From Kiritimatiella glycovorans (GTDB lineage Bacteria > Verrucomicrobiota > Kiritimatiellia > Kiritimatiellales > Kiritimatiellaceae): 32,000 nucleotides of DNA. Positions 1-32,000 of this stretch are shown here, in pieces. How positions within the stretch are numbered: the first letter of the stretch is position 1; every line of letters starts with the position of its first letter. The position numbers and the translations under genes are program-made. The stretch covers positions 2,220,001 to 2,252,000 of the forward strand of contig NZ_CP010904.1 of assembly GCF_001017655.1 (NCBI RefSeq), read 5' to 3'. The notes beneath the pieces are model-generated. The model saw only the letters and a program-made list of their open reading frames with translations. It ran no database searches and was not told where the DNA came from.

Positions 1-478
1 TTGAATCGAGATCGTATACGGCGCAGGTGCAGTCAGCGACCCCCTGCGCGGCCCCGGTAAATCCAAGTCTCCTCCCGTTTGACCAATGATACTTTTGCTC
101 CAGCCCATAGAAGGCCAGATGACGATATCCGAGCCCGAGCAGATGCTCCACAGCCATGCGGCCGATCGCCGCATCGTCGGTCAGAATATTGGGATAGCAC
201 GATGAGACCTTCGTATTGGGCGCATAGACACACGGGATATCGAGTTTACCGATATCCGGCGATACGTCCGATTCTCTCCATATCACCCCGTCGGCATCCC
301 AGTTCGCGAGATCATCCGGCGACACCCGGCTTTTACCGCCGGAGGCCAACGGGGTGCGCCGCAACAATGTCCACGGGCCGTGCAGGTGGGAATAATTAAG
401 GACCCCCCGCACCAGCCCGCGCTCATAGGCGCGCGCGGTATCCACCAATAGTATGACTCTGCGCTTGGCTCCGGACAT
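1..478 (-). CDS. XylR-like hybrid transcriptional regulator, N-terminal sensor (periplasmic-binding-protein-like) part; the gene runs off the left window edge
   Basis: Absent from the ORF track because no stop lies in the window. Manual translation of the minus strand from ATG (complement of 476-478) gives 159 uninterrupted codons: MSGAKRRVILLVDTARAYERGLVRGVLNYSHLHGPW...NILTDDAAIGRMAVEHLLGLGYRHLAFYG. This is colinear with the N-terminus of the complete regulator at 13429-14583 (RRVLLVMGERYNMRVHRGVAQYA...GDNEAMGREAALHFLDRGFRSFLWF). Track ORFs 33-233(-), 79-399(+) and 283-549(-) are off-frame shadows. Confidence 0.6.
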   Translation of the reverse strand, partial: MSGAKRRVILLVDTARAYERGLVRGVLNYSHLHGPWTLLRRTPLASGGKSRVSPDDLANWDADGVIWRESDVSPDIGKLDIPCVYAPNTKVSSCYPNILTDDAAIGRMAVEHLLGLGYRHLAFYGLEQKYHWSNGRRLGFTGAAQGVADCTCAVYDLDS

Positions 479-644
479 CCTCCCCCGAACCGTAGCCGGA
501 CACGCAGGCCCGTCAAGCACAATGGCACACAATGAAGGTAAAAAGACACTGAGAGAGGTTGCCCTTATGGGTCCCGCCCCGTAAAGATCGCCGCAGGAAT
601 CGCGAGCTTCCTACTTATGGGCTTATGACCTGCGGGGATCTATC

Positions 645-1679
645 ATGAACGGCAGAGAACGAATGAACGCGGTGCTGAACCACGAACCGCCCGACCGGGT
701 CCCTTTCGTCCCGTCCATTTACGAACACGGTGCAAGGGTTATCGGCAGAAGTCCCTACGAGACCAGCCGATCGGCGGCGCTTACCGCTGAAGCGGCGCTG
801 AAATCATACGAGATCTACGGACACGACCTGGTGACCGTCGGCATCGATATCTACAACGTCGAGGCCGAGGCCTTCGGCTGCGAACTCTCCTTCGACCCGA
901 AAAAATATATTCCGGGCATAAAATCCCATCCGCTGGCGGGTTCGACCGCCCTGGATGCGGGCGGACTGGACATCCCTGCGCCGGGAGAGGGAAATCGCTT
1001 ACAGCTGATCGTGGACGCGACGCAACGGGTGGTCGACGAGGCAGGCGATGAGGTATGGGTTCTGGCGACGATGTCCGGCCCGTTCTCGCAGGCCGCGGAA
1101 TTGCGCGGATTCGAAAACCTCATCTGCGATATGGTGGACACCCCGGAGCGGGTGCATGAACTCATGAACCTGACGACCGAGCTGTCGCTTCAGCAGGCCC
1201 GGCGCATCTCGGAAGTCGGCGCGGGCGTGAGTATATTCGAATCGTGGGCCACCATCCCGCTGATCACCTCGGATATCTTCGCCGAGTACGTGGTGCCCTA
1301 CAACAAGAAGGTCATCGAGATGATCAAGCGGGATTATGAGGTGCCGCCGCCGGCAGTCATCATGGGCGGCGATACGGCCATGCTGATGGACCACTTTATC
1401 GACGTCGGCACCTCGCTGGTCGTCGCCGACTACATGACGGACCTGGAACTCATGAAGGAGAAAACCCGGGATCTCCAGATGATCGTGCGGGGCTGCGCCG
1501 ACCCCAAAATGATTGAGCGCGGGCAGTGGGAGGGGGTCCAAGAATCGATTGACGGACTGGCCCGGAAGAAAAGGGGCATGAATAATTTTGTGTGGGGCTG
1601 CGGTTGCGTATCCCTCGATACCGGCACGGACGCCCTGATGAGGTTTAAAAAGATGTGCGCCGAAGCGGGGGGCCATTGA
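645..1679 (+). CDS. uroporphyrinogen decarboxylase (URO-D) superfamily protein, MtaA/CmuA-methyltransferase-like; the context is not heme biosynthesis
   Basis: 344-aa ORF. The N-terminus ERMNAVLNHEPPDRVPFVPSIY is the typical URO-D-family opening. The C-terminal half (VIMGGDTAMLMDHFIDVGTSLVVADY...) fits the family's barrel pattern. It lies 69 nt upstream of a co-directional transporter gene. Confidence 0.6.
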   Translation: MNGRERMNAVLNHEPPDRVPFVPSIYEHGARVIGRSPYETSRSAALTAEAALKSYEIYGHDLVTVGIDIYNVEAEAFGCELSFDPKKYIPGIKSHPLAGSTALDAGGLDIPAPGEGNRLQLIVDATQRVVDEAGDEVWVLATMSGPFSQAAELRGFENLICDMVDTPERVHELMNLTTELSLQQARRISEVGAGVSIFESWATIPLITSDIFAEYVVPYNKKVIEMIKRDYEVPPPAVIMGGDTAMLMDHFIDVGTSLVVADYMTDLELMKEKTRDLQMIVRGCADPKMIERGQWEGVQESIDGLARKKRGMNNFVWGCGCVSLDTGTDALMRFKKMCAEAGGH

Positions 1680-1748
1680 CCGCACACAGCGGGGTTCCCG
1701 CTCGTACATCCCGGCGAAAAGAAACGCTGAACATCGGAGAGGATCATT

Positions 1749-3428
1749 ATGTGGCTGGGCCTTGATTATGCCATCTGGTGTGTAGTGCTGATCTACCTGC
1801 TGGCCATGCTGGCGCTCGGCTGGTGGAGTCGTGGCAGGGCCTCGAGCCAGGACGGCTATCTGATGGGGGAAAGAAAATTCAATACCCCGATGATGATCAT
1901 GCACTCTTTCGGAGCCGGCACGAATCCGGGCGATGCCGCCGGCGTCGTCAGCGGCAGCACCCAGGCGGGGGCCTCGGGCGTCTGGGTGTCGTGGCTGTGG
2001 ATGTACGGAACCCCTTTCTACTGGCTGATTGCGCCGATGGTGCGTCGGATGCGCTGCCTGACCATGGCCGACTACTTCGAGGAACGCTTCGGAGGGGCCG
2101 CCAGCGCCCTGTACATCCTGGTCTCCGCGTCGGCCATGGTGGTCTGTCTTGCCAGTGTCCTTCTGGCGACGACCAAGACCGTGCAGGGCATGATGGGCAG
2201 GGTGGGAACCCCGGATGCGGAACTGTGGTTTTACGGAATACTGATCGTTACGACGCTTACGTTCATGCTGTACAGCTACTGGGGCGGCATCGTAGCGGCC
2301 ATCCGAACCGATTTCATCCAGGGGCTGATGATGATCGTCCTCTCTTTCCTGGTGGTCCCGGTTGCGCTGAACCTGGAGACCGTCGGCGGCATAAAGGGAA
2401 TGCAGGCGACGCTGGCGGCCGCATCCCGGGAGCACGGGACAGATTTGCTCTCTATTTTCGGACCCGACCGTTTCAACCTGGGGGTCGTCCTGATGCTGTG
2501 CATGCAGGCGCCTTTGAGTGCGATGGCGCTGCCGCATCTGGCCACGGTATGCGGGGCCGGGAAGACGGAGTGGCAGGGACGCATGGGCTTCGCCGGCGGC
2601 AATATGCTGAAGCGTTTCTGTACCATCGGCTGGGCCCTCCTCGGCATGGCCTGGCTGGCGCATTTGATCTCGCAGGGCGTGGTGGTGGATGCCGCGGTCG
2701 CCGACGCCGCCTTCGGCGATGCCATCCGGGCCCTGCTGCCCCCGGTGCTCCAGGGCGTGATGCTCGCCTGCATCCTGGCTGCGGCCATGTCTTCCGGCAA
2801 TGCCTTCCAGGTCACGGTTGCCGGCCTCTTCAGCGAAAATCTGTACAAGCGCTATGTCAACCCCTCCGCCGGCGACCTTCAGAAACTGAGGGTGACTAAA
2901 ACGGTCGGGCTGATCTATGTCCTGCTCGCCGTACTGGTTGCCATTCTGATGCGCGATGTGGTCCAGACGATTATGACCTACTTCACCATCCTGGCCCTGG
3001 TCGGGATTTCGACCGCCATGGGCATGTTGTGGCGGCGCATGAATCAGACGGGGATGATGACCGCGACCCTGCTGGCCGTGGCGGTGTTCGCGGGCACGCG
3101 GCTGAACGTATTCCATTTGCCGTCGGGTCTGGCCATCGGCGCACCCATCGCGGCCGGCGTAATCGGCGGCATTGTCGGCTCATTGCTGAGTCGACCCCCG
3201 GACCGGGAGAAAGTGGACCGTTTTTTCACCAAAATCTACACCCCCGTCGGGCAGGAGGACAAACTGGGGCAGTCTCTCGACGAGGCGGTGCCGGCCGATC
3301 GGCGCTGGCTGACCGCCGGCGGACTGTTTGTGGTGAAGCCGTCCCGTCAGAGCTGGGTCGGCTTCCTGGCCTTCTTCGGATTATGCATGGCCAGTCTCTG
3401 GACCATGCTGGCCCTGCTGGGAGGATAA
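1749..3428 (+). CDS. sodium:solute symporter family (SSF/SLC5-like) permease
   Basis: 559-aa ORF with a GGAGAGGA RBS 5 nt upstream of the ATG. It is hydrophobic throughout with many predicted TM segments. The N-terminal region LGWWSRGRASSQDGYLMGERKFNTPMMIMHSFGAGTNPGDAAGV is typical of SSF permeases. Confidence 0.75.
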   Translation: MWLGLDYAIWCVVLIYLLAMLALGWWSRGRASSQDGYLMGERKFNTPMMIMHSFGAGTNPGDAAGVVSGSTQAGASGVWVSWLWMYGTPFYWLIAPMVRRMRCLTMADYFEERFGGAASALYILVSASAMVVCLASVLLATTKTVQGMMGRVGTPDAELWFYGILIVTTLTFMLYSYWGGIVAAIRTDFIQGLMMIVLSFLVVPVALNLETVGGIKGMQATLAAASREHGTDLLSIFGPDRFNLGVVLMLCMQAPLSAMALPHLATVCGAGKTEWQGRMGFAGGNMLKRFCTIGWALLGMAWLAHLISQGVVVDAAVADAAFGDAIRALLPPVLQGVMLACILAAAMSSGNAFQVTVAGLFSENLYKRYVNPSAGDLQKLRVTKTVGLIYVLLAVLVAILMRDVVQTIMTYFTILALVGISTAMGMLWRRMNQTGMMTATLLAVAVFAGTRLNVFHLPSGLAIGAPIAAGVIGGIVGSLLSRPPDREKVDRFFTKIYTPVGQEDKLGQSLDEAVPADRRWLTAGGLFVVKPSRQSWVGFLAFFGLCMASLWTMLALLGG

Positions 3429-3507
3429 AGAGGAACTGTACCCCGGACTTTGTTTAATTCGCCGCCGGAAGGTTCCGGTGCACGCACAACCAAACCATGG
3501 AGATGCT

Positions 3508-4830
3508 ATGAACCCCAAGACCGCACCCCTGACACGACGCAAGTTCAGCCGGGCGTGTCTCGCCGCCGGGGCCGCCCCGCTGGTGCTGCCGGGACGGGTC
3601 CGCGCGCGGCCGTCCGCGAACGACCGGATAACCGTGGGCATGCTCGGGGTCGGGCGTCAGGCCTACCATGCCAATATGCCGGCTTTCCTGCATATGCCGG
3701 ACGTTCAGGTGGTGGCGGTCTGCGATGTGGACGACTGGCGGCTGCAGAACGCGCGTAAACGGGTCGAGACCCACTACGCCGAACAGCGGCCCTCCGGCGG
3801 ATACCGGGGATGTGCCGTCTACCGCGACTTCCGGGAGATGCTGGCGCGACCCGATATCGACGCCGTGATGATCTCCACGCAGGACCACTGGCACGTGCCG
3901 ATGTCGCTCGCCGCGATCGAGGCGGGCAAGGACGTCTCCCTCGAGAAACCCATTACCGTGAGCATCCGCGAGGGGCGCCTGCTGTGCGATGCCGTAGCGC
4001 GTTATTCGCGCGTGTTCCGGACCGACAGCGAGTTCCGCTCCCGCGACCGATTTCGCCGGGCCTGTGAACTGGTACTGAACGGACGCATCGGCACCCTGCG
4101 CCGTATCCGTACCGGCGCCCCCGCCTCGGACCGGGCCTGCCCCCCGCAGCCCGCGCAGCCGGTTCCGGAAGAACTGGACTACGACCTGTGGCTCGGTCCC
4201 GCGCCCCGCACCCCCTACACCGAGAAAAGGGTGCATCCGCGCAAGGGATACGGACGTCCGGGCTGGATGCGGGTTCGGGACTATTGCGACGGAATGATCA
4301 GCAACTGGGGCACGCATCTCAATGATATCGCCCAGTGGGGCAACGGCACGCAGACCACCGGCCCGGTCGAGATCGAAGGGACGGGCACGTACCCGGACGA
4401 CGGGCTCTGGGATGTCCTGACGGGATTTGAAGTCACCTACCGCTACGCCAACGGCGTGGAGATGCTCTACACCTACAGCCACCCGCACGTGCGTTTCGAG
4501 GGCACGGAGGGATGGGTGCAGGCGGACCTGGGCGGCCGCGGCCTGACCGCCAGTTCCCCCGCCATTCTGAACGCCCCCATCGGGGCGGGAGATATCCATC
4601 TCCCCGCCAAGACGGACAAGCGCGACTTCATCGACGCGGTCAAGACGCGCGGCGCGACGATGGAAACGGCCGAGATCGGGCACCGGACCACGACGGTCTG
4701 CCATCTCGGACATATCGCGATTCAGGTCGGCCGACGGCTTCGCTGGGACCCCGATGCGGAGGTCTTCCCCGACGACCCGGAGGCCAACCGCATGCTGGAT
4801 CGTCCCCGCCGCGCGCCATGGGTCATCTAA
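3508..4830 (+). CDS. Tat-exported Gfo/Idh/MocA-family oxidoreductase
   Basis: The track ORF is 3478-4830. I prefer ATG 3508 (GGAGA shortly upstream), which gives MNPKTAPLTRRKFSRACLAAGAAPLVLPG, a twin-arginine signal. It is followed by the Rossmann segment ITVGMLGVGRQAYHANM and family motifs DAVMISTQDHWH and SLEKPIT. Confidence 0.8.
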   Translation: MNPKTAPLTRRKFSRACLAAGAAPLVLPGRVRARPSANDRITVGMLGVGRQAYHANMPAFLHMPDVQVVAVCDVDDWRLQNARKRVETHYAEQRPSGGYRGCAVYRDFREMLARPDIDAVMISTQDHWHVPMSLAAIEAGKDVSLEKPITVSIREGRLLCDAVARYSRVFRTDSEFRSRDRFRRACELVLNGRIGTLRRIRTGAPASDRACPPQPAQPVPEELDYDLWLGPAPRTPYTEKRVHPRKGYGRPGWMRVRDYCDGMISNWGTHLNDIAQWGNGTQTTGPVEIEGTGTYPDDGLWDVLTGFEVTYRYANGVEMLYTYSHPHVRFEGTEGWVQADLGGRGLTASSPAILNAPIGAGDIHLPAKTDKRDFIDAVKTRGATMETAEIGHRTTTVCHLGHIAIQVGRRLRWDPDAEVFPDDPEANRMLDRPRRAPWVI

Positions 4831-4844
4831 TGAGAGGAGCCACC

Positions 4845-7800
4845 ATGAAAATGAAAAGAGGATCGCGGACGGTCACACTGGTGAAGTTTGTGCTGGTCGG
4901 CGCATGCCTGCTCGCAGCCGGACAGGCGGCCCGTGCCCTGACCGATGAGCTGTTCGCCTTCGACAACGGTCTGCAGGATATCAAGGGGCTGGAGGCCAAG
5001 GCACAGACGCTGAAGGAATTGGGCTATTCGGGCATAGGCTGGCGTCCCAACGGCGAGACCGCGGCTATGCTGAAGGTGCTGGACCGGCACGACCTGAAGA
5101 TGGTCAGCACCTATGTAAGTCTGCGCGTCGGGGCCGACCCCCTGCCCCTGAGTGACCGGATCAAAAACGAGCTGCGCGCTCTGGAAGGCCGGGACACGAT
5201 CGTGTGGCTGACGCTGCTCAGCGGAGAAGGCGGCACGGATGAGTCGGCCGTCGCCATGGTTCGGGAAGTGGCGAAGATCTCGGAGGAAGTGGGACTGGAG
5301 GTGGCGCTCTACCCGCACGCCGGCTGTCATGTGGAAACGGTCGAGGACGCGCTGCGGATGGCGGACGAGGTGGACCGCCCGAATGTCGGCGTCTCGTTCA
5401 ACCTCTGCCATTTCCTCAAAACCGGATCGGACCAGAACCTGAAGGCGGTCCTCCGGAAAGCGGCGCCGCAACTGCGGATCGTGTCCATCAACGGCGCGGA
5501 CCGCGGGGACACGCACGCGATGGGGTGGGCCCGGCTCATTCAACCGCTCGGAGAGGGAACGTTCCCGGTCGAGCGCCTGCTGGCCGCGCTGGACGAGGTC
5601 GGCTATGAGGGTCCCATCGGCCTGCAGTGCTTCAACGTGCCCGGGGAAGACCGCGAACATCTGCGCCGTTCGATAAGGTCCTGGCGCCGCCTGATCGCCC
5701 CCTGGAATCGGGACGCCCTGTTTTCCAGGGCCGCGGAATCGGAGTACGGCCAGAGCCGCGCCGCGCTGGCCCGGATCGTCGAACTGATCACGGACGCGCC
5801 CGCGGACCGGCAGCGGGAGTTTGAAACGCACAGCGTCGCGCTCCTGGAGGATCCCGACGCTTCGTGCCGCAGCAAACGAACGGTCTGTCACCTCCTGAGC
5901 CGGATCGGTACGGCGGAGTCTGTGCCGGCGCTGGCCGCCCTGCTCACCGATCCGCAGCTCTCCCATGACGCCCGCTACGCCCTGCAGGCGCTGGCCTGTC
6001 CCGAGGCCGATCGCGCTCTGACGACGGCACTGGATCGCGTCCCGGCGCCCCTCACGACCGGGGTGGCGGCGTCGCTGGGCACCCGCCGCGTCGAGGCCGC
6101 CGTTCCCGTCCTGGCGCAGCGGCTGAGCGACGACGGGGGCGATCCGGCGCTGCGCCATGCGGTCCTGACCGCGCTCGGGCGAATCGCGTCGGACCGCGCC
6201 CTCGCCGTCCTGCGCGAGGAGTTCGCGCGGACGCCGTCCGGGCCGGTCGGCCACGCCCTGATTCTATGCGCGGACACGCTGACCGCGGACGATCGGCGGG
6301 AGATGGCCGCGGAGCTGTGTCTCCATCTCTGGCGGGAGGCGCCCTCGCCCCTCTGCCGGGCCGCGGCTCTGCGCTCGCTGGCGCACTGCGCCCCCGACCC
6401 GGCGGCGGAACGGGTTGCCGAAGCGCTGCGGGACCCCGCAAGGCCCGTACGGGAGGCGGGCGTGGCCCTCGTCTCCGGGCTGCCGGTGAAAGCCACCCTG
6501 CACGCGGCCACGGAAGCCCTGCCTTCCGTACCGGACCGGCTTAAGGTCCGGCTGCTCACGGCCCTGCGCGAGCGCGGCGACCCCGCTGCCCGGCCGGCCG
6601 TGCTGGCCATACTGGATCACAACCACGACGACGTGAGGCTGGCCGCCCTGCGGACGATGGAAACGATCGGGGCGCCCGAAGATACCGGCCGGCTCCTCGA
6701 GATAGCCCTGTCCGGCGACGGCGACGTGAGCAAGGCGGCCGGACGCGCGCTGGCGCGTCTGCCCGGACGCGACGTGAGCCGTCGGCTGGCCGAGGCCTTC
6801 CGTCGCGCGGATGTAGAGCGGCAGCCCGGGATCTGCAGCCTCCTGGCCGCGCGGAACGATCCCGCCGACCGGCCCCTGTTCCGCACATGGATCCGCCACC
6901 CCTCCCCGGAGGTGGCCCGGTACGCGGGACAGGCGCTGGGACGTCTGGGCGAGGCGTCGGATCTGGACCTCCTGTTCGGCATGCCGGGCAGCCCGGACTT
7001 TCCCGGAACGTCGCGTCCGGCCGTGGAAGCCGCCGTGATGTCCATCGCAGAGCGCCTGCCGGCGGATGAGGCCGCGCAACGCGTACGGGACGGCCTCGAC
7101 AAAAGCGGACCGGAGGAGCGGGCGATGCGCCTCAGGATCCTGGCCGAAATCGGGGGCGAGGCATCCCTGGAGGCCGTCGTGCAGGCGAGCCGCAACGAGG
7201 ACGATCGGGTGCGGGACGCGGCCGTGCGCGCGCTGTGTGCCTGGAAACGACCGGAGGCCCTGAACCCGCTGCTGAAGATCGCGGCGGACACGGACAGCCT
7301 GACGCATCATGTACTCGCCCTGCGCGCCTGCCACCGGCTGCTGCAGAACAACCCCGAACCGGCCGGGGAACGGCGGAGCGAAGTGGTGGAGGCCGCGGCG
7401 GCGATCGCGCGCCGGGAGCAGGAAAAGAAACTGTTCACCTCCCTCGTCGTCGAAATCCACGACCTGCAGGTCCGCTCCCCGCGCACGTGGCGCGTGCATC
7501 CCGCCGGACTGGTTCCAGGGGCGGTGTGGACGAGTGACCGTGATTACACCTTTGTGAAAGTGCCCGACGGCGTATGGGGACACACGTATCTCGAGGGGGT
7601 CATGCAGGACCGCGCCATCGGCGGGGACGAACCGTTTATACGCTTCCGCATTGAGACCCCGGCCACCGTGTACGTCGCCTACGATCACCGCTGCACCGAT
7701 CTTCCGGACTGGCTGGCCGACTGGGAAAACACCGGCGAACGCCTGACCTCCACCAGTACGCCCTCGGACCTGATTCTCTACCGTAAAAGGTTCCCGGCCG

Positions 7801-7880
7801 GACCCGTAGCCCTCGGTTCCCCGGCCGCGCCGGGAACGCATGCCGTCTACGTGGTCGCCGTGGTCCGGCAGGAGATCTGA
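4845..7880 (+). CDS. secreted multidomain protein: xylose-isomerase-like TIM barrel (sugar phosphate isomerase/epimerase, AP_endonuc_2 type) + ~550-aa HEAT-repeat solenoid + C-terminal beta-rich domain of unknown function
   Basis: The track ORF 4512-7880 overlaps the previous gene. ATG 4845 has a GAGAGGAG RBS and gives the Sec signal MKMKRGSRTVTLVKFVLVGACLLAAGQAARA. TIM-barrel motifs: EVALYPHAGCHVETVEDALRMADEVDRPNVGVSFNLCHFLKTG and PLGEGTFPVERLLAALDEVGYEGPIGLQCF. About nt 5720-7400 encode Ala/Leu/Arg-rich ~30-aa repeats (e.g. VPALAALLTDPQLSHDARYALQAL, DDVRLAALRTMETIG, DDRVRDAAVRALCAW) typical of HEAT/PBS-lyase repeats. The C-terminal ~140 aa (WTSDRDYTFVKVPDG...TVYVAYDHRCTDLPDWL) look like a carbohydrate-binding-type beta sandwich. 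Confidence 0.7.
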   Translation: MKMKRGSRTVTLVKFVLVGACLLAAGQAARALTDELFAFDNGLQDIKGLEAKAQTLKELGYSGIGWRPNGETAAMLKVLDRHDLKMVSTYVSLRVGADPLPLSDRIKNELRALEGRDTIVWLTLLSGEGGTDESAVAMVREVAKISEEVGLEVALYPHAGCHVETVEDALRMADEVDRPNVGVSFNLCHFLKTGSDQNLKAVLRKAAPQLRIVSINGADRGDTHAMGWARLIQPLGEGTFPVERLLAALDEVGYEGPIGLQCFNVPGEDREHLRRSIRSWRRLIAPWNRDALFSRAAESEYGQSRAALARIVELITDAPADRQREFETHSVALLEDPDASCRSKRTVCHLLSRIGTAESVPALAALLTDPQLSHDARYALQALACPEADRALTTALDRVPAPLTTGVAASLGTRRVEAAVPVLAQRLSDDGGDPALRHAVLTALGRIASDRALAVLREEFARTPSGPVGHALILCADTLTADDRREMAAELCLHLWREAPSPLCRAAALRSLAHCAPDPAAERVAEALRDPARPVREAGVALVSGLPVKATLHAATEALPSVPDRLKVRLLTALRERGDPAARPAVLAILDHNHDDVRLAALRTMETIGAPEDTGRLLEIALSGDGDVSKAAGRALARLPGRDVSRRLAEAFRRADVERQPGICSLLAARNDPADRPLFRTWIRHPSPEVARYAGQALGRLGEASDLDLLFGMPGSPDFPGTSRPAVEAAVMSIAERLPADEAAQRVRDGLDKSGPEERAMRLRILAEIGGEASLEAVVQASRNEDDRVRDAAVRALCAWKRPEALNPLLKIAADTDSLTHHVLALRACHRLLQNNPEPAGERRSEVVEAAAAIARREQEKKLFTSLVVEIHDLQVRSPRTWRVHPAGLVPGAVWTSDRDYTFVKVPDGVWGHTYLEGVMQDRAIGGDEPFIRFRIETPATVYVAYDHRCTDLPDWLADWENTGERLTSTSTPSDLILYRKRFPAGPVALGSPAAPGTHAVYVVAVVRQEI

Positions 7881-7910
7881 GCAGGACACAACGAAAAGGT
7901 GAGAACATAC

Positions 7911-9359
7911 ATGAAAAGACCACATTTACTCCGTTCGCTTATTACGGGAATGGCCTTCCAGATCGCACTCATCCCCTCTCTGCTGAGGGGTGCCGATCGG
8001 CCCAATGTGCTCGTTATCATCAGTGACGATCAGGGATGGGCGGACATCGGCTACAACAATCCGAAGGTCTACACACCGAATCTCGATACCCTGGCCCGGA
8101 CAGGGGTAACCTTTATCAACCATTACGTCATGCCGCAGTGCACCCCTACCCGTGTGGCCTTACTGACGGGACGATATCCCGGACGCTTCGGCACTCAGGC
8201 TCTGCAGGCCCACAACGGCCCCGCGTTTCCCATTGGCACCCCTACGATCGCGAGCATGTTTAAGCAATCCGGCTATGCCACCTTCTTATGCGGAAAATGG
8301 CACCTTGGTTGTTCCCCGAAGCATGGACCCAATTTCCACGGGTTTGACCACAGCTACGGATCGCTCGCCGGCGCCATAGGGATGTATGACCACCGCTATC
8401 GCGAGGGACCGCTCAGTGACACCTGGCATCGCGACCATCAGCTCATAGAAGGACACGAGAACGGGGTTCATGCGACAGATCTGGTTACCCGGGAGGCGGT
8501 AGACATTATTGAGAAGAAACGTGATAAGCCTTTCTTCCTGTATCTTGCCTTCCATGCCGTTCATACCCCGCTGGATGAACGGGGACCGTTTGTCGATCAG
8601 CCCACGAAACCGGACCCGAATAATCCCAACCGCTGGATCAACGAAGACAGGATCAAGTGGTTCAACGATCCCGAGGGCAGGATACAAAGCGAACCGGATC
8701 CCGAGAAACGCCTCCTGCTGGCAGCCGCTTATCACCTCGACCATGCGATTGGCGAAATCGTCGATGCTCTTGAGCGCAGCGGAAAAAGAGAAAACACTCT
8801 GATACTCTTTTCGTCCGACAACGGCCCCCAGGTCAACTGGGGAGGGAACGCCTATCCGGACGATCTTAAGCTGACCGATTTTAACCAGCCCCTTCCCATG
8901 AAAGGCAAGAAGCTCGACGTCTGGGAAGGCGGCATCCATGTGCCCGCCTTTGCCAACTGGCCGGGCAGGATATCTCCCGGAGAGCTTACGGACTACGTAC
9001 ACATCATCGACTGGTTTCCTACATTGGCCTCGATCATGGATTATCAACCGGAAGAGTCCATACCGTGGGACGGCATCGATATTTCAGAGGCTATATTTGC
9101 CGACGAACCCCTTGAAAGCCGGGATCTCTACTGGATCTGGAACCGACGGATCAATCGATGGGCTTTGCGCTATGGTGACTGGAAGATCGTGAAATACGGA
9201 CGGGATGAACCCACCCATGCCGGCGCATGGCAGCTCTTCAACCTCAAGAACGATCCGAAAGAAAAGAACAACGTGGCCGCCACCCACCCTGAAGTCGTGG
9301 AAACCCTGCACAAGCGCTTTCTGGTGCAGCGAAGCAAGGATCTGCAGAAGCATAAATGA
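7911..9359 (+). CDS. Cys-type sulfatase (arylsulfatase family S1), Sec signal
   Basis: The track ORF starts at GTG 7899; ATG 7911 is preferred. Motifs: RPNVLVIISDDQGWADIGYNN and MPQCTPTRVALLTGRYPGRFG (the C-x-P-x-R formylglycine motif), with GKWHLG further downstream. GC is noticeably lower than in the neighbours. Confidence 0.9.
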   Translation: MKRPHLLRSLITGMAFQIALIPSLLRGADRPNVLVIISDDQGWADIGYNNPKVYTPNLDTLARTGVTFINHYVMPQCTPTRVALLTGRYPGRFGTQALQAHNGPAFPIGTPTIASMFKQSGYATFLCGKWHLGCSPKHGPNFHGFDHSYGSLAGAIGMYDHRYREGPLSDTWHRDHQLIEGHENGVHATDLVTREAVDIIEKKRDKPFFLYLAFHAVHTPLDERGPFVDQPTKPDPNNPNRWINEDRIKWFNDPEGRIQSEPDPEKRLLLAAAYHLDHAIGEIVDALERSGKRENTLILFSSDNGPQVNWGGNAYPDDLKLTDFNQPLPMKGKKLDVWEGGIHVPAFANWPGRISPGELTDYVHIIDWFPTLASIMDYQPEESIPWDGIDISEAIFADEPLESRDLYWIWNRRINRWALRYGDWKIVKYGRDEPTHAGAWQLFNLKNDPKEKNNVAATHPEVVETLHKRFLVQRSKDLQKHK

Positions 9360-9520
9360 TGAGGCGCGGCACCACTCGCACGGTCAACATATCGAATCCG
9401 CATCCGCTGAAAGGATCGGATTCACCATGACCTGAGTTCCCCATGGAGACCCCCGGGGGAGTATCGTACGCGTACGCGTACTCGAATTGCTTGAATCGGG
9501 GTGAAGGCAGGGATCAGCAG

Positions 9521-9652
9521 TTCTCATTATGGCCCCATTCCGACCGCGGACGGCGTGGCAGCCGTCCCTCCCGAGTCGATATCCGACGCATTTTCGGGCA
9601 CTGGGAGGGTCGGGTGCCACCCCGACCGAAAAGGGTGAAGCCATAATGAGAA
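9521..9652. repeat. 132-bp palindromic element (candidate MITE or structured RNA) with 13-bp perfect terminal inverted repeats
   Basis: TTCTCATTATGGC (9521-9533) is the exact reverse complement of GCCATAATGAGAA (9640-9652). Each arm holds a perfect 7-bp hairpin: GGACGGC-GTGGCA-GCCGTCC (9548-9567) and GGTCGGG-TGCCAC-CCCGACC (9608-9627). CCCTCCC (9566-9572) and GGGAGGG (9603-9609) flank the centre. Confidence 0.8.
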
Positions 9653-9686
9653 TCGCTGGGCAGGGACGGACCTCCGGGCCGTCCGC

Positions 9687-9715
9687 AAAAGAGCGGCGCG
9701 CTCGGAGAGCACGCC
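9687..9715 (-). terminator. candidate intrinsic terminator downstream of the PHP-hydrolase gene
   Basis: The minus strand reads GGCGTGCTC-TCC-GAGCGCGCC, a 9-bp GC-rich stem with one G-U pair, followed by GCTCTTTTG. It lies about 90 nt after the stop at 9807 and is part of a repeat family (see 29106-29171 and 11784-11845). Confidence 0.4.
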
Positions 9716-9806
9716 CTACCCAAGAGGTGCAAGCCGAACCCGTGCGGGAAGGTAGGGACGGACCTCCGGGCCGTCCGCCGTGTGCGTACGCGTACTCAGC
9801 AAAGCG

Positions 9807-11717
9807 CTACGCCTTCACCCATACGGGGGTGGACCAGGCGCGTTCGCCGTTGTCCTGTTCGACGCGCACGTAATAGAAGTGTTCGCCGGGGCCGGGATCG
9901 TCGTCGAACTCGAACTCGACGACGCCGTTCTCACTGCGTTCGCGCCTGATCTCCTCGTTGTCGCGGAGGAACACGACATCCATACCGCCGTCGCGGCCGG
10001 CCACCTCACCCGCGAGTCGGCATCTCCCGCCCGATTCCGTCTCCTGCCCCATCGGGGTGCCGTTGACGCTGAAATCGAGGTAGATCCGGTCGAACGTGGT
10101 GGCGTAGACGCTGCGGTTCCACAGCGCGTCCCAGATCGATTCCCGGTCGAGCCGCGGCGCGACGAAGGCGGTCATGCCGTTCTTGGTCACCATCCATTCG
10201 CAGCGTCCCGGACGCGAGACGTGGGTGTCCGAGCAGGCGATCACGCCCGTGCGGATGCCCTGCGCGAGCCCCGCCTGGAGCGTTTTATCCGGATCGAGGT
10301 TGGGAAGACTGCGCGGATTGCCCGCGTACTCGGCGGTTCCGTGGCACGAATAGACCTCGGCGAACCGGCAGGAGCGCGGATCCCATTCGCCCCAGGGATA
10401 GGTCTTCTCGCCGCGGTCGTAGGCGAAATGATGCGGCCCGGCGGCCATCACGGGCCCGCCGCGATTATACTGCTCCCACGCGAGTTTCAGGCATCCCCCG
10501 TATTTCGGCGTGTAGTACTCCGAGTGGGGCGCCTCCACGGTCCGGTGATAGAAGTTGATGTGGTCGAAGTGCGTCCCGGCCTCCTCGGCGAGCAGCGTCA
10601 CGTAACGGCCCGGCTCATAGAAATCACGCACGATCTGCTGCGTCCCCGGCCAGTCGTAGTGCCAGTGATCCGACAGCGCGCAGACGTCGAGATTGGCCTC
10701 GTCGCGCCCGAAGCGGTAGTATTCCTCCATCGTGCCGCAGCCGTCGGAGACGCGCGTATGACCGTGGATGTCCCCGAACCAGATCCGGTTCGCGGGCGGG
10801 TCGTTGAAGACGCGGATCGGCTCGCCGCGTCCCTCGAGTCCGCCGCCGCGCAGCCGCAGGCGGTGCGGACCCTCGTCGCGCAGCTCGATCCGGATGCGCG
10901 CCATCCCGCGCCGCAGCCGCACGCCGCGCCTGAGGACCGATCCGTCCTCGTCGCGCACCTCCACCTCTTTTTCGAAATCGACGGCGGTGTTGTAGAAGGC
11001 GTCCTCGGCGCGCACGAGCAGTTCGAACGGCTCGCCGCGGACCTGCACCATCGGGGCCGTAGCGATCAGGTGATCCGCCGCGGCGGGCTCGATATCCCGC
11101 GCCGGATACTCGCCGATTCCCTCGAACACGCCGTCGGCGTCCGAGTCGGTGGCGACAAAGAACTCGTGGTTCGGGTCGGCGGTACTGGGCACGCGCGCCT
11201 TATGGCGATTCGCGCCGAAGATCACGCGCACCTTTTCGCCCTCGCGCAGGGCGCGGCCGCTGATTTTTGTCTGGATGCACTGGTGATAGATCAGCGGCGT
11301 GGAGCCCGACCAGTCCATCGCCGGCGGTCCGCCGGGGGCGCGGTGCATCGATTCGTTCGGCGCCCATCCGTACCAGTGGTTTTCAAGCTTCACGCCGTCC
11401 GGCCCCTCGACGCCGATATAATTCGGGGCGTCGGGGTTATCGACCTGAAATTTCGAGATATGACCGGTGCGGGTGTTCCAGAGCGCGGCGTGGTGGACGC
11501 CGACCCAGATCCCGCCGCCGACCGGGATGCCGCCCGCGCCGACGGCGACCTCGACGACCACGCGGGTTTTCGTCCCGGCCACGAGCCGGTCCGGCTCGAG
11601 GATGCGCGCCGATCCCGCGCCGCTCCCGTCGTAGGCGCGGGTGACAAAGGGCGTCAGGCCGGTCGCACCGGCGGCGACGCCGAGCTGAGCGATAAATCCT
11701 CTGCGGTTCTGTTTCAT
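9807..11717 (-). CDS. Tat-exported PHP-domain (CehA/McbA-like) metallohydrolase with N-terminal beta-sandwich region
   Basis: The track ORF is 9807-11837. The internal ATG at 11717 has a GGGAGA RBS and yields MKQNRRGFIAQLGVAAGATG, a twin-arginine signal. PHP-type metal motifs: WFGDIHGHTRVSDGCG, CALSDHWHYD and IACSDTHVSRPG. Confidence 0.7.
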   Translation of the reverse strand: MKQNRRGFIAQLGVAAGATGLTPFVTRAYDGSGAGSARILEPDRLVAGTKTRVVVEVAVGAGGIPVGGGIWVGVHHAALWNTRTGHISKFQVDNPDAPNYIGVEGPDGVKLENHWYGWAPNESMHRAPGGPPAMDWSGSTPLIYHQCIQTKISGRALREGEKVRVIFGANRHKARVPSTADPNHEFFVATDSDADGVFEGIGEYPARDIEPAAADHLIATAPMVQVRGEPFELLVRAEDAFYNTAVDFEKEVEVRDEDGSVLRRGVRLRRGMARIRIELRDEGPHRLRLRGGGLEGRGEPIRVFNDPPANRIWFGDIHGHTRVSDGCGTMEEYYRFGRDEANLDVCALSDHWHYDWPGTQQIVRDFYEPGRYVTLLAEEAGTHFDHINFYHRTVEAPHSEYYTPKYGGCLKLAWEQYNRGGPVMAAGPHHFAYDRGEKTYPWGEWDPRSCRFAEVYSCHGTAEYAGNPRSLPNLDPDKTLQAGLAQGIRTGVIACSDTHVSRPGRCEWMVTKNGMTAFVAPRLDRESIWDALWNRSVYATTFDRIYLDFSVNGTPMGQETESGGRCRLAGEVAGRDGGMDVVFLRDNEEIRRERSENGVVEFEFDDDPGPGEHFYYVRVEQDNGERAWSTPVWVKA

Positions 11718-11747
11718 GACGGTTCTCCCTGTCAGTTTCTTCAGACG

Positions 11748-11775
11748 GGGCGGTTCGGCTGCATACCCGAACCGC
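11748..11775 (-). other. intercistronic perfect 10-bp hairpin between the sulfatase and the PHP-hydrolase genes
   Basis: GGCGGTTCGG-CTGCATAC-CCGAACCGCC. There is no U-tract on the transcribed strand, so it is more likely an mRNA processing or stability element than a terminator. Confidence 0.4.
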
Positions 11776-11783
11776 CGCAATAA

Positions 11784-11845
11784 CGGCGCGCTCAGCCTGT
11801 CCGCCGAAGGCATCAAGGCCGAAGGCGGAGAGAGCACGCCCTACC
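11784..11845 (-). repeat. gene-end repeat family, copy C (interrupted); overlaps the sulfatase stop codon
   Basis: The minus strand reads GGTAGGGCGTGCTCTCTCCG...(34 nt)...GAGCGCGCCG. The TAG inside GGTAGGG is the stop codon of CDS 11841-13262. Confidence 0.6.
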
Positions 11846-13262
11846 TTTTCGCCGCGAGCATCGTCTCGAGCCGCTCCACGGTCTCTGCATACTCCGGGTG
11901 ATCCACTACATTGTGGTGTTCTTCGGGGTCGTTCTTATGATCGTAAAGCGCCCGGCCGCCCTCCCGTCCGGTCCACTCGCAGTAGCGCCAGCGTTCGGTG
12001 CGCACCGACCACAGGTTGCGGCCGAACTGTGTATAGGCCGCACCGCTCCATTCATCCCAAGCCATCGTCGGCTCACGCAGCAGCGGCACCAGATTTCGAC
12101 CTTCGAGTCCCTCCGGCCGTTCAAATCCGGCCATGCGGGCGAGCGTCGGGTAGAGATCGAGGAATTCCACGACGCGGTGACAGGTCCGGCCGGCGGTGGG
12201 CATGCCGGGATAGGCGATCATCAGCGGCGAGCGCGCGGACCGCTCGAAGACCGTGGTCTTGCCCCACCAGTCCTTCTCCCAGCAGTGGTACCCGTGATCG
12301 CCCAGGAACACGACGATCGTGTCCTCTTCGAGGCCGAGTTCGCGGAGGCGGTCGAGGACCTGGCCCACGGAGTCGTCCACATACGATATGCAGGCGTAGT
12401 ACGCGCGGAGCAGCTCCTTCTTCTCGACCGTCGTGAGCTGTTCGTAGGCCTGCCCCCACTGCCCGATCGGGAACGCGCCGGCGGGCGGGTCGTCGGCGTC
12501 GGCGGGTTCTTCGGGAAGACGCAGCTTTTCGACGGGGTAGGGTTCGAAGAACCGCTGCGGCGCGAAATAGGGGTTGTGAGGCCGAATGAAGCCGCAGGCG
12601 AGGAAGAACGGTTCTTCCTTCTGCGCGCATACGTCGAGCTGATCCAGGGTATGACGCAAAATGCTGTCGTCGTACGTATCGCCCTCCGTGACCTCCTTCC
12701 AGAGACACCACCCGAGCTGGTGCTCGTGATTGCGGGTGGGGTTGTCGAACGGACCTTTCGTACTGCGCAGCTCGTCGAGCCACCACTCGGCGGCAAAATC
12801 CCAGCTCTTCGGATCCTTCTCGCCGACGTGGAACGTTTTGCCGATCGTGGCGGTATAGTAGCCCTGTTCGCGGAAGAACTGCGGAAGGCTGACCACGTCG
12901 GGGTTCAGGTCGCGGAAGTTGTCCTTGTTGTTGACGACCCCCAGCGTCTCCGGCCGCAGGCCGGTCAGGAACGACGCCCGGCTGGGATTGCAGACGGAGA
13001 ACTGACAGTAGGCGTGGTGGAAACGGACGCCGCGCCGGGCCAGCGCGTCAAGGTTCGGGGTCTGCACGATCGGGTGTCCGTAACAGCCGATATCGGTGTT
13101 GAGGTCGTCCGAGATGAGAAAGAGGACGTTTTTACGCCCGCCCTCCGCCTTCGCCGTCAATCCCGCCGCCGGTCCCGCGGCCGCGATCCCCGCGCCCGCC
13201 GCGGCCATCCGCAGAAAATCCCGCCGGCCCAGTCTCGTCTCAGCACCGTGATTCCGCCGCAT
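11841..13262 (-). CDS. Cys-type sulfatase, iduronate-2-sulfatase-like, Tat signal
   Basis: 473-aa ORF with a GAGAGGAGG RBS. The Tat signal is RLGRRDFLRMAAAGAGIAAAG. The segment KNVLFLISDDLNTDIGCYGHPIVQTPNLDALARRGVRFHHAYCQFSVCNPSRASFLTGLRPE closely follows the iduronate-2-sulfatase active-site pattern (C-x-P-S-R). Confidence 0.9.
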   Translation of the reverse strand: MRRNHGAETRLGRRDFLRMAAAGAGIAAAGPAAGLTAKAEGGRKNVLFLISDDLNTDIGCYGHPIVQTPNLDALARRGVRFHHAYCQFSVCNPSRASFLTGLRPETLGVVNNKDNFRDLNPDVVSLPQFFREQGYYTATIGKTFHVGEKDPKSWDFAAEWWLDELRSTKGPFDNPTRNHEHQLGWCLWKEVTEGDTYDDSILRHTLDQLDVCAQKEEPFFLACGFIRPHNPYFAPQRFFEPYPVEKLRLPEEPADADDPPAGAFPIGQWGQAYEQLTTVEKKELLRAYYACISYVDDSVGQVLDRLRELGLEEDTIVVFLGDHGYHCWEKDWWGKTTVFERSARSPLMIAYPGMPTAGRTCHRVVEFLDLYPTLARMAGFERPEGLEGRNLVPLLREPTMAWDEWSGAAYTQFGRNLWSVRTERWRYCEWTGREGGRALYDHKNDPEEHHNVVDHPEYAETVERLETMLAAKR

Positions 13263-13287
13263 CTCATCCTCCTCTCATAACCGTTTC

Positions 13288-13338
13288 ATTATGATCCCCC
13301 CGTCCCCGGAGTCAACGGGAAATTGCTATCGTTTGCAC
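13288..13338 (-). promoter_or_regulatory. sigma70-type promoter plus conserved upstream operator of sulfatase 11841-13262
   Basis: The minus strand reads GTGCAAACGATAGCAATTTCCCG-TTGACT-(16 nt)-CATAAT-(25 nt)-ATG. The block from GTGCAAACGATAGC to TTGAxTCC recurs almost identically at 30722-30751, upstream of a different sulfatase. Confidence 0.6.
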
Positions 13339-13364
13339 GCCTTCCGGCAGGATGCGGGGATAGA

Positions 13365-13390
13365 CCATGAAGAACATGAAGGGCATGAAG
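13365..13390 (-). repeat. three tandem 9-bp units CTTCATGNN (minus-strand reading)
   Basis: The minus strand reads CTTCATGCC-CTTCATGTT-CTTCATGGT and continues ..ATCCCC. A second array with the same orientation relative to its downstream gene is at 19486-19512. Confidence 0.75.
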
Positions 13391-13428
13391 ATTGGTTTGG
13401 GGGAGGCGAAGGCGGGCTTGCGGGCCTG

Positions 13429-14583
13429 CTACGAACGTTCTTTTTCCTTCATACGGTACTGGCGCGGGGTCATCCCGAAACGCTGCCGGAAGATGCGGTG
13501 AAGATACTCGGGCGTGTTGAATCCCGATACGGCGGCGATATCGGAGACCGAATAACTCGTCTCGCGCAGCAGCTGGCACACGCGGTTGACCCGCAACCGC
13601 ATCAGCTCGCCGTGAATGGTCTGGTTCAGACGGGCCTTGAAGCAGCGCTGCAGCGAGCGGCGCGAGGTCCCCGAAGCCTCTACGATGTCCTCGACGCTCA
13701 GGTCGCGATGGAAGTTGGCGTGGAGGTAGCGCAGCGCACGCACCATGCAGGGATCGTTGATCGCGAAAATGTCGCTGCTCTGGCGTACGGTAATGCCCCG
13801 GTGCGGGATGGTGATGATCCTGCGCGCGGAGGGCTCCCCGCTCATCAGCCGGTCCAGCTCGGCCGCCGCCCGCCTCCCCAGCTCTTCGAGGTCGTGATTG
13901 ATGCTCGACAGGGGCACCGCGGCCGTCGGGCAGATCAGCGGATGATTGTCGGTGCCGAGTACGGCCACTTCATGCGGAACCTGAATGCCGCCGGAGACAC
14001 AGGCATCGAGAAGATCGGCCGCCTGAACGTCGTTGTAGACATACGCCGCACACGGCAGGGCGGCGACCGCCAGCTCGTCGTGGATCCATGCCTCCAGCTT
14101 CTCCCACGGAGGGGTCCGGGTGCCGAACTGCGCATCGACGACCAGCCGTCGACAGTTGAACCCATGACGCGCCAGCTCCGCCGTGTAGCCCTCACAACGT
14201 TTACGGGCGGGGGCATGGTCCCGCGCCGAGAACCAGAGAAAGCTCCTGAATCCGCGATCAAGAAAATGGAGCGCGGCCTCGCGTCCCATCGCCTCGTTGT
14301 CGCCGGTCAGGTGCGGCATTGCCAGACGATCGCGGATGATCGACAGATCGACCTTCGGAACGCGGCGACGAAGCACCGCGCCGGTCAGGGGATCGTCCGG
14401 ATCCAGCACCGCCACGATCCCGTCACACCCCCGCCTGCGGATGGGACCGGGGTCCGTTCCGAAGAGATTGGTCAGGTGCCAGCGGTTCCCGCTCGCATAC
14501 TGAGCCACCCCGCGATGGACGCGCATGTTGTACCGCTCGCCCATCACCAGCAGAACCCGCCGATGCCTGATCAGTCTGTCCAT
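13429..14583 (-). CDS. XylR-like hybrid regulator: sugar-binding (LacI/PBP-type) sensor domain + C-terminal AraC-family HTH
   Basis: 384-aa ORF. The C-terminal segment VEDIVEASGTSRRSLQRCFKARLNQTIHGELMRLRVNRVCQLLRETSYSVSDIAAVSGFNTPEYLHRIFRQRFGMTPRQYR is a canonical AraC dual-HTH. The N-terminal ~270 aa have a PBP-like alternating pattern. Confidence 0.85.
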   Translation of the reverse strand: MDRLIRHRRVLLVMGERYNMRVHRGVAQYASGNRWHLTNLFGTDPGPIRRRGCDGIVAVLDPDDPLTGAVLRRRVPKVDLSIIRDRLAMPHLTGDNEAMGREAALHFLDRGFRSFLWFSARDHAPARKRCEGYTAELARHGFNCRRLVVDAQFGTRTPPWEKLEAWIHDELAVAALPCAAYVYNDVQAADLLDACVSGGIQVPHEVAVLGTDNHPLICPTAAVPLSSINHDLEELGRRAAAELDRLMSGEPSARRIITIPHRGITVRQSSDIFAINDPCMVRALRYLHANFHRDLSVEDIVEASGTSRRSLQRCFKARLNQTIHGELMRLRVNRVCQLLRETSYSVSDIAAVSGFNTPEYLHRIFRQRFGMTPRQYRMKEKERS

Positions 14584-14766
14584 GGCCGGCCATGCTGCCC
14601 GACTATGGCGCGATTGTACATACTTTTTTGGCAGAATTTACATCTAGGAATTAACCTCAGAGCAGATCACACTGACCGACGTCTTAATGGGAAATCGATT
14701 GCTCGCGCTTTCAGCGCATGAGCAATGGACGGGGGAGAGGTAAACCAAGCAAAGGGAGAAAGAACG

Positions 14767-15690
14767 ATGAAGATACTGAGAATCATGTTTGTGTTTGTAT
14801 TGACGCTTGCGCTCGGCGCCACGGCGTGGGCCACGGATTACACCTGGGACGGTACCGGCGACGGTACGACCTTTGATGACGCGGGAAACTGGTCTCCGGC
14901 GGGGTCCGCATTCACCACGAATGATCATTATACAGTAGACGACGGATCGGCCGTCAGCGTCACCGGAACACTGGATATCCAGTCCTTCTTTTTGGCTGGA
15001 AACGACGGAAGCATGACCATCGAGGAGGGAGCGTCGGTCTCCATCAACAAGAGCGCAGAAACTCATATTGATTCGAGCTCTACGCTGACGATTGACGGGA
15101 CGCTCTCGACGGGCGCCTATCGTTACGACCTTCGGGGGAACGGCGGTACGCTCAACATTATCGTCAATGGAACCCTGGACAGCGAACCCGCCAACAACCT
15201 GATGAGCACGGGATGCAATATGCTCATCGATGTCCATGGATCCATGGACTTTGGGGTAGGTCCAATGGGCCGCGTAGCCGGGGGCGGTCAGCGGGATCAC
15301 ACCATCAGCATTTTCACCAACGGCGTAGTGACCATGCAGAGGGACCTCCAACTCCAGGCCACGAATGGTCATACCGCCTCGGTCCGTCTGATCGGGGGGG
15401 ATCTGGATATGGGTACGCTGAGTTACCTCTATGGCGACCTTAACCTCTCGGACGAGGATAACGGGATCATCTTTCAGTCCGCCGAATCCTCCGTGTTCAT
15501 GGACGGGGACCAGACGAACACCGTTCAGGGCTGGATCGACGACGGCGCGCTCTCGTCGACGGTCGGGGACCTCCAGGTCCGATACGATGCGGGCAGCGAC
15601 CTCACGACCGTCATCCCCGAACCGGCGACGATCGGTCTGCTCGGCGCGGCGATGGGCGGCCTGATGCTGCTCCGTCGGCGCATTCGATAG
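14767..15690 (+). CDS. PEP-CTERM-anchored secreted protein carrying an uncharacterised ~295-aa module
   Basis: The track ORF starts at 14725. ATG 14767 has a GGGAGA RBS and gives the signal MKILRIMFVFVLTLALGATAWA. The C-terminus VIPEPATIGLLGAAMGGLMLLRRRIR is PEP + TM helix + Arg cluster, i.e. an exosortase sorting signal. The body starts YTWDGTGDGTTFDDAGNWSPAG. Confidence 0.85.
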   Translation: MKILRIMFVFVLTLALGATAWATDYTWDGTGDGTTFDDAGNWSPAGSAFTTNDHYTVDDGSAVSVTGTLDIQSFFLAGNDGSMTIEEGASVSINKSAETHIDSSSTLTIDGTLSTGAYRYDLRGNGGTLNIIVNGTLDSEPANNLMSTGCNMLIDVHGSMDFGVGPMGRVAGGGQRDHTISIFTNGVVTMQRDLQLQATNGHTASVRLIGGDLDMGTLSYLYGDLNLSDEDNGIIFQSAESSVFMDGDQTNTVQGWIDDGALSSTVGDLQVRYDAGSDLTTVIPEPATIGLLGAAMGGLMLLRRRIR

Positions 15691-15789
15691 CCCGGCGACG
15701 CAGCGGAGCGTTCCATTCATACCCGGCATGGAAACATGCCGGGGTCTTTGTACACGGATAAGTACATTATCGCGGCAGGGAGAGGTCTC

Positions 15790-18759
15790 ATGAAATCATT
15801 CAGCGCGCGGCTGGTTTGCATGCTGCTGCTTTCCGTGGCGGTCATACCGGCGGGGGCGGCGCCGTACAGCTGGGACGGCGGAGGCGACGGCACAAGCTTC
15901 GGCGATGCGGGGAACTGGAATCCGGCGGGGTCGTCGTTCACCACGGGAGACGATTACGCGATCGGCGACGGATCGTCCGTGAACGTCACCGGGACGGTGG
16001 AGGTCGGGTCCATCCGGCTGTACGGAAGCGAAGGGAGCCTGACCATTGAAGAAGGCGCGGCGCTCTCCATCGCCGACTCGACCAGCGGGACGATCTCCCA
16101 GATCGATGCGTCTTCGACGGTGACGATCGACGGGACGCTCTCGACCGGTTCGCAGCGTTACGATATCCGCGGACAGTCGGGTACGGTCAAGATCGCCGTC
16201 AACGGAACCTGGGACGCAGCCCCCGCCAACAACGGGATTACCGACGACGCCAACGTGCTCTTCGAGGTCAACGGCTCCATGGATTTCGGGATCCGCCACA
16301 GCTTCGGCCGCGTAGCCGGGGGCGGTCAGCGGGATCATCGCATCAGCATCTACCCCGGCGGCACCGTCACGATGCAGCAACCCCTTTCGCTGCAGGCCGC
16401 CCACGGTCATACCGCCTCCATCCGCCTGACGGGAGGGACGCTCGATATGGGCGGCGAGACCTACGAATACGAGAAGCTGGATCTCTCGGACGAGGATAAC
16501 GGGATCATCTTCCGGGATGCCGACTCGACCCTCCGGTTGAGCGGCGATCGGAGGGATCGCGTTCAGGCCTGGATCGACGACGGCGCCCTCCGCTCGGAGG
16601 TGGGCTCGCTTACGAGCCGATACGATCCCGCCGGGAACACGACGACCGTACTGCCCTCCGCGGCGGCCCCTGCGGCCCCTGCTGAGCCGGCGGAGCAGCC
16701 CGCCCGTCCAACGCAAGCCGCCGCGAAGGGGCGTGTCCGCATCCATGCCGACACGCCGTGGATCGTTCCTGACGCCTATCGCCGGCAGGTCACCGTCGGC
16801 AACGAGCCCGTCATGCGGGCGCTGGAAGACGTGAAGCGCGACTGGTACAAGGTGTTCGGTCACCGCCCCGTCGTACGGCCCCGGGCGCCGCAGAACTGGG
16901 ACGGTCCGATGATCGTCTTCGGCGTAACCCCGGACGGAGACCTCCCCCGGGGGCCCGAGAGTTTCGCCCTGCGCGTGCAAAGAGATTCCGGCGGGCCGCG
17001 CATCCTCGTCAACGGAAACGACACCCGCGGACTCATCTTTGCCGCCTATGCCCTCTCGGAAGAAATCCTCGGTGTGAACCCGTGGTATTTCTGGACCGGT
17101 CACGAACCCGAGGCGCGGCGGCATATCGACGTCCCGGCCACGCTGAACGAGACGTTCGGCCCTCCGACCTTCCGTTACCGCGGATTCTTCATCAACGACG
17201 AGGATCTGCTCGGCCGTTACTCGCCCGATCCGCTGCGCGAGACCGTCTATTCGCTCGACATGCTCGACCGCATCTGCGAGACGATTCTGCGCCTGCGGGG
17301 CAACATGATCGTGCCGGGCACCTTCAACTTTCCCGACGAACGCTGCTGGGAATTCGCCTCCCGCCGAGGTCTGGCGCTGAACATGCACCATATTTCCGTG
17401 GTGGGACTGCTCACCTGGCGCTGGCCTGAGGATGTGCCCTATTCCTACCGCAAGCATCCGGAGATTATGGAGCGCTACTGGCGCCAGTGTATCTCCGCCT
17501 TCGAGGGCTTTGAAACGGTCTGGACCGTCGGATACCGCGGCAAACATGATCGTCCTTTCTGGGAATATGAGACGGAGGTCAAAACCGCAGAGGAACGGGG
17601 AGCCGTCATCACGGAGGCCATGGCCCGCCAGGTGGAACTCATCCGCGAGGTGGACCCGGACGGCATGATCATAGCCAACCTCTGGGAGGAAGGCAGTCAG
17701 CTCATGCACGAGGGGCACGTGACACTGCCGGAGGGCGTGGTGCGGGTCTGGGCCGACAACGGCGGCGGGGTCATCGACGACGACGGTGCCGCCCGGGCCG
17801 GAGACGGCATCTACTATCACACCGCCATGATGGGGAGTATGCGCAACCAGCTGACCGAGCTGGTTACCCCGAGCCGGATCTACCGGGAACTCGGCCGCTT
17901 CGCGCGGGCCGGGGGCACGAGTTACCTGCTGGTCAACGTCAGCGACGTTAAACCGGTCCCGCTCTCCACCGAATGCGCGATGCGCTTCGCGTGGAACGCC
18001 GATCCCTACCTGGACCGGACGGACGAGCAGAACGGGGACGCGTATCTGCTCGAGTGGAGCCGGCGCGAGTTCGGGGAGGAAGTGGCGGAGGAAATTGCGG
18101 AGGTCTATGAAGGCTACTTCAATATTCCTTACAAGCGCAAACCACCCCACCGCGGCGCCAACGCCAATCACACCGTTCTCAGGCGCCAGCTCGACGGCCC
18201 CGCCGCGCCTCTGCTGGCCGCGGGCGAACCCCTAACAAAAGAGATCCTCGCGAATGCGGAGGAACTGCGGGCCTTTGCCGCATCCAATATCGCCTACGTG
18301 AAAAAACTGGCGGCCGAAGCCGAGCCGATTCTCGATCGGTTGCCCGAGCCGCGGCGCGCATTTTATCAGGAGCATGTGCTCGCCCAGATCCAGTTCCATC
18401 TCCAGGGCCTCATCATGCTGGAACAATACTGCCTGGCGCTGGAGGCGTACGATCGGAACGACACCGCCCGCGCCGTCGCCTGCGCCGAACAGGCGCTCGC
18501 GGCGTGCGAGAGGATTATCGAATCCATGCATGAGGCCGAATCGGGCCGCTGGACGACCTGGTATTACGGCGACGGCAAGGTGAACGTCGAGGACAGCCGC
18601 GACCGGATACGGGTATTGCTGGCCCGGCTGAATGGCGAGCCTCCGCCTCCGACGCGGCCGCGCAGACAGCATATCTTCGACTACCAGGAGCAGGAGAGGT
18701 TCGAGGGCAACTTCCCCTACCTGTACCCGCACTGCGACGGGAAACGCGTGATCGAGTAG
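15790..18759 (+). CDS. GH115-like glycoside hydrolase (alpha-(4-O-methyl)-glucuronidase family) with an N-terminal paralogue of the preceding PEP-CTERM module
   Basis: The track ORF starts at 15736. ATG 15790 has a GGGAGAGG RBS and gives a signal peptide. Residues ~24-300 align with CDS 14767-15690. A Pro/Ala linker (AAAPAAPAEPAEQPARP) follows. GH115-type motifs then appear: ILVNGNDTRGLIFAAYALSEEILGVNPWYFW, FRYRGFFINDEDLLG and ICETILRLRGNMIVPGTF. Confidence 0.75.
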   Translation: MKSFSARLVCMLLLSVAVIPAGAAPYSWDGGGDGTSFGDAGNWNPAGSSFTTGDDYAIGDGSSVNVTGTVEVGSIRLYGSEGSLTIEEGAALSIADSTSGTISQIDASSTVTIDGTLSTGSQRYDIRGQSGTVKIAVNGTWDAAPANNGITDDANVLFEVNGSMDFGIRHSFGRVAGGGQRDHRISIYPGGTVTMQQPLSLQAAHGHTASIRLTGGTLDMGGETYEYEKLDLSDEDNGIIFRDADSTLRLSGDRRDRVQAWIDDGALRSEVGSLTSRYDPAGNTTTVLPSAAAPAAPAEPAEQPARPTQAAAKGRVRIHADTPWIVPDAYRRQVTVGNEPVMRALEDVKRDWYKVFGHRPVVRPRAPQNWDGPMIVFGVTPDGDLPRGPESFALRVQRDSGGPRILVNGNDTRGLIFAAYALSEEILGVNPWYFWTGHEPEARRHIDVPATLNETFGPPTFRYRGFFINDEDLLGRYSPDPLRETVYSLDMLDRICETILRLRGNMIVPGTFNFPDERCWEFASRRGLALNMHHISVVGLLTWRWPEDVPYSYRKHPEIMERYWRQCISAFEGFETVWTVGYRGKHDRPFWEYETEVKTAEERGAVITEAMARQVELIREVDPDGMIIANLWEEGSQLMHEGHVTLPEGVVRVWADNGGGVIDDDGAARAGDGIYYHTAMMGSMRNQLTELVTPSRIYRELGRFARAGGTSYLLVNVSDVKPVPLSTECAMRFAWNADPYLDRTDEQNGDAYLLEWSRREFGEEVAEEIAEVYEGYFNIPYKRKPPHRGANANHTVLRRQLDGPAAPLLAAGEPLTKEILANAEELRAFAASNIAYVKKLAAEAEPILDRLPEPRRAFYQEHVLAQIQFHLQGLIMLEQYCLALEAYDRNDTARAVACAEQALAACERIIESMHEAESGRWTTWYYGDGKVNVEDSRDRIRVLLARLNGEPPPPTRPRRQHIFDYQEQERFEGNFPYLYPHCDGKRVIE

Positions 18760-18793
18760 GTCCGACCGCCTCTGCTCACAGACCCGCAGCGGG

Positions 18794-18837
18794 CCGCGAG
18801 GTGCGGACGCGTGATCGCACGCGCCTCGCGGTTCTTC
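18794..18837 (+). terminator. candidate intrinsic terminator after the GH115-like gene
   Basis: CCGCGAGG (18794-18801) pairs with CCTCGCGG (18824-18831), with an inner GCGTG/CACGC stem. It is followed by TTCTTC. Confidence 0.4.
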
Positions 18838-18881
18838 AAATCCACTCCGGAAAACACCCCCGACCCCTGAGTTCAACATTG

Positions 18882-18999
18882 GGAGACCCGGGGGAATATC
18901 GTACTCGTACTGAACCCGCGCCTGAAGGCAGGGATTCTGCTGGACAGCAGAAGGCCGTCCGCCGTGTGCGTACTCGTACGCGTAATCGGTCCCTGCCTT
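18882..18999. repeat. composite interspersed repeat (copy b, compact form of 9445-9797)
   Basis: See 9445-9797. This copy is closed by a 10-bp inverted repeat, AAGGCAGGGA (18925-18934) / TCCCTGCCTT (18990-18999). Confidence 0.8.
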
Positions 19000-19058
19000 T
19001 TCTACTCCTGAGAAGGAACCTCATCGGAGCAAGGCCCGCCATCCACTAAAAATCCTGC

Positions 19059-19148
19059 TCGTAGTAGCGCCTGGCCTGCCCCCGGCAGGCCAGGCGCGTG
19101 AAGATAACGGCCCTGGCCCTGCTTCGCAGGCCTGCGGGCCTACTACGA
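19059..19148. repeat. 90-bp multi-stem palindromic structure (outer 9-bp stem enclosing two hairpins)
   Basis: Outer stem: TCGTAGTAG (19059-19067) / CTACTACGA (19140-19148). Inner perfect 14-bp hairpin: GCGCCTGGCCTGCC-CCC-GGCAGGCCAGGCGC (19067-19097). A second small hairpin CCTGC-TTC-GCAGG lies near 19117-19130. Confidence 0.75.
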
Positions 19149-19162
19149 ACGTAAGAGAGCGC

Positions 19163-19240
19163 GCACGATCTCTTTGCCTGCGCTCTTCTCATTCATCTTT
19201 GCGATCTCTGCGCCTTGGCGAGAGTCATGTCTTGTGTTTT
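19163..19240 (+). repeat. direct repeat unit, copy 1 (period ~175 bp)
   Basis: TTTGCCTGCGCTCTTCTCATTCATCTTTGCGATCTCTGCG...CTTGTGTTTT matches copy 2 at about 90% over the first ~50 nt. Copy 1 carries extra CCTTGGCG, which pairs with CTCTCGCCAAG at 19289-19299. Confidence 0.8.
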
Positions 19241-19337
19241 TTGTCAGCGGCGGCACTCCGTCCGCTGAAGTGACTTCAATCCGTTTTTCTCTCGCCAAGC
19301 CGCCAAGGTCGCCAAGGAATTTCTTCCTTCGAGGGGG

Positions 19338-19407
19338 GCACGATTTATTTGCCTACGCTGTCCTCATCCATCTTTGCGATCTCTGCGAGAGACCTTTCTT
19401 GTGTTTT
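19338..19407 (+). repeat. direct repeat unit, copy 2
   Basis: TTTGCCTACGCTGTCCTCATCCATCTTTGCGATCTCTGCG...CTTGTGTTTT. Confidence 0.8.
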
Positions 19408-19485
19408 CGACCACGGATTACACCGGGGACACGGATGGGATCGCGCCTGCGGCGGTCCGAGTACGAGTACGAATTATGTTCACCC

Positions 19486-19512
19486 CTTCATGCTCTTCAT
19501 GTCCTTCATGGT
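19486..19512 (+). repeat. three tandem 9-bp units CTTCATGNN
   Basis: CTTCATGCT-CTTCATGTC-CTTCATGGT, followed by GAATCCC. It lies about 220 nt upstream of the PEP-CTERM gene start at 19729. Confidence 0.75.
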
Positions 19513-19728
19513 GAATCCCATTCTCTCTCCCCACGATCGCGATTCTACGCTCCCCCTGATCTTCCGCACCCCCCCTTTTTTTGGCGCAAATGTGCATTAT
19601 TTTATTTTTGAAGGTTAATTATGCATGCAGACTGAAGTCGGACTAATATGCATAGCATATACGAGGGTAATTCACAGCGGCAAGACTTGTGGATTGCGAA
19701 ATGCAGAAAACAGACAGGGAGGAGAGCG

Positions 19729-20481
19729 ATGACAGGTACAGGTTTATTCAGGCCCATGCTCGCCCTTATCGTCACGGGGCTGATTACGGGAGCGGCGCAT
19801 GCCGGCCTCATTACCAACATCACTGAAGGATTCGAGTATACCAATACTACGGAGCTTTACGACGCGGGATGGTCACACCTCTATGGCGACCAGGGGGACA
19901 TGGTTATGGCGGACGAGAACGTCAACAACCGCCTGCCTCGCTCCGGTACGTACTGCCTGCTCGCACCCTCGAACCATCAACCCAATATCGTGCAGAAGAC
20001 GTACTTTGCCGGCGGAGTCACCAACGCGACGGTAGAGTTCTACCTGATGCACCGGAATATCAGTTACCTGAATTCAGCCGACAGCTGGATGCGCCTCTAC
20101 GCGGATGACGGCACTTATATGTACCTGAAGATCAACTCGAGCAACGGAAGCCTGATTTACGATCTCAATGGCGCGGGTGATGTCACGGCTCCCGACGACG
20201 TTACGGACCACGATTCCAACGGCGGACTCTGGAACAAATTTACGTTCGAGTATGATTCCGAGGGCACCTGCGTGATGTCACTGAACGATGATGTTCAGTT
20301 CACGAACGCAAACGCCAAAAACTTCAGCAAAATCGCCCTCGGAAAATCCTGGAACGATGATTTGCGAGGACGCCAGTCAGCCTACGATGATCTGAGCATT
20401 TCGGTCATTCCCGAACCGGCCGCCCTGGGACTGATGGGGCTGGGCGTCGCGGCGCTGCTTCTCCGCAGAGTGCGATCTTAA
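19729..20481 (+). CDS. PEP-CTERM-anchored secreted protein with a concanavalin-A-like/LamG-like lectin-fold body (fold assignment tentative)
   Basis: The track ORF starts at 19648. ATG 19729 has a GGGAGGAGAG RBS and gives the signal MTGTGLFRPMLALIVTGLITGAAHA. The C-terminus VIPEPAALGLMGLGVAALLLRRVRS is a PEP-CTERM signal. GC is lower than in neighbouring genes. Confidence 0.8.
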   Translation: MTGTGLFRPMLALIVTGLITGAAHAGLITNITEGFEYTNTTELYDAGWSHLYGDQGDMVMADENVNNRLPRSGTYCLLAPSNHQPNIVQKTYFAGGVTNATVEFYLMHRNISYLNSADSWMRLYADDGTYMYLKINSSNGSLIYDLNGAGDVTAPDDVTDHDSNGGLWNKFTFEYDSEGTCVMSLNDDVQFTNANAKNFSKIALGKSWNDDLRGRQSAYDDLSISVIPEPAALGLMGLGVAALLLRRVRS

Positions 20482-20520
20482 AGGATCGAGACGCGCGGCG
20501 TGCTCGGTGAATCTGCCGTA

Positions 20521-20547
20521 GAGCGGCTCTTCGAGTCGCTCTTTTTT
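20521..20547 (+). terminator. intrinsic terminator after the PEP-CTERM lectin-like gene
   Basis: GAGCGGCTC-TTC-GAGTCGCTC is a 9-bp stem with one G-U pair. It is immediately followed by TTTTTT (20542-20547), about 40 nt after the stop codon. Confidence 0.6.
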
Positions 20548-20629
20548 GCTCCCTGCGCGTGTTGACCCGCGCCGGGACCGATACTAAAGCGGGGCGACGC
20601 CCCCTTCAGTTTACAGAAGAGATCGGAAC

Positions 20630-23600
20630 ATGCATGCCCTACAGAAACGATCCGTCAGACTTACAGGCCTCATACTGCTGCTGTCGACCGCCGCCGCGGG
20701 GGCGCAGTCGTCCTCCCGCCTTACCGACTTTTCCTGGGCGCCGGAACCGGGCGGCGACTGGCGGGTCGAGGACGAAACCCTGACCGGCAAAGACCGTCCG
20801 CTGACGGCGGACGTGGATGCGCACGACTACGTTTTTCGGGGAGAGGCCCGCTGTATCGAGCGGGACGGGGTGGCGCAGATCTGGCTCTCATTCCGCTACC
20901 GCGACCCCTGGAACCGTTACGCGGTGGCGCTGCGCGGCGGACTCATGGACGACCTGATTCTGTACCGCTACCGGGAATCGGACGGCTCCAGCCCCGATAT
21001 CCACCTCGGACACTTCGCGCCGCTGGGTTTTGACCTCAAGCCCGGACAATGGATTCCGTTTGAGATCCGGGTCGTCGGCCCCTCCATCACCATCAGGGCG
21101 GGGGATGTCGCCGAACCCCAGATGGTCTTCGAGGATACCGGGGGGCTCACCCGCGGCGGCATCGCCGTCGGCGGCAGCTGGCACCGCTGTGAATTCCGGG
21201 ATCTCTCGATCGAACCCGTCGAACCCCGCACTGCGGGCCGGTTCTCAGACGAGGCGATCCGGATCAATTTCGTCACCCCGACCAACCCCGCCGCCTCCGG
21301 CGATCTCGTATCCGACGGAAGTGCCTTCAACGAAGCCGCGGGGCTGGGCTGGAACCGGGATGTCCGGCGGTACACGCGCGCTCGAAAGGACCGCGAGGAC
21401 GTGCCCGCGGAACAGTTGTCGGGGGTGTGCGTGGCCCACGGTCTGGATCGCGCGACGTTTCGCTATCGGCTTGAAAACGGCCGCTACTGGGTGACCCCCG
21501 TGCTGGGCGACGTGGAGTATCCCTCCCGCGCGGAGGTGCGAATAGACGAGCAGCGCGTGCTGGAACAGGAACTGGCGCGCAACGAGTTCCTGCGGCGGGG
21601 GTTCCCGGTCGAGGTCACGAACGGGGAACTCGCGCTGACCTTCGTGTCCAACCACCCCGACGGTCAACAGGGGCTGTTCCTGTCCGAATTGATTATCGAA
21701 CCCTGGAAGGACGTCGGGGAAGATAAGCTCGCCTCAAAAGAGGAGAAAGCCGCTGCGGAGCGGCGTCGGCTGAAACAGCAGCAGGAGAAACGGCTTCGCC
21801 GGCGTCAAGGCTACCGCGCTCGGAGCATGGACGCCGACACCCTGACCCTCGACGGCGACTGGCTGTTTCTGCCGGGGCGGGAGACCGGAGAGGCGGACCG
21901 GCCGCAGGCGCCGGCCGAAGCCGACGAGGACTGGCATGTGGTGGACGTGCCCGCCTTTCTCAATCCGATCTCCTTCTGGTGTCTGACCGGAAACCGCGGA
22001 CAGGCCTACGGATTCAGGCATCACGAGATGCGGCGCGTCGAAGACCTCACCTTCGACGTCCGCGACCTGCAGTCCGGCTGGTATCGCCAGTGGTTCGAAC
22101 TCCCGGAAGGAGGATCCGGGGACGGGCTGATCGCGGAGTTCGACGCGGCGGCCATGAACGCCGCCGTTTACTGCAACGGCGAGCCGGTGACCCGGCACTC
22201 CGGAATGTTCGGGCGTTTTGAGGCGGACCTCACGCCCTTCGTGCAGTGGGGCCGAACCAATCTGCTGGCGGTCTACGTCTCCAGCAACACCCGCCAGTTC
22301 AGCCGGGAGGTGGACACGGTGGCGGTCTCCGTGGAGGTGACCGAGGATATGCTCAAGTCTCTTCCCCGCGGGTTCTACCATCCCGCCTACGACGGCATGG
22401 GGCGCCGGGTGACGGACCGCCCGATCGGCCTCTGGCAGCCCGTACGCCTGAAGCGGGTATCGCGCCGCGTCCGGCTGGAGGATCTCTTCTTCAAACCGCG
22501 CACCGACGGGGCGGACCTGCAGCTCGACCTGCGCAACACCGGCCGCTCGCGCGAATCCCTGCAGATCGAAGCCGAAGTGGCCGGCCGGACCTTCACGCGC
22601 AGCACGGAGGTGGAGCCCGATCAGACCCGGAGAGTGACGCTTTCTCTCGATCCGGACGGCATCGAGCCGTGGTTCCCCCACGACCCGAATCTGTATACCT
22701 TGAAAACGACCGTCCGCGCCCTCCGTGACGGATCGGTCCTGGCGCAGGACACCCGGGAGGTCGGCTTCCGGACGATCGAGGTGGAGGGCACGCAGATCCA
22801 TATGAACGGACGACCCTACTGGCTGGGCGGCGCAAACATGGGACCGCTGGCCTACCGTCCGAACGACGCCGCACTGGCCCGGCGCTTTCTGAAGCACATG
22901 CACGAGGCCAACCAGCGCATTATGCGCTCGCACGGCTTCCCGCCGACCGAAACCTGGGCCCGGGCCGCCGACCGGTACGGGGTGGGCCTCTCATCGGAAG
23001 GCGTCTGGCCCTGGCTGATGATCCGCAACTCCGAGATCCCGGACCGGGCCCTGCTCGATCAACACAAGCGGGAGACGATCGAGATCATCAAACGGCTGCG
23101 GAATCATCCCGGCATCCTCGTGTGGACCGTAGGGAACGAGCAATACTTCATGGATGATCGCGATCCCGAGCGGAAGAAAAAGAAGTGGGCGTACTTCCAG
23201 GAACTGCTCGACCTCTACCGCACGTACGACGGCACCCGTCCGGTCATCCTCACCTCCGGGTACGTAGCCCACCCGGGACAGGCCGAATACGTCGAGGCGC
23301 ACGGATTCGATGACGGCGATCTGGCCGACCCGCACCTCTACAGCGGATGGTACACGCCCAGCGTGTTCTCCGATCAGTACGCGGAAGGACGCTACCTTCC
23401 GGCCACCCGCAAGCCGATCCTCAGCCAGGAGGCCTCGACCGGCTATCCGAACGACGATACGGGCACCTCCGAGCTGCACTACATCAAGCTCTTCGTCCCG
23501 CAGATCTGGGTGGGCGACGATGCGTTTCCCGACCGGAACCCGGACCGCTTTCTGCGTCACCAGGCCGTGGTGACCAAGGAGTGGATCGAAGACGTACGGC

Positions 23601-24703
23601 GCACCCGCCGAACGGCGGGATGGATGATGTTCAGCAACTTCAACTGGTTCCGCAACGCCTGGTCGGCGGAACACCTGGCCCCCTACCCCGTCCAAGAGTA
23701 CACCCGCAGCGCCTACGCGGACGTGCTGATCTCCGCCCGCTTCCGTAACCGCCACGTCTACGCGGGGAACGGGATCCGGGGCGAACTGGTGGTCGTCAAC
23801 GACTCCAACCGCTTCCGGGACCTCTCCCGGCTGACCTGCACCATGGAGCTCCGCGACGCCGGAGGGCGGCGGCTGGGACGCCGCCGGTTCGAGCTGCCCG
23901 ACTGTCCCTACTTCCGGAAAAGTACCGCTGAATTCTCCTTCCCGATCGCCCGCGACCGGGAAACCGACCGCGGCCCCTGCCGGCTCGAACTGTCCCTGCG
24001 CAGCGGCGACCGGATTGTGGCACGAAACCACTACCGCATACTCGTGGGCCCGAAACGCATCGACCGGCCCTTTGAAGGGCAGCGAAGGGAGCTGGTCGTG
24101 CTGCAGAACAGCCCCCTGAACGAGTATCTCAACCGCCGCGGGATCCGGTTCCGAACCGGCATGAAATCCACCGCCCATCACCAGGGTCCCCGGCTGGATC
24201 CGCAGAAGGACGTGATGCTCATCAGCGGACCCCCGGCGCCGCGGCACGACACCAACCGCGGACGGATTCTGGACTATTTCGTGCGCACGGGCGGCCGCCT
24301 CGTTCTCCTGGAAACCGGTGACGCGGCCGACCTGTTTCCGGACGACGGCATTCTCAAATATATCCCCCGCAACGTGGAACAGGCTAATATCGAGGAGACG
24401 GAGCATCCCCTCTACAAGGGCCTGCGCCACGGCGATCTGAAATGGTGGAACTCGGAGTGGTCGGGGCCGAAGGTCGCCCTCGGCACCTATGAACTGGAAT
24501 GGGACGCGCCGAACCTGGTCCCGCTCGCGGAAGACATCCGCACGCACGCCTATGGATGGAAGGGACCCAAGACCTATCCGTGTTTCCTGTACAGGTCGGG
24601 CGAAGGCGAAGCACTCGTCTGCGAACTGCGCGCATCCGCGTGGAAAACCGATCCGCTGGCGGAACGTCTGCTGTCCAACCTGCTGGACTGGGCGCTGAAG
24701 TAA
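20630..24703 (+). CDS. 1357-aa secreted GH2-family-like glycoside hydrolase with two N-terminal lectin/CBM-like domains and a long C-terminal extension
   Basis: Signal peptide: MHALQKRSVRLTGLILLLSTAAAGAQS. Residues ~30-200 are ConA-like/DUF1080-like (GDWRVEDETLTG...GIAVGGSWHRCEFRDLSIEP). Residues ~205-360 are malectin-like (AIRINFVTPTNPAASGDLVSDGSAFNEAAGLGWN). A charged linker follows. GH2-type core motifs: LDGDWLFLPG, IHMNGRPYWLGGANMG, IMRSHGFPP and VWTVGNEQYF. Confidence 0.7.
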   Translation: MHALQKRSVRLTGLILLLSTAAAGAQSSSRLTDFSWAPEPGGDWRVEDETLTGKDRPLTADVDAHDYVFRGEARCIERDGVAQIWLSFRYRDPWNRYAVALRGGLMDDLILYRYRESDGSSPDIHLGHFAPLGFDLKPGQWIPFEIRVVGPSITIRAGDVAEPQMVFEDTGGLTRGGIAVGGSWHRCEFRDLSIEPVEPRTAGRFSDEAIRINFVTPTNPAASGDLVSDGSAFNEAAGLGWNRDVRRYTRARKDREDVPAEQLSGVCVAHGLDRATFRYRLENGRYWVTPVLGDVEYPSRAEVRIDEQRVLEQELARNEFLRRGFPVEVTNGELALTFVSNHPDGQQGLFLSELIIEPWKDVGEDKLASKEEKAAAERRRLKQQQEKRLRRRQGYRARSMDADTLTLDGDWLFLPGRETGEADRPQAPAEADEDWHVVDVPAFLNPISFWCLTGNRGQAYGFRHHEMRRVEDLTFDVRDLQSGWYRQWFELPEGGSGDGLIAEFDAAAMNAAVYCNGEPVTRHSGMFGRFEADLTPFVQWGRTNLLAVYVSSNTRQFSREVDTVAVSVEVTEDMLKSLPRGFYHPAYDGMGRRVTDRPIGLWQPVRLKRVSRRVRLEDLFFKPRTDGADLQLDLRNTGRSRESLQIEAEVAGRTFTRSTEVEPDQTRRVTLSLDPDGIEPWFPHDPNLYTLKTTVRALRDGSVLAQDTREVGFRTIEVEGTQIHMNGRPYWLGGANMGPLAYRPNDAALARRFLKHMHEANQRIMRSHGFPPTETWARAADRYGVGLSSEGVWPWLMIRNSEIPDRALLDQHKRETIEIIKRLRNHPGILVWTVGNEQYFMDDRDPERKKKKWAYFQELLDLYRTYDGTRPVILTSGYVAHPGQAEYVEAHGFDDGDLADPHLYSGWYTPSVFSDQYAEGRYLPATRKPILSQEASTGYPNDDTGTSELHYIKLFVPQIWVGDDAFPDRNPDRFLRHQAVVTKEWIEDVRRTRRTAGWMMFSNFNWFRNAWSAEHLAPYPVQEYTRSAYADVLISARFRNRHVYAGNGIRGELVVVNDSNRFRDLSRLTCTMELRDAGGRRLGRRRFELPDCPYFRKSTAEFSFPIARDRETDRGPCRLELSLRSGDRIVARNHYRILVGPKRIDRPFEGQRRELVVLQNSPLNEYLNRRGIRFRTGMKSTAHHQGPRLDPQKDVMLISGPPAPRHDTNRGRILDYFVRTGGRLVLLETGDAADLFPDDGILKYIPRNVEQANIEETEHPLYKGLRHGDLKWWNSEWSGPKVALGTYELEWDAPNLVPLAEDIRTHAYGWKGPKTYPCFLYRSGEGEALVCELRASAWKTDPLAERLLSNLLDWALK

Positions 24704-24783
24704 TGCCGATCGAAACGGTGGAGTATACCGATGATAAACAAGCATCCTGACGATTTGAACATCACACCGAAGGGAAGGTTCTG

Positions 24784-25917
24784 ATGAGCGGAGCTGTGCA
24801 GGGAATACTGGAGCGTCGTGATCCGGGGCGGGTGGTCTACGCCCCGAACTACTGGCAGTGGTATGCGCACCACCGCCATCACGGGACGCTCCCCCCGGAA
24901 CTGGCGGACACCCGGACCCAGCTCGAGGTCATCCGACACCTCGGACTGGATGTCTTCAGCCGCAATCTCTACTGCGATCAGCGGCGCGGCTGGTTCGGCG
25001 GCCTGCTGAACCCGGTCTGGAGCGCACCGGTCACCGCCGCTGAACACGAGGAACAGGACGGCCGCGATCTCGTCCTGGAACAGCACTGGCAGACCCCCGC
25101 CGGTCCGCTCCACGAGCGCAGACGTTACGTATGGGAGGAGTCCACCCTCGTGCAGGAGGAATTTCCGATCACGGACTACGAGGAGCAGGCGGAGGCGCTG
25201 GAGGCATGGCTCGAGCACCGCACCTTCCGATTCGACCGGGATCGCTGGGAGCGCGAGACGGGGCGGCTCGACGACGGCGACGTGCTCTGCGCGGGCGAGG
25301 TCTTTTCGCCGCTGAAGCTGCTGCACCTCCTCATGGGTCCGGAACAGACGACCTTTCTGCTGACGGATCTGCCCGAACGCGCGGAGGCGTGGATGAACAC
25401 CCATCACCGCCGGCAGATCGACGGCCTGCGGACGATGCTCGAGTCGGGCGTACGCGCGGTCATGGCGATGGACAATCTCGACACGATGTTCCACCCGCCG
25501 CATTACGTCGAACGCTGGAGCGCCCCGTTCTACGAAGAGGCCGCGGCGCTCTGCCATCGGTACGATGCAACCTTCTGGATCCACGCCTGCGGAAGCCAGC
25601 GCGCCAACCTCGAGCTGATCGCCTCGCTCGGAGTGGACGGCCTCGAGGGCGTGGCCTTCCCGCCGCTGGGCGACGTGACCCTGCCCGAGGCCTTCGAGAT
25701 GACCGGCGACCGGTTCCTCATCACCGGTGGCATCAGCGCGATCGAATTCGAGTCGCTGCAGACGCGCGAGGCGGTCTTCGAGTACGTGAAACAGCTCTTC
25801 AGAAGCCTGACCCCGTACCGCCACCGCTTTATGTTCTCCGCAAGCTGCAACACGCCGATCAATGCGCGCTGGGAACAGATCGTCTGGTTCCGCGACGCGT
25901 GGCGCGAGTACGCCTGA
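24784..25917 (+). CDS. divergent URO-D-superfamily protein (second copy in the window)
   Basis: 377-aa ORF with an AAGGGAAGG RBS. The C-terminal half (FWIHACGSQRANLELIASLGVDGLEGVAFPPLGDVTLPEAFEMTGDRFLITGGIS) follows the URO-D/MtaA-type pattern (H-x-C-G...G-x-D...G-N/G). The N-terminus YAPNYWQWYAHHRHHG is atypical. Confidence 0.5.
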   Translation: MSGAVQGILERRDPGRVVYAPNYWQWYAHHRHHGTLPPELADTRTQLEVIRHLGLDVFSRNLYCDQRRGWFGGLLNPVWSAPVTAAEHEEQDGRDLVLEQHWQTPAGPLHERRRYVWEESTLVQEEFPITDYEEQAEALEAWLEHRTFRFDRDRWERETGRLDDGDVLCAGEVFSPLKLLHLLMGPEQTTFLLTDLPERAEAWMNTHHRRQIDGLRTMLESGVRAVMAMDNLDTMFHPPHYVERWSAPFYEEAAALCHRYDATFWIHACGSQRANLELIASLGVDGLEGVAFPPLGDVTLPEAFEMTGDRFLITGGISAIEFESLQTREAVFEYVKQLFRSLTPYRHRFMFSASCNTPINARWEQIVWFRDAWREYA

Positions 25918-25933
25918 CACAGAGGAGCACTCC

Positions 25934-28900
25934 ATGAAGTGGAACACGAAGACCGTCATGGCCGCCCTGATCGCCGCCGTCCCCATGTTCGGCCGGGCGG
26001 GATTCGCGGCCGAATTGACCGCACGGGCGGATGACGATCCCGTCCGCACCGCGGCGATCGTCATCCCCGACCGCCCCTCGCCCGCCGAGGAGATCGCCGG
26101 CGCGTACCTCGAACAGGCCCTGTCCGCGCTGTACCCGGCGACGTCCTTTGCCCTGTCCGGGACATCCGGCGACGCGGACGCCCGCATCTTCGTCGGGACC
26201 CCGGACTCGCTGCCTGACGTCCGCGCATGGATCGGACCCGAAGCCCTCGACGGCGAGGAGCACTTCGTGGTCCGGCACGGCGTGCGCGACCGGCGGCCGG
26301 CCGGGCTCATCGCCGGAGCGACCGGACGAGCCGCGCTTTTCGGGGTCTACCGCCTCACCGAGGCGCTCGGATGCGGCCACTACCTGAGCGAAACAACCTT
26401 CCCCGCCCCCCGCGAATCCTTTTCTTTCGAGGCCTGGGACCTCGAGGACCATCCGCTGGTGCACGACCGGATCGTCTTCAACTGGCATAACTTCCTCTCC
26501 GGCTGTTCGGGATGGGACGAAGAGCACTGGCTGAGCTGGATCGAGCAGTCGCAGAAGATGGGCTACAACACGATTATGGTCCACGCCTACGGCAATAACC
26601 CCATGTTCACCTACACCTTCCGCGGCATGGAGAAGCCGGCGGGGTACGTCGCCACGACCCGACGGGGACGGGACTGGGGCAATCAGCACGTCAACGACGT
26701 CCGCCGCCTCCCCGGCGGGGAGATCTTCGATTCCGCCGAATTCGGAAGCGAGGCTGCCCTCGTCCCCGAAGATCGACGGATCGCGGCCAAGCAGTCCATG
26801 ATGCAGCGGGCCTTCGCCGACGCCGGGCGACGGGAGATGCGCGTCTGTTTCGCTCTGGATATCGACACCGCATCTGTGCTGCCGCAGGAGATGATCACGG
26901 CCCTGGACGAGGATGAGCGCTTCAGCAATGGCGATATCTGGTTGCCGCGGCCGGACACCCCCGGAGGGTATGAATTCTACCTGGCGCAAGTGCGTGCGCT
27001 GCTGGAACTTTACCCGCAGATCGACATGCTCTCTCTCTGGCGACGCCCCGGTGCCGCCGAATGGGGAAAACTCCAGGAGGTCGGCCATTTGCCCTCGGCA
27101 TGGCGGGAAGAATACGAGGCCCATGTGCGGGAGCATTCTCATGTCGCCGAGATGGACATCAAGCGGGTTCTGCCGGCCTTCGCTCTGAGCAAGGTGGCCG
27201 CCGCCTTCCAGCGCGCGTTCGTGAAACTCGGACGGGAGGACGTGCGCCTGAGCACGGGCAGTTGGCACACGGACTGGATGCCCTCGGCATTGGAATTCTT
27301 TCCTGAGGAATTCACCATGATGCCGATCGACTCGCAGAGTATGAATCGCTATAAAGGCGGCTCGTTCTTCTATCGGGATCGGCCCCGCAAGGTGCTTGAA
27401 AGCGCGCGCGGACGGGTGACGCCGATCGTCTGGGCGCATCACGACGACGGGGAATACATCGGTCGGCCGCTCGATCCGCATGAGGATTTGAACGACACCC
27501 TTTCCGACCTGGAGGCGGGCGGGTTCGGCATCCTGCACTGGATGAACCGACCGCTGGACCTCTACTTCAAAAACCACGTCCGCCAGGTGTGGGACCGGTC
27601 GCGCAACGAGGCCCTGTCGCGTACGTGCCGGATCATGGCGCGTCATTACTTCGGCCCGGAACACGCGCAGACCCTCGGCGACCACCTGCTGCGCTGGGTT
27701 GAGGACGGGCCGATTTTCGGCCGGGTCACGAGCAATCACTTTTTCACGGAGGAGCAGTATATCCCCGAACCGGAAGAGAACATCCGCGAGTGCCGGGAGC
27801 GCCTTCAGCGGCTTCGGTCCGCCGACACCTCCGGGATGACCGCGCGTCAGCGTGAGCGCCTCGAATACTTCAGGACGCTGGAAGAAGTGATCATCGGATT
27901 CTGCCGGGACCAGGAACTCGCCTACAGCCCGGCCCGCGAGGCGATCGAGCGCGGCGAGTACGAACGGGCCCGCGCCCTCCTGAATACGGCGGACCCGGTC
28001 GGCACCATTGAACAGTACGCGGAGCTGTCTCAGATCGGTCGCCCGGATCGCGGCGAGGAGGCGATGGTCGTCTCGCTGGGTACGCGCTGGCTCACGGACT
28101 TTATCGCCGCGTCCCAGGCCGCCGGCCTCGGGGCGGTTCGAATCCACTACGGCCCTACCCGCCACGAGCCGCTCAGCATGGGCGCGGGACGCTACACCTA
28201 TCATATCGATCGGAGCCGCCGGTACTGGTCGGTCCTCGGCGAACGGGAGACCGGCCTGCCGGCTGTGACGGTACCGGACGTCGTCGCACAGCCCGCTCCG
28301 AACGGCGGGACCGCGCCGGAGGAGGCCTTTCTGCGCCGAGGGGTCCGGATCGACCGGCCCGCGACCCTGACCGTCGCACCGATGGTCGACTTCTTCCGGG
28401 ATCTCGCCCCCGGCGCATATCGAGTGTGCGTCTGGCTCAGTCCCGCCGACAAAACGGCCTCGTGCTGCCTCCGGGTCACCTCCGGCCCCTCCGACCCGGA
28501 CGTGGTGCGGATCGAACCCGTTCGGGCGCGGTTCCTGCGGATCGAATGCCGCGGGTACGGGACCGGCGACTGGAACAGCATCCATAAACTGGAGGCCGAC
28601 GCCCTCGATCGCGAAGATACCGCGGCCGTCACGGCCAGCGACTCCATCGACGGTTATCCCCCGGAGGCGGTGCTCGACGACGACGACGAGACCCGCTGGG
28701 CCACGCGGGGCGATCACTGGATCCAGGTTCCCCTGGATCCCGGCAAACCCCTCGAAACCGTGAAGATTGCCTGGTACAAGGGCGAGTCGCGTTCCTACCG
28801 CTACACCTTGAAGGTGTCCGATGACGGCGAGGACTGGCAGGAAGTCTCACGGTTGTCCGGCGGGGAAACGGACGTCAGGCGCGAGATTACTCTGGGCCAC

Positions 28901-29041
28901 TCAACAGGGGGAGCGACCCGCGTATCGGCCTGCGAGATCCCGATCCGCCTCAAACGCCCGGCCTCGATCCGGCTGCAGGTCGAGCCCCGCGACGGCGCCG
29001 TCGTGCTGCACACGCTGACCTGCACGCCCGAAGGCGAATAG
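25934..29041 (+). CDS. large secreted glycosidase-like protein (GH20/GH67/GH115-type N-terminal domain + TIM-barrel-like core, family unassigned) with C-terminal F5/8 type C (discoidin/CBM32-like) domains
   Basis: The track ORF starts at 25862. ATG 25934 has an AGAGGAG RBS and gives the signal MKWNTKTVMAALIAAVPMFGRAGFA. N-domain pattern: ARIFVGTPDS...GLIAGATGRAALFGVYRLTEALGC. Core: WLSWIEQSQKMGYNTIMVHAYGNNP. C-terminus: ARFLRIECRGYGTGDWNSIHKLE, then IDGYPPEAVLDDDDETRWATRGDHWIQVPL...VKIAWYKGESRSYRYTLKVSDDGEDWQEV (discoidin signature). Confidence 0.6.
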   Translation: MKWNTKTVMAALIAAVPMFGRAGFAAELTARADDDPVRTAAIVIPDRPSPAEEIAGAYLEQALSALYPATSFALSGTSGDADARIFVGTPDSLPDVRAWIGPEALDGEEHFVVRHGVRDRRPAGLIAGATGRAALFGVYRLTEALGCGHYLSETTFPAPRESFSFEAWDLEDHPLVHDRIVFNWHNFLSGCSGWDEEHWLSWIEQSQKMGYNTIMVHAYGNNPMFTYTFRGMEKPAGYVATTRRGRDWGNQHVNDVRRLPGGEIFDSAEFGSEAALVPEDRRIAAKQSMMQRAFADAGRREMRVCFALDIDTASVLPQEMITALDEDERFSNGDIWLPRPDTPGGYEFYLAQVRALLELYPQIDMLSLWRRPGAAEWGKLQEVGHLPSAWREEYEAHVREHSHVAEMDIKRVLPAFALSKVAAAFQRAFVKLGREDVRLSTGSWHTDWMPSALEFFPEEFTMMPIDSQSMNRYKGGSFFYRDRPRKVLESARGRVTPIVWAHHDDGEYIGRPLDPHEDLNDTLSDLEAGGFGILHWMNRPLDLYFKNHVRQVWDRSRNEALSRTCRIMARHYFGPEHAQTLGDHLLRWVEDGPIFGRVTSNHFFTEEQYIPEPEENIRECRERLQRLRSADTSGMTARQRERLEYFRTLEEVIIGFCRDQELAYSPAREAIERGEYERARALLNTADPVGTIEQYAELSQIGRPDRGEEAMVVSLGTRWLTDFIAASQAAGLGAVRIHYGPTRHEPLSMGAGRYTYHIDRSRRYWSVLGERETGLPAVTVPDVVAQPAPNGGTAPEEAFLRRGVRIDRPATLTVAPMVDFFRDLAPGAYRVCVWLSPADKTASCCLRVTSGPSDPDVVRIEPVRARFLRIECRGYGTGDWNSIHKLEADALDREDTAAVTASDSIDGYPPEAVLDDDDETRWATRGDHWIQVPLDPGKPLETVKIAWYKGESRSYRYTLKVSDDGEDWQEVSRLSGGETDVRREITLGHSTGGATRVSACEIPIRLKRPASIRLQVEPRDGAVVLHTLTCTPEGE

Positions 29042-29105
29042 TGCGAGGGAATGGGCGGGAGGGTTCTGCAGAGGCGCCGGTTTTGCGGCGGTTTCGGAAA
29101 AACGG

Positions 29106-29171
29106 CCCTACCCTGCACGCTTTCATCCGCCCTAGGCGTCCCCGGTAGGGCGCAATCTCCGAGCGCGCCGC
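29106..29171 (+). repeat. gene-end repeat family, copy B
   Basis: CCCTACC-(31 nt)-GGTAGGGCGCAATCTCCGAGCGCGCCGC. The same architecture is found, reverse-complemented, at 9691-9757: CCCTACC-(30 nt)-GGTAGGGCGTGCTCTCCGAGCGCGCCGC. Confidence 0.7.
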
Positions 29172-29205
29172 CATCCGGACAGCCTTCTGCCGGACAGCCG
29201 GATCT

Positions 29206-30675
29206 CTACCATACCCCTTCGTCAGCGGGATCGAAATCGGGGTTCGGTTCCGGGATGCGCGCGCCGGTGCGACGTCGCCAGTCGCGCAACAGCGCGGCCA
29301 GTTCCGCGCACAGCTCGGGCTGCGACGGCGCGAGGTTTTGTCTTTCGGAGAGGTCCTCACGCAGGTTGTACAGCTCCAGCGATCCGTCCTCGAAGTTCTC
29401 GATCAGCTTGTAGTCGCCGCGGCGCACCACGCTGTGCGGCCGCGCCCGCAAAGGCAGGTAGCCGGGGAAGTGCCAGAAAAGGGGGCGCTCCGGAAACCGC
29501 TCCGGACGGCTTTCCAGCAGCGGCCGCAGGCTCCGCCCGTCCAGTCTTCCGGGGATCCCGCATCCCGCCAGTTCAAGAAAGGTCGGATAGAGATCCGTGA
29601 GCGCGACCGGTGTACGGCACACCGCCCCCGCCTCAATACTTCCCGGGCAACGCGCGATGAACGGCACGCGGATGCCGCCCTCGTAGAACTGTCCCTTCTG
29701 TCCCCGCAACGGAGCATTGCTTGTGATCCGGCCGTTGACGGTCCACGGTTTCCCGTACACCCCGGTCGCTCCGCCGTTGTCCGACGTGAAGATCACCAGG
29801 GTGTTCTCCGCCAGACCGTGTTCCTCGAGCGCGTCGAGGACCCGGCCGACCGCGCGGTCGAGCAGTTCGACCATCGCCGCATAGGTGGGGTTGTCGTGCG
29901 TCTCCGAAGCCGGAATCCGCTCATAGTTCGCCACCCGCTCCGCCGGCGCCTTGAGCGGGCTGTGCGGAAGGATCGAAGCCAGGTAGAGGAAGAACGGCCG
30001 GTTGCGGTGATCGCCGATAAACCGGGCCGCACGACCGGACAGCACTTCGGACATCAGCTCGCCGGAGTGGGCCGGGCCGTCTTCCGTCACGACGGAGGCG
30101 TGCAGGTGGTCGAACGACCGTGCGACGACGGCCTCATCGAATCCCTTTCGCCGGATGTATTCGACGTCTTCCGCGGCGATGCGATGCATGTGGGGGACGT
30201 GTCCGCGGCGGAAGAGGGCGTGGACCTTTCCGAAGAGCGCGGTTGCGTAACCCGCCCTCCGCAGCGGCTGCGGCAGCAGGATCGCGTCCTCCGGAACGGC
30301 CTCGGGGTTCGCGCAGGCGAGCAGCTTACGCTCGCCGTACTCGAGAAACTGCTCGTGGCCGTCAAACCGCTCCGGCGGACCGACCGTGTACACGCCGTGG
30401 CGCGGGACGTACCGGCCGGTCAGGAGACAGGCGCGGGTCGGGGCGCAGTTGGCCGCGTTCGCGTAGGCGTCGGTAAACCGCATTCCCTGCGCCGCGAGAC
30501 GGTCGATGTTCGGCGTCCGATGATAGGTGTTGCCATAGCATCCCGTGTCCGCCCACCCCAGGTCATCCGCCAGAATCAGGACGATGTTCGGGGGACGTTT
30601 CTCTGCCGCGTTCGTACGGAGAACACCGAGCGCGCCCGCCCCGAACGCCATGTGCAGGAAATCACTTCGCTTCAC
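29206..30675 (-). CDS. Cys-type sulfatase (S1 family) with a Tat-like (KR) signal
   Basis: The track ORF starts at TTG 30729. I prefer GTG 30675, preceded by GGAGGG and a 5-nt spacer, giving VKRSDFLHMAFGAGALGVL. Motifs: PPNIVLILADDLGWADTGCYGN and ANCAPTRACLLTGRY (C-x-P-x-R). TTG 30729 would fall inside the predicted -35 element. Confidence 0.85.
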   Translation of the reverse strand: MKRSDFLHMAFGAGALGVLRTNAAEKRPPNIVLILADDLGWADTGCYGNTYHRTPNIDRLAAQGMRFTDAYANAANCAPTRACLLTGRYVPRHGVYTVGPPERFDGHEQFLEYGERKLLACANPEAVPEDAILLPQPLRRAGYATALFGKVHALFRRGHVPHMHRIAAEDVEYIRRKGFDEAVVARSFDHLHASVVTEDGPAHSGELMSEVLSGRAARFIGDHRNRPFFLYLASILPHSPLKAPAERVANYERIPASETHDNPTYAAMVELLDRAVGRVLDALEEHGLAENTLVIFTSDNGGATGVYGKPWTVNGRITSNAPLRGQKGQFYEGGIRVPFIARCPGSIEAGAVCRTPVALTDLYPTFLELAGCGIPGRLDGRSLRPLLESRPERFPERPLFWHFPGYLPLRARPHSVVRRGDYKLIENFEDGSLELYNLREDLSERQNLAPSQPELCAELAALLRDWRRRTGARIPEPNPDFDPADEGVW

Positions 30676-30701
30676 CTCATCCCTCCGCAACTCACCCGCT
30701 G

Positions 30702-30751
30702 ATCGTATCGATTCGTTTCCGGGATTCAACGGGAAAGGCTATCGTTTGCAC
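30702..30751 (-). promoter_or_regulatory. sigma70-type promoter plus conserved upstream operator of sulfatase 29206-30675 (divergent with the beta-helix gene)
   Basis: The minus strand reads GTGCAAACGATAGCCTTTCCCG-TTGAAT-(16 nt)-TACGAT-(26 nt)-GTG. This is the same block and the same spacing as at 13288-13338. Confidence 0.6.
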
Positions 30752-30792
30752 TTTCTCGAAAACCGGAAACTGTGAGATTATGTCTTTTAAAC

Positions 30793-32000
30793 ATGAGGAC
30801 ACTTCAACCCAGATGGTTCTGGATCTTTGCGGTCTTCACGTGCGCAGCACTTCTTGCGCGCGGCGAAGGGGCACTGCTGCTCGAATACAACTTCAGCGAC
30901 GATCCCACGCCGTCGAAGATGGACGCGGAGTATATCGATCCCGATCTCGCAGCCACAGACATCACCGAATACGGCGACCCGGACGCCAGCGGGACCTCGC
31001 CGGAGCTGGCCAATTTCGCGGGCTATTCGCTGAACATCAAGCGCAACGCGCTCGATACGCATCCTATGAATTCCAGCGATTACCTGACGTTCACGGTCCG
31101 CACGGCCGACACGAACCGGCTGATAGATCCCGATCACGCCGAGCTGCGGTTCAACCAGTTCAGTGACGACTTCTCGTTCGTGATCTACGTCGATGCCGGC
31201 GAAGGTTTCCGGGAGGCGGCCACTCTGGGCGGAGCGAGCAACAGCTCTCTGCGGGACACGATCCGGGATCTCGACCTGGATGCGGTACCGGCCTCCACCT
31301 CGCTGGTCTTCCGGATCGAGTGCGCCCATGCCGCACCCGGTTCCGCCCTCAACACCACCCTTCAGTTCGCTCACGTCAAGCTGTACGGCGAACTCAGGAA
31401 TGCGGGGCAGCGGGATTCCGCGCGGCGTTTCCCCCGACTGACGAGACTCGCCGATGCGTCGGACCGGCTCGCCCTCCGGTGGCCCGGCGTGCAGGGATCC
31501 GTGTACAGGGTCGAGTCCACGACCCACCTCGTCGGAGGCACCTGGGGCCCCGAAGCCACGAACCTTGTCGGCGCGGGGGGATTCTGCGCGGTCACAAACA
31601 CAGCGGAGGGCAATCGACGTTTCTACCGCGTCCGAAAGACGGCAGCCCATGCCCCGGCTTATGCGTACCACGACATCCGCGACTACGGGGCGGTTCTCAA
31701 CGACGGGCTCGACGACTCGGACGCGGTTCAGGCCGCGATCGATGCCGCCGCCGCCAGCCGCTGGAACGGGACGGTCTATTTTCCGCCCGGTGTCACGACG
31801 ATCACCCGGCCGCTGGAGATGCGGATCTTCGTCAGCCTGCTCGGCGCCGGCACGCCCGGCGAAGCGGGAGGCTCTGTCCTGCGTGCCGCGCCGTCGGCCG
31901 AACTCACCTCCATGCTTTGGGGCCGCGACCCGGCGGTGCGGTTCCTGAGCATTGAGCATCTCACCTTCGACGGCGCCGGGCTGGAGATCCCGTGGATCAT
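30793..32000 (+). CDS. secreted right-handed beta-helix protein (Pectate_lyase_3 / GH28-GH55-like fold) with N-terminal jelly-roll-like and small FYRV-type beta domains; 3' end lies outside the window
   Basis: Absent from the ORF track because no stop lies in the window. Manual translation from ATG 30793 is open to the window end (402 codons): MRTLQPRWFWIFAVFTCAALLARGEG (signal)...LALRWPGVQGSVYRVESTTHLVGGTWGP...NRRFYRVRK...YHDIRDYGAVLNDGLDDSDAVQAAIDAAAASRWNGTVYFPPGVTTITRPLEM. The last segment is the classic opening of the pectate-lyase-superfamily beta helix. Confidence 0.65.
   Translation, partial: MRTLQPRWFWIFAVFTCAALLARGEGALLLEYNFSDDPTPSKMDAEYIDPDLAATDITEYGDPDASGTSPELANFAGYSLNIKRNALDTHPMNSSDYLTFTVRTADTNRLIDPDHAELRFNQFSDDFSFVIYVDAGEGFREAATLGGASNSSLRDTIRDLDLDAVPASTSLVFRIECAHAAPGSALNTTLQFAHVKLYGELRNAGQRDSARRFPRLTRLADASDRLALRWPGVQGSVYRVESTTHLVGGTWGPEATNLVGAGGFCAVTNTAEGNRRFYRVRKTAAHAPAYAYHDIRDYGAVLNDGLDDSDAVQAAIDAAAASRWNGTVYFPPGVTTITRPLEMRIFVSLLGAGTPGEAGGSVLRAAPSAELTSMLWGRDPAVRFLSIEHLTFDGAGLEIPWI

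Follow-up and report, generated by a model that had tools for sequence, protein, structure and literature searches.

The locus described here raises the question of whether a Gfo/Idh/MocA dehydrogenase and the large secreted protein of 1011 aa encoded next to it cooperate in the breakdown of sugars by oxidation followed by cleavage. The oxidise-eliminate-hydrate type of glycan breakdown was defined recently, in gut Bacteroidota, and the original prediction was that these two genes form an oxidative glycoside-cleavage pair of unmatched architecture. The window, that is, the whole stretch of 32,000 nt of Kiritimatiella glycovorans DNA analysed, contains four sulfatases, a GH115, a GH2 and an F5/8C protein. 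Our answer is a qualified one: judging from sequence comparisons, the chance is a little short of even that the gene pair represents a variant periplasmic "oxidise, then process" sugar pathway, distributed mainly in the Planctomycetota, the Verrucomicrobiota and related phyla, and the recurrence of the pairing across many bacteria points to an undescribed variant of oxidise-then-cut sugar breakdown.

The pair lies in a string of five genes, all on the + strand (URO-D-like, symporter, dehydrogenase, 1011-aa protein and sulfatase, Table 1), with gaps of 14-79 nt. The predicted arrangement, a pair 14 nt apart in an operon with a transporter and a sulfatase, is borne out by the coordinates, by the ribosome-binding site and by the gap between the dehydrogenase gene and the 1011-aa gene, which is exactly 14 nt; the sulfatase ATG follows the 1011-aa gene by 30 nt. 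The best NCBIfam matches of the URO-D-like gene are methylcobamide:CoM methyltransferase-like, all of them under their cutoffs, and such genes also adjoin related Gfo genes at other loci (L003, L008 and L092/L093).

Table 1. Features of the five-gene string, in positions of the window
Feature	Position	Strand	Length or residues	Remarks
URO-D / MtaA-like gene	645-1679	+	344 aa	first of the co-directional string; without signal peptide; Pfam URO-D 1.6e-48
Sodium:solute symporter	1749-3428	+	559 aa	Pfam SSF 2.1e-25; TIGR00813 4e-26
Gfo/Idh/MocA oxidoreductase	3508-4830	+	440 aa	PF19051 (C2) type; ATG 3508, stop 4828-4830
Ribosome-binding site GAGGAG	4833-4838	+		within the 14-nt spacer; read from the sequence
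1011-aa protein	4845-7880	+	1011 aa	ATG 4845
Signal peptide of 1011-aa protein	4845-4937	+	aa 1-31	
TIM* domain	4941-5744	+	aa 33-300	
HEAT solenoid	5745-7439	+	aa 301-865	
C-terminal beta-sandwich module	7440-7877	+	aa 866-1011 (146 aa)	
Sulfatase	7911-9359	+	482 aa from ATG 7911	ORF opens at GTG 7899; Pfam Sulfatase 3.9e-55

The dehydrogenase matches the Pfam families GFO_IDH_MocA (PF01408, 2.5e-17) and GFO_IDH_MocA_C2 (PF19051, 7.5e-29); its closest homologs are 61-70% identical, and its family, taken at E<=1e-30, numbers no fewer than 7992 clusters. A twin-arginine motif, TRRKFSR, can be read by eye at its N-terminus, as had been claimed, the RR and the F are invariant when it is aligned with four neighbour-gene homologs, and some close homologs carry a precomputed TAT_signal (PF10518). 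With a profile of the window Gfo and the neighbour-gene homologs, the closest solved relatives are 8TDF (1e-45) and 8TDH (6e-43), which we take to be AL3 from the proximity of their accessions to 8TDI, the PDB names giving just "dehydrogenase"; the C-glycoside enzyme DgpA (3e-28) and inositol dehydrogenase (6e-24) come after them. On this profile comparison, the window oxidoreductase is not inositol-dehydrogenase-like, in agreement with the original prediction. The best NCBIfam model is BT_2158_fam, a glycoside 3-dehydrogenase (1.1e-30), of which the N-terminal half alone is aligned, at 106.7 bits against an equivalog cutoff of 750 bits; by sequence, the window Gfo is a relative of BT_2158, not an ortholog. 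The catalytic-loop motif EKP and the His of the D-x-x-x-H motif are invariant among five homologs (the window enzyme and the neighbour-gene ones), while the Asp position is N/G/D/G/D, so that the window Gfo has N-x-x-x-H where AL3 has D-x-x-x-H (Asp248/His252).

The 1011-aa protein is composed, as predicted, of a Sec signal, a TIM barrel, HEAT repeats and a C-terminal beta domain. The signal, read by eye, has the n-region KMKRGSR, a hydrophobic core and A-R-A followed by L, with the predicted cut after residue 31; a lipobox-like V-G-A-C at aa 18-21 offers an alternative reading of it. The barrel, for which TIM* is used here as a working name, matches AP_endonuc_2 (PF01261, xylose-isomerase-like TIM barrel) at aa 56-282 with 2.7e-21 and a score of 76.8 bits, the cutoff being 31.1, and its AF2 model is a TIM barrel with a pLDDT of 94.7. 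The HEAT solenoid of about 565 aa (HEAT_2, 2.7e-34, four stretches in Pfam) opens with Y-G-Q-S-R and has a conserved block, C349...VP.L..LL...ARYAL. It aligns with 57 homologs over at least 480 of 580 residues, and these bear DUF1080, ThuA, F5/8C, FG-GAP or DUF6807 in place of, or besides, TIM*. The last 146 aa or so gave no Pfam match even at E 10, and at E<=1e-3 they have homologs in 2157 cluster representatives, frequently with 2-6 copies in tandem. Their AF2 model is all-beta (pLDDT 96), and its best fold matches are part of a GH2 beta-glucuronidase chain (6HPD, TM 0.83, rmsd 2.2 A) and part of a GH138 chain (6HZE, TM 0.62). With these two as its fold matches and none in Pfam at E<=10, this beta-sandwich matches no described CBM or Pfam family; from its model, it is a widespread module resembling a GH2 accessory domain.

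The architecture as a whole had been thought to be unmatched. Among the homologs searched, the exact order of TIM*, HEAT and C-terminal domain was indeed seen in the window protein only, but roughly a dozen proteins from metagenomes also fuse TIM* with HEAT, and three relatives (P0003, P0005 and P0006) are TIM*-DUF1080-HEAT-F5/8C proteins. The rear half is most closely related to DUF6807-HEAT-C-terminal-domain proteins of about 1030 aa, TIM* and DUF6807 being interchangeable at the head of this scaffold. Other fusion partners of TIM* besides HEAT, DUF1080 and DUF6807 are FG-GAP/VCBS, an SGNH hydrolase, a methyltransferase and a GH95-like domain.

The TIM* family counts no fewer than 1072 clusters (90% identity) and no fewer than 583 genomic loci, and its existing annotation is the generic "sugar phosphate isomerase/epimerase". 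In the AF2 model the pocket residues, Y156-P157-H158, N186-L-C188-H189, S214-I-N216-G-A-D219, W228, Q233 and Q261, are located at the C-terminal ends of strands 5-8; the pocket geometry was deduced from these strand ends and from the alignments. This signature is invariant or nearly so in 25 fused or diverse members and in 120 stand-alone members: Y156, H158, N186, C188, H189, Q233 and Q261 occur in all of the 120, N216 and D219 in 119. E164 is more variable (Glu in 67 of the 120, Ala in 46). The window domain matches 56 of the 62 columns conserved at 90% or more in the family.

The barrel had been expected to keep the metal-binding residues of the eliminases and isomerases, and this part of the prediction failed. 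The canonical tetrad, Glu (or His)-Asp-His-Glu, is absent from TIM* in both the profile alignment and the model, with all four positions replaced. Compared with the ketose 3-epimerase of 5ZFS/8YEB, E146 corresponds to a deletion beside Y156, D179 to N186, H205 to S214, with N216 two residues further on, and E240 to Q261; this last residue, invariant, stands where the strand 8 catalytic Glu or an equivalent carboxylate general base would be. The profile alignment with IolI gives the same D-to-N replacement and places the IolI Glu in a gap, and it ends before strand 8. To our knowledge, a metal is required by all the keto-sugar lyases, epimerases and isomerases of this fold that have been characterised. 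Because the tetrad is replaced, the mechanism of the known metal-dependent 3-keto-glycoside lyases is excluded for TIM*, as far as its sequence can tell. An eliminase of the known kind was rejected as its identity, all four canonical metal or catalytic residues being missing, and therefore either another mechanism or a non-catalytic role has to be assumed. Furthermore, PDB searches with the single sequence and the family profile gave no match to any lyase at E<=10 (the matches are to IolI, epimerases and similar proteins) and no detectable sequence relation to the DgpB/C-, CarB/C- or BT/AL-type lyases.

A non-catalytic role is unlikely in our estimate, and it is the alternative that survives best. 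TIM* would then be a "dead-enzyme" pocket that does no more than bind a sugar or keto-sugar, much as lectin-like TIM barrels do, the HEAT solenoid and the beta-sandwich would capture glycan or tether the dehydrogenase, and the follow-up chemistry would be spontaneous or left to other enzymes such as the GH2-like protein (20630-24703). A DUF1080-like domain had been placed at the N-terminus of that protein; its match to DUF1080 (PF06439; E 0.0032, 18 bits) is under the 26.8-bit cutoff, and it spans nearly the whole profile despite this score. Three of the four canonical positions in TIM* are uncharged (D to N186, H to S214/N216 and E to Q261), and such D-to-N and E-to-Q replacements are as expected for an inactivated, putatively binding-only domain. 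H158 and H189 are kept and match by their spacing the substrate-binding histidines of known enzymes, and the many fusion partners and the exchange with DUF6807 are behaviour like that of a promiscuous accessory module. Most TIM* members, however, are stand-alone secreted proteins of about 290 aa (a hydrophobic N-terminal run is found in 103 of the 115 that start with M) in two-gene units with a dehydrogenase, which is a more enzyme-like pattern. Moreover, the invariance of Cys188, Asp219 and Tyr156 in the alignment of 120, for a family of more than 1000 clusters from several phyla, exceeds what is usual for a generic sugar-binding site. Triosephosphate isomerase shows that enolisation without a metal is chemically possible in a TIM barrel, a precedent that also counts against a dead enzyme.

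Alternatively, the pair might interconvert stereoisomers with no glycoside cleavage, converting an unusual sugar of sulfated glycans to a usable one by a redox-neutral oxidation, rearrangement and reduction in the periplasm, which we consider doubtful. The Foldseek neighbours of TIM* are suggestive of this: they are IolI, ketose 3-epimerases (D-tagatose 3-epimerase) and YcjR (TM 0.65-0.74, probability 1.00), with E 2.6e-12 and TM 0.72 for IolI and TM about 0.69 for YcjR, and none of the best 50 of the 173 significant matches is described as a 3-keto-glycoside lyase. The best PDB profile match of the family is the isomerase IolI (1e-9), and pairs of a Gfo enzyme with an epimerase- or isomerase-type TIM barrel, YcjS/YcjR and IolG/IolI, are established. 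Against it, a TM of 0.7 with 13-20% identity to the nearest folds does not separate functions within the superfamily, and the metal tetrad missing from TIM* is used by every one of these epimerases and isomerases. A cleavage pathway is also indicated by the dehydrogenase, which is of the Tat type and AL3-like, and by the recurrent fusion of TIM* to DUF1080, whose lyase/hydratase activity is proven.

Conservation of the gene pair, which had been predicted, was examined by neighbourhood counts, with a Gfo neighbour defined as a match of E<1e-15 over at least 250 aa. Of the best 80 genomic TIM* loci, 36 have a Gfo homolog no more than 1.3 kb from the TIM* domain (36 of 67 when the loci with enough upstream DNA are counted), in 35 cases on the same strand; the far flanks of TIM* loci contain three Gfo matches in 524 kb, corresponding to about 0.015 expected per equivalent span. 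Such loci span the Planctomycetota, Verrucomicrobiota, Victivallales, Hydrogenedentota, Sumerlaeota and Bacteroidota, and in about 15 of the best 80 the Gfo gene is followed by a DUF1080-TIM* gene. In addition, a Gfo gene adjoins all nine HEAT-family loci examined, and a PF19051 Gfo gene adjoins metagenomic relatives of differing architecture (P0004, P0005, P0012 and P0015). About half of the TIM* loci are without a Gfo neighbour, as are P0031 and P0062. The closest Gfo homolog whose neighbourhood was read, 66% identical, is flanked by a URO-D-like gene and a GH29 fucosidase and has neither a TIM* nor a HEAT gene beside it, and because of this TIM* is not obligatory for the dehydrogenase clade, as judged from gene order. 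Adjacency without functional meaning, in which two unrelated secreted proteins happen to be in one operon within a region dense in glycan-utilisation genes, could draw on that homolog and on the great number of Gfo genes in these phyla, but it is already very unlikely in view of the counts for the TIM* and HEAT loci. Because of the AL3-like dehydrogenase, the conserved gene pair and the DUF1080 fusions taken together, a functional link to keto-sugar chemistry is likely. The predicted cleavage pair is partly supported, by its dehydrogenase relatives, its linkage and its DUF1080 fusions, and not as regards a metal-dependent eliminase barrel of the known type.

The "oxidise, then process" pathway would proceed as follows. 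The dehydrogenase, to judge from its RR motif and homology, would be exported folded via Tat with a bound nicotinamide cofactor, as for AL3/BT2158, and would oxidise a ring hydroxyl, by analogy that of position 3, of the terminal sugar on a desulfated or sulfated oligosaccharide. The 1011-aa partner, exported by Sec, would take the keto-sugar into TIM* for a follow-up step, which the gene linkage and the DUF1080 fusions suggest to be either cleavage of the glycosidic bond by elimination/hydration or a rearrangement of the enolisation type, and which would dispense with a classical metal site. Speculatively, the invariant His158, Cys188-His189, Asp219 and Tyr156 might carry out catalysis, with Asn and Gln side chains polarising the carbonyl, or else a displaced His/Cys/Asp metal site might do this chemistry. 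The HEAT solenoid may dock the dehydrogenase or hold the glycan in such a way that the keto product re-oxidises the bound cofactor in a redox-neutral cycle, and the C-terminal beta-sandwich, from its fold, probably binds or targets glycan. The context suggests that the sulfatase, the symporter and the cytoplasmic URO-D-like enzyme contribute desulfation, uptake and downstream steps. In its most specific form, put forward tentatively as a possibility on the unlikely side, TIM* is a secreted enzyme, metal-independent or His/Cys/Asp-based, that brings a new kind of catalysis to the xylose-isomerase-like fold and acts on dehydrogenase-made keto-sugars by cleavage or rearrangement of glycosides, and HEAT is a docking platform on which the Tat-exported dehydrogenase and the interchangeable modules TIM*, DUF1080, ThuA and DUF6807 are assembled into periplasmic "oxidative glycosidase" complexes for sulfated glycans in the Planctomycetota, the Verrucomicrobiota and their relatives. 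ThuA is a partner of the Gfo-type ThuB in the formation of 3-keto-trehalose.

The TIM* family deserves attention since, for all its tight linkage to AL3-like dehydrogenases, it has a pocket that cannot work in the way of those characterised for this fold. The HEAT solenoid is likewise conserved beside such dehydrogenases, with swappable modules (TIM*, DUF1080, ThuA and DUF6807), and the C-terminal beta-sandwich and DUF6807 are unannotated modules swapping within the same scaffold. A catalytic TIM* would mean a new enzyme mechanism and also a new marker for the oxidative degradation of glycans, and a TIM* without catalysis would be a pseudoenzyme conserved as the partner of a periplasmic dehydrogenase. 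In either case the family offers concrete, clonable targets.

Several known systems resemble the window pair. In DgpA with DgpB/C, CarA with CarB/C and LgdA with LgdB1/B2, oxidation by a Gfo-type enzyme (DgpA, LgdA) or another oxidoreductase is followed by elimination in a xylose-isomerase-like barrel, and among the solved relatives of the window Gfo the class of DgpA ranks second. These systems are cytoplasmic, and the lyases of the C-glycoside and levoglucosan systems are Mn2+-dependent; the PDB searches detected no similarity of TIM* to the DgpB/C, CarB/C or LgdB lyases. The levoglucosan pathway (LgdA, LgdB1/B2) is described in PMC7676230. YcjS/YcjR of E. coli (glucoside 3-dehydrogenase and 3-keto-D-glucoside 4-epimerase) and IolG/IolI of Bacillus subtilis (inositol dehydrogenase and inosose isomerase) likewise combine a Gfo enzyme with a small xylose-isomerase-like TIM barrel acting on the keto product. 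Unlike the window pair, they are cytoplasmic, with metal-dependent barrels of canonical ligands, and have neither Tat or Sec signals nor HEAT or beta-sandwich domains. The HEAT proteins of PVC bacteria (annotated simply as "HEAT repeat domain-containing protein") belong to the same solenoid family of about 570 aa, are alignable end to end and are encoded beside a PF19051 Gfo gene as is the window protein, with DUF1080, ThuA or F5/8 type C in place of TIM* and none with the exact domain order of the window protein. BT2156-BT2158 of Bacteroides thetaiotaomicron is an oxidative glycoside-cleavage cluster, as Liou et al. reportedly described in 2020. This cluster and AL1-AL3 of Alistipes share with the window a Tat-exported Gfo/Idh/MocA dehydrogenase beside a secreted xylose-isomerase-like TIM barrel in the periplasm. 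In these clusters the Tat Gfo is the 3-dehydrogenase, DUF1080 the alpha-lyase/hydratase and the TIM barrel the beta-lyase, AL1/BT1 binding Co2+ via His-Asp-His and using a catalytic Glu (Nasseri et al., bioRxiv 10.1101/2024.03.25.586180). At those strand ends TIM* has Tyr/His, Asn, Ser/Asn and Gln. Moreover, the window protein adds to the barrel the HEAT solenoid and the beta-sandwich, both absent from the gut clusters, and DUF1080, of which the window operon has no clear gene, is fused to the TIM* barrel itself in relatives.

The Gfo/Idh/MocA oxidoreductase of 440 aa (hereafter Gfo) and its partner, a 1011-aa protein composed of a signal peptide, a xylose-isomerase-like TIM barrel with a non-canonical pocket (hereafter TIM*), a HEAT solenoid and a C-terminal beta-sandwich, are encoded in a co-directional five-gene string with gaps of 69, 79, 14 and 30 nt, in order, and a GAGGAG ribosome-binding site is read in the sequence of the spacer between the two genes. 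The original prediction, a candidate periplasmic oxidative glycoside-cleavage pair, is confirmed by ORFs and Pfam matches in its coordinates, gap of 14 nt, domain order and operon context. Elsewhere in the window there are three more sulfatases, a GH115 enzyme, a GH2-like protein, an F5/8-type-C protein, a DUF3604-like protein, a second URO-D-like gene, an AraC-type regulator and one or more proteins with an apparent PEP-CTERM sorting signal; the window is a sulfated-glycan utilisation region. Because the window is rich in G + C (58-70%), it contains many long spurious ORFs on both strands, and the long antisense ones, such as the two in the table, are rejected as artefacts of 60-70% G + C content. 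A promoter and terminator scan gave signals at background level only and was uninformative.

Positions of features in the window and in related contigs (L-numbers)
Sequence	Feature	Positions	Strand
Window	URO-D/MtaA-like gene (PF01208), first of the string	645-1679	+
Window	Antisense ORF (artefact)	999-3116	-
Window	Sodium:solute symporter	1749-3428	+
Window	Gfo	3508-4830	+
Window	1011-aa gene	4845-7880	+
Window	Antisense ORF (artefact)	6264-7925	-
Window	Sulfatase	7911-9359	+
Window	676-aa protein	9807-11837	-
Window	~295-aa domain, two copies	14725-15690; 15736-16650	
Window	DUF1080-like head of GH2-like protein	20630-21319	
Window	Second URO-D-like gene	24784-25917	
Window	F5/8-type-C ORF	25862-29041	
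L003	URO-D-like gene	2851-4047	
L005	TIM*-DUF6807 fusion (P0015)	6001-7899	
L008	DUF6807-HEAT-C-terminal-domain protein	358-3456	
L008	URO-D-like gene	5108-6154	
L091	Two Gfo + HEAT-DUF1080 pairs	3572-13455	
L092	URO-D-like gene	2469-3467	
L093	URO-D-like gene	1782-2780	

Several other genes of the window have features of their own. A secreted domain of ~295 aa (Y-x-W-D-G-x-G-D-G-T-x-F-x-D-A-G-N-W...) occurs twice with 57% identity, once as a stand-alone protein without a Pfam match, whose C-terminus (PEP motif, hydrophobic stretch, RRR) resembles by eye a PEP-CTERM sorting signal, and once as the N-terminal extension of the GH115 enzyme. The 676-aa protein, encoded between two sulfatase genes, has a twin-arginine-like N-terminus (NRRGFIAQLG), a GDIHGHTRVSDG motif and, as its sole Pfam match, a short DUF3604 stretch (2.8e-6). 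There is a 56-nt overlap between the ORF of the 1059-aa F5/8-type-C protein and the end of the second URO-D-like gene, and the F5/8-type-C protein probably starts further on, at the Met of 'MKWNTKTVMAALIAAV', which opens a signal-like stretch; for its first ~900 aa Pfam gives nothing significant, the best match being the GH67 N-terminus (E 0.013). As for the DUF1080-like head proposed for the 1357-aa GH2-like protein, the match spans positions 24-186 of the 187 in PF06439 and yet reaches only 18 bits against a threshold of 26.8 (E 0.0032). If real, this N-terminus would be the sole DUF1080-type lyase/hydratase candidate in the window.

Gfo consists of a Rossmann domain and a GFO_IDH_MocA_C2 domain (Pfam) and has T-R-R-K-F-S-R and then a hydrophobic stretch at its N-terminus, the RR and F being invariant in an alignment with four homologs that adjoin related partner genes. 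Gfo retains the EKP lysine and, of D-x-x-x-H, the histidine; the aspartate is Asn in the window protein and variable among homologs. The top NCBIfam model is BT_2158_fam, 'glycoside 3-dehydrogenase', at 107 bits against an equivalog cutoff of 750 and aligned with the N-terminal half only. When a profile built from five homologs was searched against the PDB, the matches included 8TDF and 8TDH (E 1e-45 and 6e-43), DgpA, a C-glycoside 3-oxidoreductase (3e-28), a myo-inositol 2-dehydrogenase (6e-24) and 8TDI, a glucuronide 3-dehydrogenase (4e-15), so Gfo does not cluster with the inositol dehydrogenases. From the proximity of their accessions to 8TDI, we take 8TDF and 8TDH to be AL3, the Alistipes dehydrogenase of Nasseri et al. 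By these PDB and NCBIfam scores, therefore, Gfo is related to the periplasmic glycoside 3-dehydrogenases but not orthologous to them. The family is very large, numbering at least 7992 clusters (E<=1e-30), and carries generic annotation only, with nearest relatives 61-70% identical.

Residues 33-300 of the 1011-aa protein match AP_endonuc_2 in Pfam, and a (beta/alpha)8 barrel is confidently predicted (AF2 pLDDT 94.7). Among the best 50 fold matches, the closest solved structures are IolI, D-tagatose/L-ribulose 3-epimerases, the 3-keto-glucoside 4-epimerase YcjR and related enzymes (TM 0.65-0.74, 13-20% identity), and the best sequence matches of the family profile in the PDB are IolI (1e-9) and ketose 3-epimerases (2e-6). 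A PDB search for a link to the lyases AL1/BT1, DgpB/C, CarB/C and LgdB, with the barrel alone and with the family profile at E<=10, gave only IolI, epimerases and the like. No 3-keto-glycoside lyase appeared among these sequence matches or among the best 50 fold matches. With NCBIfam at the same E limit, the barrel matched only IolE, psicose epimerase and QuiC, all sub-threshold, and no BT_2156-type model.

Ketose 3-epimerases have a Glu-Asp-His-Glu metal site at the ends of four consecutive strands, typically spaced 33/26/35. The tetrad of 5ZFS is E146, D179, H205 and E240 by counting along the aligned chain, in agreement with this spacing. In the profile alignment, E146 falls in a deletion beside Tyr156 of the window protein, D179 corresponds to Asn186, H182 to His189, H205 to Ser214 (with Asn216 two residues further) and E240 to Gln261; in the AF2 model the replacements lie at the C-terminal ends of strands 5 (152-155), 6 (181-186), 7 (210-215) and 8 (258-261). 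The 25 diverse fused members compared share Y156-P-H158, F185-N186-x-C188-H189, G217, W228, I232 and Q261 without exception. Moreover, Y156, H158, N186, C188, H189, Q233 and Q261 are kept in all 120 stand-alone members, and N216 and D219 in 119 of them. TIM* thus forms a clearly delimited family that is strongly constrained, and its pocket, as aligned, is devoid of the classical metal ligands and of the classical carboxylate base. With these replacements family-wide, the barrel cannot be upheld as a metal-dependent eliminase of the known kind. One pairwise alignment to 3TVA suggested Glu164 (HVET) as first metal ligand; this is rejected because 46 of 120 members have Ala there, Glu164 lies past the strand end in the AF2 model, and the family-profile alignments put the canonical Glu in the gap beside Y156. 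A decaying copy is likewise ruled out, as the window barrel agrees with 56 of 62 columns of at least 90% conservation and keeps the entire signature. A protein of 564 aa, P0002, is made up of two tandem TIM* barrels with YPH, FNLCH and GLQ in both and NGSN for NGAD in the first.

In AL1 and its Bacteroides counterpart BT1, the metal is held by His-Asp-His, and there are a catalytic Glu and substrate-binding His/Trp (Nasseri et al., bioRxiv 10.1101/2024.03.25.586180). By spacing alone, not by alignment, Y156/H158, N186/H189, S214 and Q261 are inferred to correspond to BT1 H182/H184, D214/W217, H240 and E275; if this is right, residues of the substrate-contact type survive in TIM* and the ligands and base do not. 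Judged from the alignments and strand ends, the TIM* step cannot follow the classical metal-assisted mechanism. It might be a metal-free enolisation in which His158, His189, Asp219 and Tyr156 serve as acid/base groups and Asn/Gln polarise the carbonyl, or might use a displaced His/Cys/Asp metal site. Metal-free enolisation is chemically feasible in a TIM barrel, as in triosephosphate isomerase. That TIM* performs no catalysis at all would suit the missing ligands and base and would sit poorly with the strict conservation of Cys188, Asp219 and Tyr156, and we regard it as unlikely, if worth serious thought. An epimerase or isomerase role like that of YcjR or IolI would suit the closest folds and sit poorly with the replaced tetrad, and is considered improbable.

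The preferred reading, that Gfo and the 1011-aa protein cooperate, draws on gene linkage. In the protein collection TIM* numbers at least 1072 clusters (E<=1e-20), usually ~290 aa long and named 'sugar phosphate isomerase/epimerase', and 103 of 115 members beginning with M have an N-terminal hydrophobic run. The species-representative genomes hold at least 583 loci, mostly in Planctomycetota, and also in Verrucomicrobiota, Victivallales (best match, 49%), Hydrogenedentota, Sumerlaeota and a few Bacteroidota. Of the best 80 of these loci, 36 have a Gfo homolog (E<1e-15, at least 250 aa, 28-62% identical to the window Gfo) no more than 1.3 kb from the TIM* domain, in 35 cases on the same strand; counted over the loci with 1.8 kb or more of upstream DNA, the share is 36 of 67. 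The far flanks gave 3 Gfo matches in 524 kb, about 0.015 per equivalent span, so the gene pair is clearly conserved and adjacency by chance is all but excluded. A DUF1080-TIM* fusion follows Gfo in about 15 of the best 80 loci. Furthermore, a PF19051 Gfo gene adjoins the metagenomic relatives P0005 (TIM*-DUF1080-HEAT-F5/8C), P0004 (HEAT-TIM*) and P0012 (HEAT-FG-GAP-TIM*) and lies 1 kb from P0015 (TIM*-DUF6807), and none adjoins P0031 or the methyltransferase fusion P0062, both remote members. Among the Gfo homologs with neighbourhoods read, the closest (66% identical) is flanked by a URO-D-like gene and a GH29 fucosidase, with neither TIM* nor HEAT, and therefore the dehydrogenase clade can have other partners.

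The HEAT region (aa 301-865) shares conserved blocks with 57 homologs that align across 480 or more of 580 residues, and by this comparison it is not a set of generic repeats. Family members bear DUF1080, ThuA, F5/8C, FG-GAP, DUF6807 or no extra module. Gfo directly adjoins the HEAT gene at every locus read (the window and contigs L001/L002, L003, L004, L073, L089, L090, L091 and L008), be it a HEAT-only protein (L089), ThuA-HEAT-F5/8C (L090) or a DUF6807-HEAT-C-terminal-domain protein beside a Gfo of different C-terminal type (L008), and therefore the solenoid itself is a conserved neighbour of these dehydrogenases. ThuA is the partner of the Gfo-type ThuB. The modules carried on HEAT are the ones tied to 3-keto-sugar chemistry, DUF1080, ThuA and, by linkage, TIM*. 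On L091, which bears a protein named by NCBI from a Candidatus Brocadiia bacterium, two consecutive Gfo + HEAT-DUF1080 pairs lie downstream of a sulfatase gene and of a mechanosensitive-channel gene that faces the other way, which indicates that the dehydrogenase-solenoid pair duplicates as a unit. No HEAT-Gfo association was found in the literature searched (HEAT + DUF1080 + MocA).

The C-terminal domain (aa 866-1011) has no Pfam match up to E 10. The beta domain of the original prediction is modelled confidently as a beta-sandwich (AF2 pLDDT 96). Significant fold matches are limited to portions of two chains, the GH2 beta-glucuronidase 6HPD (TM 0.83, rmsd 2.2 A) and 6HZE, a GH138 enzyme (TM 0.62), and the domain may reasonably be considered a candidate binding module. 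It matches 2157 cluster representatives at E<=1e-3 and 655 at 1e-10, often in 2-6 tandem copies beside fn3/Ig-like domains. Its nearest copies (43-53% identical) close ~1030-aa DUF6807-HEAT proteins, which have the scaffold of the window protein with DUF6807 replacing TIM*. An exact-sequence look-up of the 1011-aa protein returned no record, and a metagenome scan for a second TIM*-HEAT-C-terminal-domain protein gave 164 pattern matches and no confirmed one. DUF6807 (PF14100, formerly 'PmoA') heads such proteins in P0134, P0156, P0166 and similar ones and is fused directly to TIM* in P0015. As DUF6807 swaps or fuses with TIM* and both occur near Gfo genes, it is suggested to belong to the same keto-sugar toolbox. 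The DUF6807 protein matches the PDB through its HEAT part only, and neither a solved structure nor relevant literature was found for PF14100 in the searches made.

Cytoplasmic URO-D/MtaA-like genes recur beside the Gfo clade, as the first gene of the window operon (with a second copy further on in the window), upstream of Gfo + HEAT-TIM* on L003, downstream of the DUF6807-HEAT-C-terminal-domain and Gfo genes on L008, and in URO-D - Gfo - GH29 fucosidase units on L092 and L093 (66%-identical Gfo). None was found in the best 80 of the at least 583 genomic TIM* loci. Sugar O-demethylation and decarboxylation are guesses only at their role.

In the known route, a Tat-exported Gfo with tightly bound NAD oxidises C3, a Co2+-dependent TIM barrel (beta-glycosides) or DUF1080 (alpha-glycosides) catalyzes the elimination, and hydration follows, with reduction of 3-keto-glucose by that dehydrogenase closing a redox-neutral cycle; 6-sulfated and glucuronide substrates are reported to be manageable by related enzyme sets (Nasseri et al., bioRxiv 10.1101/2024.03.25.586180). 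The window has the dehydrogenase type of this route and, by gene linkage and fusion, a barrel at the lyase's place, and we therefore tentatively favour the view that the two proteins would act together on a periplasmic keto-sugar intermediate. On comparative evidence only, the locus is a strong, testable lead. That a Gfo and a TIM barrel can pair up to process glycosides oxidatively is already known as a general idea, but four things appear to be undescribed: TIM* as a family with an invariant non-canonical pocket, a HEAT neighbour dedicated to PF19051 dehydrogenases, the exchange of TIM*, DUF6807, DUF1080 and ThuA as modules on the HEAT scaffold, and the C-terminal beta-sandwich module.

Follow-up and report, generated by a model that had tools for sequence, protein, structure and literature searches.

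Two sulfatase genes that stand far apart in a 32-kb window of the Kiritimatiella glycovorans chromosome (the window being the whole stretch of DNA analysed here) are preceded by nearly the same short sequence, which raises the question of what this sequence does in front of both genes and what might read it. Sulfatase genes number from dozens to hundreds in Kiritimatiella and related PVC bacteria, and the published 2.95-Mb genome of K. glycovorans L21-Fru-AB (63.31% GC) encodes 56 sulfatases and 66 glycoside hydrolases (PMC5148204). The window itself has a GC content of 64%, and K. glycovorans has no close sequenced relatives.

Both sulfatase genes lie on the minus strand. Sulfatase 1 (11841-13262; 473 aa, with the Pfam domains Sulfatase and SGSH_C and a Tat-like signal, RRDFL, in its translation) is followed after 3 nt by the gene of a 676-aa protein with a weak DUF3604 match (9807-11837, minus strand; Pfam and translation), and because this gap is so short, the two genes probably form one transcription unit. 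Sulfatase 2 (29206-30675; 489 aa from a GTG at 30675, Tat-like KRSDFL) is monocistronic, since the gene downstream of it is convergent. Both proteins are sulfatases by Pfam and share 29% identity. Upstream of sulfatase 1 lies the gene of an XylR-like regulator that we call regA (13429-14583, minus strand; Pfam Peripla_BP_3 and HTH_18), and beyond it the plus strand encodes a PEP-CTERM protein (14767-15690), a GH115 (15736-18759), a second PEP-CTERM protein (19648-20481), a GH2 (20630-24703), a URO-D-like protein (24784-25917) and a 1059-aa protein with an F5/8-type-C domain (25862-29041), while a secreted pectate-lyase-like protein is encoded on the same strand from 30793. The PEP-CTERM protein at 14767-15690 (plus strand) has a paralogue in the adjacent GH115, whose N-terminal ~300 residues (15736-~16700, plus strand) are related to it, and this paralogy is visible in the DNA as the repeat families D1/D2, which are 72-75% identical across 146-224 nt.

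At the other end of the window, the gene map places the N-terminus of a second XylR-like regulator (2-478, minus strand), whose 158 residues align from residue 5 of E. coli XylR with E = 3e-6. This gene is divergent from an operon (645-9359, plus strand) for a URO-D-like protein, a Na+/solute symporter, a Gfo/Idh/MocA protein, a TIM-barrel/HEAT protein and, as its last gene, a third sulfatase, and the spacer between them contains GCACAATG twice, 10 nt apart.

Read on the minus strand, copy 1 of the shared sequence (13338-13308) is GTGCAAACGATAGCAATTTCCCGTTGACTCC and copy 2 (30751-30722) is GTGCAAACGATAGCCTTTCCCGTTGAATCC. The sequences and coordinates of the original prediction proved right, as did its 14/14 and 11/11 runs of identity, between which AA stands against C, that is, one 1-nt indel plus one mismatch; a partly shared tail follows. 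With this tail, block copy 1 spans 13305-13338 on the minus strand and consists of Box A GTGCAAACGATAGC (13338-13325), Box B TTTCCCGTTGA (13322-13312) and the tail CTCCGGG, and block copy 2 spans 30719-30751 on the minus strand with Box A at 30751-30738 and Box B at 30736-30726. When the two 240-nt upstream regions were aligned locally, the best alignment was exactly this 34-nt stretch (GTGCAAACGATAGCAATTTCCCGTTGACTCCGGG versus GTGCAAACGATAGC-CTTTCCCGTTGAATCCCGG), with a score of 46 against 17.2 +/- 2.4 and a maximum of 30 for shuffled sequences (n=500). The sulfatase 1/2 pair also ranked first among the 136 pairs formed from 17 upstream regions of the window, for which the median score was 16, and the two sub-blocks at 9/11 or better each, with a gap of 0-6 nt, occurred once in 3 Mb of first-order Markov sequence, or ~0.011 times per 32 kb. 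The alignment score relative to the shuffles and this Markov rate therefore establish that the block is real and exclude chance.

The block is sharply bounded. Upstream of its first G only 2/9 bases agree, and on the 3' side it ends 3-6 nt past the -35 hexamer, the 16-nt spacers beyond agreeing at ~6/16. A repeat search of the window returned the block only as the short family D12, and no larger repeat surrounds it, because the similarity breaks off at both ends of the 34 nt and flanking inverted repeats are absent. With similarity confined to 34 nt and 2-3 copies in 32 kb, the possibility that the block belongs to a larger mobile repeat, which had been raised together with the original prediction, has little in its favour, and the description of two different sulfatases with otherwise unrelated flanks holds. 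Since the two sulfatases are only 29% identical, the block is not a leftover of a recent gene duplication, and neutral DNA in front of them should have been randomised. Taken together, the near-perfect identity, sharp edges and fixed register of the block, set between unrelated flanks at deeply diverged genes, point to a functional promoter-proximal element under selection.

Several other repeats occupy spacers of the window. An exact triple 9-nt repeat (CTTCATGNN x3) is present at 13366-13390 (minus strand) and 19486-19510 (plus strand), where it lies in a 32-nt block, 29/32 identical, that is common to the upstream regions of sulfatase 1 and the second PEP-CTERM gene. It is located 27 nt upstream of block copy 1 and forms the second-best upstream-region match in the window, the sole outlier apart from the sulfatase pair. 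REP-like units of the CGTACGCGTACGCGTAC type are found at 9465-9484 and 9779-9798, in the convergent spacer 9359-9807, and at 18969-18988 in the spacer 18760-19648, which also contains a 50-nt direct repeat of 88% identity (19163-19212 and 19338-19387).

The block keeps the same position relative to the predicted promoters of both genes. The sigma-70-type promoter predicted for sulfatase 1 (13288-13315, minus strand) has a -35 TTGACT (13315-13310), a 16-nt spacer and a -10 CATAAT (13293-13288); it matches the consensus at 10/12 positions, was the sole promoter-like site reported in 13200-14800 by a promoter scan with a threshold of 9/12, and would place the transcription start of sulfatase 1 at ~13281. 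The promoter predicted for sulfatase 2 (30702-30729, minus strand) has a -35 TTGAAT (30729-30724), a 16-nt spacer and a -10 TACGAT (30707-30702), and with 8/12 matches it falls under the scan threshold and was read from the sequence; the start of sulfatase 2 would then be at ~30695 on the minus strand. The distance from the -10 to the start codon is 25 nt for sulfatase 1 (ATG at 13262) and 26 nt for sulfatase 2 (GTG at 30675), with a GGAGG ribosome-binding site in both cases, which confirms the common geometry that had been described for the two genes. If transcription starts ~7 nt past the -10, as our numbering assumes, the block has the same orientation at both genes and reaches from about -57 to about -27, with Box A at approximately -57 to -44 in copy 1 and -56 to -43 in copy 2 and Box B at -41 to -31. 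It thereby abuts or overlaps the predicted -35, and the hexamer itself begins with TTGA, the four bases that close Box B. It is from this arrangement that we infer promoter activity.

Next to copy 2, the divergent gene from 30793 (plus strand), which encodes a signal peptide and a pectate-lyase-like domain, is without a Shine-Dalgarno sequence, and an extended -10-like TGAGATTAT (within 30752-30795, plus strand) ends ~13 nt ahead of its ATG, so its mRNA may be nearly leaderless. A protein bound to copy 2, which lies on the opposite strand just upstream of this divergent promoter, could therefore act on both genes.

Other kinds of element were rejected. No Rfam family was present in the window at gathering thresholds, and the 83-nt regions of the two copies folded no better than their shuffles (z = -0.54 and +0.26), so a cis-regulatory RNA such as a riboswitch or leader is unlikely. 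Alternative sigma factors were discounted by eye, the GG-N10-GC spacing of sigma-54 being absent, the AAC-to-CGT distance being only 12-13 nt for an ECF sigma factor, and no TAAA standing at the right distance for sigma-28.

A degenerate sequence at 14684-14704 (minus strand), GAGCAATCGA[T]TTCCCATTAA, in which each box matches at 9/11 positions, is probably a third copy of the block. Its place is between the genes of regA and the PEP-CTERM protein, with the regA ATG ~100 nt further downstream, and its orientation is that of the other copies; its boxes overlap by 1 nt, compared with a distance of 4-5 nt in the other two copies, and no recognisable usable -35 or -10 follows it. The chance expectation for a pair of this quality is ~0.012 per 32 kb, a value that depends on thresholds chosen after the site had been seen. 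Counting this probable copy, all three are intergenic, upstream of the gene that follows and on the same strand as that gene.

To follow the block outside the window, a degenerate two-box pattern covering all three window copies (GCAAWCGATN{0,5}TTTCCCRTTRA) was searched in 185,579 species genomes, where it gave 59 single scattered matches against ~50 expected by chance. None of the 59 had the context of the block and none came from Kiritimatiella, the window's own three sites likewise not being returned, so that this collection must mask the window or the entire genome. Strict block patterns had 0 matches in metagenome contigs and viral contigs. Conservation upstream of orthologous sulfatases, which had been suggested as a check, was not seen: the closest sulfatase-1 homologues (loci L070 and L071; 53-55% identity, in different operons) have no block beside them, and across 80 metagenome loci of distant sulfatase-1 homologues Box A is not enriched (allowing at most 2 mismatches, 5 matches were counted over 1.04 Mb of strand where ~11 were expected). 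Searched for as text in the literature, the box sequences turned up in unrelated primers and vectors only. In L071, the sequence GCGCAAACGTTGGCA at 294-308 (plus strand), in the spacer upstream of the two-gene unit with the closest homologue (55% identity), matches Box A at 12/15 positions and is more palindromic, with a score at noise level for the whole locus.

The gene adjacent to copy 1 offers a candidate regulator. As the original prediction had it, regA ends 91 nt upstream of copy 1, and the gene is thus flanked by copy 1 on one side and the third copy on the other. Its product combines a LacI-type sugar-binding domain with an AraC-type HTH and matches E. coli XylR (4FE4/4FE7) over its full length with E = 1e-33. 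The orthologue group shares 48-61% identity, below which there is a gap down to 37%, and seven distinct loci of it were compared: L060 (from a Pelagicoccus genome), L061, L062, L063, L064/65, L066 and L067/68/69. In these loci (L060-L069) the regulator adjoins hexuronate genes (UxaC, UxuA, KduI, SDR, RraA-like, TRAP DctPQM and Nramp), and GH88, GH67 or GH2, sulfatases, a PEP-CTERM protein or a 720-aa homologue of the window protein 25862-29041 are also found nearby.

All seven loci (7/7) carry an AT-rich operator beside the start codon of the regulator gene, with the form CG[CT][AG][AT]A[AT]GT[ACG][CT]AT-N16-17-T[AG][CT]AT, as exemplified by CGCAAATGTACATAAAAAACTCGGATAATTACAT in L060, and each locus has exactly one strong site (L060 ~9975-9939 on the minus strand, L061 ~9969, L062 ~9976, L063 ~619, L064 ~9224, L066 ~9927 and L067 ~1425). 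Most of these operators contain an internal direct repeat of 21-22 bp, 6/8 of them matching themselves at 8-12 of 19-20 positions. A two-box matrix built from the seven non-window sites only found its top match in the window at 14609 (plus strand), beside regA, with a score of 26.3 compared with 17.4 for the runner-up; this site (CGCGATTGTACAT-N17-TACAT, 14609-14643, plus strand) has the same architecture as those beside the orthologues and is the putative cognate operator of regA. The best single box 1 of the window, CGCAAATGTGCAT at 19585-19597 (plus strand), precedes the second PEP-CTERM gene and the GH2 operon, and the nearest TGCAT second box after it (19622-19626, plus strand) is at +37, not at +22/23. 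The conserved operator and the consistent linkage of the orthologues to hexuronate genes suggest that regA, which is probably uronate-responsive, is an activator of the GH115 and GH2 operons.

Since regA has a recognisable operator of its own, the sulfatase block should be something else. Activation of the two sulfatase promoters by regA bound to the block is an unlikely explanation in our judgement, and slightly less likely than the involvement of a LacI-type protein, even though the neighbourhood of regA speaks for it: the gene stands between two copies, its L063 orthologue directly precedes two sulfatase genes, and 0 block copies were found outside the window in the genome search, which would favour a local regulator if that search covered the remaining chromosome. 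Moreover, XylR-type proteins bind beside the -35, and a single dimer is able to contact two separate sites at once (PMC3561964). A loose resemblance to the regA operator even exists in copy 2 when its 5' flank is included (CGAGAAAGTGCAA...TGAAT), with a matrix score of 5.2 (rank 31 of ~64,000 positions), but this score rests on non-conserved 5' flank bases that are absent from copy 1, which scores below zero. In addition, the block has an A where 9/9 operators keep an invariant T (GTGCAA versus GTnnAT), it shows no direct repeat (self-match at offsets 21-23 of only 3-6 of 18-20 positions in both copies), and nothing like it was found in the regA-orthologous loci. The matrix scores and the missing repeat led us to reject the block as a variant of the regA operator, and the proposal that regA is its binder is not supported. 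The proposed fit to LacI/CcpA-type operators is likewise not supported. According to this explanation, Box A would be a PurR- or CcpA-cre-like operator read by a LacI-type regulator whose gene lies outside the window, which we regard as improbable. Box A, TGCAAACGATAGC, does fit the degenerate core TGNAANCGNWNNC, and its left half, GCAAACG, equals what we take to be the E. coli PurR half-site; LacI-family regulators also occur in comparable loci, for example L067. Against the fuller form WTGNAANCGNWNNCW, however, neither copy has the first W, and only copy 1 has the last W. The pattern was defined post hoc, and TGNAANCGNWNNC-type matches number 4 in the window against 1.6 expected, the intergenic ones being only the two known copies, with no further cre-like sites found there. 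Dyad symmetry about the central CG is partial, at 5/7 pairs in copy 1 and 4/7 in copy 2, which has a ~1% chance per position and ~0.2 across the block and is unremarkable given the sliding positions. The asymmetric conservation continues through TTTCCCGTTGA, for which a dyad operator of 14-20 bp gives no explanation, and no LacI-type HTH (PF00356) was detected in 19 scanned ORF translations covering all inferred genes of the window.

Explanations without a dedicated factor have to be weighed as well. A promoter cassette, consisting of an upstream element and the -35, might have been copied between promoters and retained simply as a good promoter, and we consider this the least improbable of the rivals, though still doubtful. 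The 25/25 identity is above what is typical for two sites of one factor (for scale, the two operator-type boxes of the window agree at 10/13 positions), the promoter of copy 1 is close to consensus, and Box A, with 43% GC in the 64%-GC window, is comparatively rich in AT and placed where an UP element would be. Upstream of sulfatase 1 there is also a second short block, unrelated to the first, that recurs in another promoter region, a hint that such intergenic pieces change places in this genome. On the other hand, no likely mechanism would copy a 34-nt patch in front of an unrelated gene and hit the identical register, the UP-element consensus is matched poorly as judged by reading, and the third copy carries both boxes with neither a usable -35 nor a usable -10 behind them. 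As for an origin from a mobile or REP-like repeat, or by coincidence, the window does contain several short intergenic repeat families, yet the abrupt end of similarity, the lack of inverted repeats, the empty searches of metagenome and viral contigs and the chance level of the genome matches all argue against a repeat, and the shuffle scores and Markov simulation against coincidence, so that we give this explanation hardly any credence.

A shared cis-regulatory element is accordingly the best reading of the block, because it is non-random, stands in the same register at two distant sulfatase genes and is part of no larger repeat. In this respect the original interpretation survives as that of a real, same-register element, the proposed regulator and the LacI analogy are not supported, and the suggested regulon signature is a proposal that covers these 32 kb. 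We lean, by a modest degree, towards a transcription-factor site fused to the -35, in which Box A (about -57 to -44) and the TTTCCCG stretch just upstream of the -35 would together be bound by a sequence-specific factor. Such a factor would act at the -35; tentatively, it might recruit RNA polymerase in a class-II-like manner, and it would less probably work by occluding the -35. Because the same module heads both units, sulfatase 1 (with the 676-aa gene) and sulfatase 2 could be switched together, presumably by a sulfated-glycan signal, and the third copy may tie the XylR-like regulator gene into the same circuit. The factor is probably not the adjacent regA, because the conserved operator of the latter is another sequence, and we favour a putative, as yet unassigned factor over either regA or a LacI-type protein.

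Several observations weigh against a factor-binding site. An identity of 25/25 exceeds what most factor sites need and fits a copied promoter cassette equally well; the promoter of copy 1, with 10/12 consensus positions, needs no activator; the spacing between Box A and Box B (5, 4 and -1 nt) is awkward for one rigid protein; and further copies are lacking both in other genomes and metagenomes and beside the closest sulfatase-1 homologues. On a more speculative level, the three copies could be all the operators that a lineage-specific factor has, this factor standing above the uronate-type XylR regulator in a two-tier circuit, an idea that we hold to be improbable. If true, such a circuit would couple desulfation with the removal of uronate side chains from one sulfated glycan, and the boxes, spaced by -1, 4 and 5 nt, would be contacted by two DNA-binding heads joined by a flexible linker.

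We know of no description of sulfatase regulation in Kiritimatiellota or PVC bacteria, and if the two-tier circuit is real, the block would be a first defined sulfatase operator in this group. A defined operator-promoter module would serve as a handle for pulling down the regulator, and co-regulation could group sulfatases by substrate. At its plainest, the block is a shared promoter element for which the evidence is good but whose kind, with its putative binder, is ordinary, and the conserved XylR-type operator, which is hexuronate-linked across loci of other genomes and metagenomes, may be the more immediately useful outcome.

Sites of Class II activators of the AraC/XylS/MarA type overlap the -35, and in a textbook comparison the block resembles them in being asymmetric, conserved into the -35 and present in one fixed orientation, whereas, unlike typical activator-dependent promoters, the promoter of copy 1 is already near consensus. 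With LacI-family operators such as the PurR box and the CcpA cre, the block shares the degenerate 14-mer pattern and a central CG; it differs from them in its weak dyad symmetry and in the asymmetric conservation that runs on for another 15-20 nt. It also recalls the "putative mobile promoters" reportedly described by Matus-Garcia et al. (NAR 2012), which are said to be homologous promoter segments in the spacers ahead of genes that are not themselves homologous, since here too a near-identical promoter segment precedes two genes that are not recent duplicates; unlike those segments, the block is only 34 nt long, was seen in only 2-3 copies and was found in no mobile-element context. A further parallel is the E. 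coli XylR system, in that the locus in the window encodes XylR-type hybrids of a LacI-type sensor domain and an AraC-type HTH. E. coli XylR sites are ~37 bp long, consist of two direct repeats and lie beside the -35 (PMC3561964), and the operators IA and IF of the xylA and xylF promoters are, like the block, placed directly beside the -35 of a sugar-utilisation promoter (PMC3561964). The block is similar in length (~34 bp versus ~37 bp; PMC3561964) and, unlike the E. coli sites, has no internal direct repeat. It is the inferred operator of the local XylR homologue (14609-14643), rather than the sulfatase block, that matches the XylR paradigm.

What the first reader, a model, noticed from the sequence alone, without database searches (positions are those of the whole stretch)
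14767..16735. One uncharacterised module, two fates: PEP-CTERM-anchored copy and tandem copy fused to a GH115-like enzyme
The mature ~295 aa of CDS 14767-15690 align end-to-end with the N-terminus of CDS 15790-18759. Examples: TDYTWDGTGDGTTFDDAGNWSPAGSAFTT vs APYSWDGGGDGTSFGDAGNWNPAGSSFTT, GRVAGGGQRDHTISI vs GRVAGGGQRDHRISI, and LSDEDNGIIF in both. Identical DNA runs of 32 nt (15268-15299 = 16306-16337) and 29 nt (15445-15473 = 16483-16511) survive. Homology stops exactly at the sorting signal. Copy 1 continues TTVIPEPATIGLL...RRRIR (PEP-CTERM). Copy 2 continues TTVLPSAAAPAAPAEPAEQPARP (a Pro/Ala linker) and then the GH115-like catalytic region. So the same module exists as an exosortase-sorted surface protein and as an enzyme appendage in one operon. 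That is the logic of a surface glycan-capture protein paired with its enzyme, but built on the PEP-CTERM/exosortase system. I cannot assign the module to a characterised CBM. Its Y-x-W-x-G-x-G-D-G...NW opening recalls autotransporter-associated beta-strand repeats or 'choice-of-anchor' type domains.
Basis: partly seen in the sequence, partly recalled or inferred. Interest (0 to 1): 0.72.

Follow-up and report, generated by a model that had tools for sequence, protein, structure and literature searches.

The report
Undescribed beta-helix module, surface-anchored and enzyme-fused
Two neighbouring genes of the marine/hypersaline sugar-degrader Kiritimatiella glycovorans carry the same undescribed ~260-residue beta-helix module, once with a cell-surface anchor and once fused to a sugar-cleaving enzyme; the same pairing recurs with other enzymes in related bacteria, so it is probably a new glycan-binding or enzyme-positioning device.

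Summary
CDS1 (14767-15690, 307 aa, signal peptide + module + PEP-CTERM) and the N-terminus of CDS2 (15790-18759, 989 aa) are 57% identical over 284 aa (E=1e-103). Both exact DNA runs exist, and homology stops at the PEP motif. The genome is Kiritimatiella glycovorans.

The module matches no Pfam or NCBIfam family, PATR and choice-of-anchor included. A confident model (pLDDT 94) has regularly spaced short strands like a beta-solenoid but no significant PDB neighbour. No charged residue is invariant, so it is probably not catalytic.

About 100 GH115-like relatives elsewhere lack the module. In K. glycovorans it replaced only their signal peptide.

A full HMMER scan of 1.84 billion representatives found 39 proteins. 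Some are stand-alone PEP-CTERM proteins. Others are fused, in one to three copies, to GH120-like, GH127, GH18, DUF4838, SASA and GDSL enzymes and to LamG proteins.

In four loci an anchored copy lies beside module-enzyme fusions. These are the window, Pontiella desulfatans and two metagenomic contigs. In most loci, copies are each other's closest relatives.

Best reading (about 0.5): a new non-catalytic, glycan-binding accessory module. Docking, spacer and envelope-retention roles remain open. Binding is untested. Exosortase presence could not be checked.

The parts
13429..14583 (-). Divergently transcribed XylR/AraC-type regulator (sugar-binding Peripla_BP_3 + HTH_18). It is the likely local regulator of the cluster.
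   Evidence: Pfam Peripla_BP_3 1.1e-26 and HTH_18 3.6e-21. A regulator of the same type ends the related locus L002.
14767..15690 (+). CDS1: 307-aa stand-alone module protein with a PEP-CTERM anchor (P0001, annotated by NCBI only as 'PEP-CTERM sorting domain-containing protein').
   Evidence: A Shine-Dalgarno-like AAGGGAG lies upstream of the ATG at 14767.
14767..14832 (+). Signal peptide of CDS1 (MKILRIMFVFVLTLALGATAWA | TDY).
   Evidence: Read directly from the sequence. The module profile starts at residue 23.
14833..15615 (+). Module copy 1 (aa 23-283): acidic, predicted beta-solenoid of about seven to eight rungs, with an N-terminal W-x-G...N-W motif and a C-terminal helix plus W-I-x-D-G-A-L motif.
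   Evidence: HMM envelope. AlphaFold2 model pLDDT 94.3, pTM 0.92. Net charge -28, pI 4.05.
15616..15687 (+). PEP-CTERM sorting signal (PEPATIGLLGAAMGGLMLLRRRIR): PEP motif, hydrophobic helix, basic tail.
   Evidence: TIGR02595 25.2 bits against a cut-off of 16. It is 88% identical to the tail of the dispersed paralog P0002.
15722..15743 (+). GC-rich hairpin (9 bp, GAAA loop) followed by GUCUUUGU in the 99-nt spacer. Possible terminator, attenuator or mRNA-stabilising stem between CDS1 and CDS2.
   Evidence: spacer MFE -37.3 kcal/mol, z = -2.7.
15790..18759 (+). CDS2: 989-aa fusion of signal peptide, module, Pro/Ala linker and GH115-family enzyme (P0003).
15859..16653 (+). Module copy 2 (aa 24-288 of CDS2), starting directly after the signal peptide (…VIPAGA | APYSWDG).
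   Evidence: HMM envelope. It is 60% identical to copy 1, its nearest relative among all copies collected.
16654..16734 (+). Pro/Ala-rich linker (PSAAAPAAPAEPAEQPARPTQAAAKGR). It shows no homology to the PEP-CTERM tail or to the spacer.
16735..18756 (+). GH115-family enzyme part (aa 316-989). The Pfam GH115 domain covers aa 457-785 (17158-18144). This part is orthologous to ~690-aa proteins that have only a signal peptide in front.
   Evidence: Pfam 3.2e-65. BtGH115A 5by3 matches at E=5e-36. Ortholog P0005 is 59% identical, with the alignment starting at query aa 316 = ortholog aa 26.
15268..15299 (+). 32-nt stretch identical to 16306-16337 (encodes GRVAGGGQRDH, a loop specific to this pair and its closest relatives).
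15445..15473 (+). 29-nt stretch identical to 16483-16511 (encodes LSDEDNGIIF; the G-I-I-F part is family-wide).

Best explanation
The two genes carry paralogous copies of an undescribed ~260-residue acidic module that is predicted to be a beta-helix (beta-solenoid). So far it is found only in Kiritimatiellota-type genomes. What is shown: (1) The module exists in three forms. One is alone with a PEP-CTERM anchor, one is alone without an anchor, and one is fused in one to three copies, N- or C-terminally, to many unrelated glycan-active enzymes. (2) Anchored and fused copies are encoded side by side, and in most loci they are each other's closest relatives. (3) In K. glycovorans the module plus a Pro/Ala linker was placed in front of a GH115-family enzyme whose orthologs elsewhere carry only a signal peptide. 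(4) No charged residue is invariant across copies. What is inferred: the module is a non-catalytic, carbohydrate-binding (CBM-like or adhesin-like) domain. CDS1 would be exported by Sec, processed by an exosortase and displayed on the cell envelope, where it would hold the cluster's target polysaccharide. CDS2 would use its own copy to keep the GH115-type glucuronidase on the same glycan. The hairpin between the genes would allow more anchored binder than enzyme to be made. Binding, surface location and substrate are all untested.
For: The paralogy is robust. The module is absent from Pfam and NCBIfam in all 24 copies tested. It has no relative among solved structures by sequence or by Foldseek with a pLDDT-94 model; the weak hits are nearly all beta-helix adhesins, autotransporter passengers, pectate lyases, tapirins and CBM89. 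The invariant residues are W5, W20, G89, G113, G188, G189, G211 and W234, and none is charged, which argues against catalysis. The fusion partners have the spread typical of an accessory module: GH115 (window), GH120-like beta-helix (P0111), GH127 (P0115), GH67N+DUF4838 (P0136), GH18 EndoS-like enzymes, SASA esterase, GDSL esterase and LamG proteins, with tandem repeats of two to three copies. The anchored-plus-fused arrangement is seen in the window, L001 (P0109 then P0111; 33% identity, E=1e-37, also ending at the PEP motif), L002 (P0140 then two GH18 fusions) and L007 in Pontiella desulfatans. Nearest-neighbour values within loci are 60% in the window, 76% in L007 (anchored copy against the SASA enzyme copy) and 48% in L002 (anchored copy against the 780-aa GH18's copy, its nearest). 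None of the 100 GH115-like relatives carries the module, and ortholog alignment shows a clean insertion after the signal peptide. Two beta-helix domains on enzymes have been shown experimentally to be CBMs. These are CBM89 on a GH10 xylanase (PMC8810776) and the N-terminal domain of the Akkermansia sulfatase Amuc0953, which binds colonic mucin (bioRxiv 10.1101/2025.09.11.675649). The window is a glycan-utilisation cluster with three sulfatases, a GH2, an F5/8 type C protein, an SSF transporter and a XylR-type regulator.
Against: There are no binding data. Every copy is strongly acidic, with net charge -6 to -30 and pI 4.05-4.8. That is awkward for binding uronic or sulfated glycans unless cations bridge the interaction. 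Family-wide conservation sits in the N- and C-terminal motifs and in glycines, not in an obvious ligand platform. The very wide range of partner enzymes fits a generic localisation role as well as it fits a substrate-specific CBM. Within-locus similarity can also arise from local duplication and gene conversion alone. There is no significant structural similarity to CBM89 (7jvi E=2.3, TM 0.21). One anchored copy (L008/L009) has no fused partner within 10 kb. The L001 pair are not each other's nearest relatives. Exosortase presence was not verified.
Confidence: 0.5

Rival explanations
1. Docking system. The module binds itself or a cognate copy. The PEP-CTERM-anchored copy would then act as a surface scaffold that holds module-tagged enzymes at the cell, much like cohesin-dockerin but built on one self-associating beta-helix.
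For: Anchored and enzyme-borne copies are co-encoded and are most similar to each other within most loci, as expected for cognate partners. The enzymes carrying the module are too diverse for one glycan specificity. Non-catalytic proteins with two or three modules exist (P0104, P0105, the L005 1034-aa protein) and could serve as scaffolds. The best, though non-significant, fold hits are the self-associating autotransporters TibA and Ag43. CDS2 has no anchor of its own.
Against: There is no evidence of self-association. The fold hits are not significant (E>=0.35). Anchor-free stand-alone copies exist (P0106, P0110). L005 has eight module copies but no PEP-CTERM protein in 22.9 kb. Tandem copies are equally typical of CBMs.
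Confidence: 0.15
2. Structural role only. The beta-helix is a rigid spacer, a folding or secretion aid, or a surface-coat element similar to an autotransporter passenger stalk. Anchored copies would be coat or aggregation proteins. The adjacency to fusions would reflect local duplication and domain shuffling, not joint function.
For: Conservation is concentrated in the terminal motifs and glycines, which are structural positions. The N-terminal motif is shared with PATR-type beta-helix proteins. There is a weak full-length resemblance to the flocculation PEP-CTERM protein PepA (32 bits, cut-off 80). The acidic, G/S/T/N-rich composition suits a hydrated surface layer. P0001 shows signs of gene conversion.
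Against: A stalk with nothing at its end (the stand-alone anchored form) has no obvious use. The module occurs C-terminally as well as N-terminally (P0115, P0136), so it is not a secretion leader. Repeated independent fusions to at least eight glycan-active families, always inside glycan-utilisation clusters, point to a role in glycan use.
Confidence: 0.2
3. Envelope-retention module. The conserved terminal motifs bind the cell's own exopolysaccharide or outer-membrane glycan. Enzymes would thereby be kept on the cell without a covalent anchor, functionally like SLH or LysM domains.
For: The family-invariant residues are aromatic (W5, W20, W234, near-invariant Y251) and sit in motifs common to all copies whatever the partner enzyme, which suggests a common ligand. 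PEP-CTERM systems are associated with exopolysaccharide production (PMC3048395, citing Haft 2006).
Against: It does not explain why a copy that is already anchored by PEP-CTERM would need such a module. It also does not explain why copies diverge by locus. There are no data.
Confidence: 0.1
4. The module is itself an enzyme, for example a beta-helix polysaccharide lyase, hydrolase or esterase.
For: Parallel beta-helices are common catalytic folds for polysaccharide lyases and GH28-type hydrolases. Weak fold hits include pectate lyases.
Against: No invariant or near-invariant Asp, Glu, Lys, Arg or His occurs among the 24 copies. No PL, GH or CE family matches. The size, about 260 aa in seven to eight rungs, is small for such enzymes.
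Confidence: 0.03

Closest known systems
CBM89 (beta-helix xylan-binding module of the capybara-gut GH10 xylanase; PDB 7jvi; PMC8810776)
   Same: A large non-catalytic beta-helix domain attached to a glycoside hydrolase. It shows that beta-helices can act as CBMs.
   Different: No detectable homology (Foldseek E=2.3, TM 0.21; no sequence match). CBM89 is not known as a separately anchored surface protein. Binding has been shown for CBM89 and not here.
N-terminal beta-helix domain of Akkermansia muciniphila sulfatase Amuc0953 (proposed new CBM family; bioRxiv 10.1101/2025.09.11.675649)
   Same: An N-terminal beta-helix on a glycan-active enzyme of a PVC-group bacterium. Its sequence family is rare and lineage-restricted.
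   Different: That family is almost always attached to one enzyme type (sulfatase) and is not described as a PEP-CTERM protein. Sequence or structure similarity to the present module could not be tested because no coordinates or sequence were available here.
Surface glycan-binding proteins plus CBM-bearing surface enzymes of Bacteroidota Sus-like systems (SusE/F with SusG; textbook knowledge)
   Same: The logic is the same: a cell-anchored non-catalytic binder is encoded next to the enzyme that cuts the same glycan.
   Different: The anchor would be PEP-CTERM/exosortase instead of a lipoprotein. No SusC/D pair is present. Here the binder and the enzyme appendage are paralogs of one module. Function is not shown.
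Cohesin-dockerin cellulosomes
   Same: An anchored non-catalytic protein and many different enzymes share a recognisable module. Multi-module non-catalytic proteins also exist.
   Different: There is one module type on both sides instead of two complementary ones. The fold is different, and no evidence of protein-protein binding exists.
PATR-type and self-associating autotransporter passengers (Ag43, TibA, pertactin) and TIGR04393 'T5SS/PEP-CTERM-associated repeat' proteins
   Same: A beta-solenoid built of short rungs, an N-terminal W-x-G...N-W motif and a surface location.
   Different: No PATR, Pertactin or TIGR04393 match reaches threshold. There is no beta-barrel translocator. The module is a discrete ~260-aa unit with its own C-terminal helix and motif.
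Tapirins of Caldicellulosiruptor (beta-helix cellulose adhesins; PDB 4wa0, 6n2c)
   Same: Stand-alone beta-helix surface proteins of polysaccharide degraders that bind the substrate.
   Different: Only non-significant fold resemblance. Tapirins are not fused to enzymes and are not PEP-CTERM proteins.
NCBIfam 'choice-of-anchor' domains and the flocculation PEP-CTERM protein PepA (NF033554)
   Same: Like a choice-of-anchor domain, the module is found with different C-terminal ends (PEP-CTERM, none, another ~80-aa domain, or an enzyme). PepA is a PEP-CTERM surface protein of similar size.
   Different: No choice-of-anchor model matches. PepA scores 32 bits against a cut-off of 80.

Membership tests
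PEP-CTERM / exosortase substrates (CDS1) | C-terminal PEP motif + hydrophobic helix + basic cluster matching TIGR02595 | tested here: met
   TIGR02595 scores 25.2 bits against a cut-off of 16, at residues 283-306. Pfam PF07589 is just below its threshold (18.3 against 20.7).
PEP-CTERM / exosortase substrates (CDS1) | N-terminal Sec signal peptide | tested here: met
   MKILRIMFVFVLTLALGATAWA|TDY, read from the sequence. No dedicated predictor was available.
PEP-CTERM / exosortase substrates (CDS1) | An exosortase (EpsH/Xrt) encoded in the same genome | not testable with these tools
   Only 32 kb of the genome is available. The genome-contig scans returned nothing for this lineage. At least three PEP-CTERM proteins exist in K. 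glycovorans (two in the window plus P0002), and PEP-CTERM is reported to co-occur with EpsH (PMC3048395, citing Haft 2006). Presence is therefore only inferred.
Glycoside hydrolase family 115 (C-terminal two thirds of CDS2) | Match to the GH115 catalytic-domain model above threshold | tested here: met
   PF15979 scores 221.3 bits against a cut-off of 27, covering 2-333 of 335 profile positions.
Glycoside hydrolase family 115 (C-terminal two thirds of CDS2) | Homology to structurally characterised GH115 enzymes | tested here: met
   BtGH115A 5by3 matches at E=5.2e-36. 4zmh, 4c90, 7pug and 6nps match between 1e-17 and 1e-28. The alignment keeps the FINDED and RG-x-HD segments.
Glycoside hydrolase family 115 (C-terminal two thirds of CDS2) | Conserved catalytic residues and alpha-glucuronidase activity | not tested
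   Residue numbering of the proposed catalytic residues was not available in the papers read. The protein belongs to a divergent ~690-aa subfamily that is only about 25% identical to canonical ~1000-aa GH115 proteins. Substrate is unknown.
PATR (PF12951 / autotransporter-associated beta-strand repeat) | Match to the PATR repeat model | tested here: not met
   None of the 24 module copies hits PATR at E<=1. hhalign against a true PATR region aligns only the 21-residue N-terminal motif, with probability 65%.
NCBIfam choice-of-anchor families | Match to any choice-of-anchor model | tested here: not met
   No such model appears for any of the 24 copies at E<=1.
Pertactin / autotransporter passenger | Pertactin-domain match and a C-terminal beta-barrel translocator | tested here: not met
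   Pertactin scores 16.9-17.4 bits against a cut-off of 22. Neither protein has an autotransporter beta-domain.
Flocculation PEP-CTERM protein PepA (NF033554) | Equivalog score >= 80 bits | tested here: not met
   32.1 bits. The module alone gives no hit.
Known CBM families (CBM89 as the only beta-helix one with a solved structure) | Sequence or structural similarity to a founding member | tested here: not met
   Foldseek against 7jvi gives E=2.3 and TM 0.21. The module profile against all PDB sequences finds nothing below E=0.03. dbCAN/CAZy CBM models were not available, so other CBM families were tested only through Pfam.
Known CBM families | Demonstrated carbohydrate binding by the isolated module | not testable with these tools
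   This requires an experiment.

The most novel reading that the evidence does not exclude
The module is a self-recognising beta-helix. The exosortase-anchored copy would act as a docking post, and every enzyme carrying a cognate copy (here the GH115-type glucuronidase) would be held on it. Kiritimatiellota would then have a cellulosome-like surface enzyme display built from one module type and the PEP-CTERM system, with locus-specific module variants giving locus-specific assemblies.
Probability: 0.12. Interest if true: 0.85.

Novelty: new variant of a known kind. Interest (0 to 1): 0.62.

Why it matters
PVC-group bacteria such as Kiritimatiellota are major anaerobic degraders of sulfated and complex marine polysaccharides. 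They lack the SusC/D machinery that explains glycan capture in Bacteroidota, so how they hold substrate and enzymes at the cell is poorly understood. A lineage-specific module that is both displayed through PEP-CTERM/exosortase and attached to at least eight unrelated enzyme families, always inside glycan-utilisation clusters, is a concrete and cloneable candidate for that missing step. If it binds glycans, it founds a new beta-helix CBM family and gives PEP-CTERM proteins, whose roles are mostly unknown, a defined function. If it binds itself, it is a new enzyme-display principle. In both cases the family is missing from Pfam and NCBIfam, and the alignment made here (24 copies, A2) would suffice to define it.

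Tried and rejected
1. The word-indexed homolog search with the module found only P0001 and P0002 and missed the 57%-identical P0003. Repeating it with the 24-copy profile added only P0140. I therefore did not trust its negatives and relied on the full HMMER scan.
2. Two genome-contig scans and the first metagenome scan confirmed no relative. Even K. glycovorans and Pontiella were not returned. No species-level distribution or exosortase check was possible as a result. The second metagenome scan, with a sub-family alignment, gave only three distant partial matches, L014-L016, which I did not use.
4. I tested whether the CDS2 linker is a decayed PEP-CTERM tail or spacer. It shows no similarity above shuffles, so this is rejected.
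5. I tested whether the second PEP-CTERM protein of the window (19648-20481) is a paralog of the N-terminal extension of the GH2 that follows it. The result was not significant (E=0.38), and there was none with the F5/8 protein either.
6. Rfam found nothing in the window.
7. Literature searches linking PEP-CTERM or exosortase to Kiritimatiellota found nothing relevant.
8. A catalytic role for the module is rejected because no charged residue is conserved.

Full report
**1.

The window encodes CDS1 (14767-15690, 307 aa) and CDS2 (15790-18759, 989 aa) on the + strand. BLASTP aligns CDS1 residues 5-284 with CDS2 residues 7-289. There are 163/284 identities (57%) and E=1e-103.

The two exact DNA runs are real and are the longest shared runs. 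They are 32 nt at 15268/16306 and 29 nt at 15445/16483. Overall nucleotide identity is 66.8%. Identical codons at identical residues number 104 of 163, against 74 expected from codon usage. A 32-nt run arises in 27 of 5000 codon-column shuffles. The copies are therefore moderately diverged paralogs with locally clustered identity. That clustering could reflect constraint or small conversion tracts.

Homology ends at the sorting signal. The last 24 residues of CDS1 are 21% identical to CDS2. DNA downstream of the boundary scores the same as shuffles.

The CDS1 tail passes the TIGR02595 PEP-CTERM cut-off. CDS2 residues 457-785 match Pfam GH115 at 3.2e-65.

Database hits at 100% identity name the organism as Kiritimatiella glycovorans, on a 2.95-Mb contig.

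**2. Surroundings**

The window is a glycan-utilisation region. It holds:
- three sulfatases;
- a GH2 and an F5/8-type-C protein;
- an SSF transporter;
- GFO/IDH/MocA and xylose-isomerase-like proteins;
- two URO-D-like genes;
- a divergent XylR/AraC regulator directly upstream of CDS1.

A 9-bp GC-rich hairpin with a GAAA loop and a U-rich tail lies in the 99-nt CDS1-CDS2 spacer. 'One operon' is therefore not established, and unequal expression is plausible. An HMM of the module finds only these two copies in the window.

**3. The enzyme part**

About 100 relatives of CDS2 were retrieved, at roughly 45-60% identity. They are 650-740 aa long and cover only the C-terminal two thirds of CDS2. For ortholog P0005 the alignment starts at CDS2 residue 316 and ortholog residue 26, just after its signal peptide. 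K. glycovorans has therefore put signal peptide, module and a Pro/Ala linker in place of the ordinary signal peptide. No other retrieved relative has the module.

The enzyme is a genuine but divergent GH115 member (BtGH115A, E=5e-36).

**4. The module is an undescribed family**

No Pfam or NCBIfam model matches consistently or above its cut-off, either in the two window proteins or in 24 copies scanned one by one. PATR, choice-of-anchor, Pertactin (17 bits against 22) and PepA (32 bits against 80) all fail.

A full HMMER scan of 1.84 billion representative proteins found 39 hits, of which about 20 carry full-length modules.

An AlphaFold2 model built on 24 copies is confident, with pLDDT 94.3 and pTM 0.92. 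Its secondary structure consists of short strands at regular spacing, which suggests a beta-solenoid of about seven to eight rungs with roughly three strands per rung. It starts with an N-terminal strand and ends with a helix (residues 228-237) followed by strands.

Foldseek against the PDB gives no significant neighbour (best E=0.35, TM at most 0.30). The weak hits are nearly all beta-helix adhesins, autotransporter passengers, tapirins, pectin enzymes and CBM89. The profile finds nothing among PDB sequences. Only the N-terminal W-x-G-G...N-W motif resembles the start of a PATR-type helix (21 residues, probability 65%).

Invariant residues across the 24 copies are W5, W20, G89, G113, G188, G189, G211 and W234. 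No Asp, Glu, Lys, Arg or His is conserved, which argues against catalysis. Every copy is strongly acidic, with net charge -6 to -30 and pI 4.05-4.8.

**5. Architectures and neighbourhoods elsewhere**

The module occurs in the following forms:

| Form | Examples |
|---|---|
| Alone with a PEP-CTERM tail | P0002, P0108, P0109, P0113, P0119, P0140 |
| Alone without an anchor | P0106, P0110 |
| Two or three tandem copies | P0103, P0104, P0105 |
| Fused to a GH120-like beta-helix | P0111 |
| Fused to GH127, C-terminally | P0115 |
| Fused to GH67N + DUF4838, C-terminally | P0136 |
| Fused to LamG | P0134 |
| Fused to PATR + DUF11 | P0123 |

Mapping the HMM on the DNA of related loci added further partners. 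These are two EndoS-like GH18 enzymes, a GDSL esterase, a SASA esterase and a GH39-like protein.

The anchored-plus-fused arrangement recurs with different enzymes:
- **L001.** P0109 (PEP-CTERM) is followed by P0111 (module + GH120-like). They are 33% identical (E=1e-37), and the similarity again ends at the PEP motif.
- **L002.** P0140 (PEP-CTERM) is followed by two module-GH18 genes and a module-LamG gene.
- **L007.** This locus is from Pontiella desulfatans; the contig identity is confirmed in PMC13059095. P0113 (PEP-CTERM) lies between a two-module protein and a two-module enzyme, and a module-SASA enzyme follows two genes further downstream.

One anchored copy (P0119, L008/L009) has no fused partner nearby.

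In most loci the copies are each other's nearest relatives. The values are 60% in the window, 76% for P0113 against the SASA enzyme's copy, and 48-94% within L002. The L001 pair is an exception.

P0001 is a mosaic. Its body is 61% identical to CDS2 but only 27-38% identical to P0002, while its PEP-CTERM tail is 88% identical to P0002.

**6. Interpretation**

Shown:
- a new lineage-restricted module that is predicted to be a beta-helix;
- three fates: anchored, free and enzyme-fused;
- repeated co-location of the anchored and fused forms;
- a clean, lineage-specific fusion to a GH115-type enzyme;
- lack of a conserved catalytic residue.

Inferred: the function. The distribution on many unrelated glycan-active enzymes, at either end and in tandem, inside glycan-utilisation clusters, is what accessory carbohydrate-binding modules show. 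Two beta-helix domains on enzymes have been proven to be CBMs. They are CBM89 (PMC8810776) and the Amuc0953 N-terminal domain in another PVC bacterium (bioRxiv 10.1101/2025.09.11.675649).

I therefore favour a glycan-binding module used both as a surface binder and as an enzyme appendage (about 0.5). Several observations count against this:
- uniform acidity of all copies;
- conservation confined to the terminal motifs;
- the very broad range of partner enzymes.

These keep three rivals open: module-module docking (0.15), a purely structural or coat role (0.2), and retention on the cell's own envelope polymer (0.1).

Exosortase presence in the genome could not be tested. It is expected from the reported co-occurrence of PEP-CTERM proteins with EpsH, documented for example in Akkermansia (PMC3048395).

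**7. Novelty**

NCBI names the proteins only 'PEP-CTERM sorting domain-containing protein' and 'glycosyl hydrolase 115 family protein'. No domain model covers the module. No paper in the library links PEP-CTERM proteins to Kiritimatiellota.

The logic of a surface binder plus a binder-tagged enzyme is known from other phyla. What is new here is that the binder and the tag are one paralogous, undescribed beta-helix, and that the anchor is PEP-CTERM.

Noticed in passing
window 19648-20481 (+) and 20630-24703 (+): A second, unrelated PEP-CTERM protein (TIGR02595 21 bits, Pfam 23.1 bits) lies directly upstream of a 1357-aa GH2 that has a ~480-aa N-terminal extension with a faint DUF1080/LamG-like signal. 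A terminator-like hairpin sits at 20520-20542. The layout repeats the 'anchored protein then large enzyme' order, but BLASTP between the two is not significant (E=0.38). The one weak segment joins the ends of the two N-terminal domains.
   Followed up: partly
L010 and L011 (orthologs of the GH115 part); window 645-1679, 1749-3428, 3478-4830, 4512-7880, 24784-25917, 25862-29041: The module-less GH115-like orthologs sit in a conserved set: B12-binding protein, large F5/8-type-C protein, transporter, URO-D-like protein, GFO/IDH/MocA and xylose-isomerase-like TIM barrel. Most of these families are also in the window. A URO-D-like gene together with a corrinoid protein suggests anaerobic demethylation of a methylated sugar, which would fit a 4-O-methyl-glucuronidase.
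   Followed up: partly
window 18760-19647: This is an 890-nt stretch with no convincing gene and lower GC (54%). It holds 50-nt direct repeats (19163-19212 / 19338-19387, 88%), 23-nt repeats (19218 / 19385) and an inverted repeat (19197-19224 / 19289-19316). There is no Rfam match. A related sequence, translating as HALHVLHG, also appears near 13290-13430.
   Followed up: partly
P0104, P0105, P0107, P0122; L007 16537-20457; L006 1-762: Module proteins that lack PEP-CTERM often end in a ~80-aa domain closing with ...EFFRVxxE, ...QFIRLRIDR or ...LFLRLDVETR. It has no Pfam hit and is a candidate alternative C-terminal sorting or anchoring domain in this lineage.
   Followed up: no
L002 9128-9916 and L005 8938-9786: Prepilin-type (N_methyl) genes of 262-282 aa lie immediately upstream of the module gene clusters in both long metagenomic contigs.
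   Followed up: no
P0001 against P0002 (second K. glycovorans locus, DNA not retrievable): The two dispersed PEP-CTERM paralogs are 37% identical overall but 88% identical over the last 24 residues, and nearly identical from about residue 235 onward. This points to gene conversion or strong shared constraint on the C-terminal motif plus sorting signal.
   Followed up: partly
L002 and L005 (JGI 3300035390); P0134, P0136: In this divergent sub-family the module proteins end in dockerin-like D-x-N-G-D / D-F-x-x-L-A-x-x-W motifs (Dockerin_1 E=0.0034 in P0134).
   Followed up: no
window 6001-7000, inside ORF 4512-7880 (+): GC reaches 75% over 1 kb, inside a 1122-aa ORF that combines a xylose-isomerase-like TIM barrel with HEAT repeats. 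The ORF overlaps the preceding GFO/IDH/MocA ORF by about 320 nt, so its true start is probably further downstream.
   Followed up: no
tool behaviour: The word-indexed protein search missed a 57%-identical paralog. The genome collection returned neither K. glycovorans nor Pontiella. Negative results from those tools are therefore weak for this lineage.
   Followed up: yes
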